Source: Campylobacteraceae bacterium | GTDB taxonomy: Bacteria > Campylobacterota > Campylobacteria > Campylobacterales > Sulfurovaceae | DNA: 64,000 nt | Assembly (NCBI GenBank): GCA_027065045.1 | Contig: JAMOOX010000087.1 | Coordinates: forward strand, 30,912-94,911 | Direction: 5' to 3' | Part shown: positions 1-64,000 of the stretch, piece after piece | Layout: each line of letters opens with the position of its first letter | Numbering within the stretch: the stretch's first letter is position 1 | Notes under the pieces: generated by a model | What the model was told of the DNA's origin: nothing | Databases searched by the model: none | What the model saw: only the letters and a program-made list of their open reading frames with translations | Translations under genes and position numbers: made by a program

Positions 1-710
1 ATTAATAGATTTGTTTCTATATCTCTACCTGTTACTAATGAGTAGCTTAAATCTGCATTTAAAAAGTCTTTCATATCAATATGTGCTACATCATCAATAG
101 ATATATTCTCTAATGCTTTTGGCTTAAACTCTTGTGGTATTAATTTTCTATTTAATCCTACACTAAGGTCTCTAGCTACTCCATTAATACTTAGACAATC
201 ACCACGGTTAGCAGTAAGTTCAATCTCTATAATAGTATCAGCAATAGTTAAATATTGAGATAGTTCTTTACCTACAATAAGCTCTCCAATAGAGTCATCT
301 AATATCATAATCCCATCATTGAGTTCAGGTAATCCCAACTCACTAGATGAACAAACCATACCAAAGCTATCTACATCTCTTAAAACAGCCTCTTTAATCT
401 CAAAATCATCTCCAAGTTTTGCCCCAATAGTTGCTACGGCTACAAATTTAGCATCAACTACATTTTTTGCACCACATACAATTTGAACTGGCTCATCTGC
501 TCCAATATTAATACTACAAACATTTAATTTATCAGCATTAGGATGTTTGCTACAAGATAAAATCTCTCCAACTACAACTCCCTTTGGAATTGTTATATCT
601 TTTATACTATCTACCTCTAAACCAATAGAGTTTAAACATCTATAAATATCATCATTACTAATTCTATCAAGGTCAAGATACTCACTTAACCAACTTTTTG
701 TTACTATCAT
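1..710 (-). CDS. pheT: phenylalanine--tRNA ligase beta subunit, N-terminal part (gene runs off the window start)
   Basis: My translation of the minus strand from the ATG at 710 gives [35 protein letters not shown]...[17 protein letters not shown], a tRNA-binding domain. Its start overlaps the pheS stop as ATGA. It is absent from the ORF track because it is open at the window edge. Confidence 0.85.
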
Positions 711-1699
711 CTAAACTGCTCCATTAGTCTAATATCTCCCTCAAAAAGAGTCCTCAAATCTGGTACTCTATGTAAAAGCATAGCAAATCTCTCTATCCCT
801 AAACCAAAAGCATATCCACTTACATCTTTGTATCCAACAGCATCAAATACATTAGGGTCAACCACACCACAACCTAATACCTCTAACCAACCAGTATGAG
901 AACATATTCTACACCCTTTGGCTTCACAAAATATACAAGATATATCCACTTCAGCAGATGGTTCGGTAAAAGGGAAAAAACTAGGTCTAAATCTAACCTC
1001 TACATCTCCAAACATATATTGTAAAAAGTCAATTAAAATTGATTTAAGATTAGCAAAACTTACTACACCCTTTTTATCAACCACAAGCCCCTCTATTTGA
1101 TGAAACATTGGAGTATGGGTAACATCATAATCTCTTCTAAATACACTACCTGGGGCAATCATTCTAATTGGAGGAGTTGAGTTTTTCATAGTCCTAATTT
1201 GAACTGGTGATGTATGAGTTCTTAAAAGTTTCCCATCTCCACAAAAAAATGTATCTTGCATATCTCTAGCAGGGTGATATTTTGGTAGATTTAGAGCCTC
1301 AAAGTTATGAAAATCATCTTCTACCACTGGCCCACTCTCCACAGCAAAATTCATAGATACAAAATAGTCTATAATCTTATCCATAGTCTCCATCACAGGA
1401 TGAAGAGATGCTTTATTTGAGATATTTGAATACAAAGATACATCAATCTTTTCAGATTTCAAAATATTTTCTATCTCAATCTTTTTAACCTCTTTATATC
1501 TATCATCAAAAACAGATTGAAGCTTCTCTTTTTGCTCATTTAGATTTTGAGCAAAAGCCTTTTTCTCTTGTGGTGGAATATCTTTGAGTTTAATAAACTC
1601 TTTAGATAGTATCCCCCTCTTACCAAAAATCTCTATCCGTAAGCCCTCTAAAGCTTCAAGAGTATCAGCTTTTAATATATTATCTTTTAAATTTTCCAA
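707..1699 (-). CDS. pheS: phenylalanine--tRNA ligase alpha subunit
   Basis: 330 aa with class II aaRS motifs ([25 protein letters not shown]), directly upstream of pheT. Confidence 0.95.
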
Positions 1700-1822
1700 A
1701 ATAACCTCTTAATTACTATTTATTAGAGAGGATTTTACCTAAAAATTGCTTTATTCCAAAACTATAAATCATTTTCAAAGAAAAAAACACTATAATTACA
1801 AAAAAAGATTAAAAGGGATTAT

Positions 1823-2704
1823 TTGTTAATTAGTGTACCTGCAACTAGTGCTAACTTAGGGCCTGGTTTTGATTCATTAGGATTAGCTATTGATTTGAGA
1901 AATGAGATTATTATTACTCCATCAAAGTTTTTAAGTTTATCAACAATAGGAGAGGGTTCTAATAATCCAAAGATTAAGAAGAATACACTATTTCTAAGCA
2001 TTTTTAATGAAAATTATAAAAGATTAACAAATAGAAGTGATAATTTTAGGTTTGAATTTATTAATAATATTCCAATTTCAAGAGGTTTAGGTAGTTCGTC
2101 TGCTGTAATTGTGGCATCTATTACAGCAGCTTATGCTATGTCTAAAACTAAGTATAATAAGAGAGAGATTTTAAATTTAGCTCTTAAATATGAGCATCAT
2201 CCTGATAATATTACTCCTGCTGTTATGGGTGGGTTTAATGTGGCTTGTGTTGATAATGATAAGGTTTATAGCAAAAAAAGACGGTTACCTGATTATCTAA
2301 AAGCAGTTGTAGTTGTGCCAAACAAGACAATTTCAACTGCTCGTTCTCGTACAATTCTACCAAATCAATATAAAGCAGAGGAGACTGTCTATTCGCTCTC
2401 TCGTAGTGCATTTATGACATCTGTGTTTATGAGTGAGTCGTGGGATTTGCTTCGTGTGGCATCACAAGATAAGTTACATCAAACTAGAAGAATGAAAGCT
2501 ATGCCAGAGCTTTTTGATGTACAAAAGACTGCACTTGATAATGGTGCTTTGATGAGTACACTCTCTGGGAGTGGTTCTACATTTTTTAGTTTATGTTATG
2601 ATAAAGATGTTAATAAGGTGGCAAAGAAGCTAAAAGATAAATTTCCAAGATTTAGAGTTATGACAAAGTCTTTGGATAATTATGGTGTTACAACAAAGAG
2701 TTAA
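1823..2704 (+). CDS. thrB: homoserine kinase
   Basis: GHMP kinase signature: [16 protein letters not shown] and [14 protein letters not shown] start with an AAGGGA RBS upstream. Confidence 0.9.
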
Positions 2705-2726
2705 ACTCTTTTAAGGTATAATTACA

Positions 2727-2960
2727 TTGCAAAAATCCAAACCTATGAGAATGTGTATATCCTGTCGTATAAGAAATGAACAAAATAGTATGTTGAGATT
2801 ACAATATATAGAAGATAAGGTTATCTCATATAGAGGTTATGGAAGAAGTTTTTATATCTGTGTTAGTTGTACCTGCAATCCAAAAAAAATCAAAGGTTTA
2901 ACGAAGCGTTTTAAACAAGATGAAGAGCTTTTTGTTAAGTTTTTAAAGGAGCGAAAATAA
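2727..2960 (+). CDS. YlxR/DUF448 family RNA-binding protein
   Basis: Small basic protein with R(M)CISCR...LLR motif, in the conserved position immediately upstream of infB. The start could be the TTG at 2727 or the ATG at 2745. Confidence 0.75.
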   Translation: MQKSKPMRMCISCRIRNEQNSMLRLQYIEDKVISYRGYGRSFYICVSCTCNPKKIKGLTKRFKQDEELFVKFLKERK

Positions 2961-5492
2961 ATGGGTAAAGTAAAAATCCTAGAGATAGCTGCAGAGGCTG
3001 GAAAGTCAAATGCAGTATTATTAGACAAAGCTAAAGAGTTAGGCTTTGATGTAAAAGTAGCAAATAGTACAGTGAGCGAAGAACAAGCAGAAATACTTGT
3101 AAATTATGTAATTGATGGAACACTTCCTGATGGTTTTAAAAAACCTGTAAAGAAATCTAAAATTACTGTAAGTAAAAAAATTACAGCAGTAAAAAAAGAG
3201 ACTCCTAAAGTTGTAGGAGATGTAGAGAAATCTACTGAAACAAAAGGAGAAGCTTCAGATGATAGTAAAGCTGAAGAGGTACCAAAAGAGGCAGAGAAGC
3301 CGAAGATAAAGCTAAGAACTAAAAAATCTTTATCTCGTGGTGGAATTACAGTTGTAAAAAGAGCTAGACCTCTAAAGAAAAAAGCACCAATTCAATCAAT
3401 GGAAAGCTCTTCTACTCCTAAAAAGAAAAAGCCAAAGAAGAGTGGAGCAACTGCTAAAGATAGTGGTAAAAGACTAGAGATTATGAGTAGTGGCAACTTT
3501 GGTGGTGGTACAGAACTATTTGCTGAAGAGGAAGTAGTGTTACTTGACTTTTCTGATAAAAATATCTATGAAGATATGAAAAGACAAGAACAAAAGAGAA
3601 AAGAGGGTAACAAGCAAAGAGGTATGATTAATAATGGTTCTAACAAGCATTTTAATAACAGACCTAAAAGTATCAAGCGTTCAAGTAGAAAAAGAAAGAA
3701 TTACAATAAAATAGAAGAGGATATTGTAGTTAGTTCTATTGAGATACCTGAAGATGTAAGAGTATATGAGTTTGCTGAAAAAGTAGGTAAAAATGTAGGA
3801 GAGGTTGTAAAAGTTCTTTTCACACTTGGGACTATGGTTACCAAAAATGACTTTTTGGATAAAGACTCTATTGAGATATTAGCAGAAGAGTTTGAAGTAG
3901 AAGTAACTATTATTAATCCTCTTGATGCTCTTGATTACTCTAATGCTTATGATGATGAAGAGATTGATGAGACTCTATTAGAAGAGAGACCTCCTGTAAT
4001 TACAATTATGGGGCATGTTGACCATGGTAAGACTTCACTTCTTGATAAGATTAGAGAGACAAAAGTAGTAGATAAAGAAGCAGGTGGAATTACACAACAT
4101 GTTGGTGCTTATCAAGTAGAAAAAAGTGGTAAAAAAATCACATTTATTGATACTCCAGGACATGCTGCCTTTACAGAGATGAGAGCAAGAGGAACACAAG
4201 CCACTGATATAGTTTTAATTATTATCGCAGCAGATGATGGGATTAAACCTCAAACAAAAGAGGCAATTTCTCATGCAAAAGATGCAAATGTGCCAATTAT
4301 TGTAGTAATTACTAAGATAGATAAAGAGTCTGCTAATGTAGATATGGTAAAATCTCAACTATCAGAACATAATCTTCTTACAGTTGATTGGGGTGGAGAG
4401 ATAGAGTCTGTAAATGTATCATCTCACTCGGGAGAGGGAATTGATGAACTACTTGATGTAATTTTAATTCAAGCAGAAGTTATGGAACTTCAAGCATCTC
4501 CTAGTAGAAAAGCTAAAGCTATTGTAGTAGAGAGTTCATTAGAAAAAGGCTTTGGTGCTGTTGCTAATGTAATTATGAAAGATGGTACTCTAAGCATTGG
4601 AGATAGTATTGTAGTTGGTACTACTTATGGTAAAGTAAGAACTCTAGTTAATGACCATGGTAAAAGCGTAAAATCAATAGGACCTAGTACTCCTGCTTCT
4701 GTAATGGGATTAAATGAAGTACCAACTGCTGGTGAAATTTTGATGTCTATGGATAGTGAAAAAGAGACAAAAGAGTTGGCTCAAAAAAGATATGACCATA
4801 AAAGAGCAAAAGAGCTTTCAAGAAGTACAAAAGCAACTCTTGATGATTTATCATCTCTTATTGCAGAGGGACAACTTAAATCTCTTCCTGTTATTATCAA
4901 AACAGATGTTCAAGGTTCACTAGAAGCTATCAAAGGCTCATTAGAGAAACTTAAAAATGAAGAGGTTAAAGTTAATATTATTCACGAAGGTGTTGGTGGA
5001 GTTACAGAGAGTGATGTAGCATTGGCAAGTGCTAGTGAGCATACAGTAATTTTAGGATTTAATGTTCGCCCAACAGGAAGTGTAAAAAAGAGAGCAAAAG
5101 AGCTTGGAATTGAGATTAAATCATACTCAATTATCTATGAACTTATTGATGATGTAAAAGCATTCTTGGGTGGTATGATGTCCCCTGTATTAAGCGAAGA
5201 GGTTACAGGACAAGCTGAAGTAAGAGAGACTTTTATTGTAGATAAAGTTGGAACTATTGCTGGTTGTAAAGTAACTGATGGTAGTATTATCCGTGGTGGT
5301 GGTGCTAGACTTATTCGTGATGGTGTGGTTGTATATGAGAGTACAATTAGTTCTCTTAAGAGATTTAATGATGATGCAAGAGAAGTTAAAAATGGATATG
5401 AGTGTGGTATAATGTTGGCTAACTATAATGATATTAAAGTTGGAGATTTTATTGAGACATTCAAAGAGGTAGAAGAAAAAGCATCACTATGA
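2961..5492 (+). CDS. infB: translation initiation factor IF-2
   Basis: 843 aa. GTPase motifs GHVDHGKTSLLD, DTPGH and TKID, with a Lys-rich N-terminal region. Confidence 0.97.
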   Translation: MGKVKILEIAAEAGKSNAVLLDKAKELGFDVKVANSTVSEEQAEILVNYVIDGTLPDGFKKPVKKSKITVSKKITAVKKETPKVVGDVEKSTETKGEASDDSKAEEVPKEAEKPKIKLRTKKSLSRGGITVVKRARPLKKKAPIQSMESSSTPKKKKPKKSGATAKDSGKRLEIMSSGNFGGGTELFAEEEVVLLDFSDKNIYEDMKRQEQKRKEGNKQRGMINNGSNKHFNNRPKSIKRSSRKRKNYNKIEEDIVVSSIEIPEDVRVYEFAEKVGKNVGEVVKVLFTLGTMVTKNDFLDKDSIEILAEEFEVEVTIINPLDALDYSNAYDDEEIDETLLEERPPVITIMGHVDHGKTSLLDKIRETKVVDKEAGGITQHVGAYQVEKSGKKITFIDTPGHAAFTEMRARGTQATDIVLIIIAADDGIKPQTKEAISHAKDANVPIIVVITKIDKESANVDMVKSQLSEHNLLTVDWGGEIESVNVSSHSGEGIDELLDVILIQAEVMELQASPSRKAKAIVVESSLEKGFGAVANVIMKDGTLSIGDSIVVGTTYGKVRTLVNDHGKSVKSIGPSTPASVMGLNEVPTAGEILMSMDSEKETKELAQKRYDHKRAKELSRSTKATLDDLSSLIAEGQLKSLPVIIKTDVQGSLEAIKGSLEKLKNEEVKVNIIHEGVGGVTESDVALASASEHTVILGFNVRPTGSVKKRAKELGIEIKSYSIIYELIDDVKAFLGGMMSPVLSEEVTGQAEVRETFIVDKVGTIAGCKVTDGSIIRGGGARLIRDGVVVYESTISSLKRFNDDAREVKNGYECGIMLANYNDIKVGDFIETFKEVEEKASL

Positions 5493-5842
5493 CAAACGAA
5501 GAGATTAAAAGACATAGAGTAGAGTCAATTTTAAAAGAGATTATTCCAGAGGCATTGAGTTCGCTTGATGATAGTAGGATTAACTCTCTACTTGTTACAG
5601 AAGTAGTATGTTCTAAAGGTAGAAGTAATGCAAAAGTTTATCTTGATAAGTCATTTCTTACTCCTCAAGAACAAGGTGAAGCACTAAAACAGCTTAGAAA
5701 AGTGGGTGGATTTATTCAAAACCACTGTAAAAGTAGTGAGGGGTGGTTTAAAGCACCTATCTTTACTTTTGAGTTTGATGAGCAGTTAGAGTATATTACA
5801 AAAATGGAAGATTTATTTAAACAAATTAGTGCAAAATCATAA
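5489..5842 (+). CDS. rbfA: ribosome-binding factor A
   Basis: 117 aa. ATGA overlap with infB, conserved infB-rbfA-rimP order, RbfA-like sequence. Confidence 0.85.
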   Translation: MTNEEIKRHRVESILKEIIPEALSSLDDSRINSLLVTEVVCSKGRSNAKVYLDKSFLTPQEQGEALKQLRKVGGFIQNHCKSSEGWFKAPIFTFEFDEQLEYITKMEDLFKQISAKS

Positions 5843-5854
5843 AAGGATAAGATT

Positions 5855-6289
5855 ATGAATTTAGATATTGAAATAGAAAAAATAGTAAATATAAATGGTG
5901 CTAATTTATATGACACAGAGATAGTTACAGAACATGAAAACAGTATATTTAGAGTATATGTAACTAAAGAGGGTGGGATTAGCCTTGACTTATGTGCCTC
6001 TATATCCAGAGAACTTTCACCATTTTTAGATGTTTATCCTCCTATGAGTGCTAAATATACTCTTGAAGTAAGCTCACCAGGTATTGAGCGAAAACTTACA
6101 AAATTATCACATTTTAAATCATCTATTGGAGAGAAGATAAAAACCAAAATATTTGGTGATGGTAAAGTAAAAGGTGTTTTAAAATCAGTAGATAAAGATG
6201 GATTTGAAATAAAGTATAAAGATGGCACAATCAGTAAGTTAAGGTATGATAGTGTAGGTACAACAAAGACTTATTATGAGTGGATTTAA
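5855..6289 (+). CDS. rimP: ribosome maturation factor RimP
   Basis: 144 aa with the LEVSSPGIERKL motif typical of RimP. Confidence 0.85.
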   Translation: MNLDIEIEKIVNINGANLYDTEIVTEHENSIFRVYVTKEGGISLDLCASISRELSPFLDVYPPMSAKYTLEVSSPGIERKLTKLSHFKSSIGEKIKTKIFGDGKVKGVLKSVDKDGFEIKYKDGTISKLRYDSVGTTKTYYEWI

Positions 6290-7292
6290 TGATAAAATAT
6301 TGATGAATCTTGCTATCTATAAAGCATGGAAATATCAAGGTTTTACATATCCTAACCCTGCAGTGGGAGCTTTGGTTGTAGATGGTAAAGGTGAGATTGT
6401 AGCAATAGAGGCTCACCAAAAAGCAGGGACTTCTCACGCAGAAGTTTTGGCACTGCTTAGTGCTTATGAAGAGATAACGAATCAAAAACTTCCCATAGAT
6501 AAACTAAACCCAATTTTAGCACATAGATTTTTGACTACTTACTCTAACGATATATTCAAAGATTGTACAATTTATGTAACACTTGAACCATGTTCTCATA
6601 TTGGCAAAACTCCATCATGTGCATCACTACTTATTGATATTGGAATTAAAAGAGTGGTTGTATCTACAACAGACCCAATATCCTCTCATAGTGGTGGAAT
6701 TGATATAATGAAATATCAAGGGATTCAAGTTACAGTTGGGGTAGAAGAAGAGAAAGCAAAAGAATTAATTGAGCCATTTTTAATATGGCAAAGTAGAGCT
6801 TTCGTTCTATTTAAAATAGCTCAAACTTTTAATGGAAAGATAGGTGGTGGGTATCTAAGTTGTAAAAGCTCACTTACTCATACTCACAAACTACGAGAGG
6901 TTAGCAATAAAATATTAATTGGTGGAAATACAGTAAGAGTAGATAGACCAAGACTTGATTGTAGATTTTTAAAAGAGGCCATATCTCCTGATGTTTATAT
7001 ATATTCAAGTGCTGATAATTTTGATAGAGATACACCACTATTTAATATTCCTCATAGAACCGTAGAAATAGGAGATGATTTAAGCTTTTTAGATAATCCA
7101 TCATTTGTAATTATAGAGGGAGGAGAGGGAATGCTTAATGCCATCAAAGATAAAATAGATTGGCTTTTAATTTATCAAACATCTACTGTATCTACAAATG
7201 AAACAGATTATAAATTAAATCTCAAGACACAATCCTTACACCAACGAAAAATAGGAAAAGATGTAATGCTATGGAGCAAAGCCTTAAAATAG
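6276..7292 (+). CDS. ribD: bifunctional riboflavin biosynthesis deaminase/reductase
   Basis: CMP/dCMP deaminase zinc motifs HAEVLAL and TLEPCSHIGKTPSC, followed by a C-terminal reductase-like half. Confidence 0.85.
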   Translation: MSGFNDKILMNLAIYKAWKYQGFTYPNPAVGALVVDGKGEIVAIEAHQKAGTSHAEVLALLSAYEEITNQKLPIDKLNPILAHRFLTTYSNDIFKDCTIYVTLEPCSHIGKTPSCASLLIDIGIKRVVVSTTDPISSHSGGIDIMKYQGIQVTVGVEEEKAKELIEPFLIWQSRAFVLFKIAQTFNGKIGGGYLSCKSSLTHTHKLREVSNKILIGGNTVRVDRPRLDCRFLKEAISPDVYIYSSADNFDRDTPLFNIPHRTVEIGDDLSFLDNPSFVIIEGGEGMLNAIKDKIDWLLIYQTSTVSTNETDYKLNLKTQSLHQRKIGKDVMLWSKALK

Positions 7293-7304
7293 GAGCTTAA
7301 ATTT

Positions 7305-8618
7305 ATGACTATAGAACTTAAAAATATTGGAATGATTAAAGAGGCTATCGTTAAGATAGATGGATTAACTGTTATTGCTGGGGAGAATGATACAGGGAAG
7401 AGTACCGTTGGAAAAGTAATATTTTCTCTAATCAAAGCGAGTAGTAGATATAAAGAAGATTTAGAAGAAAATAAAGAAAAACAGATATTTGCAAAAATTG
7501 AACAAATCTATTTTAAATTAAGAAGAGAAATAGATTTTTCAAATAGATTAGACTTAAGAGAACAATTTTTTCCACCTATATTTAAAATGGATGTAGATAG
7601 ACAAGGTAGTATAGCTATTGAGAAAAGATTAGATTTTATATATACTTCAAATAATATATCTGAAAATTTTAATATTTTTAATAAAATAGAAAATGATTTA
7701 AATCAGTTATTAAAAATAATTAATACGGAAGATAAAATAGAGGATATGCAAAAAAGAGCATTTCAAAAAGTATTAATTTCTGAATTTAAAGGAAAAATTA
7801 CAAATCTTAACTCTACTAATAAATCAAAAATCAAAATATTTGATGGTCAAAACCCAATATTAAATGTAACTATTAGAGATAATAAAATTACAAAATTTGA
7901 AGTTTATGATAGATTATATTTTAATGATGCTACTTTTATTGAGAGTCCCATCTCTTTGCAACTCTCTGAACTTATAGATAATTCTAAAACTTATTTTGAA
8001 AATATAGAGAAACCTCTTAATAGGCAACCGAATATATCTCTACATATTAAAGATTTAAATGAAAAATTAAAAGAGTCATCTTATAATGAGGATTTATTGG
8101 ATTTAGATATAATATTTAGTGATTTAGATATAAATACTTTAAATAATAATTTATCTAATACTATGAATGGAAATATTAAATATCATAAAAAAACTAAAGA
8201 TTTTATCTATATATCAAATGGTAATAGTTTTTATAGCATTAATACTGCTACTGGAATTAAATCGTTTGGTATTATTCAAATGCTTCTAAAAAGTGGTTAT
8301 ATAAATAAAAATTCTCTTTTGATTTTAGATGAACCTGAAGTACATCTACATCCAAAATGGCAATTAAAATATGCTAAGTTTATAGTTAAGTTAGTTGAAA
8401 ATAATATTAATGTTTTGGTTACTTCTCATAGTCCATATATGATAGAGGCTTTAAAAAGATATTCTGAACTAGAAAATATAGAACAAAAAACAAACTTTTA
8501 TTTAGCAAAAGATGGATATATAGAGCATCAAGATAGTTTAGAGAATATTTTTGAAAAATTAGCTCTTCCTATGAGGGAGTTAAAAAAACTAAAAATGGCA
8601 AAATACTTAAATGATTAA
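7305..8618 (+). CDS. ABC-type (AAA_15/AAA_21-like, OLD/PtuA/AriA-class) ATPase
   Basis: Walker A GENDTGKST lies near the N-terminus. A roughly 300-aa Asn/Lys/Ile-rich helical insert follows, then a C-terminal LLILDEPEVHLHPKWQ...VTSHSPYM block (Walker B/D-loop/H-loop). An AGGAG RBS lies 12 nt after the ribD stop. Confidence 0.8.
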   Translation: MTIELKNIGMIKEAIVKIDGLTVIAGENDTGKSTVGKVIFSLIKASSRYKEDLEENKEKQIFAKIEQIYFKLRREIDFSNRLDLREQFFPPIFKMDVDRQGSIAIEKRLDFIYTSNNISENFNIFNKIENDLNQLLKIINTEDKIEDMQKRAFQKVLISEFKGKITNLNSTNKSKIKIFDGQNPILNVTIRDNKITKFEVYDRLYFNDATFIESPISLQLSELIDNSKTYFENIEKPLNRQPNISLHIKDLNEKLKESSYNEDLLDLDIIFSDLDINTLNNNLSNTMNGNIKYHKKTKDFIYISNGNSFYSINTATGIKSFGIIQMLLKSGYINKNSLLILDEPEVHLHPKWQLKYAKFIVKLVENNINVLVTSHSPYMIEALKRYSELENIEQKTNFYLAKDGYIEHQDSLENIFEKLALPMRELKKLKMAKYLND

Positions 8619-9141
8619 AAAAGCTCTTTCTCAATTAAGCTATGATAAGAAAAACAACATTATAGTTTGCAACTATATCAATACTTTTATTGATTTAGAT
8701 GATACAAAAGGCATTTTGAAAAAATCTCAATCCCCTAATTCTCCTGATATGTTGTATATTGATAAAAATAAAAAAGAAATATGGTTTGTAGAATTTAAAT
8801 CTTCTAATCATAAATCTTTAAATTCATGGAAAGAAAAATCTAAATTAAGAAAAAAGATTTTTTCAGGTCTTTTTTTAATTTATGAAATTTTTTGTAAAGA
8901 AAGTTGTCTTTATAAAGAGTATGATAAATTTTATTTTATTGCCTACAATAAAGAAAAGATAGAAAGTAGTGAAGATGAGCTTTTAGATATGTTTGAAGAT
9001 TTTTCTAGTCGTTCTATTGAGTTTGGATTAGAGGATTTAAAACCACAATTTGTAAAAGATATTTTTACAGAGGATTGTGATGAGTTAAAAAAACTTTTTC
9101 AAAAAAGATTTAATATTGAATTTATAAAGGAAACAAAATGA
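8611..9141 (+). CDS. hypothetical protein with candidate PD-(D/E)xK nuclease motif
   Basis: 176 aa. The motif SPD46[15 protein letters not shown]61-F-K63 looks like a beta-hairpin PD...ExK. The start overlaps the ATPase stop by 8 nt (ATGATTAA) and the stop overlaps the glyQ ATG (ATGA). Confidence 0.55.
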
Positions 9142-10031
9142 ATAAAAACACATTAACATTTAGTCAAATACTACTAAAACTACAACTATACTGGGCAGAC
9201 CAAGGGTGTAATATAGTACAACCCTACGATATACCAGCAGGTGCAGGGACATTTCACCCTGCTACACTTCTAAGAAGTTTAGATAGCAAACCATGGAGTA
9301 CAGCCTATGTAGCACCATCACGAAGACCAACTGATGGACGATATGGAGAAAACCCAAATAGATTAGGGGCATATTATCAATTTCAAGCACTTATCAAACC
9401 ATCTCCTGATAATATTCAAGAGCTTTATCTCAAGTCATTAGAGTATTTAGGACTTGATTTATCACAGCATGATATTAGATTTGTAGAGGATAATTGGGAA
9501 TCCCCAACTCTTGGTGCCTGGGGACTTGGTTGGGAAGTTTGGCTTGATGGTATGGAAGTTACTCAATTTACATATTTTCAACAGGTTGGAGGAATTGCTT
9601 GTAACCCAGTAGCAGTTGAGATTACTTATGGAACAGAGCGACTTGCTATGTATCTTCAAGGAGTTGAATCCGTATTTGATATTGTATGGAATAGACAAGG
9701 TGATAATATCACAACTTATGCCGATGTTCATAAAGAGAGTGAGTATGAGTTTAGTAAATATCACTTTGAAGTAGCCACAGTAGAGAAGCTATTTAAAGAT
9801 TTTGAAGATGCTTCTAATGAGTGTAGATTATGTCTTGAAAATGAGTTGCCACTACCTGCTTATGATGAGTGTATGAAAGCATCTCATTCCTTTAATGTCC
9901 TTGATGCTAGAAAAGCTATATCACAAGCTCAAAGACAAAATTATATACTTAAAGTTAGAGAACTCTCTATTGGTTGTGCTAAGCTTTATAAAGAACAAGA
10001 GGCTGAAAGAGAAAAAACCCAGATTTTATGA
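9138..10031 (+). CDS. glyQ: glycine--tRNA ligase alpha subunit
   Basis: 297 aa. [18 protein letters not shown]...[11 protein letters not shown] is highly characteristic of GlyQ. Confidence 0.97.
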
Positions 10032-10144
10032 AGTTTCTTCAAAACATAAAAATAGATTTTAAATCAAAGAGAATTCATAAAAATGAATATGATAAAATTA
10101 TTGACCCTTATAAACATATTGCAGAAAGAATTGCTAAAAAGTAA
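10028..10144 (+). CDS. possible 38-aa Lys-rich small protein
   Basis: My translation is [38 protein letters not shown]. The ATG overlaps the glyQ TGA (ATGA coupling). No recognisable family. Confidence 0.2.
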
Positions 10145-10410
10145 GAGGAGAGAATAAGTTACCTCACAGCAATTTATTTTCTCACTATAGTCATTATAAT
10201 AATTAGAGTAGCACATAGAAAAGAAATTTATTAAGCTTAAAAGCGAACAAGGTAATACTTACAATTATTCAAGCTTTTAATTTGCATAAAGTAAAATTAA
10301 AAGAATATAATAAAACAAGAAAAAATTAATTATTATAAATATAAATCATAATTTTAGTTAAAATTAAACAATATTAGTTTATACTTTAACTATAAAGTAA
10401 AGGATTAATA

Positions 10411-10644
10411 ATGACTGTAAGTGCAAAAGATTTAAGATTTAATATATCTATGCTTTTTGATGTATTGAGTAAAGGTGAAGAGATACTTATTACTTATAGA
10501 GGTAAAGCAAAGGCTAAACTTATCTCTTATAATAATTTAAAAGAGGAAAAAAGTGATGCCATTTTTGGATTATGAAAAGATAGAGATGAGGATGTAAATA
10601 GTATAGTAAAAAATATGAGAAAAGGTCGTAATTTTGATATATGA
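10411..10644 (+). pseudogene. Phd/YefM-type antitoxin (VapB-like) interrupted by an in-frame TGA
   Basis: My translation is MTVSAKDLRFNISMLFDVLSKGEEILITYRGKAKAKLISYNNLKEEKSDAIFGL*KDRDEDVNSIVKNMRKGRNFDI. The stop at 10573-10575 sits where related antitoxins have FG(L/M)WKD, consistent with TGG->TGA. Confidence 0.6.
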
Positions 10645-10817
10645 TAAACTACTTGATACAGATGTAATTATTTGGTATCTAAGAGGTAATCAAAATGCTT
10701 ATGACCTTATTCATAATATTGGTGAGTTTGCTATATTATGGTATGACACTTTATACAGCTAATGATAAACATTATAAAGTGATTAAAGAGTTAGATATTT
10801 TTGTATTTAGACCATAA
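10641..10817 (+). pseudogene. PIN-domain VapC toxin remnant (frameshifted, internally deleted)
   Basis: ATG at 10641 reads MINYLIQM*. The +2 frame reads DKLLDTDVIIWYLRGNQNAYDLIHNIGEFAIL (PIN N-terminus). A third frame reads YTANDKHYKVIKELDIFVFRP* (PIN C-terminus). The middle of the domain is missing. Confidence 0.55.
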
Positions 10818-10830
10818 AGAAAGGAACAGT

Positions 10831-11547
10831 ATGAAACTCCAAGAGATATACAACAAATTAGACGAAATCAGTCCATTTGACCTACAAGAAAGATGGGATA
10901 ATAGTGGATTAATTATTGGAAATATGGATAGTAATATAGAAAAAATTATATTATCTATCGATATTGATGAAGATTTACTTCTCAAAAGTGATAAAGATGT
11001 GCTTTTTATAGTCCATCATCCTTTGATATTTGATGGGCTTAAATCTTTGGATTTTGCTAAATATCCTGCAAAGTTAATTAAAATTATGATAGAAAAAAAT
11101 CAATCTTTGATTGCTATGCATACAAATTTTGATAAAACTCATCTTAATCGATATGTTTTTGAAGAGGTTTTGGATTTAGAGATAGCTAGTTTTGAAGATT
11201 TTTTATCTGTTTCTAATAAAGTTTTTACTAGAAGAGAGCTTATATCTTTGGTTAAAAGTAGGTTTGATATTGATAAGGTTAGAGTTGTTAATCCCAAAGA
11301 GAAGATACGAGGAGTTGCCTTAACTACGGGAGCAGGGGCCTCTTTGATGGATAGAGTGAGTGTGGATTGTTTGCTTACTGGGGATATAAAATATCATGAT
11401 GCAATCAAGGCAAAATCGCAAGATTTGATGATGATTGATATTGGACATTATGAGAGTGAGCAGTTTTTTGGGGAGGTGCTAAAAATGGAGTTGGAAAATT
11501 TACCTATTTTAGCTATAATTTCAAATTCGCAAAACCCATTTCATTAG
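10831..11547 (+). CDS. Nif3-like dinuclear metal centre protein (YbgI family)
   Basis: MKLQEIYNKLDEISPF..., with HHPLIF, HTNFD and GHYESE motifs. I prefer the ATG at 10831 over the track start at 10801. Confidence 0.85.
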   Translation: MKLQEIYNKLDEISPFDLQERWDNSGLIIGNMDSNIEKIILSIDIDEDLLLKSDKDVLFIVHHPLIFDGLKSLDFAKYPAKLIKIMIEKNQSLIAMHTNFDKTHLNRYVFEEVLDLEIASFEDFLSVSNKVFTRRELISLVKSRFDIDKVRVVNPKEKIRGVALTTGAGASLMDRVSVDCLLTGDIKYHDAIKAKSQDLMMIDIGHYESEQFFGEVLKMELENLPILAIISNSQNPFH

Positions 11548-11565
11548 AGTGCTAAAGGATAAGAA

Positions 11566-12285
11566 TTGAATAATGATTTAACAGAGTTAATAAAGTTATC
11601 AGATATAGATAAATCTATTGATAGCTTTTCACCAAAAATAGAGTCTGCAAACAAAAAGCTAGAAAAAGCTAAAGCTAAATTAGATAGTATTGTAGAAAAT
11701 AGAGATGCAACTAATCAATTAATAGAAGATAACAAAAGCAAAGTATCTGAATTTGAAAATCAGTTAGAGATGCTAAATCAACAATTAAAAGATATTACAA
11801 AAAAGAATAAAATTGTAACTACTGAAAAAGAGTTAAAGGCACTTACTTTAGAAGAGGAAATTGCAAAAGAGAAGATGACTTTTGCAAATGAAGAGATAGA
11901 AAAACTTCAAGATATTAATGAAAAAAAATCTATTGAATTAGATGAGTTTCAAGAAGAGATTGATAGAGAGAGTGCATTAGTTGATGCTATTATTCAAGAA
12001 GTAGCAGAGACAACTTCTGATATTGATAGTAAAAAGAGTGCTTTGTATGGCAAAAGAGAAGAGGTAACAGTAGGAATTAAACCAAATGTTCTTCAATTCT
12101 ATGAGAGAATTAGAATGTGGGCTAGAAATAGTGCTATTGTACCTATGAGAAAACAGGCTTGTTATGGTTGTTTTATGAAATTAAATGACAAGACTTATGC
12201 AGATATAATCAAAGCACAAGAGATTGTAACTTGTCCTCATTGTGATAGAATTATATATATGGAACCAGTAGAGGAAGAAGAGTAA
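11566..12285 (+). CDS. coiled-coil C4 zinc-ribbon protein (COG1579/HP0958-like)
   Basis: Long coiled coil followed by CYGCF...CPHCDRIIY. The pairing with the Nif3 gene is conserved. Confidence 0.75.
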   Translation: MNNDLTELIKLSDIDKSIDSFSPKIESANKKLEKAKAKLDSIVENRDATNQLIEDNKSKVSEFENQLEMLNQQLKDITKKNKIVTTEKELKALTLEEEIAKEKMTFANEEIEKLQDINEKKSIELDEFQEEIDRESALVDAIIQEVAETTSDIDSKKSALYGKREEVTVGIKPNVLQFYERIRMWARNSAIVPMRKQACYGCFMKLNDKTYADIIKAQEIVTCPHCDRIIYMEPVEEEE

Positions 12286-12288
12286 TCT

Positions 12289-13452
12289 TTGTTTAATATA
12301 ATATATACTATTGTTATCTTGATAGTATATATTATCTCTATCGCTTTTATTATAATATTCTCATTTAAAGATAAATATAAACAATCCCTACCATCACGAT
12401 TTTTTTTACGAAACAATCCTAAACTAAAACCAAATGGTATATGGTTTCACTCCTGTTCTTTAGGAGAGGCAAAAGCAATCAAACCACTTATTGATAAATT
12501 TAATATAGATGATATTCGTCTAACTACTACTACAAATACAGGATTTGGTGAAATATCTAAATATAGCTCACAGAGTCGTTATCTTCCTTTTGAGATACTA
12601 TTACCATTTTGGATAAAACCTCAAAAAACTCTTGTAATTATGGAGGCTGAATATTGGTATATGCTATTTTTATTATCTAAACTTTATGGTGCTAAGATAG
12701 TCTTAATTAATGCTAGAATGAGTGATAACTCTTATAAAAATTATCTAAGATTTAGATGGTTTTATCGTAAAATATTTGCATTTGTAGATAAGATTTATGC
12801 TCAAAGTGATATAGATAGAGATAGATTAGAGACTCTTGGTGCTACAAATATAGAGGTAATAGGTAATATCAAACTCTATAAATTGCCACAAACTACAAGA
12901 GAACTAGATAAACCAAACTCACTTATAGTTACTGGGGCAAGTACTCACAGTGGAGAGGATATTTTAATATTAGAGGCATTTAAAAAATTTAAAGAAAAAA
13001 ATACAAATGCTAAACTTATTTTAGTACCTCGTCATAATTTTGATAAAATTGTAGATTTAGCTAATAATTTTGCTAATATAAATCAGTTATCATTTTCACA
13101 ATATTCACAAGATAAAAGCCTAAATAGTGATATAATAGTTGTAGATATGTTGGGAGAACTTATTAATATATACTCTATTAGTGATATTGTTATTATTGGT
13201 GGTTCATTTATAGATGGGATAGGTGGGCATAATGTAGCAGAGGCATCTCAATTTGGTTGTAAGATAATATCAGGTAAATACTATTTTAACCAAAAAGATA
13301 TATATCGTTCTGTTAGTGGGATTAAAATTATAGATAAAAGTATGCTATATCAGACTCTTTTAGATTATCAAAATTTATCATCTACCAAAGTATTAGTTAA
13401 GTGTGATATAGAACCTATCTTATCTACTATTGATGATTATATCCATAGATAG
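12289..13452 (+). CDS. waaA: 3-deoxy-D-manno-octulosonic acid (Kdo) transferase
   Basis: N-terminal TM helix, WFHSCSLGEAKAIKPLI motif, GT30-like C-terminal half (GGSF..GGHN). Confidence 0.85.
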   Translation: MFNIIYTIVILIVYIISIAFIIIFSFKDKYKQSLPSRFFLRNNPKLKPNGIWFHSCSLGEAKAIKPLIDKFNIDDIRLTTTTNTGFGEISKYSSQSRYLPFEILLPFWIKPQKTLVIMEAEYWYMLFLLSKLYGAKIVLINARMSDNSYKNYLRFRWFYRKIFAFVDKIYAQSDIDRDRLETLGATNIEVIGNIKLYKLPQTTRELDKPNSLIVTGASTHSGEDILILEAFKKFKEKNTNAKLILVPRHNFDKIVDLANNFANINQLSFSQYSQDKSLNSDIIVVDMLGELINIYSISDIVIIGGSFIDGIGGHNVAEASQFGCKIISGKYYFNQKDIYRSVSGIKIIDKSMLYQTLLDYQNLSSTKVLVKCDIEPILSTIDDYIHR

Positions 13453-14335
13453 AAAAATTAGATTTACCACCTTTTTTAGCCATATACATCGCTTTATCTG
13501 CTAGTTTTAATAACAAATCTATATCTAAAGTATCTTGGATATATCTACTAATTCCTATACTAGCAGATACTTTTAGTATATTTTCATTGTATATAAGAGG
13601 TATAGAGGTGGCATCTATAATCTTTTGTGCTAATATGTTGAGATTATCTATATCTACTATATCTTTGATAATTATAACAAACTCATCTCCTCCTAATCTA
13701 GCAAATATATCATCTTTTCTTATCATTTTTGATATATTAGATACGACCCATTTTAATATTTCATCTCCTGCTTTATGTCCATAATTATCATTAATTGGTT
13801 TAAAATTATCTAAATCTATAAAAAATAGAGAAAAAGTAGATTTATTATCTCTAAGTTGAGCTAAACTTTGATTAAAAGAGAGGCGATTTTTTATTTTTGT
13901 TAGTTCGTCATAGTGTGCTAGATTATATAAAATCTTTTTATCTCTATCTTTCTCTATTTTCTCTTTTAAACTAGCAGTAACTTCTAATAGTTTTTCATTA
14001 AACTTATCAATATCAATTGGTTTAGATATAAATCCATTTGCTCCATAATTTAATGCCTCCATCAAATTATTTTTATCTCCAAATGCAGAAGTGATAATAA
14101 TCATTTGTTCTTTGTCAATTGATTTTATCTGTTTAATCATATCAATACCATTTAACTTTGGCATATTTAAATCTGTAACAATAATATCAGGTTTTTTAGA
14201 TTTATATATCTCTATACCCTCTTCACCATTAAAGGCTTGATAAAACTCTTTGACCTCATCAGAGAGATAAAATTTCATATACTCTTGTGTATCTTTATCA
14301 TCCTCTACATATAAAAGTGTAAAATCTTGTAACAT
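13427..14335 (-). CDS. response regulator / diguanylate cyclase (REC-GGDEF)
   Basis: The receiver has DIIVTDLNMPKLNG. The GGDEF domain has an intact RLGGDEF and an RKDD (RxxD) I-site 5 aa upstream. Confidence 0.9.
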   Translation of the reverse strand: MLQDFTLLYVEDDKDTQEYMKFYLSDEVKEFYQAFNGEEGIEIYKSKKPDIIVTDLNMPKLNGIDMIKQIKSIDKEQMIIITSAFGDKNNLMEALNYGANGFISKPIDIDKFNEKLLEVTASLKEKIEKDRDKKILYNLAHYDELTKIKNRLSFNQSLAQLRDNKSTFSLFFIDLDNFKPINDNYGHKAGDEILKWVVSNISKMIRKDDIFARLGGDEFVIIIKDIVDIDNLNILAQKIIDATSIPLIYNENILKVSASIGISRYIQDTLDIDLLLKLADKAMYMAKKGGKSNFSIYGYNHQ

Positions 14336-14336
14336 A

Positions 14337-15956
14337 CTATATACTCCTATTTAAAACTATTTCAAATGTTGTAATGCCATCTATACTAGATGCTTTTATG
14401 CTTCCTCTCATATGCTCTTCTATAATTATTTTTGTCATATAAAGTCCTACTCCTGTACCATTTTTTTCATTTTTTGTAGAAAAATATGGGTCAAATATTC
14501 GCTCAATTATATCATTTGGTATCCCACCTGCATTATCTTTGATATATAATTTAATATGCTTCTCTTCTATTTTATAATAGATATTAATCAACGCATTTTC
14601 TATTTTATTTTCTATCAAGGCATCTTTTGCATTATTGATAATATTAATAATAGATTGCCCTAGCTTATTGGGATACCCATCAACAAAACAGCCATCACAC
14701 TCACTTACTTGTAGTTTTATACTATTTTTTGTAAGTATAGGAGATACTATTGATATAGAATTATTTATGCTATCATGAAGATTAAATATTTTTTTATCTA
14801 CCTCTGGTTTGAAAAAGTTTCTAAATTCATCAATAGTATCAGACATATATTTAATCTGCTTTTGTGATGATTGTTCAAAATAATCCATAATATTATCATT
14901 TATTTTACCTCTTTTATACTTCAATATAATTGTTTGGCTAATTAATGATAGATTATTTAGAGGTTGTCTCCATTGATGGGCTATCATACTTATCATCTCT
15001 CCCATTTGAGCCAATCTTGATTGTTGTAACATTAACAGTTGTTGTTCTCTATTTTTGGCTACCTCTTGCTTGATTGTATCTTTTAAATATTTTTCTCTTG
15101 TTTTATTCTCTTCAAATAAAACACCTGATATTAAAGCCAAAGATATATGGACAAGTATAAAAAAATTGATATTAATAATATTATCTACCATAGAGTGAAT
15201 AGCAAAAGCACCCACTCCAATATATACACTATAAGTTGATACCATAGCTATTACCACAGGTAGGGCAACACCATATAATAGCCCCCTCCTAGAGATTATT
15301 AATATTACAGCAGGTATAGTAAAAGTAAGTAGTAGTGATAAATTCTCTAAAATAATCTTCAACTCTAAAATATATATAAAAATAGTAAAGAGGAGTATAT
15401 ATAATAGATACTCATATATATTTATCTTTTTATAATGTATTAGTATCAATAATATAAATGGAGTAAATAACAATTGCCCCATTATATTACCAAACCACCA
15501 TGAAAAAAGAGATGATAAATAAGAAATATTTTCTAACTCATTGCTAATATATAAAACATAATTACCCAAAATAGAACTAAATGGTTGTAGTATAAAAATA
15601 ATAATCATAACTAACCCCAAAACATCTCTTAGAGTTAATAGATTTTTATGTAAATTATATCTATTAAATATAACCACTCCAATAACTGCCTCTAAAGCAT
15701 TGATAATAGAGATAAAAAAAGATGGAATAAAATCCAACGAACAACTAGATGCTAATATAAATTGTCCTATAAATATACCTAACCATACTCTTTTACCCCA
15801 AAATATAGCTGAAGCTAATGCTAATCCCTCTGATGCAAATATTACAATTGTAACAATAGTATCTTCTTGTAATATAGAAAAACTAACTTTTCCTAGCAAA
15901 AAATATCCGATGGATATAAATATAGTTAAAATTAAGTACTCTCTATTATATTTCAA
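14337..15956 (-). CDS. membrane sensor histidine kinase (MASE1-like N-terminal multi-TM domain)
   Basis: About 8 TM helices, H-box IAHQWRQPLN, and ATPase N/G boxes (NNAKDA, GTGVGLYM). Adjacent to the REC-GGDEF gene, which starts 2 nt downstream on the same strand. Confidence 0.85.
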   Translation of the reverse strand: MKYNREYLILTIFISIGYFLLGKVSFSILQEDTIVTIVIFASEGLALASAIFWGKRVWLGIFIGQFILASSCSLDFIPSFFISIINALEAVIGVVIFNRYNLHKNLLTLRDVLGLVMIIIFILQPFSSILGNYVLYISNELENISYLSSLFSWWFGNIMGQLLFTPFILLILIHYKKINIYEYLLYILLFTIFIYILELKIILENLSLLLTFTIPAVILIISRRGLLYGVALPVVIAMVSTYSVYIGVGAFAIHSMVDNIININFFILVHISLALISGVLFEENKTREKYLKDTIKQEVAKNREQQLLMLQQSRLAQMGEMISMIAHQWRQPLNNLSLISQTIILKYKRGKINDNIMDYFEQSSQKQIKYMSDTIDEFRNFFKPEVDKKIFNLHDSINNSISIVSPILTKNSIKLQVSECDGCFVDGYPNKLGQSIINIINNAKDALIENKIENALINIYYKIEEKHIKLYIKDNAGGIPNDIIERIFDPYFSTKNEKNGTGVGLYMTKIIIEEHMRGSIKASSIDGITTFEIVLNRSI

Positions 15957-15992
15957 TTTATCTCTCCTATTTTAAGTTGAGTTTTTGCTAAA

Positions 15993-16355
15993 TTATATTA
16001 ATATTATATATCCAACAAATAACCATATTACACCAACCATCATAATGGTAATAAATACTACACTACTACCCAAATCTTTTGCCTCTTTGGCTAATGGGTG
16101 TATCTCGGTGGTTACTAAATCCACCACCCTCTCAATAGCACTATTAACAAGTTCTGCTATTAGTACCAAAAAGAGAGATGATGATAAAATCATCTGATAT
16201 GGAGTCTCAATAGGTATTATAAATATTGCTACTTGAAGTATTATAAATATAATCAACTCAATTTGAAATGATTTCTCATATTTAAATGCTATTTTCAACC
16301 CATTAATGGCATAAGATGTATTATTAAATAGATGATACTTTGGTTTATTTGTCAA
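15993..16355 (-). CDS. dgkA: diacylglycerol kinase
   Basis: 120 aa with 3 TM helices and the DgkA motifs NTSYAINGL...FQIEL...LVLIAELVNSAIE. Confidence 0.85.
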   Translation of the reverse strand: MTNKPKYHLFNNTSYAINGLKIAFKYEKSFQIELIIFIILQVAIFIIPIETPYQMILSSSLFLVLIAELVNSAIERVVDLVTTEIHPLAKEAKDLGSSVVFITIMMVGVIWLFVGYIILI

Positions 16356-16735
16356 AATAGTTCCTTATTTTTTATTATGCTTTTTAGGTATAATAGTCTT
16401 TACATGATTTCCATGTTGAGTAAGTACAATAAAACCTTTTTTTTAAAGCTTTTTTTTGTAAATCATCACTAAAAATTTTACCTGCAATAGCACCTTGAAT
16501 TTTATAATTTTTAAATGCTGGATGGAATTCATAAAATTCTTCTATAATTTTATCTAACTAAGCTTTGTTGTTTAACTTTATTTTTAACCTCTATAGTTGT
16601 TTTAGTAATTCCATCAAGATGAATACCTAAAGATTTTAGTTTTTTATCTGTAGCCTTTTGAGACTCTTTTAATTCCAATATAGCTTTAGCTAAATCTTCT
16701 GATGTTATCACAGCTTACTCCTTTTATATCTAAAA

Positions 16736-18076
16736 TTAATAATACTCTACCACTTTTTCCATACTCAAAGCCCCATCAAATAGAGTCTTCTCATCAAATA
16801 CCTTGGCAATTAGTTGTAATCCTATTGGCATACTATTACTATCTTTTGCCACTGGGATTGATATAGCTGGTAATCCTGCTAAATTTACACCAATAGTGTA
16901 CATATCACTCTTATACATCTCTAATGGGTCTTTACTTGAACCAATTTTAGGTGCTGTTGTAGGTGCTACTGGAGATAATATCAAATCAGCCTCTTGGAAT
17001 ATCGCATTAAACTCATCTCTTATTAAGTGTCTTACTTTTTGGGCTTTTAGATAATAAGCATCATAATATCCTGATGATAATACAAAGTTTCCTAAAAGTA
17101 TTCTTCTTTTTACTTCATCTCCAAACCCTTTGCTTCTTGTTTGGATAAATGTATCAGATAAATTACTTCCCTCTTCTCTACTTCCATATCTAATTCCATC
17201 ATATCTAGCAAGGTTTGTAGTAGCTTCAGCAGTAGCCACAATATAATAAGTTGCTATATCATATTTTGTATTTGTCATATTTTTATGGATTATTGTATGC
17301 CCTGCCTCTTGAAGCTTAGATAGAGTATCATTAAATGCTTTTTGTATCTCCTCATCTGCTTCGCTAATATAGTTATCAATTACAGCAATAGTTAATTTAC
17401 GATTACTATCAAGATTTGGATATATCTTCTTATCATCTCTATTAGCACTTGTAGAGTCTTTCTCATCATAGCCTACAATAGCATCATAGAGTATAGCACT
17501 ATCTTCAACATTTTGTGTAATTGGTCCAATCTGGTCAAGGCTTGAAGAGTAGGCACTAAGCCCATAACGGCTCACTCTTCCATAAGTTGGTTTCATTCCT
17601 ACACAACCACAATATGAAGCAGGTTGTCTAATACTCCCACCTGTATCACTTCCCAAAGCACAAATAGCTATCCCACCTGCTACAGCAGCAGCACTTCCAC
17701 CACTACTCCCCCCAGGTGTATGAGCCAAATTATGAGGATTTAGAGTCTTACCATAAAAACTACTCTCTGTTGTAGAACCCATAGCAAATTCGTCCATATT
17801 TGCCCTACCAAATGGAGCTAATCCATTTAATTTAAGGTTTTTAATCGCAGTTGCTTCATAAGGGGCAATATAGCCTTGAAGGATTTTAGAGGCACTTGTT
17901 ACACTCCACCCCTCTACTTGAATATTATCTTTGATAAGTACCGGCACACCATCACCACTACTATTAAAATCTATATAAGCATTTAATCCACCATCAATAG
18001 CTTTTTGCTTCATCTCCTCTTTTAATTTATCTAATTCATCTTGATTTTTTGTTAATGCCTCTTTTAAGGTAATCAT
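16736..18076 (-). CDS. gatA: Asp-tRNA(Asn)/Glu-tRNA(Gln) amidotransferase subunit A
   Basis: Amidase signature [12 protein letters not shown]...[12 protein letters not shown]. The MITLKEAL start at 18076 is preferred over the track start at 18100. Confidence 0.93.
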
Positions 18077-18261
18077 ATATAATCCTCTTACAAATTTCAT
18101 TTATAAGGATTATACAAAAGTCTAATTTATAAGGTGTTGAAATATCTAATATTTTAAAGAGTTATTTACAATCAATTATATATCTTATATATACGAGGCG
18201 TTGAATATACACTAAATTTATGCTATACTACCAACCTGTAAATGTAAATATAGCCAAAACA

Positions 18262-18605
18262 GTTTGCGAACTTTTTAGCTAAGTTTATTTTAAGCTAAAA
18301 TCACGATATACCCCTAAAAATGGGAGTTTAGTAGATTTTACCCAATTTTCAAAAAGTTCGCAAACCTAAGCTTTTTGAAAAGCACCAAGGAGGTTTGCGA
18401 ACTTTAAGTTTATTTTAAGATAAAACCCCCCGTATTTACGGCTTATGGGAGCTTAAGAGAACCTAAAAGTTCGTAAATTAACTTTTTGGACTACTACCCA
18501 AAGAGGTTTGCGAACTTTTTTGACCCCTCAAACCCCCTAAAAATGGGAGATTTAAGAAAAAACCAAGCTAAGTTTGTATATAATTTGACTTAGGTTTGCG
18601 AACTT
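18262..18605. repeat. tandem, degenerate ~90-130-bp repeat units anchored by the 12-mer GTTTGCGAACTT
   Basis: The exact 12-mer occurs at 18262, 18393, 18506 and 18594 (+). Its reverse complement AAGTTCGCAAAC is at 18354, and a degenerate copy AAGTTCGTAAAT is at 18467. The units also share AAGTTTATTTTAAG-TAAAA and CCCCTAAAAATGGGAG blocks. No ORF is present. Confidence 0.8.
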
Positions 18606-18684
18606 TTTTGCATTGTTCCATAAAATCGTACTGTTTTGTAGATTAATTTTTTTGGAAATTTAATAGTTTTATGATTATAAGGCT

Positions 18685-18866
18685 ATTTATATACCTATGA
18701 CCCGAATTAGGGGATTGAAACAAATCTTCTTCAGAGGCTAAAACACTATTGTTAGATTTATATACCTATGACCCGAATTAGGGGATTGAAACTTGTCTTT
18801 CCAAGTAAGCATACCATCTTTTCGGAAAGATTTATATACCTATGACCCGAATTAGGGGATTGAAAC
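18685..18866 (+). CRISPR. orphan CRISPR mini-array (3 identical 37-bp repeats, 2 spacers)
   Basis: The repeat ATTTATATACCTATGACCCGAATTAGGGGATTGAAAC occurs at 18685-18721, 18756-18792 and 18830-18866. The 34-bp and 37-bp spacers are unrelated to each other. An AT-rich leader-like stretch lies upstream. A 4th repeat, if present at about 18902-18938, is strongly degenerate. Confidence 0.8.
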
Positions 18867-19057
18867 CCTATTCTGAAAGTCAAATACTTAAACTCTTTAT
18901 TAGACTTCTTGCAAAACTTGGGAACTGATGCTTTAGCTTCAGTAGGTATTTAGTGAGGCTGAAGCCAAAGAGCAATAATCATTAAGTCATTGGTATTGAA
19001 AGCTTACTTGCCTATTAGGAGTGGGTGCTAAATGGTTACAATATTTTTAACATAAAA

Positions 19058-19447
19058 TTAAAACTCTTGTCTAATCTTATTTAATACTCTATCAAATGCT
19101 CCATCTTCATCATCTTTAAAATCACTTTGGACTTTATAATAACAATTTAATCCATTTGATATAGTAACTCTAATATATCCATTAAAATCACTTCCTACAC
19201 TTTTGACAATTGGATTATTACAATCTCTAATATGATATTTAAGTAGTTGGACTCTATATTTACAACTTTTATTATCTTCAAATCTAAAAGCATTTTGAAG
19301 TCTTTTTTTATCGCTATCTTTTATTAACATATCATAGCTAAGACAATTTAGAGTCTCTTTCTTGGTGCAAAATTTATCATAGATTGGGAAATCTTCTTGA
19401 CAACTTATAAATATAATAGATGTTAATATAAATATAATATTTCTCAT
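19058..19447 (-). CDS. hypothetical lipoprotein
   Basis: Signal peptide with a lipobox (IIFISC). No recognisable domain. Confidence 0.6.
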   Translation of the reverse strand: MRNIIFILTSIIFISCQEDFPIYDKFCTKKETLNCLSYDMLIKDSDKKRLQNAFRFEDNKSCKYRVQLLKYHIRDCNNPIVKSVGSDFNGYIRVTISNGLNCYYKVQSDFKDDEDGAFDRVLNKIRQEF

Positions 19448-20196
19448 TTTTTATCTTTTTTTAGTGATGCTATAAACTTATCTCTAATAGATATTGGAAT
19501 AAAAGATAGAAGCTTGATAATAATAAAAAATCTTTTTGGGAATTTATAACATCTTTTACTATTTTCAATAGCATATATAATTCTTTTTATTCCTTGTTGA
19601 GTAGTTAAAATAAATGGCATTTGAAAGTTGTTTTTATCTGTCATTGGAGATTTGATAAATCCTGGTAAGATATTGATTACTTCAATTGCATTTGGTTTGA
19701 GTAGGGTTCTTAATCCTTGTGCATAAGCATTTAAAGCCCTCTTAGAGCTACTATAAGCAATAGAACTTGGCATTGTAATAATTGAGGCTAAAGATGATAT
19801 TAAAACTATTTTAGAGCCTTGATTGAGAGAGGGGATTAAATGCTCTAATAAGGCATGGACGGATAAGAAATTTACATCTACTACTTTTTTTAAATCTTTA
19901 AAAGAGCTATATCCATTATGGGAATGTCCTAATGATATACCTGCATTTGCAATTATCATATCTATTATTGGCTCTTTTTGAGCTATCTCTTGAGTTATTT
20001 TTTGTAATTTATCAAAATCACTTACATCAACTTGATAAATTTCAACACTATTTGCACCAAGTAGTTTTAGTTCTTTTGATAGAGAAGATAATTTATCCTC
20101 TCTTCTTGATAATAAATATAAATTATTATTAGGTGCATAATACCTGCTTAATTCTCTACCTATACCAGAACTCGCACCTGTGATAATTATTATCAT
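19444..20196 (-). CDS. SDR family oxidoreductase
   Basis: TGASSGIGRE Rossmann motif and YSSSK catalytic motif. Confidence 0.85.
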   Translation of the reverse strand: MIIIITGASSGIGRELSRYYAPNNNLYLLSRREDKLSSLSKELKLLGANSVEIYQVDVSDFDKLQKITQEIAQKEPIIDMIIANAGISLGHSHNGYSSFKDLKKVVDVNFLSVHALLEHLIPSLNQGSKIVLISSLASIITMPSSIAYSSSKRALNAYAQGLRTLLKPNAIEVINILPGFIKSPMTDKNNFQMPFILTTQQGIKRIIYAIENSKRCYKFPKRFFIIIKLLSFIPISIRDKFIASLKKDKK

Positions 20197-20233
20197 TTTT
20201 TTATATCCAATAAAATGGTTTTAATAAACTTTT

Positions 20234-20307
20234 GGTGGGATTCTCCCACCCTACATAAAATATAATTATCATTTTAAAAGCAACTCGTAGGGTGGGTGAA
20301 ACCCACC
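20234..20307. repeat. inverted pair of GC-rich hairpin elements (REP-like)
   Basis: GGTGGGATTCTCCCACCCTAC at 20234-20254 and GTAGGGTGGGTGAAACCCACC at 20287-20307 are inverted copies of one 21-nt motif. Each is itself a 6-7-bp hairpin, and they stand out as GC-rich in an AT-rich spacer. Confidence 0.6.
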
Positions 20308-20326
20308 ATTATTAAATAATTATATA

Positions 20327-21400
20327 TTATCTTGATACATAATCAGCAATTAATGAACCAATCTCACTTGTAGCACAAACCTCTTTTGCATCATAAGCAC
20401 TAATATCACCAGTTCTATAACCCTCACTCAATACCTTATGAATAGCATCATCAATTCTTTGAGATGCTTCATCTTCACCTAAAGCATACTTAAGCATCAT
20501 AGATACACTTGAGATTGTGGCTAATGGATTGGCTATTCCTTGTCCTGCAATATCTGGGGCAGAACCGTGGATTGGCTCAAATAGTCCTACTTTATTACCT
20601 GTACTTGCACTTGGTAATAGTCCAATAGAACCACTTAGCATACTAGCAGCATCACTTAAAATATCTCCAAAAATATTTCCTGTTAAAATAACATCAAACT
20701 GTTTTGGTTCTCTAATAAGTTGCATAGCAGCATTATCTACATACATATGAGTAAGTTCAACTTCAGGATAATCTTTGGCTACATCTTCTACAATATCTCT
20801 CCAAAATTGACTCACTTCTAGTACATTTGCTTTATCAACAGAACATACTCTTTTATCTCTTTTCATAGCTATATCAAATGCTACTTTGGCAATTCTTACT
20901 ACCTCTTCTCTTGTATAAATCATAGTATTGTATGCTTTATCTTCTAAGTTTTCTCTAGGTTCTCCAAAATATATTCCACCAGTAAGTTCTCTAACTACCA
21001 TTAAATCTACACCTTGGATAACGCTTGGTTTTAAAGTAGAAGCATTGATAAGTTCATCATATACCATAGCAGGGCGTAAGTTTGCATAAGTCCCCATAGC
21101 TTTTCTAAGTCCTAAAAGTCCAGTTTCAGGGCGTAAATGTCTCTCTAAATTATCCCATTTTGGCCCACCAATTGCACCAAATAAAACAGCATCACATTTT
21201 TGCACACCTTTGATAGTCTCATCAGGTAGAGGTACGCCTGTCTCATCAATAGCGATACCACCTAGTAAAAACTCTTCATAATTTACTTCAAAGTTCATTT
21301 TTGTAGATACTGCATCTAATACTTTTACAGCCTCTTCAATAATCTCAGGGCCTATCCCATCCCCTTTGATAATACCTATTTTATATATTTTATTACCCAT
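20327..21400 (-). CDS. leuB: 3-isopropylmalate dehydrogenase
   Basis: 357 aa with typical LeuB sequence ([26 protein letters not shown]). Confidence 0.95.
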
Positions 21401-21898
21401 TTATAGACTCCTACTTATCTCTTCTTTTGCAAAGTTAATTAATCCACCAGCATTTACAAGTTCTTGCATAAATTCAGGAATAGCTCTAAATTTATAAGTT
21501 TTATTAGTTGTGATATTAATCACCTCTCCACTATCCATATCTACTTTTATTACATCACCCTCATTAATTTGAGATGACTCTTCAAGCTCAAATATAGGTA
21601 GTCCCATATTAAAGGCATTTCTATAGAAAATTCTTGCAAATGTAGGTGCTATAATAGCAGATACACCAGCATATTTTAGAGCAATTGGAGCATGTTCTCT
21701 ACTACTACCACACCCAAAATTCTCTCCAGCAACTATTATATCACCCTCTTGCATTTTTTTTACAAAATCAGGGTCGGCATCTTCCATCACATACTTAGCT
21801 AACTCTTTTGGGTCGCTTGTATTTAAATATCGTGCAGCTATAATCAGGTCTGTATCAATATTATCACCAAATTTCCAAACTTTACCTTCCAAATGCAA
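21401..21898 (-). CDS. leuD: 3-isopropylmalate dehydratase small subunit
   Basis: 165 aa with the GENFGCGSSREHAP motif, adjacent to leuB. Confidence 0.9.
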   Translation of the reverse strand: MHLEGKVWKFGDNIDTDLIIAARYLNTSDPKELAKYVMEDADPDFVKKMQEGDIIVAGENFGCGSSREHAPIALKYAGVSAIIAPTFARIFYRNAFNMGLPIFELEESSQINEGDVIKVDMDSGEVINITTNKTYKFRAIPEFMQELVNAGGLINFAKEEISRSL

Positions 21899-22020
21899 TC
21901 CTTTAGTTTTTAAATAATTCTAACATTTTATCTGAAAAACATTAAAATACCAAACTTATCTAAAATGAGGTGCTATTATTGTATAATTAATAGATGAAAA
22001 AAGTTTTATAAAGGTAGGGT

Positions 22021-23742
22021 TTGAAACATTTAATTGAATTTATAGAAAAAACAGATATAAAAAATACCAAAATATATAAAGAGTTAAATCGTAGTAAAAA
22101 AGAGGCTCAAATATTAAAATTTGTAACTCAAAAGTATATAGAGGGTTTTGATGTTGTCTCAATTAGAGAGATTATCAAAACAAACTCATCTAAAAAAGAG
22201 TTGAAATCTCTAAAGCTTCTTACAGAGATTAAAAATTTAATTGATTTAGAGTGGATTAGACCAATAGAGTTTATAAGTGCTAATAGTAGTAGTGATTTGA
22301 AACTACAACTACTTAGCTTGGATATTACACTAAGTTTATCATTTTTACAGTTATTAGAAAATGGTAGCTTGGATGTAAAACTGCCTGATAATAGAGCATA
22401 TAGCGACCATTTAGAGTATCTTCAAGACCAATTTGAGATAATATCACTACTACATAAAATATCTATATCTAATAGAAACTCTATTGATAGATTAGGAGAT
22501 AAATTAACTCAACTCAAAGAGAGAGTAGAGAACAGAATAAAATTATCTACTAAGCCTCTAATAGTAGAAGAGTTTATCAAATCTAAAAAACTTGAAAATA
22601 ATCAAAGAGTAATATTTCTAGCACTTCTTAAAGAGGAGTATAGTGGTAGTGAGGGTGGAGGATTGAGAGATATGAACTCTCTACTTGCTTTAATCTCAAA
22701 TAGTGAATATGAGAAGATTAAAAATCGTGCATTATTAGAAGATGGGGCATATTTAATTACTAATAATATTATAGATTATGAAGAGATACTCAATCCTTTT
22801 GGTGGGATTAGTCGCTCATTTTATCTACAAGATGAGATAATGAAAGAGATAATATATCCAAATCAAAAGAAAAAAATCAAAAAAGTTAAAATCAATGATT
22901 TGATAGAAAAGCAGGATATTTTTGAGTATTTAGAAGCCAAAACAAATTTAGAAGATGTAGTATTACATCAAGATACAAGAGATATATTAAGTAGATTACA
23001 AAAGCAAATTGATAAAAATGTACTCAAAAAGCTTAGAGATTGGGGAATTAAAAGTAGCAATCATAAAAGTATTGATGCCAAAATAATATTTTATGGACAC
23101 TCAGGTACAGGTAAGACTATGACAGCAGTTAGCCTAGCTAAGACTCTTAAAAAACCAATTTTAAGTTTTGATTGTTCCAAAATTTTATCAATGTATGTAG
23201 GAGAGAGTGAAAAAAATGTCCGTAAAATATTTGATGATTTTAGAGCAATATCTCAAAAAATAGAGGATAAACCAATCTTGCTACTCAATGAAGCAGACCA
23301 ATTTCTAAGTAGTAGAAGTGAGGGTGCAGGAAGTAGTGCAGATAAAATGCACAATCAAATGCAAAATATATTCTTAGAACAGATTGAGAGGTTTGATGGG
23401 ATACTAATAGCTACTACAAACCTATTAGATAATATAGACAAAGCATTTTCAAGACGATTTAACTACAAAGTAGAGTTTAAAAAACCAGATATATCTCAAA
23501 GAGTAAGATTATGGCAATTTATGCTACCAGAGAATGCTGATTATGAAGAGGGATTTGATATAAATAGATTAGCCAAATATGACCTTACAGGTGGGCAGAT
23601 AAATTTAATTATCAAAAATAGTGCATATAGAGTAGCTGTGCGAGATGAGAGTATATTTAAGATAGAAGATTTTATAGATGAGATAAAAAGAGAACTAGGA
23701 AGTAGTTTTGGGAATGATATTAATATGGGGTTTAAGGTTTAA
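22021..23742 (+). CDS. AAA+ (classical FtsH/Cdc48-clade) ATPase with a ~330-aa uncharacterised N-terminal region
   Basis: Walker A GHSGTGKTM, Walker B ILLLNEADQF, sensor-1 and arginine-finger region TTNLLDNIDKAFSRRF. The N-terminal two thirds has no motif I can recognise. Confidence 0.8.
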   Translation: MKHLIEFIEKTDIKNTKIYKELNRSKKEAQILKFVTQKYIEGFDVVSIREIIKTNSSKKELKSLKLLTEIKNLIDLEWIRPIEFISANSSSDLKLQLLSLDITLSLSFLQLLENGSLDVKLPDNRAYSDHLEYLQDQFEIISLLHKISISNRNSIDRLGDKLTQLKERVENRIKLSTKPLIVEEFIKSKKLENNQRVIFLALLKEEYSGSEGGGLRDMNSLLALISNSEYEKIKNRALLEDGAYLITNNIIDYEEILNPFGGISRSFYLQDEIMKEIIYPNQKKKIKKVKINDLIEKQDIFEYLEAKTNLEDVVLHQDTRDILSRLQKQIDKNVLKKLRDWGIKSSNHKSIDAKIIFYGHSGTGKTMTAVSLAKTLKKPILSFDCSKILSMYVGESEKNVRKIFDDFRAISQKIEDKPILLLNEADQFLSSRSEGAGSSADKMHNQMQNIFLEQIERFDGILIATTNLLDNIDKAFSRRFNYKVEFKKPDISQRVRLWQFMLPENADYEEGFDINRLAKYDLTGGQINLIIKNSAYRVAVRDESIFKIEDFIDEIKRELGSSFGNDINMGFKV

Positions 23743-23829
23743 AATAATTTTGAATTAAAAGTTTATTATATTGTAATATTAAACCTCTTTATGATATTAT
23801 ATTGTAATACTTATAATAGAGGATTGATA

Positions 23830-25197
23830 ATGTTTAAAGAGATTATAATTATATCATCACTTTTTTTGATAGGGTGTGGAGGTGGTAGTTTTAGTGATGG
23901 ACTTCCAACACAACCTACAAATACAACTACTCAAATTAATATCGCTACTCCAAGCATACCCATACAAATAGAACAAAATAGTACCACTCCTGATATTGAA
24001 AATAATATTACTACAGATACAACTCCACCATTAAACTCTAATAGTACGGTAGTAGATAATAGCCCCATAGATACTATTGTAGATACAAATAGTTCTATCC
24101 AAAATGAGGATAATATAACAATAGAAGATAATAATGAAACAGACTCTACAGATAATAATATCACTAACGAAAACAATACTACACAAGAAGAAGAACCACC
24201 ATTAATAGTAGAAAACAATGATACACGCCCAAATATTATTTTGGTTCATGGATTAAATAGTGGAGCATCGGCTTGGAATATAATTGAAGTTGAGTTATCA
24301 AATTATATGAGAGTAGATGATAATTTAAGTGTAGAGGTAGCTGTAGATATTAATATATTTGATAATGCTAAATGTTTTGATGGTGCAGTTGATGATGAGA
24401 TTTTTTGTAATAATCTTTCAAATATAAAATCCCAAAATAAATATAGAAGTATTGCAAATGATAAAGTATTTGGATTGAAAAAGGGTGATTTTGATGTAAC
24501 ACAAGTAGAGTATCATATTAATAACAATATTCCAACTCAATCTATCTTAGAGAAACAAAAAGTATTTTCTATCAACTTTTCTAACTCAAATCAATTATCT
24601 TTTGATGCCCAAGGGTATGAACTTAAAAAGATGATAGATGATATATCTACTCATACAGGTATTAATAACTTTATACTTATTGGACACTCTATGGGAGGAT
24701 TGGCAATTAGAGCATATATTCAAAACGAAGAGCATAAATTAATTGAAAAAGTAATTACTCTAAATACTCCTCATTTAGGTGGTAATGGTGGGACATATAA
24801 TGAAGTTACCCAAAATGCTGGAGTAAACCTTGCTAATGATAGTAAATCATATCAGATTTTAAACTCTAATACAACAGATAAATATACAAATATCAAATTA
24901 TATTATCTAGGTTATAGCAATGATATTAGTGGTGAGGGAGATGATTTATACTTCTCATCAGGAGATGGTGTTGTAGATATTGGTAGTCAAATGGGATTAA
25001 ATACCCCTGCCCCACACCGTGTAATATTTTCACCAAATGCACAAACATTAGATACATTTCAATATATCTCATCAACAGCCACAAAAGAGTGGGATGATGA
25101 ATCAATAGAGATAAATGATTTAGGAGAGTTTGCACATAGTGAAGTATTAAAAGATATAGATTATATATATGTGATATTAGATATTATTAAAAATTAG
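23830..25197 (+). CDS. lipoprotein with alpha/beta-hydrolase (lipase/esterase-like) domain
   Basis: Lipobox at MFKEIIIISSLFLIGC, then a Thr/Asn-rich low-complexity linker, then ILVHGLNSGASAW and the nucleophile elbow GHSMGG. The ATG at 23830 with a GAGGA RBS is preferred over 23791. Confidence 0.7.
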   Translation: MFKEIIIISSLFLIGCGGGSFSDGLPTQPTNTTTQINIATPSIPIQIEQNSTTPDIENNITTDTTPPLNSNSTVVDNSPIDTIVDTNSSIQNEDNITIEDNNETDSTDNNITNENNTTQEEEPPLIVENNDTRPNIILVHGLNSGASAWNIIEVELSNYMRVDDNLSVEVAVDINIFDNAKCFDGAVDDEIFCNNLSNIKSQNKYRSIANDKVFGLKKGDFDVTQVEYHINNNIPTQSILEKQKVFSINFSNSNQLSFDAQGYELKKMIDDISTHTGINNFILIGHSMGGLAIRAYIQNEEHKLIEKVITLNTPHLGGNGGTYNEVTQNAGVNLANDSKSYQILNSNTTDKYTNIKLYYLGYSNDISGEGDDLYFSSGDGVVDIGSQMGLNTPAPHRVIFSPNAQTLDTFQYISSTATKEWDDESIEINDLGEFAHSEVLKDIDYIYVILDIIKN

Positions 25198-26831
25198 ATA
25201 TTTAATATATACTCTCCTACACGAAAAGAGTTAGCATATATTGTCCAAGTATAAGGCAAAGAACCACCCGTTGGCATAAAGCTACCATCTGTTACAAAAA
25301 GATTTTTGATTTCGTGGGTTTGACAATATTTATTTAATACAGATGTTTGAGGATTATCTCCAAAACGACATCCACCTGCTTGTAGATTTGATGGTGGATA
25401 TGGTGAAATAGATATATTAATATCTTTTGCCCCCATCTCTATTAGAAGTTTTTTGGCTTTTTGAGCTAAGATATTGGCTATTTTTAGATTATGTGGGTGA
25501 GAACCTATACGAATATTAGCCACAGGTACTCCATAAATATCTCTATATTTATCATCTACACTTACAAAGCAGTTATCATTAGGTAACCAATCATTAAATA
25601 TTTCAAAATTAACTCTTCTTGTTTTTGTAAATTTATAAAATATCTTATCTTGAAGCTTTTCACCCCAAATCAACTCTCCATCTTGCCATCTCTCTTTGAT
25701 TGCTTTAGATATTGGATTGGCATGTTCAAATAATAAATCAATAATACCACCTTTTACTCCATCTATCTCATACCAATCACAAAGTGAGCGATTAACAAAT
25801 AGCCCCTCTTTCATAAGTTCATCTATAGGCATAGAGTTAAAATCAAACCCTCCACTACCTACACCACCTGCTGAAAAGAGTATATTTTTGCCTACTTGAT
25901 TACTATTATTAGCCAATCCATTTGGAAAATTTAGAGATTTTGAATTTAGAAGTAATCTACAACTCTCTACTGCTTGATTGGCCACTACAAAGATTTTGGC
26001 TTTTATATAATGCTCTTTTAATGTTTGAGTATCAATATATATGGCTTTTGTTACTTTTTTATTTTTCTCTTCTAATTTTTTGACAAATGCTGATGTAATA
26101 ATAGTTAAATTACCACTCTTAAGAGCAGGTTCTAAAAGAGAAACCCTTGCACTCCCTTTTGCTCCACTACTACACCCATAACTTCCACAATAGTTTGAGT
26201 AGTAGCAGTTATCTCTTTTATCTTTTGGCTTAGATATAATAGCTCGTGGTGTCTTATATGGTATAAACCCCAATTTATGACAGCTCTTATCAATAAGCTT
26301 AGATATAGGGTGTTCGTCTAATGGAGGATATGGAAAATTTGGTGTGCTTCGTGGTTCGTGATATTTATGTGGAGTAACCTCTCCTGATATACCCACTAAT
26401 CTCTCTACCTTTTCATAATATGGTTCAAGCTCACTATAATCAATCACCCAATCCATAATATTAGCCCCTTTTATCTCTGGATAAGTTGATTTAAGTCTAA
26501 AATCATTTGGTTTAAAACGATGAAAATATCCACTCATAAAGTTAGAAGAACCACCCACAACATTACCATTGAAAAAACTATTTTCACTATCATAAGTTGC
26601 TGTTTTTATCCATTTTTCATCTTCTAAACTCTCAATAGTATGATAAGATTCTTTGAGATTTGGCGTAATAATATCTCTTTTACAATAAGCTATCTCATCT
26701 TTTGAAAAATCTTTTTCTCTATAAAAAAGCCCTCTCTCTAAAACTACTACTTTTTTACCACTCATAGCCAAAGTATAAGCAACACCGCTCCCACCAACAC
26801 CACTTCCAATAATACATACATCATATATCAT
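25194..26831 (-). CDS. GMC family FAD-dependent oxidoreductase
   Basis: N-terminal VCIIGSGVGGSGVA dinucleotide fold and a GMC C-terminal region. Overlaps the upstream small-subunit gene. Confidence 0.85.
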   Translation of the reverse strand: MIYDVCIIGSGVGGSGVAYTLAMSGKKVVVLERGLFYREKDFSKDEIAYCKRDIITPNLKESYHTIESLEDEKWIKTATYDSENSFFNGNVVGGSSNFMSGYFHRFKPNDFRLKSTYPEIKGANIMDWVIDYSELEPYYEKVERLVGISGEVTPHKYHEPRSTPNFPYPPLDEHPISKLIDKSCHKLGFIPYKTPRAIISKPKDKRDNCYYSNYCGSYGCSSGAKGSARVSLLEPALKSGNLTIITSAFVKKLEEKNKKVTKAIYIDTQTLKEHYIKAKIFVVANQAVESCRLLLNSKSLNFPNGLANNSNQVGKNILFSAGGVGSGGFDFNSMPIDELMKEGLFVNRSLCDWYEIDGVKGGIIDLLFEHANPISKAIKERWQDGELIWGEKLQDKIFYKFTKTRRVNFEIFNDWLPNDNCFVSVDDKYRDIYGVPVANIRIGSHPHNLKIANILAQKAKKLLIEMGAKDINISISPYPPSNLQAGGCRFGDNPQTSVLNKYCQTHEIKNLFVTDGSFMPTGGSLPYTWTIYANSFRVGEYILNI

Positions 26832-27355
26832 ACTATCTCCCCAAATGGTTTTTGTGGTTTAGGTTTGCCACTATGATGCCCCAACCATCTCCACCCTAAT
26901 TCATCTCTATTCCCTCCATATATAGGGTCGCTTAATAGAGCCTCTATCGTATAATATAATAGAAGCGATAACCAATTTTTATTTTTTTGACTTTTGGATA
27001 TAAAGTTTTTAAGTGCTTTATCCTTATCTATCGCATTCATACTCAAAAAATCTCTCTCCTCTTCTATCAATAGATTTGTTCCATAAATCAAGAACTTTAA
27101 ATCAAACTCTACAAAAGATGAATGAGAAGATACCCTTAATAGATAATTAGTAGCCCCAAACTCCAAAGCAGATGGTGCTTCTAATCCCTTAGGAAAAAGT
27201 ACATCTTGAATAGCCTGAATTATTTTAAATGGCTTAATATCAATTGGAGATATTGAGTATTGAGGCATTAATACTAATATTGTACCACTAATAATAGAAG
27301 AGGTTATAAATACTCGTCTTGTTACCCCGTCAAAGCTTATTAGTTCTCTTGGCAT
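26828..27355 (-). CDS. gluconate 2-dehydrogenase subunit 3-like protein (small subunit of the GMC oxidoreductase)
   Basis: Twin-arginine-like N-terminus (TRRVFITSS) and the characteristic DPIYGGNRDELGWRWLGH motif. ATGA-type overlap with the GMC gene. Confidence 0.75.
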   Translation of the reverse strand: MPRELISFDGVTRRVFITSSIISGTILVLMPQYSISPIDIKPFKIIQAIQDVLFPKGLEAPSALEFGATNYLLRVSSHSSFVEFDLKFLIYGTNLLIEEERDFLSMNAIDKDKALKNFISKSQKNKNWLSLLLYYTIEALLSDPIYGGNRDELGWRWLGHHSGKPKPQKPFGEIV

Positions 27356-27372
27356 CTTTTTCCTTTTTTATT

Positions 27373-27692
27373 CTAATCCCCACAAGGAGTCTCATACTCT
27401 TGATAATAACTCCCACTAATTCCTGTAAAATAGTGATGATGGCTAGATCCTATTACTATAATTCTCTTAGATAGTGCAAGATGAGTATAAGCATATTTGC
27501 TGTAAATCCACTATATATATACCCTGCATGAGGGACTATTATAGCTCTTGATACAATATCTTTTATTTTTATATCCTCTTTTATATTTGCACTAAATTTT
27601 TTGAAATAGCTAGATATTTTACTACAATTATCAGGATAAAATAGCCCATTTACAGATGCTAATCTTTTGGATTGCATATTATTTCTCCTCAT
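27373..27692 (-). pseudogene. AmmeMemoRadiSam system protein B (Memo-like) remnant, frameshifted and truncated
   Basis: The track ORF at 27456-27692 gives ASVNGLFYPDN...IIVPHAGYIYSG, a Memo N-terminus, and then stops. The next frame continues RIIVIGSSHHHYFTGISGSYYQEYETPCGD*. Only about 110 codons of a normally longer Memo-family gene survive. Confidence 0.6.
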
Positions 27693-27837
27693 ATTTAGTA
27701 GCTTGATAGAGTTTAATATTAGGATAACTCTCTCTAGCCTTTGCCAACTCTATAAAAATCTCACCCATAATCTAACTCCTTGAATAATAAGTTATAAGCG
27801 ATATTATATAAGATATTAGATAAAATTCCAAATCTTT

Positions 27838-27923
27838 AGAGAGGTGTCCGAGTGGTCGAAGGTGCAGACCTGGAACGTCTGTGTAGTTTTCTACCGAGGG
27901 TTCGAATCCCTTCCTCTCTGCCA
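27838..27923 (+). tRNA. tRNA-Ser (anticodon GGA)
   Basis: Acceptor stem AGAGAGG/CCTCTCT plus G-CCA, D-arm GTCCGAGTGGTCGAAGG, and anticodon stem CAGAC/GTCTG with loop CTGGAAC. It also has a long variable arm and a GGGTTCGAATCCC T-arm. Confidence 0.9.
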
Positions 27924-28020
27924 TATTATCAACTTTATTAAAAATATCACCAAATTCTTAATCAAGCAAACAGCTTTCAAAATAAAATGGATAAAATAGA
28001 TTATAGCTCTTCTACTCAAA

Positions 28021-28563
28021 TCACCTTTGTTTTGTCGTATTAAAGATACCTATTTCTCTATTTTTATATACATTATTTGAATTAAATATTTTACCATTCA
28101 TAGCAATATATACACCATTATCAAGATAATCTACTGCACCAATAGCAGTACCAAAATTAAATAATCCATCAGAGTGATTTATACTATATGGTATCATAGC
28201 ACCTATTAGTATTATTACTTTATTTATGTTATAAGATGATATATATTTAGCACTCTCTACCATTGTATCTGTGCCATGAGTGATGATTATATGTTTAGTT
28301 GTAGATATTTTGATAGCTTTTAGAATATCTTCTCTATCTTGAAGAGTTATATCTAAGGAGTCTTTTAGAAAAAGTGTTGTGGTTTGTATATCTCTATCTA
28401 CTCTTGATTGAGTTAATATTTGTGGGATATATGAAGTTTGGTTGAAATCTACTTCACCTGTAAGCATATTATATTTTTTATCAATAGTACCACCAGTGAT
28501 AATAATATTAATTGGATTATTCGTGGGCGAAGATGCCCACAAGTTTTTACAATCTTGATTCAT
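28021..28563 (-). CDS. short asparaginase-family protein
   Basis: [12 protein letters not shown] and IITHGTDTM, the asparaginase/glutaminase N-domain threonine motifs. The ATG at 28563 is preferred, because the track's longer start runs through rpsU. Confidence 0.65.
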
Positions 28564-28759
28564 ATCTTCTAAGCATAAATAGCTTTTTGAGGATTTTCTT
28601 ACGAGTTGCAATTTTCTCTTTTTTCTTCTTTTCAGTAGCAGTTTCATAGTATTGTCTAGCTCTTGCTTCTGTTACAATTAAGTTTCTATCACATTGTCTT
28701 TTGAATTTTCTATAAGCATCATCAAAAGAATCTCTTGAATTTAGTACAATTCCTGGCAT
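28547..28759 (-). CDS. rpsU: 30S ribosomal protein S21
   Basis: [26 protein letters not shown]...RRYESRL is typical bS21. Confidence 0.92.
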
Positions 28760-28953
28760 AAAAGTCACCCCCTCTCTAATCTAAATTTTCTATATATTTA
28801 TAGAAATAATTAATAAGATAGAATTATATCTAAAAAATATTTTGTTATGCTTATTTAGGTAATAGAAATTTTATCTAATTGAGCATCTATATTTCATTAG
28901 GTTATAACTAAGTTTTAGATAAAATATATGTAATAATAATGCTTGGAGAAAAT

Positions 28954-31900
28954 ATGGCTGAATATGGTGCTAGTAATATTAAAGTCCTTAAGGGATTAGA
29001 GGCAGTTAGAAAACGCCCAGGAATGTATATTGGTGATACTGCTTCAAAAGGTCTTCATCATCTAATATATGAAGTTGTAGATAACTCTATCGATGAGGCT
29101 ATGGCAGGATTTTGTGATACTATTAAGGTTACACTTACCAAAGATGGTACTGCTATTATAGAAGATAATGGTAGAGGTATCCCTGTAGCAGAGCATCCAA
29201 CAGAGAAGATTTCCGCAGCGACTGTGGTTTTGACTGTGCTTCATGCTGGAGGGAAGTTTGATAAAGATACTTATAAAGTATCTGGTGGGCTTCATGGTGT
29301 GGGTGTATCTGTTGTAAATGCACTTAGTGCAGATTTACATTTAGAGGTTTTTAAAGATGGGTATAGTTATACTCAAAGCTTCAAAGAGGGTATTCCTCAA
29401 GAGGATTTAATTCAAGGTGATAAGAGTAGAAAACATGGTACAAAGATAGAATTTTTACCTGATGAGACTATTTTTAAAGAGGGAATTATATTTGATTATA
29501 ATATTCTTGCTAAAAGATTTAAAGAGTTAGCATATCTAAATCCTAAAATTACCATTAAATTTAAAGATGAAAGAAGTAATAAAAGTGAGGTATATCACTT
29601 TGAGGGAGGACTTAAAGAGTTTGTAGATGATTTAAATAAGAATGAACCAATATCTTCTACACAATTTTTTCAAGGTAAGTCTGATGATATAGAGATAGAT
29701 ATTGCTATTATGTACTCTAATAGTGATAGTGATAGAGTAGTATCATTTGTAAATAATATCAAAACTGCCGATGGTGGTACTCATGAAGCAGGATTTAGAG
29801 CAGGGACTACAAGAAGTATATCTCAATATATATCCAAAAATGCCAATGCCAAAGAGAAAGGTACTAAGATTACAGGAGATGATACCAAAGAGGGATTAGT
29901 GGCTGTTGTATCTGTAAGAGTACCTGAACCACAATTTGAGGGGCAAACTAAAGGTAAGTTAGGTTCTAGTTATGTTAAACCATTAGTTCAAAAGTTTATA
30001 TATGAACAGTTTAATAAGTTTCTTGAAGAGACTCCATTAGAGGCAAAAGCTATTATGGCTCATACAATCTTAGCAGCCAAAGGTAGAGATGCAGCTAAAA
30101 GAGCCAAAGATTTAGTCAAACGAAAAGACTCTATGAGTATAGGCACACTTCCTGGGAAATTAGCAGATTGTCAAAGCAAAGACCCTGCTTTATCTGAAAT
30201 TTACCTTGTGGAAGGGGATAGTGCTGGTGGGTGTTTTACTGGTGATACTCAAATATCTTTAGCAGATGGAAGAGATTTATCATTTTTAGATTTAATAGAA
30301 GAGTATAAAGAGGGTAAAGAGAATTTTTGTTACACAATTAAAGATGATGGTTCTATTGGAATAGAAAAAATACTACACCCTAGAAAAACAAAATCAAATA
30401 CTACTCTTGTTGAAGTAACATTAGATAATGGGAAAAAGATTAGATGTACTCCTGAACATAAATTTATGATAAGAGATGGAGAGTATATTGAAGCTCAAAA
30501 TTTAGAGAATGGGCAGAGTTTAATGCCACTTTATAAAAAATTATCTAAAATTGAGAATAGAGTTACTATTGATGGTTATGAGATGGTTTTAAATCCTAAA
30601 AATTCTAAATGGATATTTACTCATATGTTATCTAATAATTGGAATTTAGAAAAAGGTATTTATGATAAGATTGAAAAAGCACATAAACACCATATAGATT
30701 TTAATAAATTAAATAATAATCCAACTAATTTAATTTTATTATCTGCTGATGCACATTTAAAATTACATCAAAAACATATATCTAAAACTTTACATACAAA
30801 AGAGGCGAAAGAGAAAGCAAAAAAGGCTCATCAAACAATAGAATATAAATTAAACGCTAGTAAAATTTCAAAAAAATATTCAAAAATATTATCTCAAAAA
30901 GCCAAAAAACAGTGGGAAGATGAGAATTATAAAGAGTATATGAAAAATAAATATTTAGAATTTTATCAGACAAATGCTCAATATAGAGAGAACCTTTTAA
31001 ATAGATTAGATAATGCTCAAAGAGAGTATTGGTCTAAAGAAGAGAATAGAGTAAAGCAATCTAAAAAAACTACTGATTATTATATAAGTAATCCAAAAGC
31101 TAGAGAGATTTTATCTCAAAAAGCTAAGGAGCAGTGGAGTAGTGAAGAGTTAAGAGAGTGGAGAGCTAAAAAAACTAAAGAGCAAATGTCTAATCCTGAT
31201 AATCTTAAGAGGAAGTTAGCCACAGAGAAAAAAACTAGAATAAAAAATAGTTTAGAACTTTTAAATAGAGTTGGTATAGATAATTATGAAGAGTATAGAA
31301 AAAATGATAGAAGAGTTTTTAAAATAGATACACTTATTTCTAAAATTAATGAGAGTGAAAATAATTTTAATTTCTTAAGTAATCAAGATTTAATTTCTAG
31401 TGATTTATATACATATAATCATAAAGTTATATCTGTTCAAAAATTATCTATAAAAGAGGATGTTTATGATATAGAAGTCCCAAATACACATAATTTCGCT
31501 TTGTCCTCTGGAGTATTTGTCCATAATTCTGCCAAACAAGGAAGAGATAGAGTATTCCAAGCTATTCTACCTCTAAAAGGTAAGATTTTAAATGTAGAAA
31601 AAGCACGATTAGAAAAAATCTTAAAATCTGATGAGATTAAAAATATGATTACTGCCCTTGGTTGTGGTATAGGTGATGAGTTTAATGAAGAGAAGCTTCG
31701 TTATCATAAAGTTATTATTATGACTGATGCTGATGTTGATGGTAGTCATATTCAGACACTTCTTATGACATTCTTTTTTAGATTTCTTAAGCCTATTATT
31801 GAAAAAGGTTATTTATATCTTGCTCAACCTCCTCTTTATCGTTATAAAAAGGGTAAAAATGAGACATATCTCAAAGATGATAGAGAGTTAAATGAGTTTT

Positions 31901-32568
31901 TGATAGAACATGGTATAACTATAATAGAGAGTGATACAATGGGGGATAATGATTTAATTGATTTATTTAAATTGGTATCTTATTATAAAAGTACGCTAAA
32001 TGAGATAGAGAGACGATACTCTATGCCTGAAGTTTTGAAATATTTAATAGAAAATTCTAATATATTTAATGAAGATACATTTATTGAAAAAACTTTAGAT
32101 ATAGAGGAGTATATCAATTCTCTTGGATTTAATATTTTAAATAGAGAGAGTAGTGAGAATAAAATTCATCTTTTTGTTCAGACTAATGATGGATTAGAGG
32201 AGTTACTTATTGATAAAGAGCTATTTAATGACCCTCATTTTGAAGAGGCTATATCTTTGTATCATAAGATAGATGGTAGGATTACCCAAGAGTTCAAAGA
32301 TAAAGATATGTTGAAACTTCTTACAAAAGTAGAGAGTTATGCCAAAAAAGGTGCATATATCCAAAGATATAAAGGGCTTGGAGAGATGAACCCAGAACAG
32401 CTTTGGGAGACTACAATGACACCAGAAAATAGAGTGCTTCTAAAAGTTGTAATTGATGATGACCAAGAAGCTAGTGATACATTCTCTCTATTTATGGGAG
32501 ATGAGGTAGAACCACGAAGGAACTATATTGAATCTCATGCAAAAGATGTTAAACATTTGGATGTTTAA
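28954..32568 (+). CDS. gyrB: DNA gyrase subunit B, interrupted by an in-frame intein
   Basis: MAEYGASNIKVLKGLEAVRKRPGMYIGD start, with GHKL ATPase and TOPRIM motifs. The exteins total about 772 aa and join as EGDSAGG|SAKQGRD. Confidence 0.95.
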   Translation: MAEYGASNIKVLKGLEAVRKRPGMYIGDTASKGLHHLIYEVVDNSIDEAMAGFCDTIKVTLTKDGTAIIEDNGRGIPVAEHPTEKISAATVVLTVLHAGGKFDKDTYKVSGGLHGVGVSVVNALSADLHLEVFKDGYSYTQSFKEGIPQEDLIQGDKSRKHGTKIEFLPDETIFKEGIIFDYNILAKRFKELAYLNPKITIKFKDERSNKSEVYHFEGGLKEFVDDLNKNEPISSTQFFQGKSDDIEIDIAIMYSNSDSDRVVSFVNNIKTADGGTHEAGFRAGTTRSISQYISKNANAKEKGTKITGDDTKEGLVAVVSVRVPEPQFEGQTKGKLGSSYVKPLVQKFIYEQFNKFLEETPLEAKAIMAHTILAAKGRDAAKRAKDLVKRKDSMSIGTLPGKLADCQSKDPALSEIYLVEGDSAGGCFTGDTQISLADGRDLSFLDLIEEYKEGKENFCYTIKDDGSIGIEKILHPRKTKSNTTLVEVTLDNGKKIRCTPEHKFMIRDGEYIEAQNLENGQSLMPLYKKLSKIENRVTIDGYEMVLNPKNSKWIFTHMLSNNWNLEKGIYDKIEKAHKHHIDFNKLNNNPTNLILLSADAHLKLHQKHISKTLHTKEAKEKAKKAHQTIEYKLNASKISKKYSKILSQKAKKQWEDENYKEYMKNKYLEFYQTNAQYRENLLNRLDNAQREYWSKEENRVKQSKKTTDYYISNPKAREILSQKAKEQWSSEELREWRAKKTKEQMSNPDNLKRKLATEKKTRIKNSLELLNRVGIDNYEEYRKNDRRVFKIDTLISKINESENNFNFLSNQDLISSDLYTYNHKVISVQKLSIKEDVYDIEVPNTHNFALSSGVFVHNSAKQGRDRVFQAILPLKGKILNVEKARLEKILKSDEIKNMITALGCGIGDEFNEEKLRYHKVIIMTDADVDGSHIQTLLMTFFFRFLKPIIEKGYLYLAQPPLYRYKKGKNETYLKDDRELNEFLIEHGITIIESDTMGDNDLIDLFKLVSYYKSTLNEIERRYSMPEVLKYLIENSNIFNEDTFIEKTLDIEEYINSLGFNILNRESSENKIHLFVQTNDGLEELLIDKELFNDPHFEEAISLYHKIDGRITQEFKDKDMLKLLTKVESYAKKGAYIQRYKGLGEMNPEQLWETTMTPENRVLLKVVIDDDQEASDTFSLFMGDEVEPRRNYIESHAKDVKHLDV
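30232..31527 (+). mobile_element. GyrB intein (432 aa) with HNH-type endonuclease core
   Basis: Block A is CFTGDTQISLADG (Cys1 codon at 30232) and block B is RCTPEHKF. Blocks F/G are VYDIEVPNTHNFALSSGVFVHN followed by +1 Ser (Asn codon at 31525-31527). The central HNH-like motif is HKHHIDFNKLNNNPTNLILLSADAHLKLH. Confidence 0.85.
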
Positions 32569-33980
32569 TGCTTTTATCTACACTATTAGAACGAGAGAGG
32601 CGATTTAAAATCGCACTAAGAGCAGGTATTCCTGCTTTGGTATTTATTTTTGTAATTTTGTATATTTTATTTGTTCAAGATACAAATATTGTTGTATCTA
32701 TTAAAGATAGTTTAGTTGTAGCAGGTATTGTATTTACTACCATATATTTTATATATTTTATGATAGAACTTGCTACTAAAGGTACTCTACTTGATAAAGA
32801 GACAGATGGATTTAATCAAAATGCTTTTATAGATATAGTCAAACATAAAAAACCCAAAACCATAGCACTTTTAGTGATTAAAAATTTAGACTCTATAGGA
32901 GAGAATTATGGATATAAAAATTTAAATATTACTCTAAATGATATTATAGATTCTCTTGATATATTTTTGGCTCAATATGGAGTAAAAAATATTATTATAG
33001 GGCGATATAGCAGGTCAAAATTTATATTAGCACTTGATAAGGATACCAAAGATATAGAAGAGATTTTGCATAAATTTACCAAAAACTATAACTCTATCAA
33101 AAATATAGAGATAGATTATATATTTTCTGTAATTGCAAATAATCATAAAGAGAGTGTTACTAAAATGATTAATCTAATAGATATTGATGCTAGTAGCAAA
33201 AAGAAAAAGCAGATTATTGTCAAAGATAGCAAAAAAGAGATAGAACTAGAAGATGCTATCAAAGATGCCCTTGATACTCAATCTCTAGCATTTACATTTA
33301 GACCACTGCTTAATAGTTCTACTGATAAAATTGATATTTATACTATCTCTATCAAAATGATTTTAAGAGACCAAAAAGAGCTACTACCACGAGTATATCT
33401 TCCTGTGATTAATCGTTTGGGATTGGGGCAAATTTATGATTTAGCCGTTGTAAAACAGGTTGCTCATACGGCATCATTAATTGATGATAGTATATCTTTG
33501 AGCTTTAATTTATCTCCATTTTCTATTAGAGATAGAGGTTTTTTGAGAAATGCTTTAAATATTATTAAAGCAGATGATATATCTCCTAATCGTATGATTA
33601 TAGAGATATATGAGAAAAATACTCACCATAATATGAGTAATTATCTTAAAATATTGGATAATATTAGAAATAAAGGTATTAGAATTTCAATAGATAATTT
33701 TGGTTCATCAAACTCATCATTTGATTATATAAAATATTTTAAATTTGATATGGTTCAATTTGATAGAGATTTTACTAAAAATATTGATGATAAGAATTCT
33801 CTTGCTATGTTTAATTCACTACTAAAGATGTGTAAAGAGTTAAATATTACAACAATAGCAAAATGGGTAGATGATGATACTCAAAAAGAGAAACTTAAAA
33901 AATTAAATGTAGATTATATGCAAGGTTTTGGTATTAAAAAACCAATTAGTAGAAGAGAACTTATAATGAAATATAGTTAG
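32568..33980 (+). CDS. membrane protein with GGDEF-like and degenerate EAL domains
   Basis: 2 TM helices. The EAL-domain landmarks are recognisable but altered: SIK in place of EAL, DNFG in place of DDFG, QFD in place of KxD. The ATG overlaps the gyrB stop (TAATG). Confidence 0.7.
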   Translation: MLLSTLLERERRFKIALRAGIPALVFIFVILYILFVQDTNIVVSIKDSLVVAGIVFTTIYFIYFMIELATKGTLLDKETDGFNQNAFIDIVKHKKPKTIALLVIKNLDSIGENYGYKNLNITLNDIIDSLDIFLAQYGVKNIIIGRYSRSKFILALDKDTKDIEEILHKFTKNYNSIKNIEIDYIFSVIANNHKESVTKMINLIDIDASSKKKKQIIVKDSKKEIELEDAIKDALDTQSLAFTFRPLLNSSTDKIDIYTISIKMILRDQKELLPRVYLPVINRLGLGQIYDLAVVKQVAHTASLIDDSISLSFNLSPFSIRDRGFLRNALNIIKADDISPNRMIIEIYEKNTHHNMSNYLKILDNIRNKGIRISIDNFGSSNSSFDYIKYFKFDMVQFDRDFTKNIDDKNSLAMFNSLLKMCKELNITTIAKWVDDDTQKEKLKKLNVDYMQGFGIKKPISRRELIMKYS

Positions 33981-33987
33981 ATAATAT

Positions 33988-34533
33988 ATGATAAGATTAG
34001 GTTCAAACTCTCCGACTAGAGCAAAAATATTAAGAGATAACTCTATTGAGTTTATTCAAAATGGTGGAAGTTTTGATGAGGATTTAATTACTACAACTAA
34101 TCCAAAAGAGTTTGTAGTAGAGGCAACAAAGGGTAAATATAGTGAATTATTTGCAAAATATGGTTGTGAGGATATGCCTCTTCTTGTATCAGATACAGTT
34201 GTAACCTGTGATAATAGACTCTTGCGAAAAGCTAAAAATAGGCAAGATGCAAGAGAGATGTTAGAACTTCAAAGTAATAATTATACAACTATTATAACTT
34301 GTATGATATTCAAATCTCTAAATAGCTATATATTTGATATATCTTATACCACATATAAATTTAAAGAGTTTAATATAGATGATTTAAATAAATATATAGA
34401 GAGTGGAGAGTGTATGGGAAAAGCAGGTGCTATAATGGTAGAGGGATTTTGTAAGCCTTATATAGAGAGTGTAGATGGATATGAATCTACTGCTATGGGG
34501 CTTTCTATAGAGAAACTGCTACCATTTTTGTAA
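33988..34533 (+). CDS. maf: Maf-like nucleoside triphosphate pyrophosphatase
   Basis: IRLGSNSPTRAKIL N-terminus, size and the C-terminal GKAGAIMVEG-like motif. Confidence 0.75.
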   Translation: MIRLGSNSPTRAKILRDNSIEFIQNGGSFDEDLITTTNPKEFVVEATKGKYSELFAKYGCEDMPLLVSDTVVTCDNRLLRKAKNRQDAREMLELQSNNYTTIITCMIFKSLNSYIFDISYTTYKFKEFNIDDLNKYIESGECMGKAGAIMVEGFCKPYIESVDGYESTAMGLSIEKLLPFL

Positions 34534-34599
34534 TATATACTTATAATTTACGCTTTTAACCCTTAATATGTTAAAATTTCATAATTTAAAAAAAGGATT

Positions 34600-35790
34600 A
34601 TGATTTTGGAAAATTTATCTGATGTTTCTTATGTATTAAATACATTTTTTACACTTTTTTCTATGGTATTAATTATATTTATGGTACCTGGATTTGCTAT
34701 GCTTGAAGCTGGATTAGTAAGAAGTAAAAATGTAACATCAGTACTTACTGCAAATACCATGATTTATGCTATTGCATCTTTAGCATTTTTACTTGTTGGT
34801 TACTCTTTGGCTTTTGGTAGTTGGGAAAATGACTCTATGAGTAAATGGGCTGCATTTCTATTTCAGATGGCATTTGTAGGTAAGATTATTAATATTATGA
34901 GTGGTGGTGTGAGTGAGAGAATTAAAATCTTGCCTTTGGCTCTTTTTGCAATAATTATGTCTGCTATTATATACCCTATGGTTGTAAATGTATCTTGGGG
35001 TGCAGATATGATTAGTGGTACATTTTTGGATTTAGATTTTTATGATTTGGCTGGTTCTACTGTAATTCACTCTACGGGTGGTTGGGCATTACTAGCTGCT
35101 ATTATGATAATGGGTGCTAGAAAAGGAAGATACCGTAAAAATGGTAAAATCCAACCAATACCTGCTTCAAATATTCCATTAGTTACTCTTGGTGCATTTT
35201 TATTATGGATTGGTTGGTTTGGATTTAATGGTGGTAGTGTAGGAAGTATCGCTTCAAAAGAGAGTGCAGATGCAGTAGCATTAACTATTATGAATACCAA
35301 TACGGCAGGATTAGCAGGTGCTCTAGTGGCATTTGTTGTTATGTATATTAAATATCGTAAATTTGATATTACAATGATGCTTAATGGTGCATTAGGTGGT
35401 CTTGTAGCAATTACTGCTGGACCTGATTTATATAATATATATCTACCTATTTTAATTGGTGGTATTGGTGGTGGATTAGTGATATTAGCCGTGCCATTTT
35501 TTGATAAATTAAAATTTGATGACCCAGTGGGTGCTTTATCAGTTCATCTTGTAAATGGTATATGGGGTACACTTGCTGTTGGTATCTTTGCTAGTAGTGA
35601 TGAAATATCTCTAATGGGACAAATAAAAGCAATTATTGTAGTAGCTATATTTGTATTTACTACATCTTATATTGTATTATATCTTATTAATAAGATATTA
35701 CCACTAAGAGTTGAAGAAGAGGATGAGTATAAAGGTCTTGATTTGTCTGAATGTGGAATGGAGAGTTATCCAGAGTTTGTAAAATCTTAA
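34600..35790 (+). CDS. amt: ammonium transporter
   Basis: About 11 TM helices with Amt signatures (GFAMLEAGLVRSKN, DLAGSTVIHSTGGW, WFGFNGGS). Confidence 0.93.
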   Translation: MILENLSDVSYVLNTFFTLFSMVLIIFMVPGFAMLEAGLVRSKNVTSVLTANTMIYAIASLAFLLVGYSLAFGSWENDSMSKWAAFLFQMAFVGKIINIMSGGVSERIKILPLALFAIIMSAIIYPMVVNVSWGADMISGTFLDLDFYDLAGSTVIHSTGGWALLAAIMIMGARKGRYRKNGKIQPIPASNIPLVTLGAFLLWIGWFGFNGGSVGSIASKESADAVALTIMNTNTAGLAGALVAFVVMYIKYRKFDITMMLNGALGGLVAITAGPDLYNIYLPILIGGIGGGLVILAVPFFDKLKFDDPVGALSVHLVNGIWGTLAVGIFASSDEISLMGQIKAIIVVAIFVFTTSYIVLYLINKILPLRVEEEDEYKGLDLSECGMESYPEFVKS

Positions 35791-35793
35791 TAA

Positions 35794-36147
<354 letters not shown>

Positions 36148-36152
36148 AGTAT

Positions 36153-36176
36153 AAATAGGGATTCTTCTCCCTATTT
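36153..36176 (+). terminator. possible hairpin terminator after the P-II gene
   Basis: AAATAGGGA-ttcttc-TCCCTATTT, a 9-bp stem 5 nt after the stop codon. There is no long U-tract beyond the stem. Confidence 0.4.
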
Positions 36177-36417
36177 AAGAGTTCATTAATTATCTTATTC
36201 CAAAATTATTATTTTCAATATATTTTCATTAAACTTTAGATAAGATTTCTAATAAATTCAAATTTTAAAGTTAGTCTGAAAGATATATCATTAATTGGTG
36301 ATGATGATTTAGTTAATATAGACTCTTTTAAAAAACACCTACAGCCGATTTCAAGATAGTAATAAATTAAGAGTGTAGTAAACCAAAAAATAATGATAAA
36401 TTAGTACAGCTTATGGA

Positions 36418-36600
36418 GTGTTTACCCGATGGTGGGACACCACATCATCTTCAAGATGTATTCACCCAAAAGCACCACGACCATTAACAACAAGAGAGGG
36501 TGCAAGAATACAATGTTTTCCAGATAATTATATATTTTATGGTTCAAGAAGTTCAAAAAATTTACAAATAGGTAATGCTGTACTACATTTTTATCAATAG
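36418..36600 (+). pseudogene. C-terminal relic of a C5 DNA cytosine methyltransferase
   Basis: [41 protein letters not shown] matches the motif IX-X region (RxLTxRExARxQxFPDxxxF...QIGNAV). The catalytic N-terminal motifs (PC, ENV) are absent, and upstream frames are broken by stops. Confidence 0.7.
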
Positions 36601-36735
36601 CTTTAAAAAACTCAATCAAACAATATTTAATATCTTTATAAAACAAATGCTTAATAAATATAATTATAAAATAATTTTTATTCCTATTTCATATAAATTA
36701 GGTACAATATTTACATTAAAATATTAGGAGCTTTA

Positions 36736-37650
36736 ATGAGAATATCAAAAATTATAACAACTACAATTATGCTTTTTACTCTTTCGTATTCAACTCACTC
36801 TTTTAAAAACTACTCGGATATATGTGAAAATAGTGATGAAAATAGCTGTTTAAATAACTCTGATGAGGTTCGTAATCTTCAACTTGCTTTAAACTCTGAT
36901 AAACATCTTAATCTCAACCTTAAACCTGATGGTAGATGGGGAGATAATACCAAAAATGCTGTAGAGAAGTTTCAAGAATTATATAATATCACACCTATCA
37001 AGGGATATGTAGGTGCAAAAACTAAAAAAAAATTAGATATGCTTTATAGTAATCTAAAACTTCCTAAAATTACTCATAAAACATCTTCTAAAAAAGTATC
37101 TAGTAGTCTATGTTATGCTGATTTTAAACGAACTACAAATCTAAGAAAAAGCTATAAAGTATTCAAAGACAGAAGACTTTTAAGTCAAGCAAATGGTAGA
37201 AATACAAAGCTAAAAGTAGATATATCTCAACAGAGAATAAATCTATATGTAAATGGTAAGGTAGCACTCTCTTCTCCTTGTACAACAGGGGCTAAACGAA
37301 AGCTAGAACCAAATACAAGAATAATTAGAGACCAACGGACACCAAAAGGTACATTTAAAATCAAAGAGAAAATTGCTGATAAGCGTTCAAGTATCTTTGG
37401 TAAATATTATATTAATGGTAGAATGGTTTATAAAGGTGATAGAAGAAAATATAGAGGTCCAAAAGCCAAATATGTAGGTGCATCTCTAAAGCATTGGATG
37501 AGATTAACAAATGGTGGTATTGGTCTTCATGCTAGTAAATATGTAAAAAGATACCCTGGGACAAATGGGTGTATTAGACTACCTCATAAAGTGGCAAAAG
37601 TTCTATTTTCAAAAGTAACTACAGGTACGCAAGTGAGTATTGTTAATTAA
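36736..37650 (+). CDS. L,D-transpeptidase (YkuD) with N-terminal peptidoglycan-binding domain
   Basis: Signal peptide, then a PG_binding_1-like VRNLQLALN...DGRWGDNTKNAVEKFQ, then a YkuD active-site block GIGLHAS...GTNGCIRLPH. Confidence 0.85.
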   Translation: MRISKIITTTIMLFTLSYSTHSFKNYSDICENSDENSCLNNSDEVRNLQLALNSDKHLNLNLKPDGRWGDNTKNAVEKFQELYNITPIKGYVGAKTKKKLDMLYSNLKLPKITHKTSSKKVSSSLCYADFKRTTNLRKSYKVFKDRRLLSQANGRNTKLKVDISQQRINLYVNGKVALSSPCTTGAKRKLEPNTRIIRDQRTPKGTFKIKEKIADKRSSIFGKYYINGRMVYKGDRRKYRGPKAKYVGASLKHWMRLTNGGIGLHASKYVKRYPGTNGCIRLPHKVAKVLFSKVTTGTQVSIVN

Positions 37651-37661
37651 GCAAATTATAT

Positions 37662-37688
37662 AAAAGGTTTGGTTTTAACAAACCTTTT
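37662..37688 (+). terminator. rho-independent terminator candidate
   Basis: AAAAGGTTTG-gttttaa-CAAACCTTTT, a 10-bp stem followed by T/A-rich sequence, 12 nt after the L,D-transpeptidase stop. Confidence 0.6.
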
Positions 37689-37864
37689 ATATTAAATTAA
37701 TATTACCTATGTTATAATTTCTCCATACAAATAAAATATAGATACAAATCTTTCTTAACAATTCCAAATAATTTATTAAAATTTAAATTTTGCCTATTTT
37801 ATTGGGTATTCTCTTAATTTTTATAAATTTTTCACACATTACATATAAAATCAAGGACATTAAA

Positions 37865-40405
37865 ATGGACAGCAATATGATGAATACAATACATTTAAAT
37901 ATTAAAAATATATTACCTAAAATACTTACACCTATTATAACAAGTACAAATCAAAATACTTTTGTAGGTAGAAGTAAAGAGGTTGAGATAATTGATAAGT
38001 TCTTTGGTATTAGTAATGCCTTAGTCTTAGTTAGTTCACTTTCTGGTGTGGGTAAAAGCTCACTAGCTTCTCACTATTTAGAACTTCATAGAGAGGAGTT
38101 TGATTATTATGGTTATGTCAAAATTAATGATAGTTTTCGTCAAAGTTTCACATCATCATTTAAAATTTCACTAGGATTAGAACAGGGTAGATTAGATGAC
38201 CTATTTATTGAAGCTATTACAAAACTTAGTTATTTAGAGGGAAAAAAATTTCTTATTATAGATAATTCACAAGGTATAGAACTTCCATCTAATAAGATTA
38301 ATTTAGTTTTAAATCTAATCAACAAAGATTTCAAAATCTTATTTATATCAAATTCTAAAATTAAAGATATTAGAGATTATGAGATAGGTACATTGAGTAT
38401 TGATGATGCTTCTGCTCTTTTTATCAACTATTGTCCTACAAATGAGATAGAGAAAGTCAAGAAGATAGTCTCATATTGTGGTTATCATACATTTTTTCTA
38501 AAGCTTCTTGCAAAAAGAATTAGGAGTAATGAATATAATCTTGATGATATTATTGCAAAATTTGAAAACAAAGAGTTAATTTCACTACAAGATGGTGATA
38601 TTAATATGATTATAAATAGTAATATCCAAAAACTACTATTTATGCAACAATTAGATATTGAGTATATGACTCTATTAAAACGACTATCAGCACTACCTTC
38701 TATTGAAATAAAAGCTAATTTTATAAAAGAGTTACTAAAAGAAGAAGTAGAAGAGAAGTTAAATTCATTAGTATCTTGGGGGTGGATAAGTAAAAGAGGT
38801 GATAGCTATAAGTTACATCATATATTAAAAAACTATATATTAAACTATAATCATGCAACATTTAATGATATAGCCTCTATCGTAGAGTATTTTAATATGC
38901 TAATTAGCGATAGTCATTCAGCAGAAGCAGTAATAAATGCAAAGAAAAATCTTCTCTATCTAAAATCTCTTAAGATTATTTTACAAACATTTGATATTCA
39001 ACATAGTACAATTTCAACCTTTTATGAGAACTTAGGTAATATATATTATCATCTAGGTGAGTATGATAAAGCTCTTGAAATTTCACATAAATCTCTTAAA
39101 CTTTTGATAAAGGCAAATGGTGAAGATAGTATAAAAGTAGCTCAAAATTATAATGATTTAGGATTGGTTTATAAATCTAAAAAAGATTATGGAAGAGCCT
39201 TATCTCTTCTTAAAAAAGCACTTCTTATCCGTATCAAACTATTAGGCAATACCCATATTAATACAGCTAGAAGTTATAATAATGTAGGATTAGTTTATAG
39301 ATTAAGTGGTAATTATGATGAAGCATTGAAGTATTTTAATAAAGGATTAGTGATAAATGAGTCTATTTTAGGAAAATACTCTATCAATATATCATATATT
39401 TATAATAACATAGCCCTTACTTATCAAGAAATTTTAGATTATAAAAAGGCTCAACTGTTTTTTCAAAAAGCAATCAAAATAAGAGAAAAACATTTAGGCA
39501 AAAATCATTTAGATACAGCTATGGCATATAGTAATCTAGCAATTCTTTATAGAGATATTAAAAAATACTCAAGAGCATTATCACTACTAAAAAAATCAAT
39601 AGAGATTTATACAACAATATTAGGTGAGACTCATCAAAGGAGTATATCTAATTATAATAAAATGGCACTAATTTATCAAGATATGAATAGTGAGCAGTTA
39701 GCTATGGATTATATCAAAAAGGTTCTCAAAATCAAGCTAACTACTCTAGGAGAGTATCACCCTAAAACTGCACTTGCTTATAATAATCTAGGATTGATGT
39801 ATCTTTCAAAAAATGATTATAGTGGGGCTAGACAACTATTTAAAAAAGCTTTTTCAATTCTTAAAAATATTTTAGGAGAGTCTAATTTAGATACAGCACT
39901 TGTAAGATATAACTTAGCCATTACTCACTTTTTAATGAAAGATTATCAATATGCTAGACCAATATTTACAAAAGCATTAGATACATATGAAGAAATTTTG
40001 GGAATATCACATCCTAAAACAATTAGAATTAAAAATTCACTAGCAGTAGTTTATGCACAGCTTTTAAGAGATGATAAAGCAATGGAGATATATTATGAGA
40101 GTATTGTTATATCACAAGATAGAGATTTAAATACAGCACTTAGCTACCATAATATAGCAACTCTACTATTTAATAAAGAGGAGTATCAAGAGTCTTATGA
40201 GAATATGCTAGAGTGCGTAGAGATTAGAAGCAAACTATTAAGTAAAAAAGATTCATCTCTAATAAATGCCAAAAATAAACTTACAATTATGAAAGATATA
40301 TTAAATAAACTTCAAAATAGTAGAAAAATAGATGATTTTTTGAAATTTAAATTAGACTTTTTTGTAAGTGATAAAACCTTAGATAATTTACTTGTGATGA
40401 GATAA
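37865..40405 (+). CDS. P-loop NTPase (NB-ARC/STAND-like) fused to a long TPR array, paralogue 1
   Basis: FVGRSKEVEIIDKF, then Walker A LSGVGKSS and Walker B KFLIIDNS. About 10 kinesin-light-chain-type TPR_12 repeats follow (A..YNNLGLVY...Y..AL..L.KAL.I....LG..H..TA). The ATG at 37865 with an AAGGA RBS is preferred over the TTG at 37790. Confidence 0.8.
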   Translation: MDSNMMNTIHLNIKNILPKILTPIITSTNQNTFVGRSKEVEIIDKFFGISNALVLVSSLSGVGKSSLASHYLELHREEFDYYGYVKINDSFRQSFTSSFKISLGLEQGRLDDLFIEAITKLSYLEGKKFLIIDNSQGIELPSNKINLVLNLINKDFKILFISNSKIKDIRDYEIGTLSIDDASALFINYCPTNEIEKVKKIVSYCGYHTFFLKLLAKRIRSNEYNLDDIIAKFENKELISLQDGDINMIINSNIQKLLFMQQLDIEYMTLLKRLSALPSIEIKANFIKELLKEEVEEKLNSLVSWGWISKRGDSYKLHHILKNYILNYNHATFNDIASIVEYFNMLISDSHSAEAVINAKKNLLYLKSLKIILQTFDIQHSTISTFYENLGNIYYHLGEYDKALEISHKSLKLLIKANGEDSIKVAQNYNDLGLVYKSKKDYGRALSLLKKALLIRIKLLGNTHINTARSYNNVGLVYRLSGNYDEALKYFNKGLVINESILGKYSINISYIYNNIALTYQEILDYKKAQLFFQKAIKIREKHLGKNHLDTAMAYSNLAILYRDIKKYSRALSLLKKSIEIYTTILGETHQRSISNYNKMALIYQDMNSEQLAMDYIKKVLKIKLTTLGEYHPKTALAYNNLGLMYLSKNDYSGARQLFKKAFSILKNILGESNLDTALVRYNLAITHFLMKDYQYARPIFTKALDTYEEILGISHPKTIRIKNSLAVVYAQLLRDDKAMEIYYESIVISQDRDLNTALSYHNIATLLFNKEEYQESYENMLECVEIRSKLLSKKDSSLINAKNKLTIMKDILNKLQNSRKIDDFLKFKLDFFVSDKTLDNLLVMR

Positions 40406-40444
40406 GATTATATTCAATTAATATTATTTGTGATATAATATATA

Positions 40445-42976
40445 ATGTTTAAGAAAAACCATATATGTTTGATGCCAAAAAAAACATTTAAAGTACTTAC
40501 TCCTATTGTAACACATATAAATAAAAATACTTTTGTAGGTAGAGCTAAAGAGGTAGATATAATTGATAAATTTTTTACTATTAGTAATGCTTTGGTACTT
40601 ACAAGTGATATTGGTGGTGTTGGTAGGAGTAGCTTAGCTTCTCACTATTTAGATATTAATATAAATAAATTTGATTATTATGGTTATATTAAAATTAATG
40701 ATAGTTTTCGTCAAAGTTTTACATCATCATTTAAAGAGTCATTATCACTAGAACAAAATAGTTTAAATGACCTATTTATTGAAGCTATTACAAAACTTGG
40801 AAATTTAAATGGTAATAAATTTCTTATTATAGATAACTCCAAAGGTATAGAAGTATCTAAACATAAACTAAATCTAATTTTAAATCTAATTAATAAAAAT
40901 TTTAAAATACTTTTTATATCTAATAAAAAAATCAAAGATATTAGAGATTATGAGATAGGTGCATTGAGTGTTGATGATGCTCTACAACTATTTATCAACT
41001 ATTGTCCTACATCCCAAAAAAAGAGTGTAGAGAAAATAGTAGAATATTGTGGTTATCATACATTCTTTATTAAATTATTAGCAAAAAGAGTTTATAGTAG
41101 TGGATATAACTTAGATAAAATTATAGATATGTTTAATTCCAAGCAGTTAATGCCTTTGAAAAAAGGAAATATTATGCTTCTTATTAATATCAATATTCAA
41201 AAACTATTTTTTATGCAAAAATTAGATAGAGAGTGTATATCTCTTCTTAAGAAATTATCAGCCCTACCATCTATTGAGATTAGTTCAGATTTTATATCTA
41301 TACTACTCAAAGATAAGCTTAGAGATAAATTAGAAGCTTTGGCATTTTTTGGGTGGATTAGTAAGCAAGGTAATGGTTATAAACTCCATCACATAGTAAA
41401 AAATCATATATTAAATTATAATCATGCTACATTTAATGATATAACATATATAGTTGAGTATTTTAATCATTTAATCAAGGATAGTTATTCCAAAGAGGCT
41501 TTAATAAATGCTAAAAAAAATCTTTTATATTTTAAATCACTAAATAGTATTTTACAAAGATTTGATATTCAGCATGATAAAATATCAACATTTTATCAAA
41601 ACTTAGCTAGTATATATCATCAATTAGGAGAAGATAATAAAGCTATTGAAATTTTAAATAAATCACTTGTTAATAATAAACACTCTCTTAAAGGAGCTAA
41701 AAATTATAATAATTTAGGTCTAATATATAAATCATCAAAAGAGTATAAAAATGCACTATATTGGCTCAATAAATCACTTAATATTAGAATAGATATATTG
41801 GGTGAATTTAATATTGAAACAGCTAGAAGTTATAATAATGTAGGATTGATATATAGATTAATTGGTAACTATGAAAAGGCTTTTATATATTTTAATAAAT
41901 CTCTAAATATCAAAGATAAACTTTTAGATAAGTATGATATTGAAAGGTCATATCTATATCATAATATGGCACTTACTTATCAACAAATATTAGATTATAA
42001 AAAAGCTCAATTCTATTTCCAAAAAGTTATTAAAATTAGAGAAAAATATTTAGGTAAAAATAGCTTAGAGACTGCAATGGGATATAGTAATCTAGCACTT
42101 TTATATAGAGATATAAATAAACACTCAATGGCACTATCTTTACTAAAAAAATCTATCAAAATTTATAAAAATAATTTGGGAGAAGAGCATCAAAAGAGTG
42201 TATATAACTACAATTATATTGCACAAATATATAAAGATATAAATAGTGATGATTTAGCGATGCATTATATTAAAAAAGTTCTTAAGATTGATTTAACTCA
42301 TCTAGGAGAGTATCATCCTAAAACTGCTCTTGCATATAATAATTTAGGATTATTATATCTTTCAAAAAATAATTATACTCAATCAAAAGCATTTTTTGTT
42401 AAATCTATATCAATACTTAAAAATATATTAGGAGAAGAGCATTTAGATTGTGCCATAATAAGTGTAAATTTAGCTATTAGCAAATATTTTATAAAAGATT
42501 ATATAGATAGCAAAAGAATTTTAATCAAAGCATTAAATACCTATGAAAATATCTTAGGAATATTACATCCCAAAACACTCTCCCTTCAAAATCTTTTAGC
42601 TTTACTATTTGCTAAATTAAATAGATATGATAAAGCATTAGATATCTACCATCAAAGTATTAATCATTCAAAATCTGTTATAAAAGATGGAGATTTAAAT
42701 ACAGCACTTAGCTATCATAATATTTCTATTATATTTTTACATATAAAAGAGTATGAAAAAGCCTTAATTAATATGCAAAAATGTGTAGATATAAGATTAA
42801 GACTACTACCAAGAAAAGATAAATATTTATTAAACACCATAGATAAAATGATTATAATAAAAAATCTTTTATACAAAGAAAAAAAATGTAGAGAAGTCGA
42901 TGATTTTATAGAGTTAGATTTTGATATATTTACAAGTGATAAACATTTAGATAACCTTTTTATGATGAGGGAGTAA
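40445..42976 (+). CDS. P-loop NTPase (NB-ARC/STAND-like) + TPR array, paralogue 2 (Walker A Lys replaced by Arg)
   Basis: Collinear with paralogue 1 along its whole length and roughly two-thirds identical by eye. Walker A reads IGGVGRSS (AGG codon at 40625-40627). Walker B is KFLIIDNS. Confidence 0.8.
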   Translation: MFKKNHICLMPKKTFKVLTPIVTHINKNTFVGRAKEVDIIDKFFTISNALVLTSDIGGVGRSSLASHYLDININKFDYYGYIKINDSFRQSFTSSFKESLSLEQNSLNDLFIEAITKLGNLNGNKFLIIDNSKGIEVSKHKLNLILNLINKNFKILFISNKKIKDIRDYEIGALSVDDALQLFINYCPTSQKKSVEKIVEYCGYHTFFIKLLAKRVYSSGYNLDKIIDMFNSKQLMPLKKGNIMLLININIQKLFFMQKLDRECISLLKKLSALPSIEISSDFISILLKDKLRDKLEALAFFGWISKQGNGYKLHHIVKNHILNYNHATFNDITYIVEYFNHLIKDSYSKEALINAKKNLLYFKSLNSILQRFDIQHDKISTFYQNLASIYHQLGEDNKAIEILNKSLVNNKHSLKGAKNYNNLGLIYKSSKEYKNALYWLNKSLNIRIDILGEFNIETARSYNNVGLIYRLIGNYEKAFIYFNKSLNIKDKLLDKYDIERSYLYHNMALTYQQILDYKKAQFYFQKVIKIREKYLGKNSLETAMGYSNLALLYRDINKHSMALSLLKKSIKIYKNNLGEEHQKSVYNYNYIAQIYKDINSDDLAMHYIKKVLKIDLTHLGEYHPKTALAYNNLGLLYLSKNNYTQSKAFFVKSISILKNILGEEHLDCAIISVNLAISKYFIKDYIDSKRILIKALNTYENILGILHPKTLSLQNLLALLFAKLNRYDKALDIYHQSINHSKSVIKDGDLNTALSYHNISIIFLHIKEYEKALINMQKCVDIRLRLLPRKDKYLLNTIDKMIIIKNLLYKEKKCREVDDFIELDFDIFTSDKHLDNLFMMRE

Positions 42977-43033
42977 TATAGTTATCTAAATTATAATATA
43001 TTTTACCAATAGCACAAGATATAAAACTATTTA

Positions 43034-43390
43034 CTAAACTCTAACCTGCTTTAAAGCACTCTCAACCAAAAATGTACTACGGTTAATATTATGACTTTTA
43101 GCATAACTATCAATTTTTTCAAGAGCATAGATAGGTACTGTTATATTAATTCTCTTTGTTTTCATTAGATGAGATGGCTCTTTTATCTCTTCACCATTTT
43201 CCAAAGCAACCTCTAAATAACAAGAAAATGCTGATTTAACATCATTTATTGCCTCTTCTATAGTCTCTCCATCACCCATAACACCTTTAAAATCTTTATA
43301 ATAAGCAAAATATCCACCACCATCTTGTGAAGTTATTTTTCGTATTATTATCTCATAGTCTAAGTTTAGATAGTAATTTATTGTTTTCAT
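43034..43390 (-). CDS. hicB: HicB-family antitoxin with C-terminal ribbon-helix-helix domain
   Basis: The N-terminal HicB fold-like segment reads YEIIIRKITSQDGGGYFAYYKDFKGVMGDGETIEEAINDVKSA. The C-terminal RHH/CopG-like segment reads KRINITVPIYALEKIDSYAKSHNINRSTFLVESA. The ATG at 43390 with an AAGGAA RBS is preferred. Confidence 0.75.
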   Translation of the reverse strand: MKTINYYLNLDYEIIIRKITSQDGGGYFAYYKDFKGVMGDGETIEEAINDVKSAFSCYLEVALENGEEIKEPSHLMKTKRINITVPIYALEKIDSYAKSHNINRSTFLVESALKQVRV

Positions 43391-43418
43391 ATTAAGTTCC
43401 TTATATATCATAATAATA

Positions 43419-43436
43419 TGTATAAATTATTATACA
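43419..43436. promoter_or_regulatory. palindromic operator candidate in the hicB/hicA divergent promoter region
   Basis: TGTATAA-atta-TTATACA, with perfect 7-bp arms, lies 29 bp upstream of the hicB start. It is a plausible RHH-repressor site. Confidence 0.4.
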
Positions 43437-43527
43437 CATATATATCTTTAAAAATATTAAATTTCAATCTAAACCTAATAAAAATAATAATATAATCTAT
43501 TTTGAAACTATACTCAAGGATTTTATA

Positions 43528-43761
43528 ATGAGTAAAAAAGAAAAATTATTAAATGCTATAAAAAATAACCCTAAAAATGTAAGATTTGAAGATTTAAAAA
43601 AAGTTTTGGAAGATATAGGATATAAAGGAATTAATCGTGGTGGTAGTCATTATATTTTTACAAAAAACAATAATATATCATTAACTATTCCATATAAAAA
43701 ACCTGTAAAAATAATTTATGTAAAACAAGTTATCAAAATAATTGAAGAGGAGAGAATTTAA
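43528..43761 (+). CDS. hicA: HicA-family (YcfA-like) mRNA interferase toxin
   Basis: 77 aa. FEDLKKVLEDIGYKGINRGGSHYIFTK... fits the HicA dsRBD-like fold with the conserved G-S-H. Confidence 0.75.
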   Translation: MSKKEKLLNAIKNNPKNVRFEDLKKVLEDIGYKGINRGGSHYIFTKNNNISLTIPYKKPVKIIYVKQVIKIIEEERI

Positions 43762-43790
43762 ACTCTCTCCTCTATACTAAAAGAGACTAA

Positions 43791-45968
43791 TTATATAGCA
43801 TCAATAATAGAATTTAAAGTAGCAGATGGTCTCATAGCCTTCTCTGCTAACTCATCATTAGGGTGGTAGTATCCACCAATATCTTGTGCATTTCCTTCCA
43901 TTGCTAACAACTCTTCAATAATTTTAGCTTCATTATCTTGTAATGCTTTTGCAACAGGAGCAAATTTTTCTGCTAATGCAGGTACTTCTGTTTGTTTAGC
44001 TAGTGCATCTGCCCAATATTGAGCTACAAAGAAATGAGAAGCTTTGTTATCTGGTTCTCCACATTTTCTGCTTGGTGCTTTGTTGTTATCAAGGTAACCA
44101 TCATTTGCAATATCAAGAGCATTTGTAACTGCTTGAAGCTCTGCTGAATCATGCTTTTTAGCGATAAATCTTAGAGACTCTGCTAATGCTAAGAACTCTC
44201 CTAAACTATCCCATCTTAAATGACCCTCTGCTAAGAATTGGTCAACATGTTTTGGAGCTGAACCACCTGCACCAGTTTCATATAATCCACCACCTGCTAG
44301 TAAAGGAACGATTGAAAGCATTTTAGCACTAGTGCCTAGCTCTAAAATTGGGTACATATCTGTTAAGTGGTCTCTTAATACATTTCCAGTTACTGCGATT
44401 GTATTTTCACCAGCTCTTACTCTTGCATTTGTAAATCTTGTTGCAGATGTGATGTCCATAAATTGAATATCTAAACCATCTGTATCAAGGTCAGCTAGGT
44501 AAGTTTTTGCTTTTTTAATCATCTGTGCATCATGAGCTCTATTTTCATCTAACCAAAAAATTACAGGAACTTGCTCGATTTGACCTCTCTCAACTGCTAG
44601 TCTTACCCAGTCTTTGATTGGAATATCTTTTGCTCTACTCATTCTCCAAATATCACCTGCTTCACAATCAAAGCTCATAAGTTCTGTACCATCTTGGGCT
44701 GTTACAGTTACTTTCCCTGCCTCTGCTAATTCAAATGTAGTTGGATGAGAACCATACTCTTCTGCTTTTTGAGCCATAAGACCAACATTTGCCATTGAAC
44801 CCATTGTTGTAACATCATATTGACCATTTTTAACACAATCAGCCACCATTTCAGCATGGAACATTGCATAAGTAGAATCAGGAACAACAGCTACACACTC
44901 TTTTGCATCACCATTTCTATTCCACTGCTTACCACCTTCTCTTACAACAACAGGCATAGAAGCATCAATAATTACATCATTTGATGCATTAAAGTTTGTT
45001 GTACCTTTATCACTATCAACCATTGCGATTTCAGGATTATCAGACTCTACTACTGCTTGAAATGCCTCTTTGATTTCATTTTCAAGTGCATGACCTGCTA
45101 TTTTTTGCTCTAAATCACTCATACCTTGATTTGGATTTACATTAAGTTGGGCGAATGTATCTGCATATTTATCAAATACATCTTGGAAGAATACTGTAAA
45201 TGCGTGACCAAACATAATTGGGTCAGAGATTTTCATCATTGTAGCTTTAAGGTGAATTGACCATAAAACTCCATTCTCTTTTGCATCTTCAATTGATTTT
45301 GCTATAAATGTTTTAAGTTTAGCAACAGACATAAATGTACCATCTAAAACCTCTTTATCAATAGCATCAATTGTTGCTAACTCATTTCCATTAAGAGCTA
45401 TAGTAACTTTTTGACCTTTTTCCATAGTAACTGATTGTTCATTTCCATAGAAATCACCATCACCTGCCATATGAGCAACATAAGATTTTGGATTTTCTGG
45501 GAATGCTTTTAGTCTATGTGGGTTGTTTTGTGCAAATTTCTTAACAGCTTTTGCTGCTCTTCTATCTGAATTTCCCTCTCTTAGTACTGGATTAACAGCA
45601 CTTCCTAGACATACACTATATTTAGCTTGAATAGCCTCTTCTTCTGCATTTGCTGGGTTTTCAGGGTAAGAAGGAATATCAAAACCTTGACCTTGAAGCT
45701 CTGCAATACAATCTTTAAGTTGTCCAACAGATGCTGAAACATTTGGTAACTTAATAATATTTCCATCTTCTTCTAAAACAACTTCACCTAATTTAGATAA
45801 CTCATCTTCTGCTAAACCCATAGCTGATAAAACTCTACCTGCTAATGAAATATCAGAAGTAACAACATCAACTCCACCTGCTTTTGTAAATGCATTTACG
45901 ATTGGTAAAAGCGAATAAGTTGCTAATGCCGGTGCTTCATCTATTTTTGACCATATAATTTTTGACAT
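43791..45968 (-). CDS. icd: monomeric NADP-dependent isocitrate dehydrogenase
   Basis: 725 aa. MSKIIWSKIDEAPALATYSLLPIV... is the characteristic monomeric-IDH N-terminus, and the length fits. Confidence 0.93.
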   Translation of the reverse strand: MSKIIWSKIDEAPALATYSLLPIVNAFTKAGGVDVVTSDISLAGRVLSAMGLAEDELSKLGEVVLEEDGNIIKLPNVSASVGQLKDCIAELQGQGFDIPSYPENPANAEEEAIQAKYSVCLGSAVNPVLREGNSDRRAAKAVKKFAQNNPHRLKAFPENPKSYVAHMAGDGDFYGNEQSVTMEKGQKVTIALNGNELATIDAIDKEVLDGTFMSVAKLKTFIAKSIEDAKENGVLWSIHLKATMMKISDPIMFGHAFTVFFQDVFDKYADTFAQLNVNPNQGMSDLEQKIAGHALENEIKEAFQAVVESDNPEIAMVDSDKGTTNFNASNDVIIDASMPVVVREGGKQWNRNGDAKECVAVVPDSTYAMFHAEMVADCVKNGQYDVTTMGSMANVGLMAQKAEEYGSHPTTFELAEAGKVTVTAQDGTELMSFDCEAGDIWRMSRAKDIPIKDWVRLAVERGQIEQVPVIFWLDENRAHDAQMIKKAKTYLADLDTDGLDIQFMDITSATRFTNARVRAGENTIAVTGNVLRDHLTDMYPILELGTSAKMLSIVPLLAGGGLYETGAGGSAPKHVDQFLAEGHLRWDSLGEFLALAESLRFIAKKHDSAELQAVTNALDIANDGYLDNNKAPSRKCGEPDNKASHFFVAQYWADALAKQTEVPALAEKFAPVAKALQDNEAKIIEELLAMEGNAQDIGGYYHPNDELAEKAMRPSATLNSIIDAI

Positions 45969-46119
45969 ATTTATCTATCTCCTAGAAAAAATTTTAATAT
46001 ATTACAATATTATCACAAAGAGTGAATATAACTCATTTTGCTTATAACTTTTATAACTCTTTTTGAATATCTGTTTCATTTATACTCATAATATTTTATA
46101 GTGTTACTTTTTTACACAT

Positions 46120-46998
46120 CTATCTATATACTCTTAGAACTCTATCTATCATCAATTTTTGAGTTTTACTATCTCCATCTTGTGTCTCTATGTTAATATA
46201 TTTTGTACTATTTTTATTTAATACTACAAAATTAGACATAGAACAATCATTACGATTTGGATTGATTAGTTCATATTTGATATTAAGTCCTAGATTATTA
46301 AATCTTTTGACTTTATTATAATCTACCCCTTTTTTAGAGGCTAGATATATTAAGCTATCTTCATCTTTGAGACCTCTTTTATTACCTCTTAGAATATCAT
46401 TAGCTTTAAAACATTTTGTACTATTACTACAATGAAGCATAGATACACCTCCCCCACCTCCACTATCTCTATGCCCATTAGCATTACTATGAAGAGCTAG
46501 ATATGGCATATTTGGAGTTTTGAAATAATCTATAATTTTAAATATAGTATTACTATATAGTGGTGCTTTATATTTTTGACCTCTACATACTCTAGTAGTT
46601 TTTCTATCTACTCCAAAGTTGCGATTTGGGTCTTGATTTTTAAAGTATCTACTACCATTTGCTAATACAGATAAAAATCCTCCACCATATTTATTAGCTG
46701 AATATATAGCACTATCAAAAGCACTATTTTCATTATCATGAGGGAGATACCAAAATGCACCTTTTGGAGTATTTTCATTCCATACCAAAAGAAATCTCCA
46801 ATTATATATATGCTCTTTTAGTAACACTTCTTTGATACATAGAGAGGATAAATTATATCTATTTCGTTTTAAATCACTATATCTATTTATATCTGTAACC
46901 TCAATTGAGTGAATAGATGATAATTGTGATGGAAGAGGACAGTTCTTTGCATTTATTGATGTTAATAATATTAAAAATAATCCAATAACTCGTTTCAT
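46120..46998 (-). CDS. secreted hypothetical protein, possible M14-like zinc hydrolase
   Basis: Signal peptide, then an ordered H-D-N-E (HxxE), DPNRNF and LALHSNANGH, which resembles the M14 zinc-carboxypeptidase ligand pattern. A GGGGG loop is also present. The family assignment is tentative. Confidence 0.4.
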   Translation of the reverse strand: MKRVIGLFLILLTSINAKNCPLPSQLSSIHSIEVTDINRYSDLKRNRYNLSSLCIKEVLLKEHIYNWRFLLVWNENTPKGAFWYLPHDNENSAFDSAIYSANKYGGGFLSVLANGSRYFKNQDPNRNFGVDRKTTRVCRGQKYKAPLYSNTIFKIIDYFKTPNMPYLALHSNANGHRDSGGGGGVSMLHCSNSTKCFKANDILRGNKRGLKDEDSLIYLASKKGVDYNKVKRFNNLGLNIKYELINPNRNDCSMSNFVVLNKNSTKYINIETQDGDSKTQKLMIDRVLRVYR

Positions 46999-47080
46999 AA
47001 TGTAACTCCTTTAAAGAATAATTATACTCTTTTTTGTTATTATATCATTCTCAACTATATAATAACAAAGATTAATAAAA

Positions 47081-47965
47081 ATGATTAAACAATTGGCAAT
47101 AATTGGGGCAACAGCATCAGGAAAGAGTGGTATATCTATCAAACTAGCCCAAAAATTTAATGGATATATACTATCTTTAGATTCTCTATCAATATATAAA
47201 GAGATAGATATAGCATCTGCAAAACCTACTCTAAAAGAGAGAGAGGGGATAAAACATTTTGGAATAGATGAGATATATCCCAATGAACCTTTTAGTGTAA
47301 ATTCATTTATTGAGATATATATAAAGGCTTATAGTGAGGCTCTAAATGATAAAAAAAGTCTAATTATTGTAGGTGGAAGTAGCTTTTATCTAAAGGCTCT
47401 TATTGATGGATTAAGCCCATTACCTAAAATATCTAGTAGAACTATAAATCAAACAAATGAGGCTCTAAAAGATTTATCTAAAAGTTATAAAATGTTATAT
47501 AATATAGATATGGAGTATATGAAAAATATCAAAGAAAATGATAAATATAGAGTAGAAAAGGCTCTAAATATTTATTATGAAACAAACTCTACCCCATCAC
47601 AATACTTTAACTCAAATCCACCAATCAAAATTATCTCAAATGAGATACCTATATATGAGATAGAGACTCAAAGAGATATATTAAGAGAGAGAATAAGATT
47701 ACGCACCTATCAAATGATACAAAATGGATTAATCGATGAAGTAGCATATTTAGAAAAAAAATACTCAAGAGATTTAAATTCTATGAAATCTATTGGGATA
47801 AAAGAGGTATTAGAATATTTAGATGGAAACTACTCAAAAAATGAGATGATAGAAAAAATAATTATAAATACATCTAAACTAGCCAAAAGACAAACCACAT
47901 TTAATCAATCTCAATTTAACAATAAAACATCAATACCATTAGATAAAGTTATGGATAAAATATAA
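47081..47965 (+). CDS. miaA: tRNA dimethylallyltransferase
   Basis: P-loop IIGATASGKS; sequence and length match MiaA. Confidence 0.88.
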   Translation: MIKQLAIIGATASGKSGISIKLAQKFNGYILSLDSLSIYKEIDIASAKPTLKEREGIKHFGIDEIYPNEPFSVNSFIEIYIKAYSEALNDKKSLIIVGGSSFYLKALIDGLSPLPKISSRTINQTNEALKDLSKSYKMLYNIDMEYMKNIKENDKYRVEKALNIYYETNSTPSQYFNSNPPIKIISNEIPIYEIETQRDILRERIRLRTYQMIQNGLIDEVAYLEKKYSRDLNSMKSIGIKEVLEYLDGNYSKNEMIEKIIINTSKLAKRQTTFNQSQFNNKTSIPLDKVMDKI

Positions 47966-48150
47966 AAATAAATCTTAATAATGAAGAGATAGGGAGAGAG
48001 ATTAATATTTATATAGTATCATCAATGAGTAAAAGTAGTTTTTGAATTTGATTATTTATTATTATACCTGTATGAGTATATATAACTTTATGAAAGAAAA
48101 AAAGAGTAACAGACTTTATTATAAATAAATATTAATAAAGCCTATATATA

Positions 48151-49311
48151 TTAATCCATTTGTCGTCTAAGAAAAGTTGGAATATCTAAATGGTCATCAC
48201 CTTTACTACTTGCTCCATTTACTACCATTCTCTCTCTATTAAATAGTTCTCTAGGAGTTGGTTTATCAATAGTCTGTTTTTTAGGGGCTTTTGTTGTAAC
48301 ATTTGATTTCATTTTTTCTAAATCTTTTGCTTCAAAACCTGTTGCTATAATTGTAAGTTGAACGGCATCTATTGGAAGAGACTCATCAGTGGTTGTACCA
48401 AAGATTACATTTGCATCCTCATCTGCATTCTCTTCAATAGTCTCCATTGCATCACTCATCTCTAGCATTGGATACTCAGGATTGATATGAAAATGCACTA
48501 ATATACCCATTGCACCATTAATTGAAACATCATTTAATAGAGGTGATTCCATGGCCATTTTTGCAGCATTAATAGCAGCCCCTCCACCATCACTTTGACC
48601 TACACCCATAAGAGCCATACCCTTATGAGACATTACAGTTTTAACATCAGCAAAATCAAGGTTAATATCATTTTCACCATGAGAAAGAATTACATTAGAT
48701 ATTCCACCAACAGCTTGTGATAAAATATTATCTACTAACCTAAAGCTCTCTTTCATACCAAGATTTTTTTCAACAATAGATAGAAGTCTCTCATTTGGTA
48801 CTATAATAATACAATCACTCTCTGCTTTAAGTTCATCAAGACCAGCTAATGCTAGTTTAGTTCTTTTTCTACCTTCAAACTTAAATGGAGTAGTTACAAC
48901 TGATACAGTCAAAGCTCCAACATCTTTGGCAGCTTGTGCTATGATTGGAGCAGCACCAGTACCAGTACCACCTCCAAGTCCAGCAGAGATAAATACAATA
49001 TCAGAACCATCAAGAGCTTTTTTAGTCTCATCAAAGCTCTCTAACGCAGCATCTCTACCTTTTTCAGGTTGCATACCTGCACCAAGCCCTCTAGTAGCAT
49101 TGATACCTAATTGTAGTTTAGAACCTGCTAGGTTTGTACTTAATGCTTGTGCATCAGTATTTGCAGCGATTAAGTTAATATCTGCATTTCCCTCTGTAAT
49201 CATATGATTAATCATATTTCCACCACCACCACCTACACCAATAGCAGTAATTTGAGCACCTTCAACTGTTGTATCCATTCTAGTAATTTCTTTGATATCA
49301 AATTCTTCCAT
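48151..49311 (-). CDS. ftsZ: cell division protein FtsZ
   Basis: GVGGGGGNMINHM and GLGGGTGTGAAP tubulin signature; C-terminal DIPTFLRRQ peptide. Confidence 0.97.
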   Translation of the reverse strand: MEEFDIKEITRMDTTVEGAQITAIGVGGGGGNMINHMITEGNADINLIAANTDAQALSTNLAGSKLQLGINATRGLGAGMQPEKGRDAALESFDETKKALDGSDIVFISAGLGGGTGTGAAPIIAQAAKDVGALTVSVVTTPFKFEGRKRTKLALAGLDELKAESDCIIIVPNERLLSIVEKNLGMKESFRLVDNILSQAVGGISNVILSHGENDINLDFADVKTVMSHKGMALMGVGQSDGGGAAINAAKMAMESPLLNDVSINGAMGILVHFHINPEYPMLEMSDAMETIEENADEDANVIFGTTTDESLPIDAVQLTIIATGFEAKDLEKMKSNVTTKAPKKQTIDKPTPRELFNRERMVVNGASSKGDDHLDIPTFLRRQMD

Positions 49312-49325
49312 ATTTTTTTCCCTTG

Positions 49326-50726
49326 TTAAAATAACTGTTTAGCCCAATTTGTAAACTTCTTAAATGGATTGTTCTCTTCCATTGAAGTTGTTGATAACTC
49401 ATCTAATGAGAATCCTATATTATTTTTATCTGTTACTCTTGTTTGTTCTTCCAAACTATCTCTTCTTGTATCAGCTACCACCTCGTTGAGTTTTATATCT
49501 GATAATTGTGGGCTACTATCTTGTATAATATGATCTGATGATGATTTGGAATGAAGAAGTTCGTGAGTAATGTTTATTTCGTATTCTGTATTATATCCTG
49601 ATTTATATAAAAGTAAGCCTACAACAGTAGAAAATGATGGATCTTTTAGTTCATTAAATAATCCACTTACTTTTGATGGAAAAGCAACTCGTACAGGCAT
49701 ACCATCAAATATAACTTGTGCAAGTTCTCTTACACCTTTTAATTTTGTCATACCACCAGTAAGTACGATACCTGCACCTAATTGGTCTCTTAGCTTACTA
49801 TTATCAATTGATTTTTTGAGTAAAAGAAGAGTCTCTTCTACTCTTGATATTACAACTGAATATACAGTTTCTAGTGATACACTATTTGTATTTTGTTCAT
49901 CTCCAATAATAGGTAGGTCTATATACTCTTGTGATGGTTCTATTAGGTTTGCATGTCTAAGCTTGACATTTTCAGCTACTTGAAGAGGGGTATGTAGAGC
50001 CATAGATAAATCATTTGTGATATGATTTGAACCAACTCCCAAGAAGTCATTATATTTAATAGAACTTCCTGCATGGATTACAAGGTTTGAGGTCTGCCCT
50101 CCAATATCAATCACTGCCACATTAAGCTCTTTTTCATCTTCTGTAACAGTAGAGATTAAAGAGGCATAACCACTTACAACAATATTTTCTACCTCTACTC
50201 CTGCACCTTTAATCGCTTTTTGGAGGTTACTAATACTTGATTTTTGAGCTACAATTATATTAACATCAACCTCTAATCTATTAGCATTCATACCATAAGG
50301 GTCATCAATAAAACTCTGTTCATCAACTTTGAAATTATAAGGTAAAACATGTAATACACTATAATCATTTGGAATATCAGCATTATATAGTGCTGTTTGC
50401 ATTACTCTATTAATCTCTTTGATAGATATATCTCTATTAGTGCTTGGAATATTTACAATTCCACTAGAACCTATACTTTTAGCATAAGTATTTGATATTG
50501 AGACCGTCGCAGTAGATATGTTACTACCTGCTATTCTTTTGGCATCTCCTAGGGCTTTTCTTATAGACTTAGAAGCTTGTTCTATGTTTGTAATATTACC
50601 TTTTTTGACACCTTGAGATTTGGCAATTCCATGACCTATTATCTGTATTCTTTCGTTCTCAATCTCAGCTATAATTGCACAAATTTTTGTAGAACCTATA
50701 TCAATAGCTAAAATTGTTTCAGTCAC
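49326..50726 (-). CDS. ftsA: cell division protein FtsA
   Basis: Actin-like ATPase (AIDIGSTKICAII, VIDIGGQTSN), immediately upstream of ftsZ. Confidence 0.93.
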   Translation of the reverse strand: MTETILAIDIGSTKICAIIAEIENERIQIIGHGIAKSQGVKKGNITNIEQASKSIRKALGDAKRIAGSNISTATVSISNTYAKSIGSSGIVNIPSTNRDISIKEINRVMQTALYNADIPNDYSVLHVLPYNFKVDEQSFIDDPYGMNANRLEVDVNIIVAQKSSISNLQKAIKGAGVEVENIVVSGYASLISTVTEDEKELNVAVIDIGGQTSNLVIHAGSSIKYNDFLGVGSNHITNDLSMALHTPLQVAENVKLRHANLIEPSQEYIDLPIIGDEQNTNSVSLETVYSVVISRVEETLLLLKKSIDNSKLRDQLGAGIVLTGGMTKLKGVRELAQVIFDGMPVRVAFPSKVSGLFNELKDPSFSTVVGLLLYKSGYNTEYEINITHELLHSKSSSDHIIQDSSPQLSDIKLNEVVADTRRDSLEEQTRVTDKNNIGFSLDELSTTSMEENNPFKKFTNWAKQLF

Positions 50727-50727
50727 T

Positions 50728-52206
50728 TTATAATCCTTTTACAAATGTTTTGACTTCATATTTACCATTTAATTCTTTTAATAAATTAGCTTGAAAATCA
50801 TCATTTTTTATTTTATTCATTGTCTCTTGTATAATTTGTGAGTTATTATTATCGGTAGAAAATTTTTGTTCTATAATATTATAAACTACAATTTTATCCT
50901 CTAATTCAATCATTCCCTTAGACTCAGCTACTTTAAATAGTTGAGATACAAAACTACCACTCTCATTAGGAGTTAGACCATCTAAGATAACAAGCTTATC
51001 CAAAGACAAATACTCTGAAGTAATCATAACATTATTATCCTTAATACTATTTAATATATCTTTTGCTAATTCTTGCATTTTAGAACTTGTAACTAAACTT
51101 TGATAGTTTACTTTTGCTCTATCTCTTGCCTCTTCAAAGCTCATCTCTTGTGATTGAGTTATTTTAATAATTTTAATAGTAGCATATCTATCACCTACAA
51201 TTTGTGGTTTTATAATATCATTAATACTTTTACTAGCTATTTTATCCCATAGCTCTTTGCTAAATGTAGCAGAGTTTTTATCTAAAACTATAGTTTCACT
51301 CTTAGAAATTTTATCTTTTTTAAATGCTATATACTGTTTTTGAGCATCTTTTTTGATTTTTTTAAGCTTTAAATCTTTAATTACTATATCTTTTGCTTCA
51401 TCTAATGATAATTGTGTTGAGTTATCATTTATGTAATTAAAACTATTCTTTTGATAAAACTCTTCAATAGATTTATCATCTACTATAATATCTTTTGTAT
51501 CACTCCATACAACATCAAAACTATATTTAATAGGAGTCATATATGCCTCTCTATTTTTCTCCCAATACTCTTTTAACTCTTTTTCACTAATTGTGATATT
51601 AAGTTCTGGAGAGGTTGAAGATACTACTTTATATTTTATCTTATCTGTAAGGTTTAATGATGATTTTAAAATACTATTTTCATAATCTAAACTATCTGCT
51701 TTTAAAAGAGAAAAAAGTTTTTGAATTTTCATATCATCTCTAATAATATTTTCAAAAATAGTTGGTTTGACTCTTAATCTTTTGATATATTGGTTATAAA
51801 TTGCTTGATTAAATTTACCATCTTTTTGGAAACCTTTAATCTCTTTGATATTTTGTGCCAACTCTACATCTGTAACAATAATACCAAACTCATTAGCAAG
51901 ATTTAATATTCTAGCTTGAGTTTTGAGAGATTTAAAAGCTTGACCTATAAGATTCATCTTTTTAGCTTGTGCCTCATCAAATTTACCATCAAGCATAGAG
52001 TTATATTGCTGATATATATTTGAATAAGTCATATCTAATTTTGCTTGTGTAATCTCTACATCACCTACTTGTGCAACAGCACCAGTTTTTGAACCATAGT
52101 TATAACTACCCCAACCTACAAACCCTGCACCTATAAATGCTATTGTAGCTACCCAAATTGTTACAATTAAGTATCTATTATGTTTTTGCATCCAACTTAT
52201 CATCAA
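50728..52206 (-). CDS. PpiD/SurA-like periplasmic chaperone (peptidylprolyl isomerase family)
   Basis: N-terminal membrane anchor at MQKHNRYLIVTIWVATIAFIGAGFVGWG, typical of PpiD. Conserved position upstream of ftsA. Confidence 0.75.
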   Translation of the reverse strand: MMISWMQKHNRYLIVTIWVATIAFIGAGFVGWGSYNYGSKTGAVAQVGDVEITQAKLDMTYSNIYQQYNSMLDGKFDEAQAKKMNLIGQAFKSLKTQARILNLANEFGIIVTDVELAQNIKEIKGFQKDGKFNQAIYNQYIKRLRVKPTIFENIIRDDMKIQKLFSLLKADSLDYENSILKSSLNLTDKIKYKVVSSTSPELNITISEKELKEYWEKNREAYMTPIKYSFDVVWSDTKDIIVDDKSIEEFYQKNSFNYINDNSTQLSLDEAKDIVIKDLKLKKIKKDAQKQYIAFKKDKISKSETIVLDKNSATFSKELWDKIASKSINDIIKPQIVGDRYATIKIIKITQSQEMSFEEARDRAKVNYQSLVTSSKMQELAKDILNSIKDNNVMITSEYLSLDKLVILDGLTPNESGSFVSQLFKVAESKGMIELEDKIVVYNIIEQKFSTDNNNSQIIQETMNKIKNDDFQANLLKELNGKYEVKTFVKGL

Positions 52207-52275
52207 ATTACCTTATTTAAAATTTATTTGTTATTCTATTAAACTTGTTATTAATACCTATTTAATATTCACTAT

Positions 52276-53736
52276 TTAATCAAAAAGATATGAAAAGAAA
52301 CTTCTCTTAGAGTTTTGAAGTTTATCTCTAAGCTCTTTTGCTCGTTCAAGATTAGACTCCATCGCCTCTTCATAAAGTGAAATTGCTTTTTTTCTATCTT
52401 TTTTGATACCTATTCCATACTCATAAAACTGCCCTAAATCACAAATTGCCTCTACAAATCCATCAAGTGCTAAATCATTCATCTGAATAAATGCTTCAGC
52501 ATAATTTTGTTCTAATACATCGCCTTTGAAAAGTTCTCGTGAGAGTGCAAAATGAGCACTTTGGGCATCACTAATAGAAACTAAGAGTAAAATCTTACTA
52601 GCCTCTTCTAAATCACCATTTCTCTTAAACTCATCAAATTGCTTAAGTGCTATCTCAATATCTTTATCACTATAAGGCTGTTTAAATATTGATATTAAAT
52701 GTTTTATACTATCAAGTTCTGACTCTATTGGCTCTTTTTGAGGGAATCGTTTGATTATATTTTCAAATTTTTGTTCCAAAAATGCAATTGGTTGATAAAA
52801 ACCATCTTCATTTTGAAGACTCTCTGCTTTATTATCCTCTGTTAATGTAGAGTTTTTCTTTTTATCTTCTTGAATTTTTTGACGATAATAATCTTTGGCA
52901 ATATCATCAAGGTCATCATCTTCTATAATCAAATCATGTGAATAAGTATTACTCTCTTGTGGTTTATCATCTTCTTTTATCTCTTCTTCAAAAGTATAAT
53001 CTTTTGTATAAGATAATGGATTTGTATCATCTATTTGATTTTCTAACTTATTATCATAATACCAACTATTATAATTATTACTCTCCTCTAATCCATCATT
53101 TAAGTCTATTTTATCTTTATCTTCTTCTGTTATACTCTCTTGTTCTAACTCTTCTTTCTCAATATCATTTTCTATTGTCTCTTCATCAGGCTCTTTATTT
53201 TTAATATTCTCTTCTATTTTTTCTATCTCCTCTTCAAGCTCTTTATCTTCTTTATCAATAATATCTTCTTCTATTTTTTCTTCCTCTTCAACAAACCAAC
53301 TATTTTTAATAATTGTTGGTTCTTTTTTTTCTATCTCTTCTTCCTCTTTTTCTATCTTATGAAGTTGAGCCTCTTCCTCTTTTAACTCTTCTAATATCTC
53401 TTTTTCGCTCTCTATTTTTTCTACAACTGGATTTTGAACTACTATATTAGAAGCACCACTAGGAGTATTTTCAAAAAGTCCAAACTCCTCTATTACCGCC
53501 TCTTCTTCAGCTTTGACTTTACTATAATACTCATTTGTATATAACTCATTAGGATAAGCATTAATAGACATTACTGCCTTATAGTTATGTCCATTTCTAA
53601 TCAATGCTAATATATTTTTTACTTGTTGATTAATATTTAATGATTCTAATCGTTCTATCTGTAAATCTATTGATTGAATATCTTTAAGTTCTATTGATAA
53701 CTTTAATATTTTTAATCTTTTTATTATCTCTTCCAT
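52276..53736 (-). CDS. acidic hypothetical protein with C-terminal Sel1-like repeat
   Basis: The central region is a Glu/Lys/Ile-rich low-complexity stretch. The C-terminus GQFYEYGIGIKKDRKKAISLYEEA matches the Sel1 repeat consensus. Confidence 0.6.
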   Translation of the reverse strand: MEEIIKRLKILKLSIELKDIQSIDLQIERLESLNINQQVKNILALIRNGHNYKAVMSINAYPNELYTNEYYSKVKAEEEAVIEEFGLFENTPSGASNIVVQNPVVEKIESEKEILEELKEEEAQLHKIEKEEEEIEKKEPTIIKNSWFVEEEEKIEEDIIDKEDKELEEEIEKIEENIKNKEPDEETIENDIEKEELEQESITEEDKDKIDLNDGLEESNNYNSWYYDNKLENQIDDTNPLSYTKDYTFEEEIKEDDKPQESNTYSHDLIIEDDDLDDIAKDYYRQKIQEDKKKNSTLTEDNKAESLQNEDGFYQPIAFLEQKFENIIKRFPQKEPIESELDSIKHLISIFKQPYSDKDIEIALKQFDEFKRNGDLEEASKILLLVSISDAQSAHFALSRELFKGDVLEQNYAEAFIQMNDLALDGFVEAICDLGQFYEYGIGIKKDRKKAISLYEEAMESNLERAKELRDKLQNSKRSFFSYLFD

Positions 53737-53782
53737 TATAAAACTCTACTCCTTAATTAAAATTATTATACCAAAATTTTTA

Positions 53783-54805
53783 TTATATAATCATCATAGC
53801 ATCACCATAGCTATAAAATCTATATCTATTTTTAATTGCTTCTTGATAAAGTTCCAAACTTCTTTCTCTACCAATAAATGATGATACCAACATAATAAGT
53901 GTACTTTTAGGTAGATGAAAATTTGTAAGTAGGTAATCTACTTTGATTGGTTTATTATGAGGATTTAAAAACAAATCACACTCACCACTACTACTATTAC
54001 CCCTAGCATAATACTCTATTGTTCTTGTTACTGTTGTACCAATTGCTAATACTTTTCGTTTAGTATCTAATATTTTTTGAGTGGAATATGGGATATTATA
54101 ATACTCTGAATGCATTGGATGGGCTAAAATATTATCTACTTCAACTGGCTTGAATGTCCCACTTCCAACATGAAGAGTAATTTTATGAATATTATATTTA
54201 CTACTAAACTCTTCAAATAACTCTTTTGTGAAATGCAATGATGCTGTAGGTGATGCTACTGCACCTGAATTTGAGGCAAAAAGAGTTTGATAATCCTCTT
54301 TATCACTATCATTGTCTTCTCTTTGAATATATGGAGGTAGAGGTATATGACCTATATCATCTAAGATAGATATAACTTCTTCAAACATAAGTATCTTATC
54401 ATTTTGCTCAAATATAACCTCTCTTGAACCATCATCATTAAGAGTTAAAACTTTAGCACTAAGATTATTATCAAAATACACAATTGTACCTTTTTTGACC
54501 CTTCCTCTTATCATTACTAAATATCTATTATTATCAAGAGGTTTATTTAGTAAAAATTCCAACTTCCCACCACTTGGTTTTTTGCCATAAATTCTAGCTT
54601 TAATAACTTTTGTATCATTTAGAAATATATCACAATCATCAGGAATATAATCCATAATATCTCTAAAATAGGTATGTGTTATAGTATCATTAGCTCTATT
54701 ATAAATTAATAGTTTAGAACTATCTCTTGGATATAAAGGCTTAGTAGCGATTAACTCTGGAGGTAGAGTATAATCATAACTACTAGTTAATAGTTCTATA
54801 CTCAT
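53783..54805 (-). CDS. queA: S-adenosylmethionine:tRNA ribosyltransferase-isomerase
   Basis: 340 aa with typical QueA sequence (YDYTLPPELIA, LHVGSGTF, VGTTVTRT, FYSYGDAMMI). Confidence 0.93.
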   Translation of the reverse strand: MSIELLTSSYDYTLPPELIATKPLYPRDSSKLLIYNRANDTITHTYFRDIMDYIPDDCDIFLNDTKVIKARIYGKKPSGGKLEFLLNKPLDNNRYLVMIRGRVKKGTIVYFDNNLSAKVLTLNDDGSREVIFEQNDKILMFEEVISILDDIGHIPLPPYIQREDNDSDKEDYQTLFASNSGAVASPTASLHFTKELFEEFSSKYNIHKITLHVGSGTFKPVEVDNILAHPMHSEYYNIPYSTQKILDTKRKVLAIGTTVTRTIEYYARGNSSSGECDLFLNPHNKPIKVDYLLTNFHLPKSTLIMLVSSFIGRERSLELYQEAIKNRYRFYSYGDAMMII

Positions 54806-55405
54806 CTAATCAATAGTTCTACTAAGTGTTGTATTAATACTTTTAGAATTATAGACAGATATCTCATTAGCAATTCTTATTTTACTTGAACCATTATTTA
54901 CAGAACCTATAATATAATATGCTCCATTTGGCACACCATAAAATGCAAATTTACCACTATTATCTGATGTTGTAAATTTAAGATAGTTATATAATCTTGA
55001 ATCTGCTTTTGTAAGTTTATAACCTTTTATATAACTCTCACGATACCACTGTTTAGAGTAACTCGTTACAGGATTGAGATACAATCTTGTATTTTTAGCT
55101 AATATTTTTTTACCATATCCATCATCTAAATATATTTGACCTCTTACGGTGGCTCGTCCTCTTCTTGATAATCTATTATATTGAGCTATTGGGAAAGCTA
55201 CTCTAGGAAGTACCTTATCTTTTAGTTCTGTAGAGTCTGTTGTAGTTAGATTATCATCTTGACCCAATGCTGTAACATTTGTCTCATTTGCCCACTTCTC
55301 TCCACTATTATCCTCTTTTGGTTGTACTGCTATATTATTTCTTGTACAGTTAGAAAACAACAGTACAATTGATACAACTGATAATAATAATCTACTTCTA
55401 AACAT
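54806..55405 (-). CDS. lipoprotein with carboxypeptidase-regulatory-like beta-sandwich segment
   Basis: Lipobox LLFSNC. SGKFAFYGVPNGAYYIIGSV resembles CarboxypepD_reg-type domains. Confidence 0.55.
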   Translation of the reverse strand: MFRSRLLLSVVSIVLLFSNCTRNNIAVQPKEDNSGEKWANETNVTALGQDDNLTTTDSTELKDKVLPRVAFPIAQYNRLSRRGRATVRGQIYLDDGYGKKILAKNTRLYLNPVTSYSKQWYRESYIKGYKLTKADSRLYNYLKFTTSDNSGKFAFYGVPNGAYYIIGSVNNGSSKIRIANEISVYNSKSINTTLSRTID

Positions 55406-55427
55406 ATAACTCTCCTTTTTTATATTT

Positions 55428-55796
55428 TTATACTGTCCACTGGTCTATTTTTTTAAATAGAACTTCCTCTTTGATAGGTTTTCTATGAAAATCATTTGCA
55501 CCTAAATCCATCACTTCACCTTTTCTTGTATCATCTGTTGATAATACAATTACAGGAATATGGTCAAACCTTGAATCAGTTCTAAATATTTTTAGAAACT
55601 CTACACCATCTAAAATTGGCATAATTATATCTAGTAAAATTATATCTATTGTCGTATCTGCTGTTACCTTATCTAGTGCATCTTGTCCATTTTCTGCCTC
55701 TATCATTTCTGATACGCTACTATTTTTCTTTAAAACACTTTTTAATAGCGTTCTGTTGATAAAATCATCATCAACAATTAGAACTTTTAAACCCAT
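55428..55796 (-). CDS. single-domain response regulator (CheY-like)
   Basis: KVLIVDDD...DIILLDIIMPILDG...VIVLS..., 122 aa. Confidence 0.9.
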   Translation of the reverse strand: MGLKVLIVDDDFINRTLLKSVLKKNSSVSEMIEAENGQDALDKVTADTTIDIILLDIIMPILDGVEFLKIFRTDSRFDHIPVIVLSTDDTRKGEVMDLGANDFHRKPIKEEVLFKKIDQWTV

Positions 55797-55798
55797 AC

Positions 55799-58700
55799 TT
55801 ACCCCTTATACTTTTTAATAATTTCTTCTACAATTGCTTTATTCATTTTACCCTCTAGCTCTTCACCTAGCGTAATACCTAGCGTATCAAATTTTGATTT
55901 CTTTGGTAAGATAATAGCTAAAGCATCTTTTTGTGCTTTAATAGAATCACTTACAAACTGTGCATCTGTAAATAGTATTCCATACTCATTAGTTGCAATT
56001 TTTGCATCTAAATTTGCAATATTATCAATTACTTCATACTCATTACCAGTATTTTTAATCATTGTTGATAACATTCTAACCTCTAATAGGCTCTTTTTTG
56101 CTATCAATATTTTATTAGCTAACTCTTTTTTCTTAGGAGTCTCTACCTTAGGTGCTACCGTCTTCTCTACTAATTCATCTTTAGGCTCTGTTGGAGTCTC
56201 TTTAGATTTTCTTTTATTTGATTTATTTCCTGTGAGCTTACTTCTTCGTTCATCTCTCTGCTTCTCAAACTCATCTTTATCAATTTTTTGAGATTTATGA
56301 GATAAAAATTTATTTAGAACATAAACTAATTCTGTTGTCTCAATTGGCTTAGATACATACTCATCAAGCCCCTCTTTAAGGAATGCCTCTCTATCACCTT
56401 TAAGTGCATTTGCAGTTAAAGCAACGATAGGGATATGTTCAATCTCTTCATCTTTTTCATAATTAATAATCTCTCTTGTAGCTTCTAGCCCATCCATAAC
56501 AGGCATTTGAATATCCATAAAGATTAAATCATAACTTCCATTTCTTCGTTTCTCAAATGCCTCTAAACCATTGTTTGCTAAATCAATATCCATACCATGT
56601 TCACTTAAAACATGTTTGATAAGTTTTTGGTTAATAATATTATCTTCTGCTACTAATATCTTAGCATTAAATACAGTAGCTTGTTTCACTGCCTCTTCCT
56701 GTACTTTTTCTTCAATATGCTCAATTTTTTGAGATGCATTTTTTAAAGCACCTTTTAATTTAGTTACCGTAACAGGTTTGAAAATAACATTATCATTATT
56801 GATACCTAACTCCTCTATTTTTTTACGAGTTGTTACATTTGCCAATACAAATAGTTTCTCTTTCTCAATTTTACCCAAACTATCATAAATATTCTCATTA
56901 ATTTTATCTATATCTACCCAATAAGATTCACATTTATTTTGACTATGAAGACCTTTGAGTTCAGAAACTGCCGAGAAATTTTGTACTTTTGGAGTAAAGT
57001 GGTCAAAATATCTATCTATAAATTTATCAAGTGTTGTACGACTGTTATAATCTTCATACTTACATAATGATGTCTCTTTAAAGTTTGTATTTGTTACTCC
57101 TGTATCATCTATATCAATCTCTTCAAGAGGTAGTGAGAAGAAGAATTTAGTACCAACATCCTCTTCGCTAGTAAGTTCTAATCTTCCTCCCATTAGTTCT
57201 GTAAATTGACTAGAGATTGTAAGACCAAGTCCTGTACCACCATATTTTCTAGTAACAGAGGCATCAGCTTGTGAGAAGGCATCAAAAATTCTTGATTGCT
57301 GTTCAGCTGTCATACCAATACCATTATCAGAAACACTAAATGTAATTTTTGAATTTAAATCATTATCATCTTTTGTTTTAACTATCTCAACATTAATTTC
57401 ACCCTCATAACCTGTAAACTTAATTGCATTACTCATTAGATTAATTAGAACCTCTTTAATCTTAGTAGGGTCACCTTTAAGTTTAATAGGAATTGTAGGG
57501 TCCATATAGAAGTTAAGGTCAATATTCTTTTCAGCCGCACCAACTGCATAAGTCTCAACTGCACTCTCAAACTCTTCGTAAGAGTTGAATATAATATTCT
57601 CTATCTCAATCTTATTACTCTCAATTTTAGAAAGGTCTAGAATATTATTAATAATACTTAGTAGATTTTCTGAACTTTTATCAATAATTCCCAAAAACTC
57701 TGCTTGTTCTGGTGTGGTATCGGTAGATTTCAAAAGTTCTGTAAATCCAACAATACCATTTAATGGTGTTCTAATCTCATGCGACATATTAGCTAGAAAC
57801 AGTGATTTAGCCTCATTAGCTTCAAATGCCATTTTTTTATCTTTTTTGGCATTTTCAATTAGTGATTCCAAAAATTGATAAGCTGTTTTTGTACCTTTAT
57901 GAGTATTAAGGTCAATATTTTCAATTGATTCAATATCATCAATATCAGAATCAGTAGATTTTGCTTCACTAACTGCTTTATTAATTACATCTTCTAGTTC
58001 TTTAATATTATTACTAATATCTCTAGCTGTTCTAAAGCCCATAAAGAGTAATATAGTACTAAATACCCATAATCCAAGTGAAATATATAAAATACTCTGT
58101 TGTTCTACTAGATAATCTTGACTAGCCTTTTCTAACTCTTGATATATACGCTTTTGTGCTTTAGATAAAATTGATATTCTATCTGTTTGTGCAGTAAACC
58201 ACTCTTTACCAGTAATATCATATTTACCTGTATTAATTTGTGATTGGACAGATGCAATCATACTATCTAATTTTTTTAGAGTATATCTATTTTTAGGGTC
58301 ATTATATATAGAAGCTATAGATTTTCTTATAGATGATTCATTAATATGTTTTGGTTGAAATATATGAGATTGAATATTATACGAATCCCACATAGACATC
58401 TCATCTTTATTTAATTTAAGCCTTTTAGTAATATAATATGAGATAAAAGCTCTTGATAATCCAGCATTCTCTTTTGCAATATATAGTTGAACATGTGTCT
58501 GTAATAGAGCATTGATTTTACTATTTAATGTAAATTTATTAATCTGAACTAGAGAATCTAAAACGGGATTAATAATATTTTTAGTATAGTCTATAGCAAA
58601 AATTGTTTTAAAGTCACTATCATCACTATCAACTTTGGCTCGTGCTCTATTTATAAGTTTTAATTTATCAATAGCATTTTGATATGATATAGTCTTGACC

Positions 58701-59068
58701 ATATCATAACTATCTTTCATAGTTGGAACATATTGTAAATAATCTATATTTTTATCTACTATATTCTCTTGTGAACTACCTATAAATTCAGAAGCTAGTT
58801 TAATAGATGAGTTTAATTTAGCTCTTTGATTTTCAAGTTTTCCCAAAAACTCTTTTTTATCTGATGCTATATATAGAGAAGAGAATCCCCTCTCTTTTCC
58901 TAAATCCAATAAGACTTCATCTAAAAATTTATTTTTTTTAATTACATTCTCTAATGAAAGAGATTCATAGTATTTAACACCTGTTGTTACAACAAAATAA
59001 CCCGATAATGTAAATAGTAATGAGATTGGTATAAAACCAATCAACTTTAATCTGCCTTTAATAGTCAT
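55799..59068 (-). CDS. hybrid sensor histidine kinase / response regulator with periplasmic NIT-like sensor domain
   Basis: A TM helix is followed by LGKERGFSSLYIAS and KENAGLSRAFISYY, the paired NIT-type motifs, then a second TM helix. Next come H-box MSHEIRTPLNGI, N/G boxes and a receiver (DLIFMDIQMPVMDG). An extra ~190-aa C-terminal region follows. Confidence 0.85.
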   Translation of the reverse strand: MTIKGRLKLIGFIPISLLFTLSGYFVVTTGVKYYESLSLENVIKKNKFLDEVLLDLGKERGFSSLYIASDKKEFLGKLENQRAKLNSSIKLASEFIGSSQENIVDKNIDYLQYVPTMKDSYDMVKTISYQNAIDKLKLINRARAKVDSDDSDFKTIFAIDYTKNIINPVLDSLVQINKFTLNSKINALLQTHVQLYIAKENAGLSRAFISYYITKRLKLNKDEMSMWDSYNIQSHIFQPKHINESSIRKSIASIYNDPKNRYTLKKLDSMIASVQSQINTGKYDITGKEWFTAQTDRISILSKAQKRIYQELEKASQDYLVEQQSILYISLGLWVFSTILLFMGFRTARDISNNIKELEDVINKAVSEAKSTDSDIDDIESIENIDLNTHKGTKTAYQFLESLIENAKKDKKMAFEANEAKSLFLANMSHEIRTPLNGIVGFTELLKSTDTTPEQAEFLGIIDKSSENLLSIINNILDLSKIESNKIEIENIIFNSYEEFESAVETYAVGAAEKNIDLNFYMDPTIPIKLKGDPTKIKEVLINLMSNAIKFTGYEGEINVEIVKTKDDNDLNSKITFSVSDNGIGMTAEQQSRIFDAFSQADASVTRKYGGTGLGLTISSQFTELMGGRLELTSEEDVGTKFFFSLPLEEIDIDDTGVTNTNFKETSLCKYEDYNSRTTLDKFIDRYFDHFTPKVQNFSAVSELKGLHSQNKCESYWVDIDKINENIYDSLGKIEKEKLFVLANVTTRKKIEELGINNDNVIFKPVTVTKLKGALKNASQKIEHIEEKVQEEAVKQATVFNAKILVAEDNIINQKLIKHVLSEHGMDIDLANNGLEAFEKRRNGSYDLIFMDIQMPVMDGLEATREIINYEKDEEIEHIPIVALTANALKGDREAFLKEGLDEYVSKPIETTELVYVLNKFLSHKSQKIDKDEFEKQRDERRSKLTGNKSNKRKSKETPTEPKDELVEKTVAPKVETPKKKELANKILIAKKSLLEVRMLSTMIKNTGNEYEVIDNIANLDAKIATNEYGILFTDAQFVSDSIKAQKDALAIILPKKSKFDTLGITLGEELEGKMNKAIVEEIIKKYKG

Positions 59069-59085
59069 TATAATCTGCCTCCATA

Positions 59086-61137
59086 TTAGTGTGCAATATT
59101 TTCCATAAAGAGTTTAAATGATAAGAATTGTCCCCAATATTTTTTGAGAAGTGGCTCAAATCTAGCTGGATTTTCACAATGTTGTATCTCTTCTAATGTC
59201 TCTGAAAGAGGTATAATTCGTAAATTACTAGAAGCCCCTTTTAACTTATGTCCTGTCTTTTGAATAGTATCAATATCACCCTCTGCAAAAGCCTTAATAA
59301 AAGTCTCTTTCTCTTCTACTGCTTGGTCAACAAAGTCATTTACAAACTCTTCAATCAAATCAACAGGAAGACTTAAATCATCTGCTGCCTCTTCTAATCT
59401 AAAGTCAAAATGGATAGGCTTAATACCATCTAGTTCTAAAGTTCCAAATCCTTGTGGCTCTTCCTCTTTAGGCTCTATTTTCTCTTCTACTTTCTTTTCT
59501 ATTGGTTCTTCTATCTCTTGAGGTTTTTCATTAGATACAGTAGTGATTTGTCCTAAACATTCAAAGTATATATCAACAAGCTCTTCTTCAAGATAATCTC
59601 TCTCTTGCATATCTACAAGTATCTCTTCTAAGTTTGCTATCTCTAAACTCTCTGCAATACTTTGCAACTCTTCTAAAGCTTCTTCTCTTGCAGATTTATC
59701 CTCTGAGCGTAAATCCTCATCACAAATAATAGATTTGTCTATAAATTCATTTAAAAAATCTTGATAATCAGTAGCAGATATTCCCATATCTTCACTTCTA
59801 TCATCTATATTTATCTCTATAGTATCATCACAATTATAATCTTTGATAGGTTTTTTCTCTATTTTTTTCTCTATTTTTTTCTCTACTTTTGGCTCTTCTT
59901 TAGGAGATACTTTATCTTCATCAATATCTAAAAGTAAATCTTTAATCTCCTCTACTTCTTCTTTGAGTTCCTCTTTTTGAGGAGTAGAGATAGGCTTTTC
60001 AACATCTAAAAGTAAATCATCAATATCTTCTATCTCCTCCTCTTCTACTTTAGGTTCTTCTTTTTTGGGTGCAGGTTCTTCAAGGTCTAAAAGTAAATCA
60101 TCAATCTCTTCAACCTCCTCCTCTTCTACCTTTGGCTCTTCTTTAGGAGATACTTTATCTTCATCAATATCTAAAAGTAAATCTTTAATCTCCTCTACCT
60201 CTTCTTTGACTTCCTCTTTTTGAGGAGTAGAGATAGGCTTTTCAACATCTAAAAGTAAATCATCAATCTCTTCAACCTCCTCCTCTTCTACCTTTGGCCC
60301 TTCTTTTTTAGGTGCAGGTTCTTCAAGGTCTAAAAGTAAATCATCAATCTCTTCAACCTCCTCCTCTTCTTCCTCTTCAATATCATCAATCTTTAGCTCT
60401 TCTTGAGGTGTAGGTTCTTCAATATCTAAAAGAAACTCATTACTCTCTTCAATTTCTACCTCTTCCTCTTCAATATCATCAATCTTTAGCTCTTCTTGAG
60501 GTGTAGGTTCTTCAATATCTAAAAGAAGCTCATTACTCTCTTCAAGCTCCTCTTCTTCTTTATTATCTTCTAATAATTTAGATAGAGTATCTTCAAATAA
60601 CTCCTCTTTAGGTTCAATAGTCTCTACTGATGGCTCTAATTTAGCCATTGTAGTTTTTGGATTTTGAAGTTCTTGACTAGCCTCTTCCAAATCTTGTTCT
60701 AATTGACTTTTTTTCTCTTCTATTATAGGTGTTTTTTTAATTGGTTTTGTAATAACTTCATCGTCATCATCATCAAAGAAAATACTAGGGATTTTCTTTT
60801 TAGGTTTTTTAGGTTCATCATCTAATAGAATATTTAATTTATTTACACTTTTTATGTCATCTTTTTTATCATTAGCTTTAGATTTAGATACAGTATTGTA
60901 TAACTTTACTAATATTATATCTCCAAAAGTTGTTTTGATAGTATATTCTTCATAAGCACTTTGAATTGTACTTACATCTGAAATAATTGTTAGTTTTCTA
61001 TCACTGATTTTAGTAATCTTTATATCATTATTGACTACCTTACTAAAGAGAATAGGCAGATTATCAATCTCCAAAATCTCCAATAGTTCATAGTCAGCAG
61101 CTACAATTTGTCTCTCTTGATTTAACATATAATACAT
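59086..61137 (-). CDS. HPt (histidine phosphotransfer) domain protein with a very large acidic repeat region
   Basis: The C-terminal QKTGHKLKGASSNLRI matches the HPt motif HxLKGxxxxxG. The middle ~350 aa is Glu/Asp/Leu-rich tandem repeats. The start may be 61137 or 61128. Confidence 0.75.
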   Translation of the reverse strand: MYYMLNQERQIVAADYELLEILEIDNLPILFSKVVNNDIKITKISDRKLTIISDVSTIQSAYEEYTIKTTFGDIILVKLYNTVSKSKANDKKDDIKSVNKLNILLDDEPKKPKKKIPSIFFDDDDDEVITKPIKKTPIIEEKKSQLEQDLEEASQELQNPKTTMAKLEPSVETIEPKEELFEDTLSKLLEDNKEEEELEESNELLLDIEEPTPQEELKIDDIEEEEVEIEESNEFLLDIEEPTPQEELKIDDIEEEEEEEVEEIDDLLLDLEEPAPKKEGPKVEEEEVEEIDDLLLDVEKPISTPQKEEVKEEVEEIKDLLLDIDEDKVSPKEEPKVEEEEVEEIDDLLLDLEEPAPKKEEPKVEEEEIEDIDDLLLDVEKPISTPQKEELKEEVEEIKDLLLDIDEDKVSPKEEPKVEKKIEKKIEKKPIKDYNCDDTIEINIDDRSEDMGISATDYQDFLNEFIDKSIICDEDLRSEDKSAREEALEELQSIAESLEIANLEEILVDMQERDYLEEELVDIYFECLGQITTVSNEKPQEIEEPIEKKVEEKIEPKEEEPQGFGTLELDGIKPIHFDFRLEEAADDLSLPVDLIEEFVNDFVDQAVEEKETFIKAFAEGDIDTIQKTGHKLKGASSNLRIIPLSETLEEIQHCENPARFEPLLKKYWGQFLSFKLFMENIAH
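59885..60560. repeat. in-frame coding tandem repeats inside the HPt gene
   Basis: Two near-identical 243-bp (81-codon) units run from about 59885-60127 and 60128-60370. Two 93-bp units follow at about 60375-60560. Boundaries are approximate. Confidence 0.8.
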
Positions 61138-61228
61138 ATCGGCTCTAGCCTCCTTAGTTATATTTTGTTATATTTGTGATTATTTTACTTAAGTTTATAA
61201 TAAAATAGCTAAATACCAATTGAATTTA

Positions 61229-63010
61229 TTAGTTATCTTTTAAAATTTTTGCTATTTTGATATTTGTAACATCTTTTATATCTTCAAATGATGATTTTTC
61301 TATTTCTTCAAATGTACCAAAAAAATTAATAAGCTTTTTAATCGTAACTTCACCTATACCTTTTTTGGATAATAAAGAGATTTTTTTATCATTTTCTCTC
61401 TTTAATTTACGATGATAACTTATAGCATATCTATGTGATTCATCTCTTGATCTCTGTATCCATTGTAATCTCTTATCACTAGGTGTGAGATTAAATATAT
61501 TATCTTTTGTATATATTTTATCTTTTGCCCTACCTTTAGCACGATTTGCTTTAGCATTTATTTTCTCTTTTGCAATAGCAATTACATCTAAATTAATATC
61601 TCTCTCTTTTAAAATATCAAAAGCTAAATTAAGATTGGCTAACCCTCCATCAAGTATCCATAAATCAGGTAAATTTCCACTCTCAATTCGTCTAAGTAGC
61701 ATCTCTCTCATCTGCCCATACTCATCACGACTATTAAGCCTATATCTTCTATAACTTGACTTATCCCATTCACCCTCATTCCATACCACCATACCACCTA
61801 CAATAGACTCACCACTAATATGAGAGTTATCAAAAGCCTCTACTCTAAATGGTACTCTTGATAGATTTAAAAGATGTGCAATATCTTGTTCTGTATCGCT
61901 ATTTCTATTATCTACTTTAAGTAACTCTTTGGCATTTTGCAAAGCTATATTAATAAGCTTTGCCCTACTCCCAATTTTGGGATATTTAATTGATACTTTT
62001 TGGGCTAATTTATCAGATAAAATAGACTCTATTTCTGCTATATCTTCAAAATCATCTCCCACTAATATATCAGTTGTAATAGATGGCATATCACTACTAT
62101 AAAATTCTAATAAAACCTGTTTATAAGCACTACTTTTATTATATATATGAGTCTCTCTAAAGTATGAATAGCTACTTGATATTATCTTACCACCTCTCAT
62201 AAAAAGCCTTACAACCACACCCCTATCATCACCATTGAGTATAACAAATATATCATAATTAGCACTACTAGCTAAATCAATTTGAGAAGATAGAGTAATC
62301 TTTTTGATAGACTCTATCATATCTCTCTTTTTCATAGCCTCTTCAAACTGCTCATTAGAGGCGAAACTCAACATTAAATCTTTAAGTTTTAATATTAAAT
62401 TTGCTCTATTTTCAATATCTTTTTTGGCACTATCAACTATTTTAATATACTCATCTCTACTCACCCTACCCTCACAAGGAGCAAGACATTTTTTAATCTG
62501 ATAAAATAGACAAGCCTTTTTACCTTTGAGACAACTGCTCTTTTGAACTAATGGATATATCTCATAAATAGCATTTAAAAGCTCTCTACCACCATTTGGA
62601 AATGGCCCATAATATTTAACTCCTTTAGACTTTATAACCTTTCTAGTAAGTTCAAATCGTGGAAACTCATCTAACTCATTAATATAAATATATGGATAGG
62701 TTTTATCATCTCTAAGTAAAATATTATACTTTGGTTTCAACTGCTTAATAAGAGAATTTTCCAATATCAAAGCATCATCTTCACTATCTACTATAATATA
62801 CTCTAATCTTATAGTCTCACTAAGCATCTTAATAATTCTACTTGAGAGCTTATTATTTATCCTAAATTCTGGATTAAATCTAAAATAACTTTTGACTCTA
62901 TTGCTAAGATTTTTTGCCTTTCCAACATACAATAATTTACCATCTTTATCAAAATATTGATATACACCTGCACTGTTAGGAAGAGATTTGATTTTTAGTT
63001 CAAGTTGCAT
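61229..63010 (-). CDS. uvrC: excinuclease ABC subunit C
   Basis: The GIY-YIG N-terminus is GVYQYFDKDGKLLYVGKAKNLSNRVKSYF. A UVR domain, an endonuclease V-like domain and a C-terminal HhH follow. Confidence 0.93.
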   Translation of the reverse strand: MQLELKIKSLPNSAGVYQYFDKDGKLLYVGKAKNLSNRVKSYFRFNPEFRINNKLSSRIIKMLSETIRLEYIIVDSEDDALILENSLIKQLKPKYNILLRDDKTYPYIYINELDEFPRFELTRKVIKSKGVKYYGPFPNGGRELLNAIYEIYPLVQKSSCLKGKKACLFYQIKKCLAPCEGRVSRDEYIKIVDSAKKDIENRANLILKLKDLMLSFASNEQFEEAMKKRDMIESIKKITLSSQIDLASSANYDIFVILNGDDRGVVVRLFMRGGKIISSSYSYFRETHIYNKSSAYKQVLLEFYSSDMPSITTDILVGDDFEDIAEIESILSDKLAQKVSIKYPKIGSRAKLINIALQNAKELLKVDNRNSDTEQDIAHLLNLSRVPFRVEAFDNSHISGESIVGGMVVWNEGEWDKSSYRRYRLNSRDEYGQMREMLLRRIESGNLPDLWILDGGLANLNLAFDILKERDINLDVIAIAKEKINAKANRAKGRAKDKIYTKDNIFNLTPSDKRLQWIQRSRDESHRYAISYHRKLKRENDKKISLLSKKGIGEVTIKKLINFFGTFEEIEKSSFEDIKDVTNIKIAKILKDN

Positions 63011-63456
63011 CTAATTTTTGCTTTAATATCATTAAATTTATCCAATATATCACTATTTAAACTAATAATCTCAAACTCCCCTGATGATTGTTCTAGATAA
63101 TATGGTACAGTAATCTCTATCTCATTACTCTCTTTGATAATTGAAATTTTATTAGAGTTAAATATTATTACCTCCTCTACATCAAAATCTTTGCATTTAA
63201 TATCATTTTGAGATAATATTTTAAATAAAGATTTAAATGTACCTTTATTATAATCTAACTCCATCTTAAACCCTGGGTGAGAGAGAGCAATAAAAAGCTT
63301 TTTTTCTCTAATATATACAAAAGCAATCGCTCTTTTAAATTTAGGATTTATTATAGATATAAATTTTTGATAACAGTAGTTTTTTTTGAGATTTTTAAAT
63401 TGCGGTTGATTTGTAAGATATGATACCATAGTATTAGCATCTAAAAATTTTCTCAT
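62995..63456 (-). CDS. DUF721 (DciA-like) domain protein
   Basis: 153 aa. The N-terminal pattern ...AIAFVYIREKKLFIALSHPGFKMELDY resembles DUF721 proteins. The assignment is tentative. Confidence 0.45.
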   Translation of the reverse strand: MRKFLDANTMVSYLTNQPQFKNLKKNYCYQKFISIINPKFKRAIAFVYIREKKLFIALSHPGFKMELDYNKGTFKSLFKILSQNDIKCKDFDVEEVIIFNSNKISIIKESNEIEITVPYYLEQSSGEFEIISLNSDILDKFNDIKAKIRCNLN

Positions 63457-63522
63457 ATATATTCTCTTATTTTTGATTTATTATATCCAATTTTTTGTTA
63501 TAATTTTACAAAGGATAAAATA

Positions 63523-64000
63523 ATGAAAATAAAAGCCTATGCTAAAGTAAATATATTTCTCAAAATTACAGGACATAAAGATGGGTATCATACCCTATTA
63601 TCTCGCTTTGTTAAAGTAAATAATCTATATGATGAGATAGAGTTTGTAGAGGCTAAGTGTGATAAATTCACTATTGAGGGGTGTGAATTTGTAGAAACTA
63701 AATCAAACACAATATATAAAGCATTTATAGCTTTGAATAACTATTGTGGAGATTTAGATTTACTAGAGTTTTTTTATAATCATAAAGTAGTAGTAACCAA
63801 AAACATCCCATCACAAGCAGGACTTGGTGGAGGAAGCAGTGATGGGGCTTATTTTATGCTTTTAGCAAATAGAGTATGTAATTTAGGTTTAGATATAGAT
63901 ACATTAGTCAAAATTGGCTCAACTATTGGAGCTGATTTTCCATTTTTTATATATAACTATAATAGTGCTAATGTATCAGGATTTGGAGAGATTGTAGAAA
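63523..64000 (+). CDS. ispE: 4-(cytidine 5'-diphospho)-2-C-methyl-D-erythritol kinase, N-terminal part (runs off window end)
   Basis: My translation is MKIKAYAKVNIFLKITGHKDGYHTLLSRF...KNIPSQAGLGGGSSDGA, with the GHMP kinase motif. Confidence 0.85.
   Translation, partial: MKIKAYAKVNIFLKITGHKDGYHTLLSRFVKVNNLYDEIEFVEAKCDKFTIEGCEFVETKSNTIYKAFIALNNYCGDLDLLEFFYNHKVVVTKNIPSQAGLGGGSSDGAYFMLLANRVCNLGLDIDTLVKIGSTIGADFPFFIYNYNSANVSGFGEIVE

Follow-up and report, generated by a model that had tools for sequence, protein, structure and literature searches.

What can an immune-type receptor do that has a sensor and a switch but no effector? Prokaryotic NLR-like proteins are viewed either as single proteins that fuse sensor, switch and effector or as closely coupled gene pairs that use amyloid signalling. 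Two adjacent genes, here called A and B, in the 64-kb stretch of DNA analysed (the window) have neither form, and we examined their layout, fold, family and selection.

Layout of the pair and its surroundings

The original prediction described two collinear ORFs of about 845 aa, roughly two-thirds identical and 39 bp apart, and this description held. The products of A and B have 846 and 843 aa, the gap spans 40406–40444, and BLASTP aligns them with 530 of 832 residues identical (64%, 80% positives, E=0), collinearly from residue 19 of A and residue 16 of B through to the C-terminus; at the DNA level identity is 70–80%. By this alignment their similarity is far above chance. The neighbouring genes had also been named correctly (amt, P-II, a methyltransferase relic, an L,D-transpeptidase, HicB/HicA and icd). 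The locus is laid out as follows, in window coordinates:

34600–35790: amt
35806–36147: P-II (glnB)
36418–36600: C-terminal stub of an m5C methyltransferase, with residues ~363–405 of a ~421-aa enzyme left
36736–37650: L,D-transpeptidase, YkuD + PG_binding_1
37658–37692, no strand: palindromic, terminator-like hairpin 3′ of the L,D-transpeptidase gene; left boundary, outside the STAND unit
37687–37718, + strand: promoter-bearing repeat, copy 1, a 32-nt direct repeat 84% identical to 40408–40439
37719–37864, + strand: 5′ leader of A, with an AAGGA Shine-Dalgarno sequence 8 nt before the ATG
37865–40405, + strand: STAND/NLR-like paralogue A, 846 aa from the ATG; N-terminal peptide, NB-ARC-type NBD-HD1-WHD, ~10 KLC-type TPRs and C-tail
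40408–40439, + strand: promoter-bearing repeat, copy 2, TGATATAAT, ending 5 nt before the ATG of B
40445–42976, + strand: STAND/NLR-like paralogue B, 843 aa, architecture as in A
43034–43411, − strand: HicB, convergent with B
43528–43761, + strand: HicA
43791–45968, − strand: monomeric icd

An alternative in-frame TTG at 37790 would extend A to 871 aa; the ATG at 37865 is preferred because of its Shine-Dalgarno sequence and its agreement with homologue N-termini. The leader of A is ~88% identical to that of an orthologous contig, L090, with one 15-nt indel, and gave no Rfam match and no significant fold (z = −0.6). Copy 1 of the repeat contains an extended −10, TGTTATAAT, at ~37712–37720, and this element is conserved in L090. 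A and B appear to have one copy each of a duplicated promoter, predicted from the consensus. Because copy 2 ends so close to the ATG of B and no Shine-Dalgarno sequence precedes this gene, the spacing suggests a leaderless mRNA as the probable template for B.

The pair had been placed in a small defence or accessory islet. Consistent with this are the methylase stub, HicA/HicB, the low GC of the pair (0.26 and 0.23, against 0.29 for the window) and the different locations of homologues, but core genes flank the pair (gyrB, maf, amt and glnB on one side; icd, miaA and ftsZ on the other) and an islet is not demonstrated. HicB and HicA are divergent and form no operon, and neither a co-oriented operon nor a conserved linkage to STAND genes was found that would make HicAB part of the system.

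Fold, family and a remodelled nucleotide site

NB-ARC-like N-terminal halves followed by about ten TPRs had been predicted for both proteins, and AlphaFold2 with Foldseek, a family profile and the Pfam TPR_12/TPR_10 models bear this out. The main elements are:

37955–38389, + strand: A, nucleotide-binding domain, residues ~31–175
38054–38056, + strand: A, Lys64 of the P-loop SLSGVGKS (wider stretch SSLSGVGKSS)
38351–38353, + strand: A, sensor-I position, Asn163 replacing Arg
38390–38854, + strand: A, helical domain 1 and winged-helix domain, residues ~176–330, from AF2 secondary structure (pLDDT >85)
38816–38818, + strand: A, MHD-like His318 (YKLHH) in the winged-helix domain
39005–40264, + strand: A, TPR array of kinesin-light-chain type, residues ~381–800
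40319–40402, + strand: A, acidic/aromatic C-terminal tail SRKIDDFLKFKLDFFVSDKTLDNLLVMR, conserved in B and partly in the homologues P0001 and P0002
40625–40627, + strand: B, Walker-A Arg61 (codon AGG) replacing Lys
40922–40924, + strand: B, sensor-I Asn160 replacing Arg
41387–41389, + strand: B, MHD-like His (YKLHH)
42887–42973, + strand: B, C-tail, counterpart of the A tail

The AF2 model (18-sequence alignment; pLDDT 86.4, pTM 0.78) shows the three-domain NBD-HD1-WHD fold of the NB-ARC (AP-ATPase) clade. Its best Foldseek match is Apaf-1 (E 5.7e-12, TMq 0.66), followed by CED-4, the archaeal STAND-TPR protein 6mfv, NRC2/3, ZAR1, Roq1, RPP1, MalT and Avs3/4/5. Searched against PDB sequences, the family profile retrieved Apaf-1 (1.2e-6), Roq1 (1.7e-6), NRC4 (7.5e-6) and also NRC1–4, MLA13 and Sr35, and it aligns with residues 296–467 of Apaf-1, the HD1-WHD region. 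Single-sequence PDB searches with A and B returned no NB-ARC structures. Pfam NB-ARC (PF00931) matches 13 of 18 family modules (best 5.5e-11), and on A and B themselves only AAA_22/AAA_16 appeared, below threshold. The C-terminal half of each protein comprises about ten 42-residue TPRs with strong Pfam matches (for A, TPR_12 at 1e-83 and TPR_10 at 2e-71) and ~30% internal identity among repeats; against PDB sequences the A repeats match KLC1/KLC2 at E~1e-24. The common C-terminal tail reported earlier is present in both (IDDFLKFKLDFFVSDKTLDNLLVMR in A, VDDFIELDFDIFTSDKHLDNLFMMRE in B), and a regular expression built on its core motifs retrieved nothing comparable from the 148 remaining relatives listed.

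A and B are NB-ARC-type STAND modules (NBD-HD1-WHD) joined to TPRs, stripped-down relatives of the NLR immune receptors known from plants and animals. Their family is large (1569 relatives in an exhaustive search) and abundant in Campylobacterota-like contigs from vent-type metagenomes. PADLOC, proposed as a check on the defence assignment, recognized nothing in A and B but a generic TPR model (PDLC01169) and nothing meaningful in the 18 family modules. Apaf-1, CED-4 and plant NLRs are the best sequence-profile and structure matches, sharing with A and B the NBD-HD1-WHD fold, the MHD-like His and, in the models, a predicted closed, ADP-like conformation, and with the family at large a GxGGxGK[ST]-type P-loop. 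Unlike them, A and B have no CARD, CC or TIR, use TPRs and not WD40 or LRR as sensor, read D-N at Walker B, have lost the sensor-I Arg and are not reached by Pfam NB-ARC. Like Avs (AVAST) proteins, they combine a STAND NTPase with a TPR-like sensor at the C-terminus and may plausibly act in conflict, and Avs3, Avs4 and Avs5 are among the structural matches; they differ in having no N-terminal nuclease, protease or SIR2, no matching Avs/PADLOC model and a TMq of only 0.27–0.38.

The nucleotide site departs from the family pattern. The FVGR-x-KE element anticipated for both is there (FVGRSKEV in A, FVGRAKEV in B); the anticipated P-loop is seen in A and is altered in B. Compared with GxxxxGK[ST], A (S-LSGV-GKS) keeps the Lys and has Ser for the first Gly, and B (D-IGGV-GRS, within SDIGGVGRSS) has Arg for the Walker-A Lys. 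This Lys is present in 144/144 relatives; the Arg, two nucleotide changes away, occurs in B alone among ~146 proteins. It had been overlooked in the original prediction. Walker B reads LIIDN in both, with an Asp that is invariant (147/147); in the position after it 82 relatives have Asn and 58 have Asp, which makes D-N the usual form in the family. The sensor-I Arg (RNBS-B ‘TTR/TSR’), found in 140 of 148 relatives, is replaced by Asn (ISN) in both window proteins, by Lys in P0001 and by Gln in P0002. A and B retain the MHD-like His, which is present in 134/140 relatives. The L090 orthologue has the same non-canonical motifs, sensor-I included. Loss of the sensor-I Arg together with the Lys-to-Arg change could, from sequence, mean that classical nucleotide-driven oligomerization is defunct.

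Effectors in the family and in this branch

The P-loop is preceded by just 57 residues in A and 54 in B, and no domain was matched there, confirming the predicted lack of an N-terminal effector. Elsewhere in the family, fused N-terminal domains include HetE-N, SMEK_N, Cap4_nuclease and Peptidase_C14 (caspase). In relatives with a short N-terminus, the upstream gene encodes SLFN_AlbA_2, SMEK_N, CHAT, Trypsin_2 or HetE-N, and these effectors end in the N-terminal motif of the partner NLR (amyloid-type, BASS-like); the shared motif exceeds shuffled sequences at L109, L107, L095 and L102. A motif HMM built from NLR N-termini only recovered the partner C-termini used as positive controls (25.6 bits at L095, 17.8 bits at L089), and the partner was the immediately upstream gene in every positive case. 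An effector in trans, as proposed for A and B, is frequent in the family, but the window holds no motif-matched partner: no ORF there, or in the surroundings of P0001 and P0002, ends in a matching motif above shuffled controls. The branch formed by A, B, P0001 and P0002 has neither a fused effector nor a motif partner gene. Many effector-bearing paralogues of the family occur in the same metagenomes.

Among the closest described systems are the bacterial NB-ARC/TPR NLRs that use amyloid signalling motifs (BASS; Dyrka et al. 2020, bioRxiv 10.1101/2020.01.06.895854; Bab/Agp Abi system, bioRxiv 10.1101/2024.11.07.622273). A and B resemble BASS proteins in combining NB-ARC and TPRs with only a short N-terminal peptide, and their relatives (NTPase modules 30–43% identical) show effector/NLR gene pairs with a common terminal motif. 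They differ in lacking a credible motif or partner gene (in the window no adjacent effector ends in a copy of an NLR N-terminal motif), in forming a tandem NLR–NLR pair, in the missing sensor-I Arg and the Walker-A Arg of B, and in their Campylobacterota-type host. The N-terminal DSNMMNTIHLNIKNILP of A might be a weak copy of ‘DSFNNIxNSxVxV’, making this an ordinary BASS-type NLR with an unlinked partner. In L090 the peptide shows 93% conservation, the HMM gives A 4.4 bits (a value reached by 18/500 shuffles, p~0.04), and L089 and L095, of the same motif class, have partners. The score is marginal, however, and comes in part from the linker PKxLT; for B, P0001 and P0002 the HMM gave no score, and the window lacks the partner that in positive cases always lies directly upstream. 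We regard this explanation as improbable.

The original prediction offered the L,D-transpeptidase or HicA as the effector, for which only physical proximity speaks. L,D-transpeptidases work outside the cytoplasm, on peptidoglycan. The one encoded here has a signal-peptide-like N-terminus (MRISKIITTTIMLFTLSYS), whereas no export signal was found in the A and B STAND proteins. Between its gene and A lie 214 bp that include the terminator-like hairpin and a separate conserved promoter. The corresponding junction of L090 lacks this gene; there the match to the window does not begin until ~37700, just past the hairpin. HicA and HicB point away from each other, and HicB runs towards B. Neither candidate matches the motif (0.7 bits for the transpeptidase, −0.8 for HicA), and no HicA/HicB or L,D-transpeptidase was seen beside P0001 or P0002 or at the 52 related loci. 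Both proposals are scarcely credible.

Selection, relatives and possible roles

Comparison with the L090 orthologue argues for maintained function. A is 84% identical to it, with dN/dS of 0.11 overall at dS 0.72; by segment the values are 0.033 in the NBD, the most constrained part (95% aa identity), and 0.13 in the TPRs. Substitution patterns thus indicate that the genes are not decaying. The effector loss, altered catalytic residues, low GC and nearby methylase stub could suggest remnants of effector-bearing NLR genes with no present function, but two intact ORFs of ~845 codons, the low dN/dS and the conservation of the non-canonical motifs in L090 make this very unlikely.

Our tentative reading, to which we give a little less than an even chance, is that A and B are tandemly duplicated, cytoplasmic, ligand-sensing NLR switches whose output passes through protein partners. 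They would descend from a large NLR family whose output is a cell-suicide or attack module, in a branch that shed both fused effector and partner gene and remodelled its ATPase site (sensor-I Arg lost in all four members, P-loop Gly changed, Walker-A Arg in B). The TPR solenoid would bind a peptide or protein ligand and release the closed NB-ARC state, permitting self- or hetero-association; with no enzymatic domain, the signal would be relayed by protein–protein contact only, between A and B or with an unlinked partner. B would be the faster-evolving, hydrolysis-impaired ‘sensor-like’ copy, and phage or mobile-element conflict the likely arena. Several results count against this reading. Known defence-system models recognize neither the proteins nor the family module, no effector is adjacent, and neither phages nor plasmids are associated with the pair. 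Non-synonymous change is not in overall excess in the TPR halves (dN/dS 0.13), and their repeats are unlike the near-identical, fast-shuffling kind of some NLRs. The signalling genes beside P0001 and P0002 and the altered nucleotide site weigh on the same side.

The copies are unequal. In the TPR half B has 58 lineage-specific changes and A 28 (p=0.001), an approximately twofold faster rate. N-half identity is 88% between A and L090 against 70% between A and B, so the duplication is older than the divergence from the L090 lineage. Plants have paired or networked sensor/helper NLRs such as RRS1/RPS4, RGA5/RGA4 and the NRC network, and A and B resemble them by analogy as adjacent paralogues of which one departs from the canonical P-loop and has a sensor region that evolves faster; they differ in being tandem and not head-to-head, with no integrated decoy and no executioner domain in either. 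A bacterial counterpart, with recognition and execution divided among family members, might have sensor B activate A, or both signal through effector-bearing paralogues elsewhere. B would be locked by its Walker-A Arg, and the pair, hetero-oligomerizing together or with those paralogues, would not kill alone. The unique Arg of B, its faster TPR half and truncated N-terminus, the age of the duplication and the many effector-bearing paralogues in the same metagenomes favour such a scheme. Against it, the two nearest homologues, P0001 and P0002, are single-copy, so pairing is not required in the branch, and A, without an effector, is no conventional helper. We consider it unlikely.

Tandem pairing, raised as a possible constant among homologues, was seen at no other locus examined. 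Single-copy core genes in conserved neighbourhoods had been named as speaking against a defence role; the nearest homologues are single-copy, yet their contexts are unrelated. P0002 lies 79 bp upstream of an OmpR-family response regulator followed by a 7TMR-DISM histidine kinase, and P0001 adjoins PAS-domain proteins without an OmpR-type regulator, which fits a signalling as well as a defence role.

A domesticated, non-immune STAND scaffold or regulator of MalT/AfsR type, answering an endogenous ligand through an unlinked or neighbouring signalling protein without cell death, also has to be weighed; we think it rather unlikely. Structurally, MalT (8bob) ranks with the best matches (E 1.5e-8, TMq 0.64), and 6mfv, of the PH0952 type (TMq 0.60), follows the same effector-free STAND + TPR logic; the sequence relation of AfsR to the family is marginal (profile search E 0.13). 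Loss of effector and motif, strong NBD constraint (dN/dS 0.03), TPRs without a sign of diversifying selection and the signalling genes beside P0001 and P0002 point the same way. Unlike MalT and AfsR, however, A and B lack a DNA-binding domain of LuxR or SARP type (no Pfam/NCBIfam match for LuxR HTH or SARP; AfsR and TPR_MalT matches are confined to the TPRs, far below cut-offs), and neither they nor adjacent window genes encode any DNA-binding or output domain. No linked regulator gene was found in the window or L090, no neighbour is common to A/B, L090, P0001 and P0002, every characterized family branch has death or attack effectors, and the distribution is patchy, with varying location.

A and B are a modestly unusual variant within a known receptor family: a branch under purifying selection, yet with sensor and switch only, a remodelled nucleotide site and two unequal copies. 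If the pair of putative switches still signals, it would do so without parts thought necessary, suggesting NLR–NLR cooperation in bacteria or an immune receptor recruited for another task. With its Lys-to-Arg change and missing sensor-I Arg, it is also a naturally occurring NB-ARC variant in which the need for the nucleotide switch could be probed. A by-product may matter more: Campylobacterota-like vent-type contigs are rich in NB-ARC/TPR receptors with short-motif-coupled effectors (Schlafen-AlbA_2, SMEK, CHAT, trypsin-like and HetE-N). Amyloid-type NLR signalling would thus appear to extend well past the filamentous bacteria of its first description, a 2020 survey having reported NLRs of this kind chiefly from multicellular Actinobacteria and Cyanobacteria and only rarely from Proteobacteria (bioRxiv 10.1101/2020.01.06.895854).

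Fold and family of the tandem paralogues

The tandem paralogues A and B are, as originally predicted, collinear ORFs of near 845 aa with a 39-bp gap and about two-thirds identity: BLASTP returns a single alignment with 530/832 identities (64%), and DNA identity is 70–80%.

Coding positions of the pair (window positions)
37865-40405, + strand: A, 846 aa counted from ATG
40445-42976, + strand: B, 843 aa

For A, the ATG at 37865 was preferred to an in-frame TTG at 37790, from which the N-terminus would be hydrophobic, because the ATG follows an AAGGA Shine-Dalgarno sequence, fits the homologue N-termini and is also kept in L090, a metagenome contig with an A orthologue.

The C-terminal halves hold ~10 TPR_12/TPR_10 repeats (Pfam) of kinesin-light-chain (KLC) type, matching KLC1/2 among PDB sequences (E~1e-24). 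Pfam matches of the N-terminal halves to AAA_22/AAA_16 were all sub-threshold, a single-sequence query of PDB sequences gave no significant match, a single-sequence AF2 model of the N-half was unusable (pLDDT 38), and PADLOC assigned A and B a generic TPR model and nothing else. A word-index homologue search returned no protein for the A N-half and two only for the family alignment, and two N-domain peptide patterns scanned against GTDB likewise picked up no relative, a weak negative. Since the index evidently misses the AT-rich A/B family, an exhaustive HMM search was needed; with both N-halves as query, this profile search yielded 1569 relatives among 1.84 billion representative proteins, 78 of these at <1e-30.

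The profile of a family alignment of 18 NTPase modules (A2) matched Apaf-1 (1.2e-6), Roq1, NRC1-4, MLA13 and Sr35, with weak matches to CED-4 and AfsR, and Pfam NB-ARC was matched in 13 of the 18 modules. Given the family alignment, AF2 modelled the A N-half with pLDDT 86.4 and pTM 0.78; the top Foldseek match of this model was Apaf-1 (E 5.7e-12, TMq 0.66), and further top matches were CED-4, the archaeal STAND-TPR protein 6mfv, NRC3, ZAR1, Roq1, RPP1, MalT and Avs3/4/5. Together these lines argue for an NB-ARC-type NBD-HD1-WHD module, in agreement with the STAND/NB-ARC-like N-half first proposed, and the predicted fold and family profile place A and B in the NB-ARC STAND clade.

Effector partners in the wider family

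Among the matches listed, 76 of 139 relatives with a located P-loop carry an N-terminal extension; those sampled are HetE-N, SMEK_N, a Cap4-type nuclease and caspase (Peptidase_C14) with HATPase_c_4. The remaining 63 of the 139 listed have just 25–60 residues ahead of the NTPase, and the short N-terminal peptides of relatives sort into recurring G/N/D/H-rich classes. For neighbourhood comparison, 52 related loci were taken from metagenomes, several on contigs with the accession prefix AAUQ01, which we take to be the Alvinella pompejana epibiont metagenome. Where the NLR has a short N-terminus, the immediately upstream gene, usually overlapping or ≤12 bp away, ends in the N-terminal motif of the NLR itself: at locus L109 the partner C-terminus is ...TININGDVNGIGTVTGGTVTQTLHF and the NLR N-terminus EINGDIYGVGVVKGGTVNQNLILP, and at L107 they are QTHSGSGDNVVGDKIVHN and QTHSGSGDNIGRDKHVHI. 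The domains of these partners are SLFN_AlbA_2, SMEK_N, CHAT, Trypsin_2 or HetE-N. Of 200 shuffles, none equals the motif match of L109, L107 or L095, and the best equals that of L102; a motif HMM built from NLR N-termini only, of one class, scores partner C-termini at 25.6 bits (L095) and 17.8 bits (L089). The shared-motif set comprises L089, L095, L098, L102, L107, L109/L110, L112, L118, L119, L127, L131, L133 and L139. One relative from the profile search, P0004, holds HetE-N, motif and NB-ARC within a single protein.

A motif shared by effector and NLR has been described as the architecture of bacterial amyloid signalling sequences (BASS; Dyrka et al. 2020, bioRxiv 10.1101/2020.01.06.895854), which mediates abortive infection in E. 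coli Bab/Agp (bioRxiv 10.1101/2024.11.07.622273). On motif evidence, we assign the upstream-gene/NLR pairs to a BASS-like amyloid-signalling architecture; their effectors are unusually diverse, and the contigs are Campylobacterota-like. The effector domains and motif partners mark a conflict-type NLR family in which an effector in trans is real and common, so the early idea of trans supply holds at family level. This large BASS-type NLR/effector family of Campylobacterota-like vent metagenome contigs, although collateral, is the more striking result.

At a further locus, L132, an intact 421-aa m5C DNA methyltransferase (555-1820) is separated by 56 bp from a downstream family member (1876 onward) whose N-terminal extension resembles that of the relative P0005 and is suspected to be restriction-endonuclease-like, with no Pfam match. 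The two genes may form a methylase-protected nuclease-NLR unit.

Departure, constraint and possible function of the A/B branch

With their two nearest homologues, P0001 (855 aa, 50% identity to A, full length) and P0002 (858 aa, 40%), A and B form a small branch. The effector-less state predicted for the pair extends to all four proteins, each missing the N-terminal domain. A same-strand upstream partner was sought for all four and none was found; the upstream genes are a signal-peptide YkuD L,D-transpeptidase (Ldt, upstream of A), an opposite-strand CopD-like gene and, across a ~250-bp gap, AMMECR1. No ORF C-terminus in the window matched the A or B N-terminus beyond shuffled controls, and the motif HMM gives only 4.4 bits for A (equalled by 18/500 shuffles) and no score for B, P0001 or P0002. 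A standard BASS pair has motif and partner whereas A and B have neither, and we consider it improbable that they are ordinary BASS NLRs with an unlinked partner.

The branch also departs from its relatives in the ATPase site. The sensor-I arginine (TSR), present in 140 of 148 listed relatives, is replaced by Asn in A and B, by Lys in P0001 and by Gln in P0002, and glycines of the P-loop are substituted in the branch. Of the P-loops expected in both ORFs, that of A reads GVGKS and that of B GVGRS: the Walker-A Lys, kept in 144/144 relatives elsewhere, is Arg in B alone, and its AGG codon requires two changes from the AAA of A. The Walker-B D-N is not counted as degenerate, since Asn is the majority state among relatives and hence the family norm; the MHD-like His is retained in A and B. 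At the other end, the anticipated conserved C-tail is acidic/aromatic, common to A and B and partly to P0001/P0002, and a core-motif regex found no comparable tail among the other relatives listed. A and B are unlike the NB-ARC STAND clade at the sensor-I position, and B also at Walker A; a standard Avs has an effector, whereas A and B have none and match no Avs model, and the DNA-binding domain of MalT/AfsR is absent from both.

Over 676 codons, the A orthologue in L090 has 84% nucleotide and 85.5% amino-acid identity to A, with dN 0.078, dS 0.72 and dN/dS 0.11 (NG86); the ratio falls to 0.033 in the NBD and stands at 0.11 in HD1-WHD and 0.13 in the TPRs. The non-canonical ATPase motifs are kept in this orthologue. 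Low dN/dS and conserved odd motifs indicate that the genes are maintained by selection, with the odd NBD the most constrained part, and we hold decay of A and B to be very improbable. Between A and B, dN/dS is ~0.29, and B has ~2x the lineage-specific changes of A with P0001 or P0002 as outgroup; the excess lies wholly in the TPR half (58 vs 28, p=0.001), the N-halves being equal. As the N-half identity of A to L090 (88%) is greater than that of A to B (70%), the duplication predates the split of the two organisms. Tandem pairing is not general among homologues: two NTPase modules occur in 0/52 related loci, and P0001 and P0002 each occur as one copy, in two other contexts that are unrelated. 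That A and B act as a sensor/helper-like NLR pair or network seems to us rather unlikely.

We regard A and B as an NLR pair that is conserved, lacks effectors, has a remodelled ATPase site and diverges asymmetrically; it is unusual in kind and conjectural in function. Our tentative preference is for NLR switches that sense a ligand and no longer have an executioner, whether built in or encoded next to them. A peptide or protein would bind to the KLC-type TPR solenoid; the NB-ARC module, which probably binds nucleotide but senses or hydrolyses the gamma-phosphate poorly, would change state and then associate, and output would pass by protein contact. KLC TPR grooves bind short acidic-aromatic peptides; the A/B C-tail is similar in character and could serve as a pseudo-ligand in cis or trans. 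A domesticated signalling scaffold, to which the response-regulator neighbour of P0002, the PAS neighbours of P0001 and the strong constraint on the genes would be suited, is an unlikely alternative to such switches.

Locus, predicted transcript layout and the islet question

The predicted neighbours are all present, in the order amt, P-II, m5C methyltransferase stub, YkuD Ldt with PG_binding_1, A, B, HicB, HicA and monomeric icd. HicB and HicA are transcribed divergently out of a 116-bp spacer and so do not form an operon, the co-oriented arrangement being usual for hicAB.

Further features of the locus (window positions)
36418-36600: m5C methyltransferase stub, 60-codon C-terminal remnant
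37658-37692: palindromic hairpin, 3' of the Ldt gene
37687-37718: 32-nt element with extended -10 (TGnTATAAT), copy 1, upstream of A
40408-40439: 32-nt element with extended -10 (TGnTATAAT), copy 2, upstream of B, 84% identical to copy 1
within 43034-43761, - strand: HicB, 125 aa, HicB_lk_antitox with RHH-like tail
within 43034-43761, + strand: HicA, 77 aa, lowest GC of the region (0.20)

Neither Ldt nor HicA fared well as the proposed trans effector. Ldt, HicA and HicB occur in 0/52 related loci; read from sequence, the Ldt N-terminus is typically signal-peptide-like and its substrate periplasmic, and the STANDs have no export signal. These observations leave both effector hypotheses unsupported, and we give them almost no credence.

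A predicted promoter element precedes both genes, so the duplicated unit took in the promoter. The A leader (146 nt) is ~88% conserved in L090; an RNA element there was rejected (no Rfam match, fold z-score -0.6). Over the first 30 codons of A, dS against L090 is 0.22 vs 0.7-0.85 elsewhere in a small sample, which may reflect nucleotide-level constraint around the start (37719-37954). B lacks ~150 nt relative to A (leader and first codons), and because its ATG lies 5 nt past its -10 element with no Shine-Dalgarno sequence, its transcript is likely leaderless. No terminator-like site was found between A and B.

Window 28037-28841 (asparaginase-like gene and rpsU) matches L090 1230-2035, and window 37697-39898 matches L090 2063-4266; the blocks adjoin in L090 (2035-2063), placing the A promoter directly 3' of rpsU there. 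The synteny break (28842-37696) is thus an 8.85-kb gyrB-EAL-maf-amt-glnB-stub-Ldt block of the window that is not between rpsU and the A promoter in L090, and homology restarts exactly at the A promoter, just past the Ldt hairpin. Left of the asparaginase-like gene the contigs also differ (tRNA-Ser in the window vs bioA in L090).

An accessory islet, as originally suggested, is weakly supported: GC (A/B 0.26/0.23 vs window 0.29), the methylase stub, HicA/HicB and shifting homologue location favour it, whereas core genes lie on either side (gyrB, maf, amt and glnB; icd, miaA, ftsZ and ftsA). A GTDB scan with icd gave 80 Campylobacterota loci, ≤91% identical, none with the window gene order around icd. 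A search for direct repeats or att-like sites at the flanks was negative; the phage collection held no homologue and the plasmid collection two remote ones only. A 34-nt inverted repeat (36205-36238/43458-43491, 76% complementary), whose arms enclose the stretch between glnB and the HicB/HicA spacer, is probably chance in AT-rich DNA. The idea that the methylase stub is a relic of an L132-like MTase-nuclease-NLR unit was set aside, because the similarity to the L132 enzyme is confined to a universally conserved C-terminal motif, and the Ldt gene and a synteny break separate the stub from A.

Elsewhere in the window, gyrB (28939-32568, + strand) reaches 1209 aa because of an inserted intein at about 30256-31527 (Pfam Intein_splicing, residues 440-863, just ahead of the Toprim match at residues 864-959). 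A 292-aa ORF between icd and miaA (46120-46998, - strand) has no Pfam/NCBIfam match. GC is as low as in the STAND pair at 7001-9000 and 10001-11000 (0.22-0.25), and the 843-aa ORF at 2961-5492 is unrelated, not an A/B paralogue.
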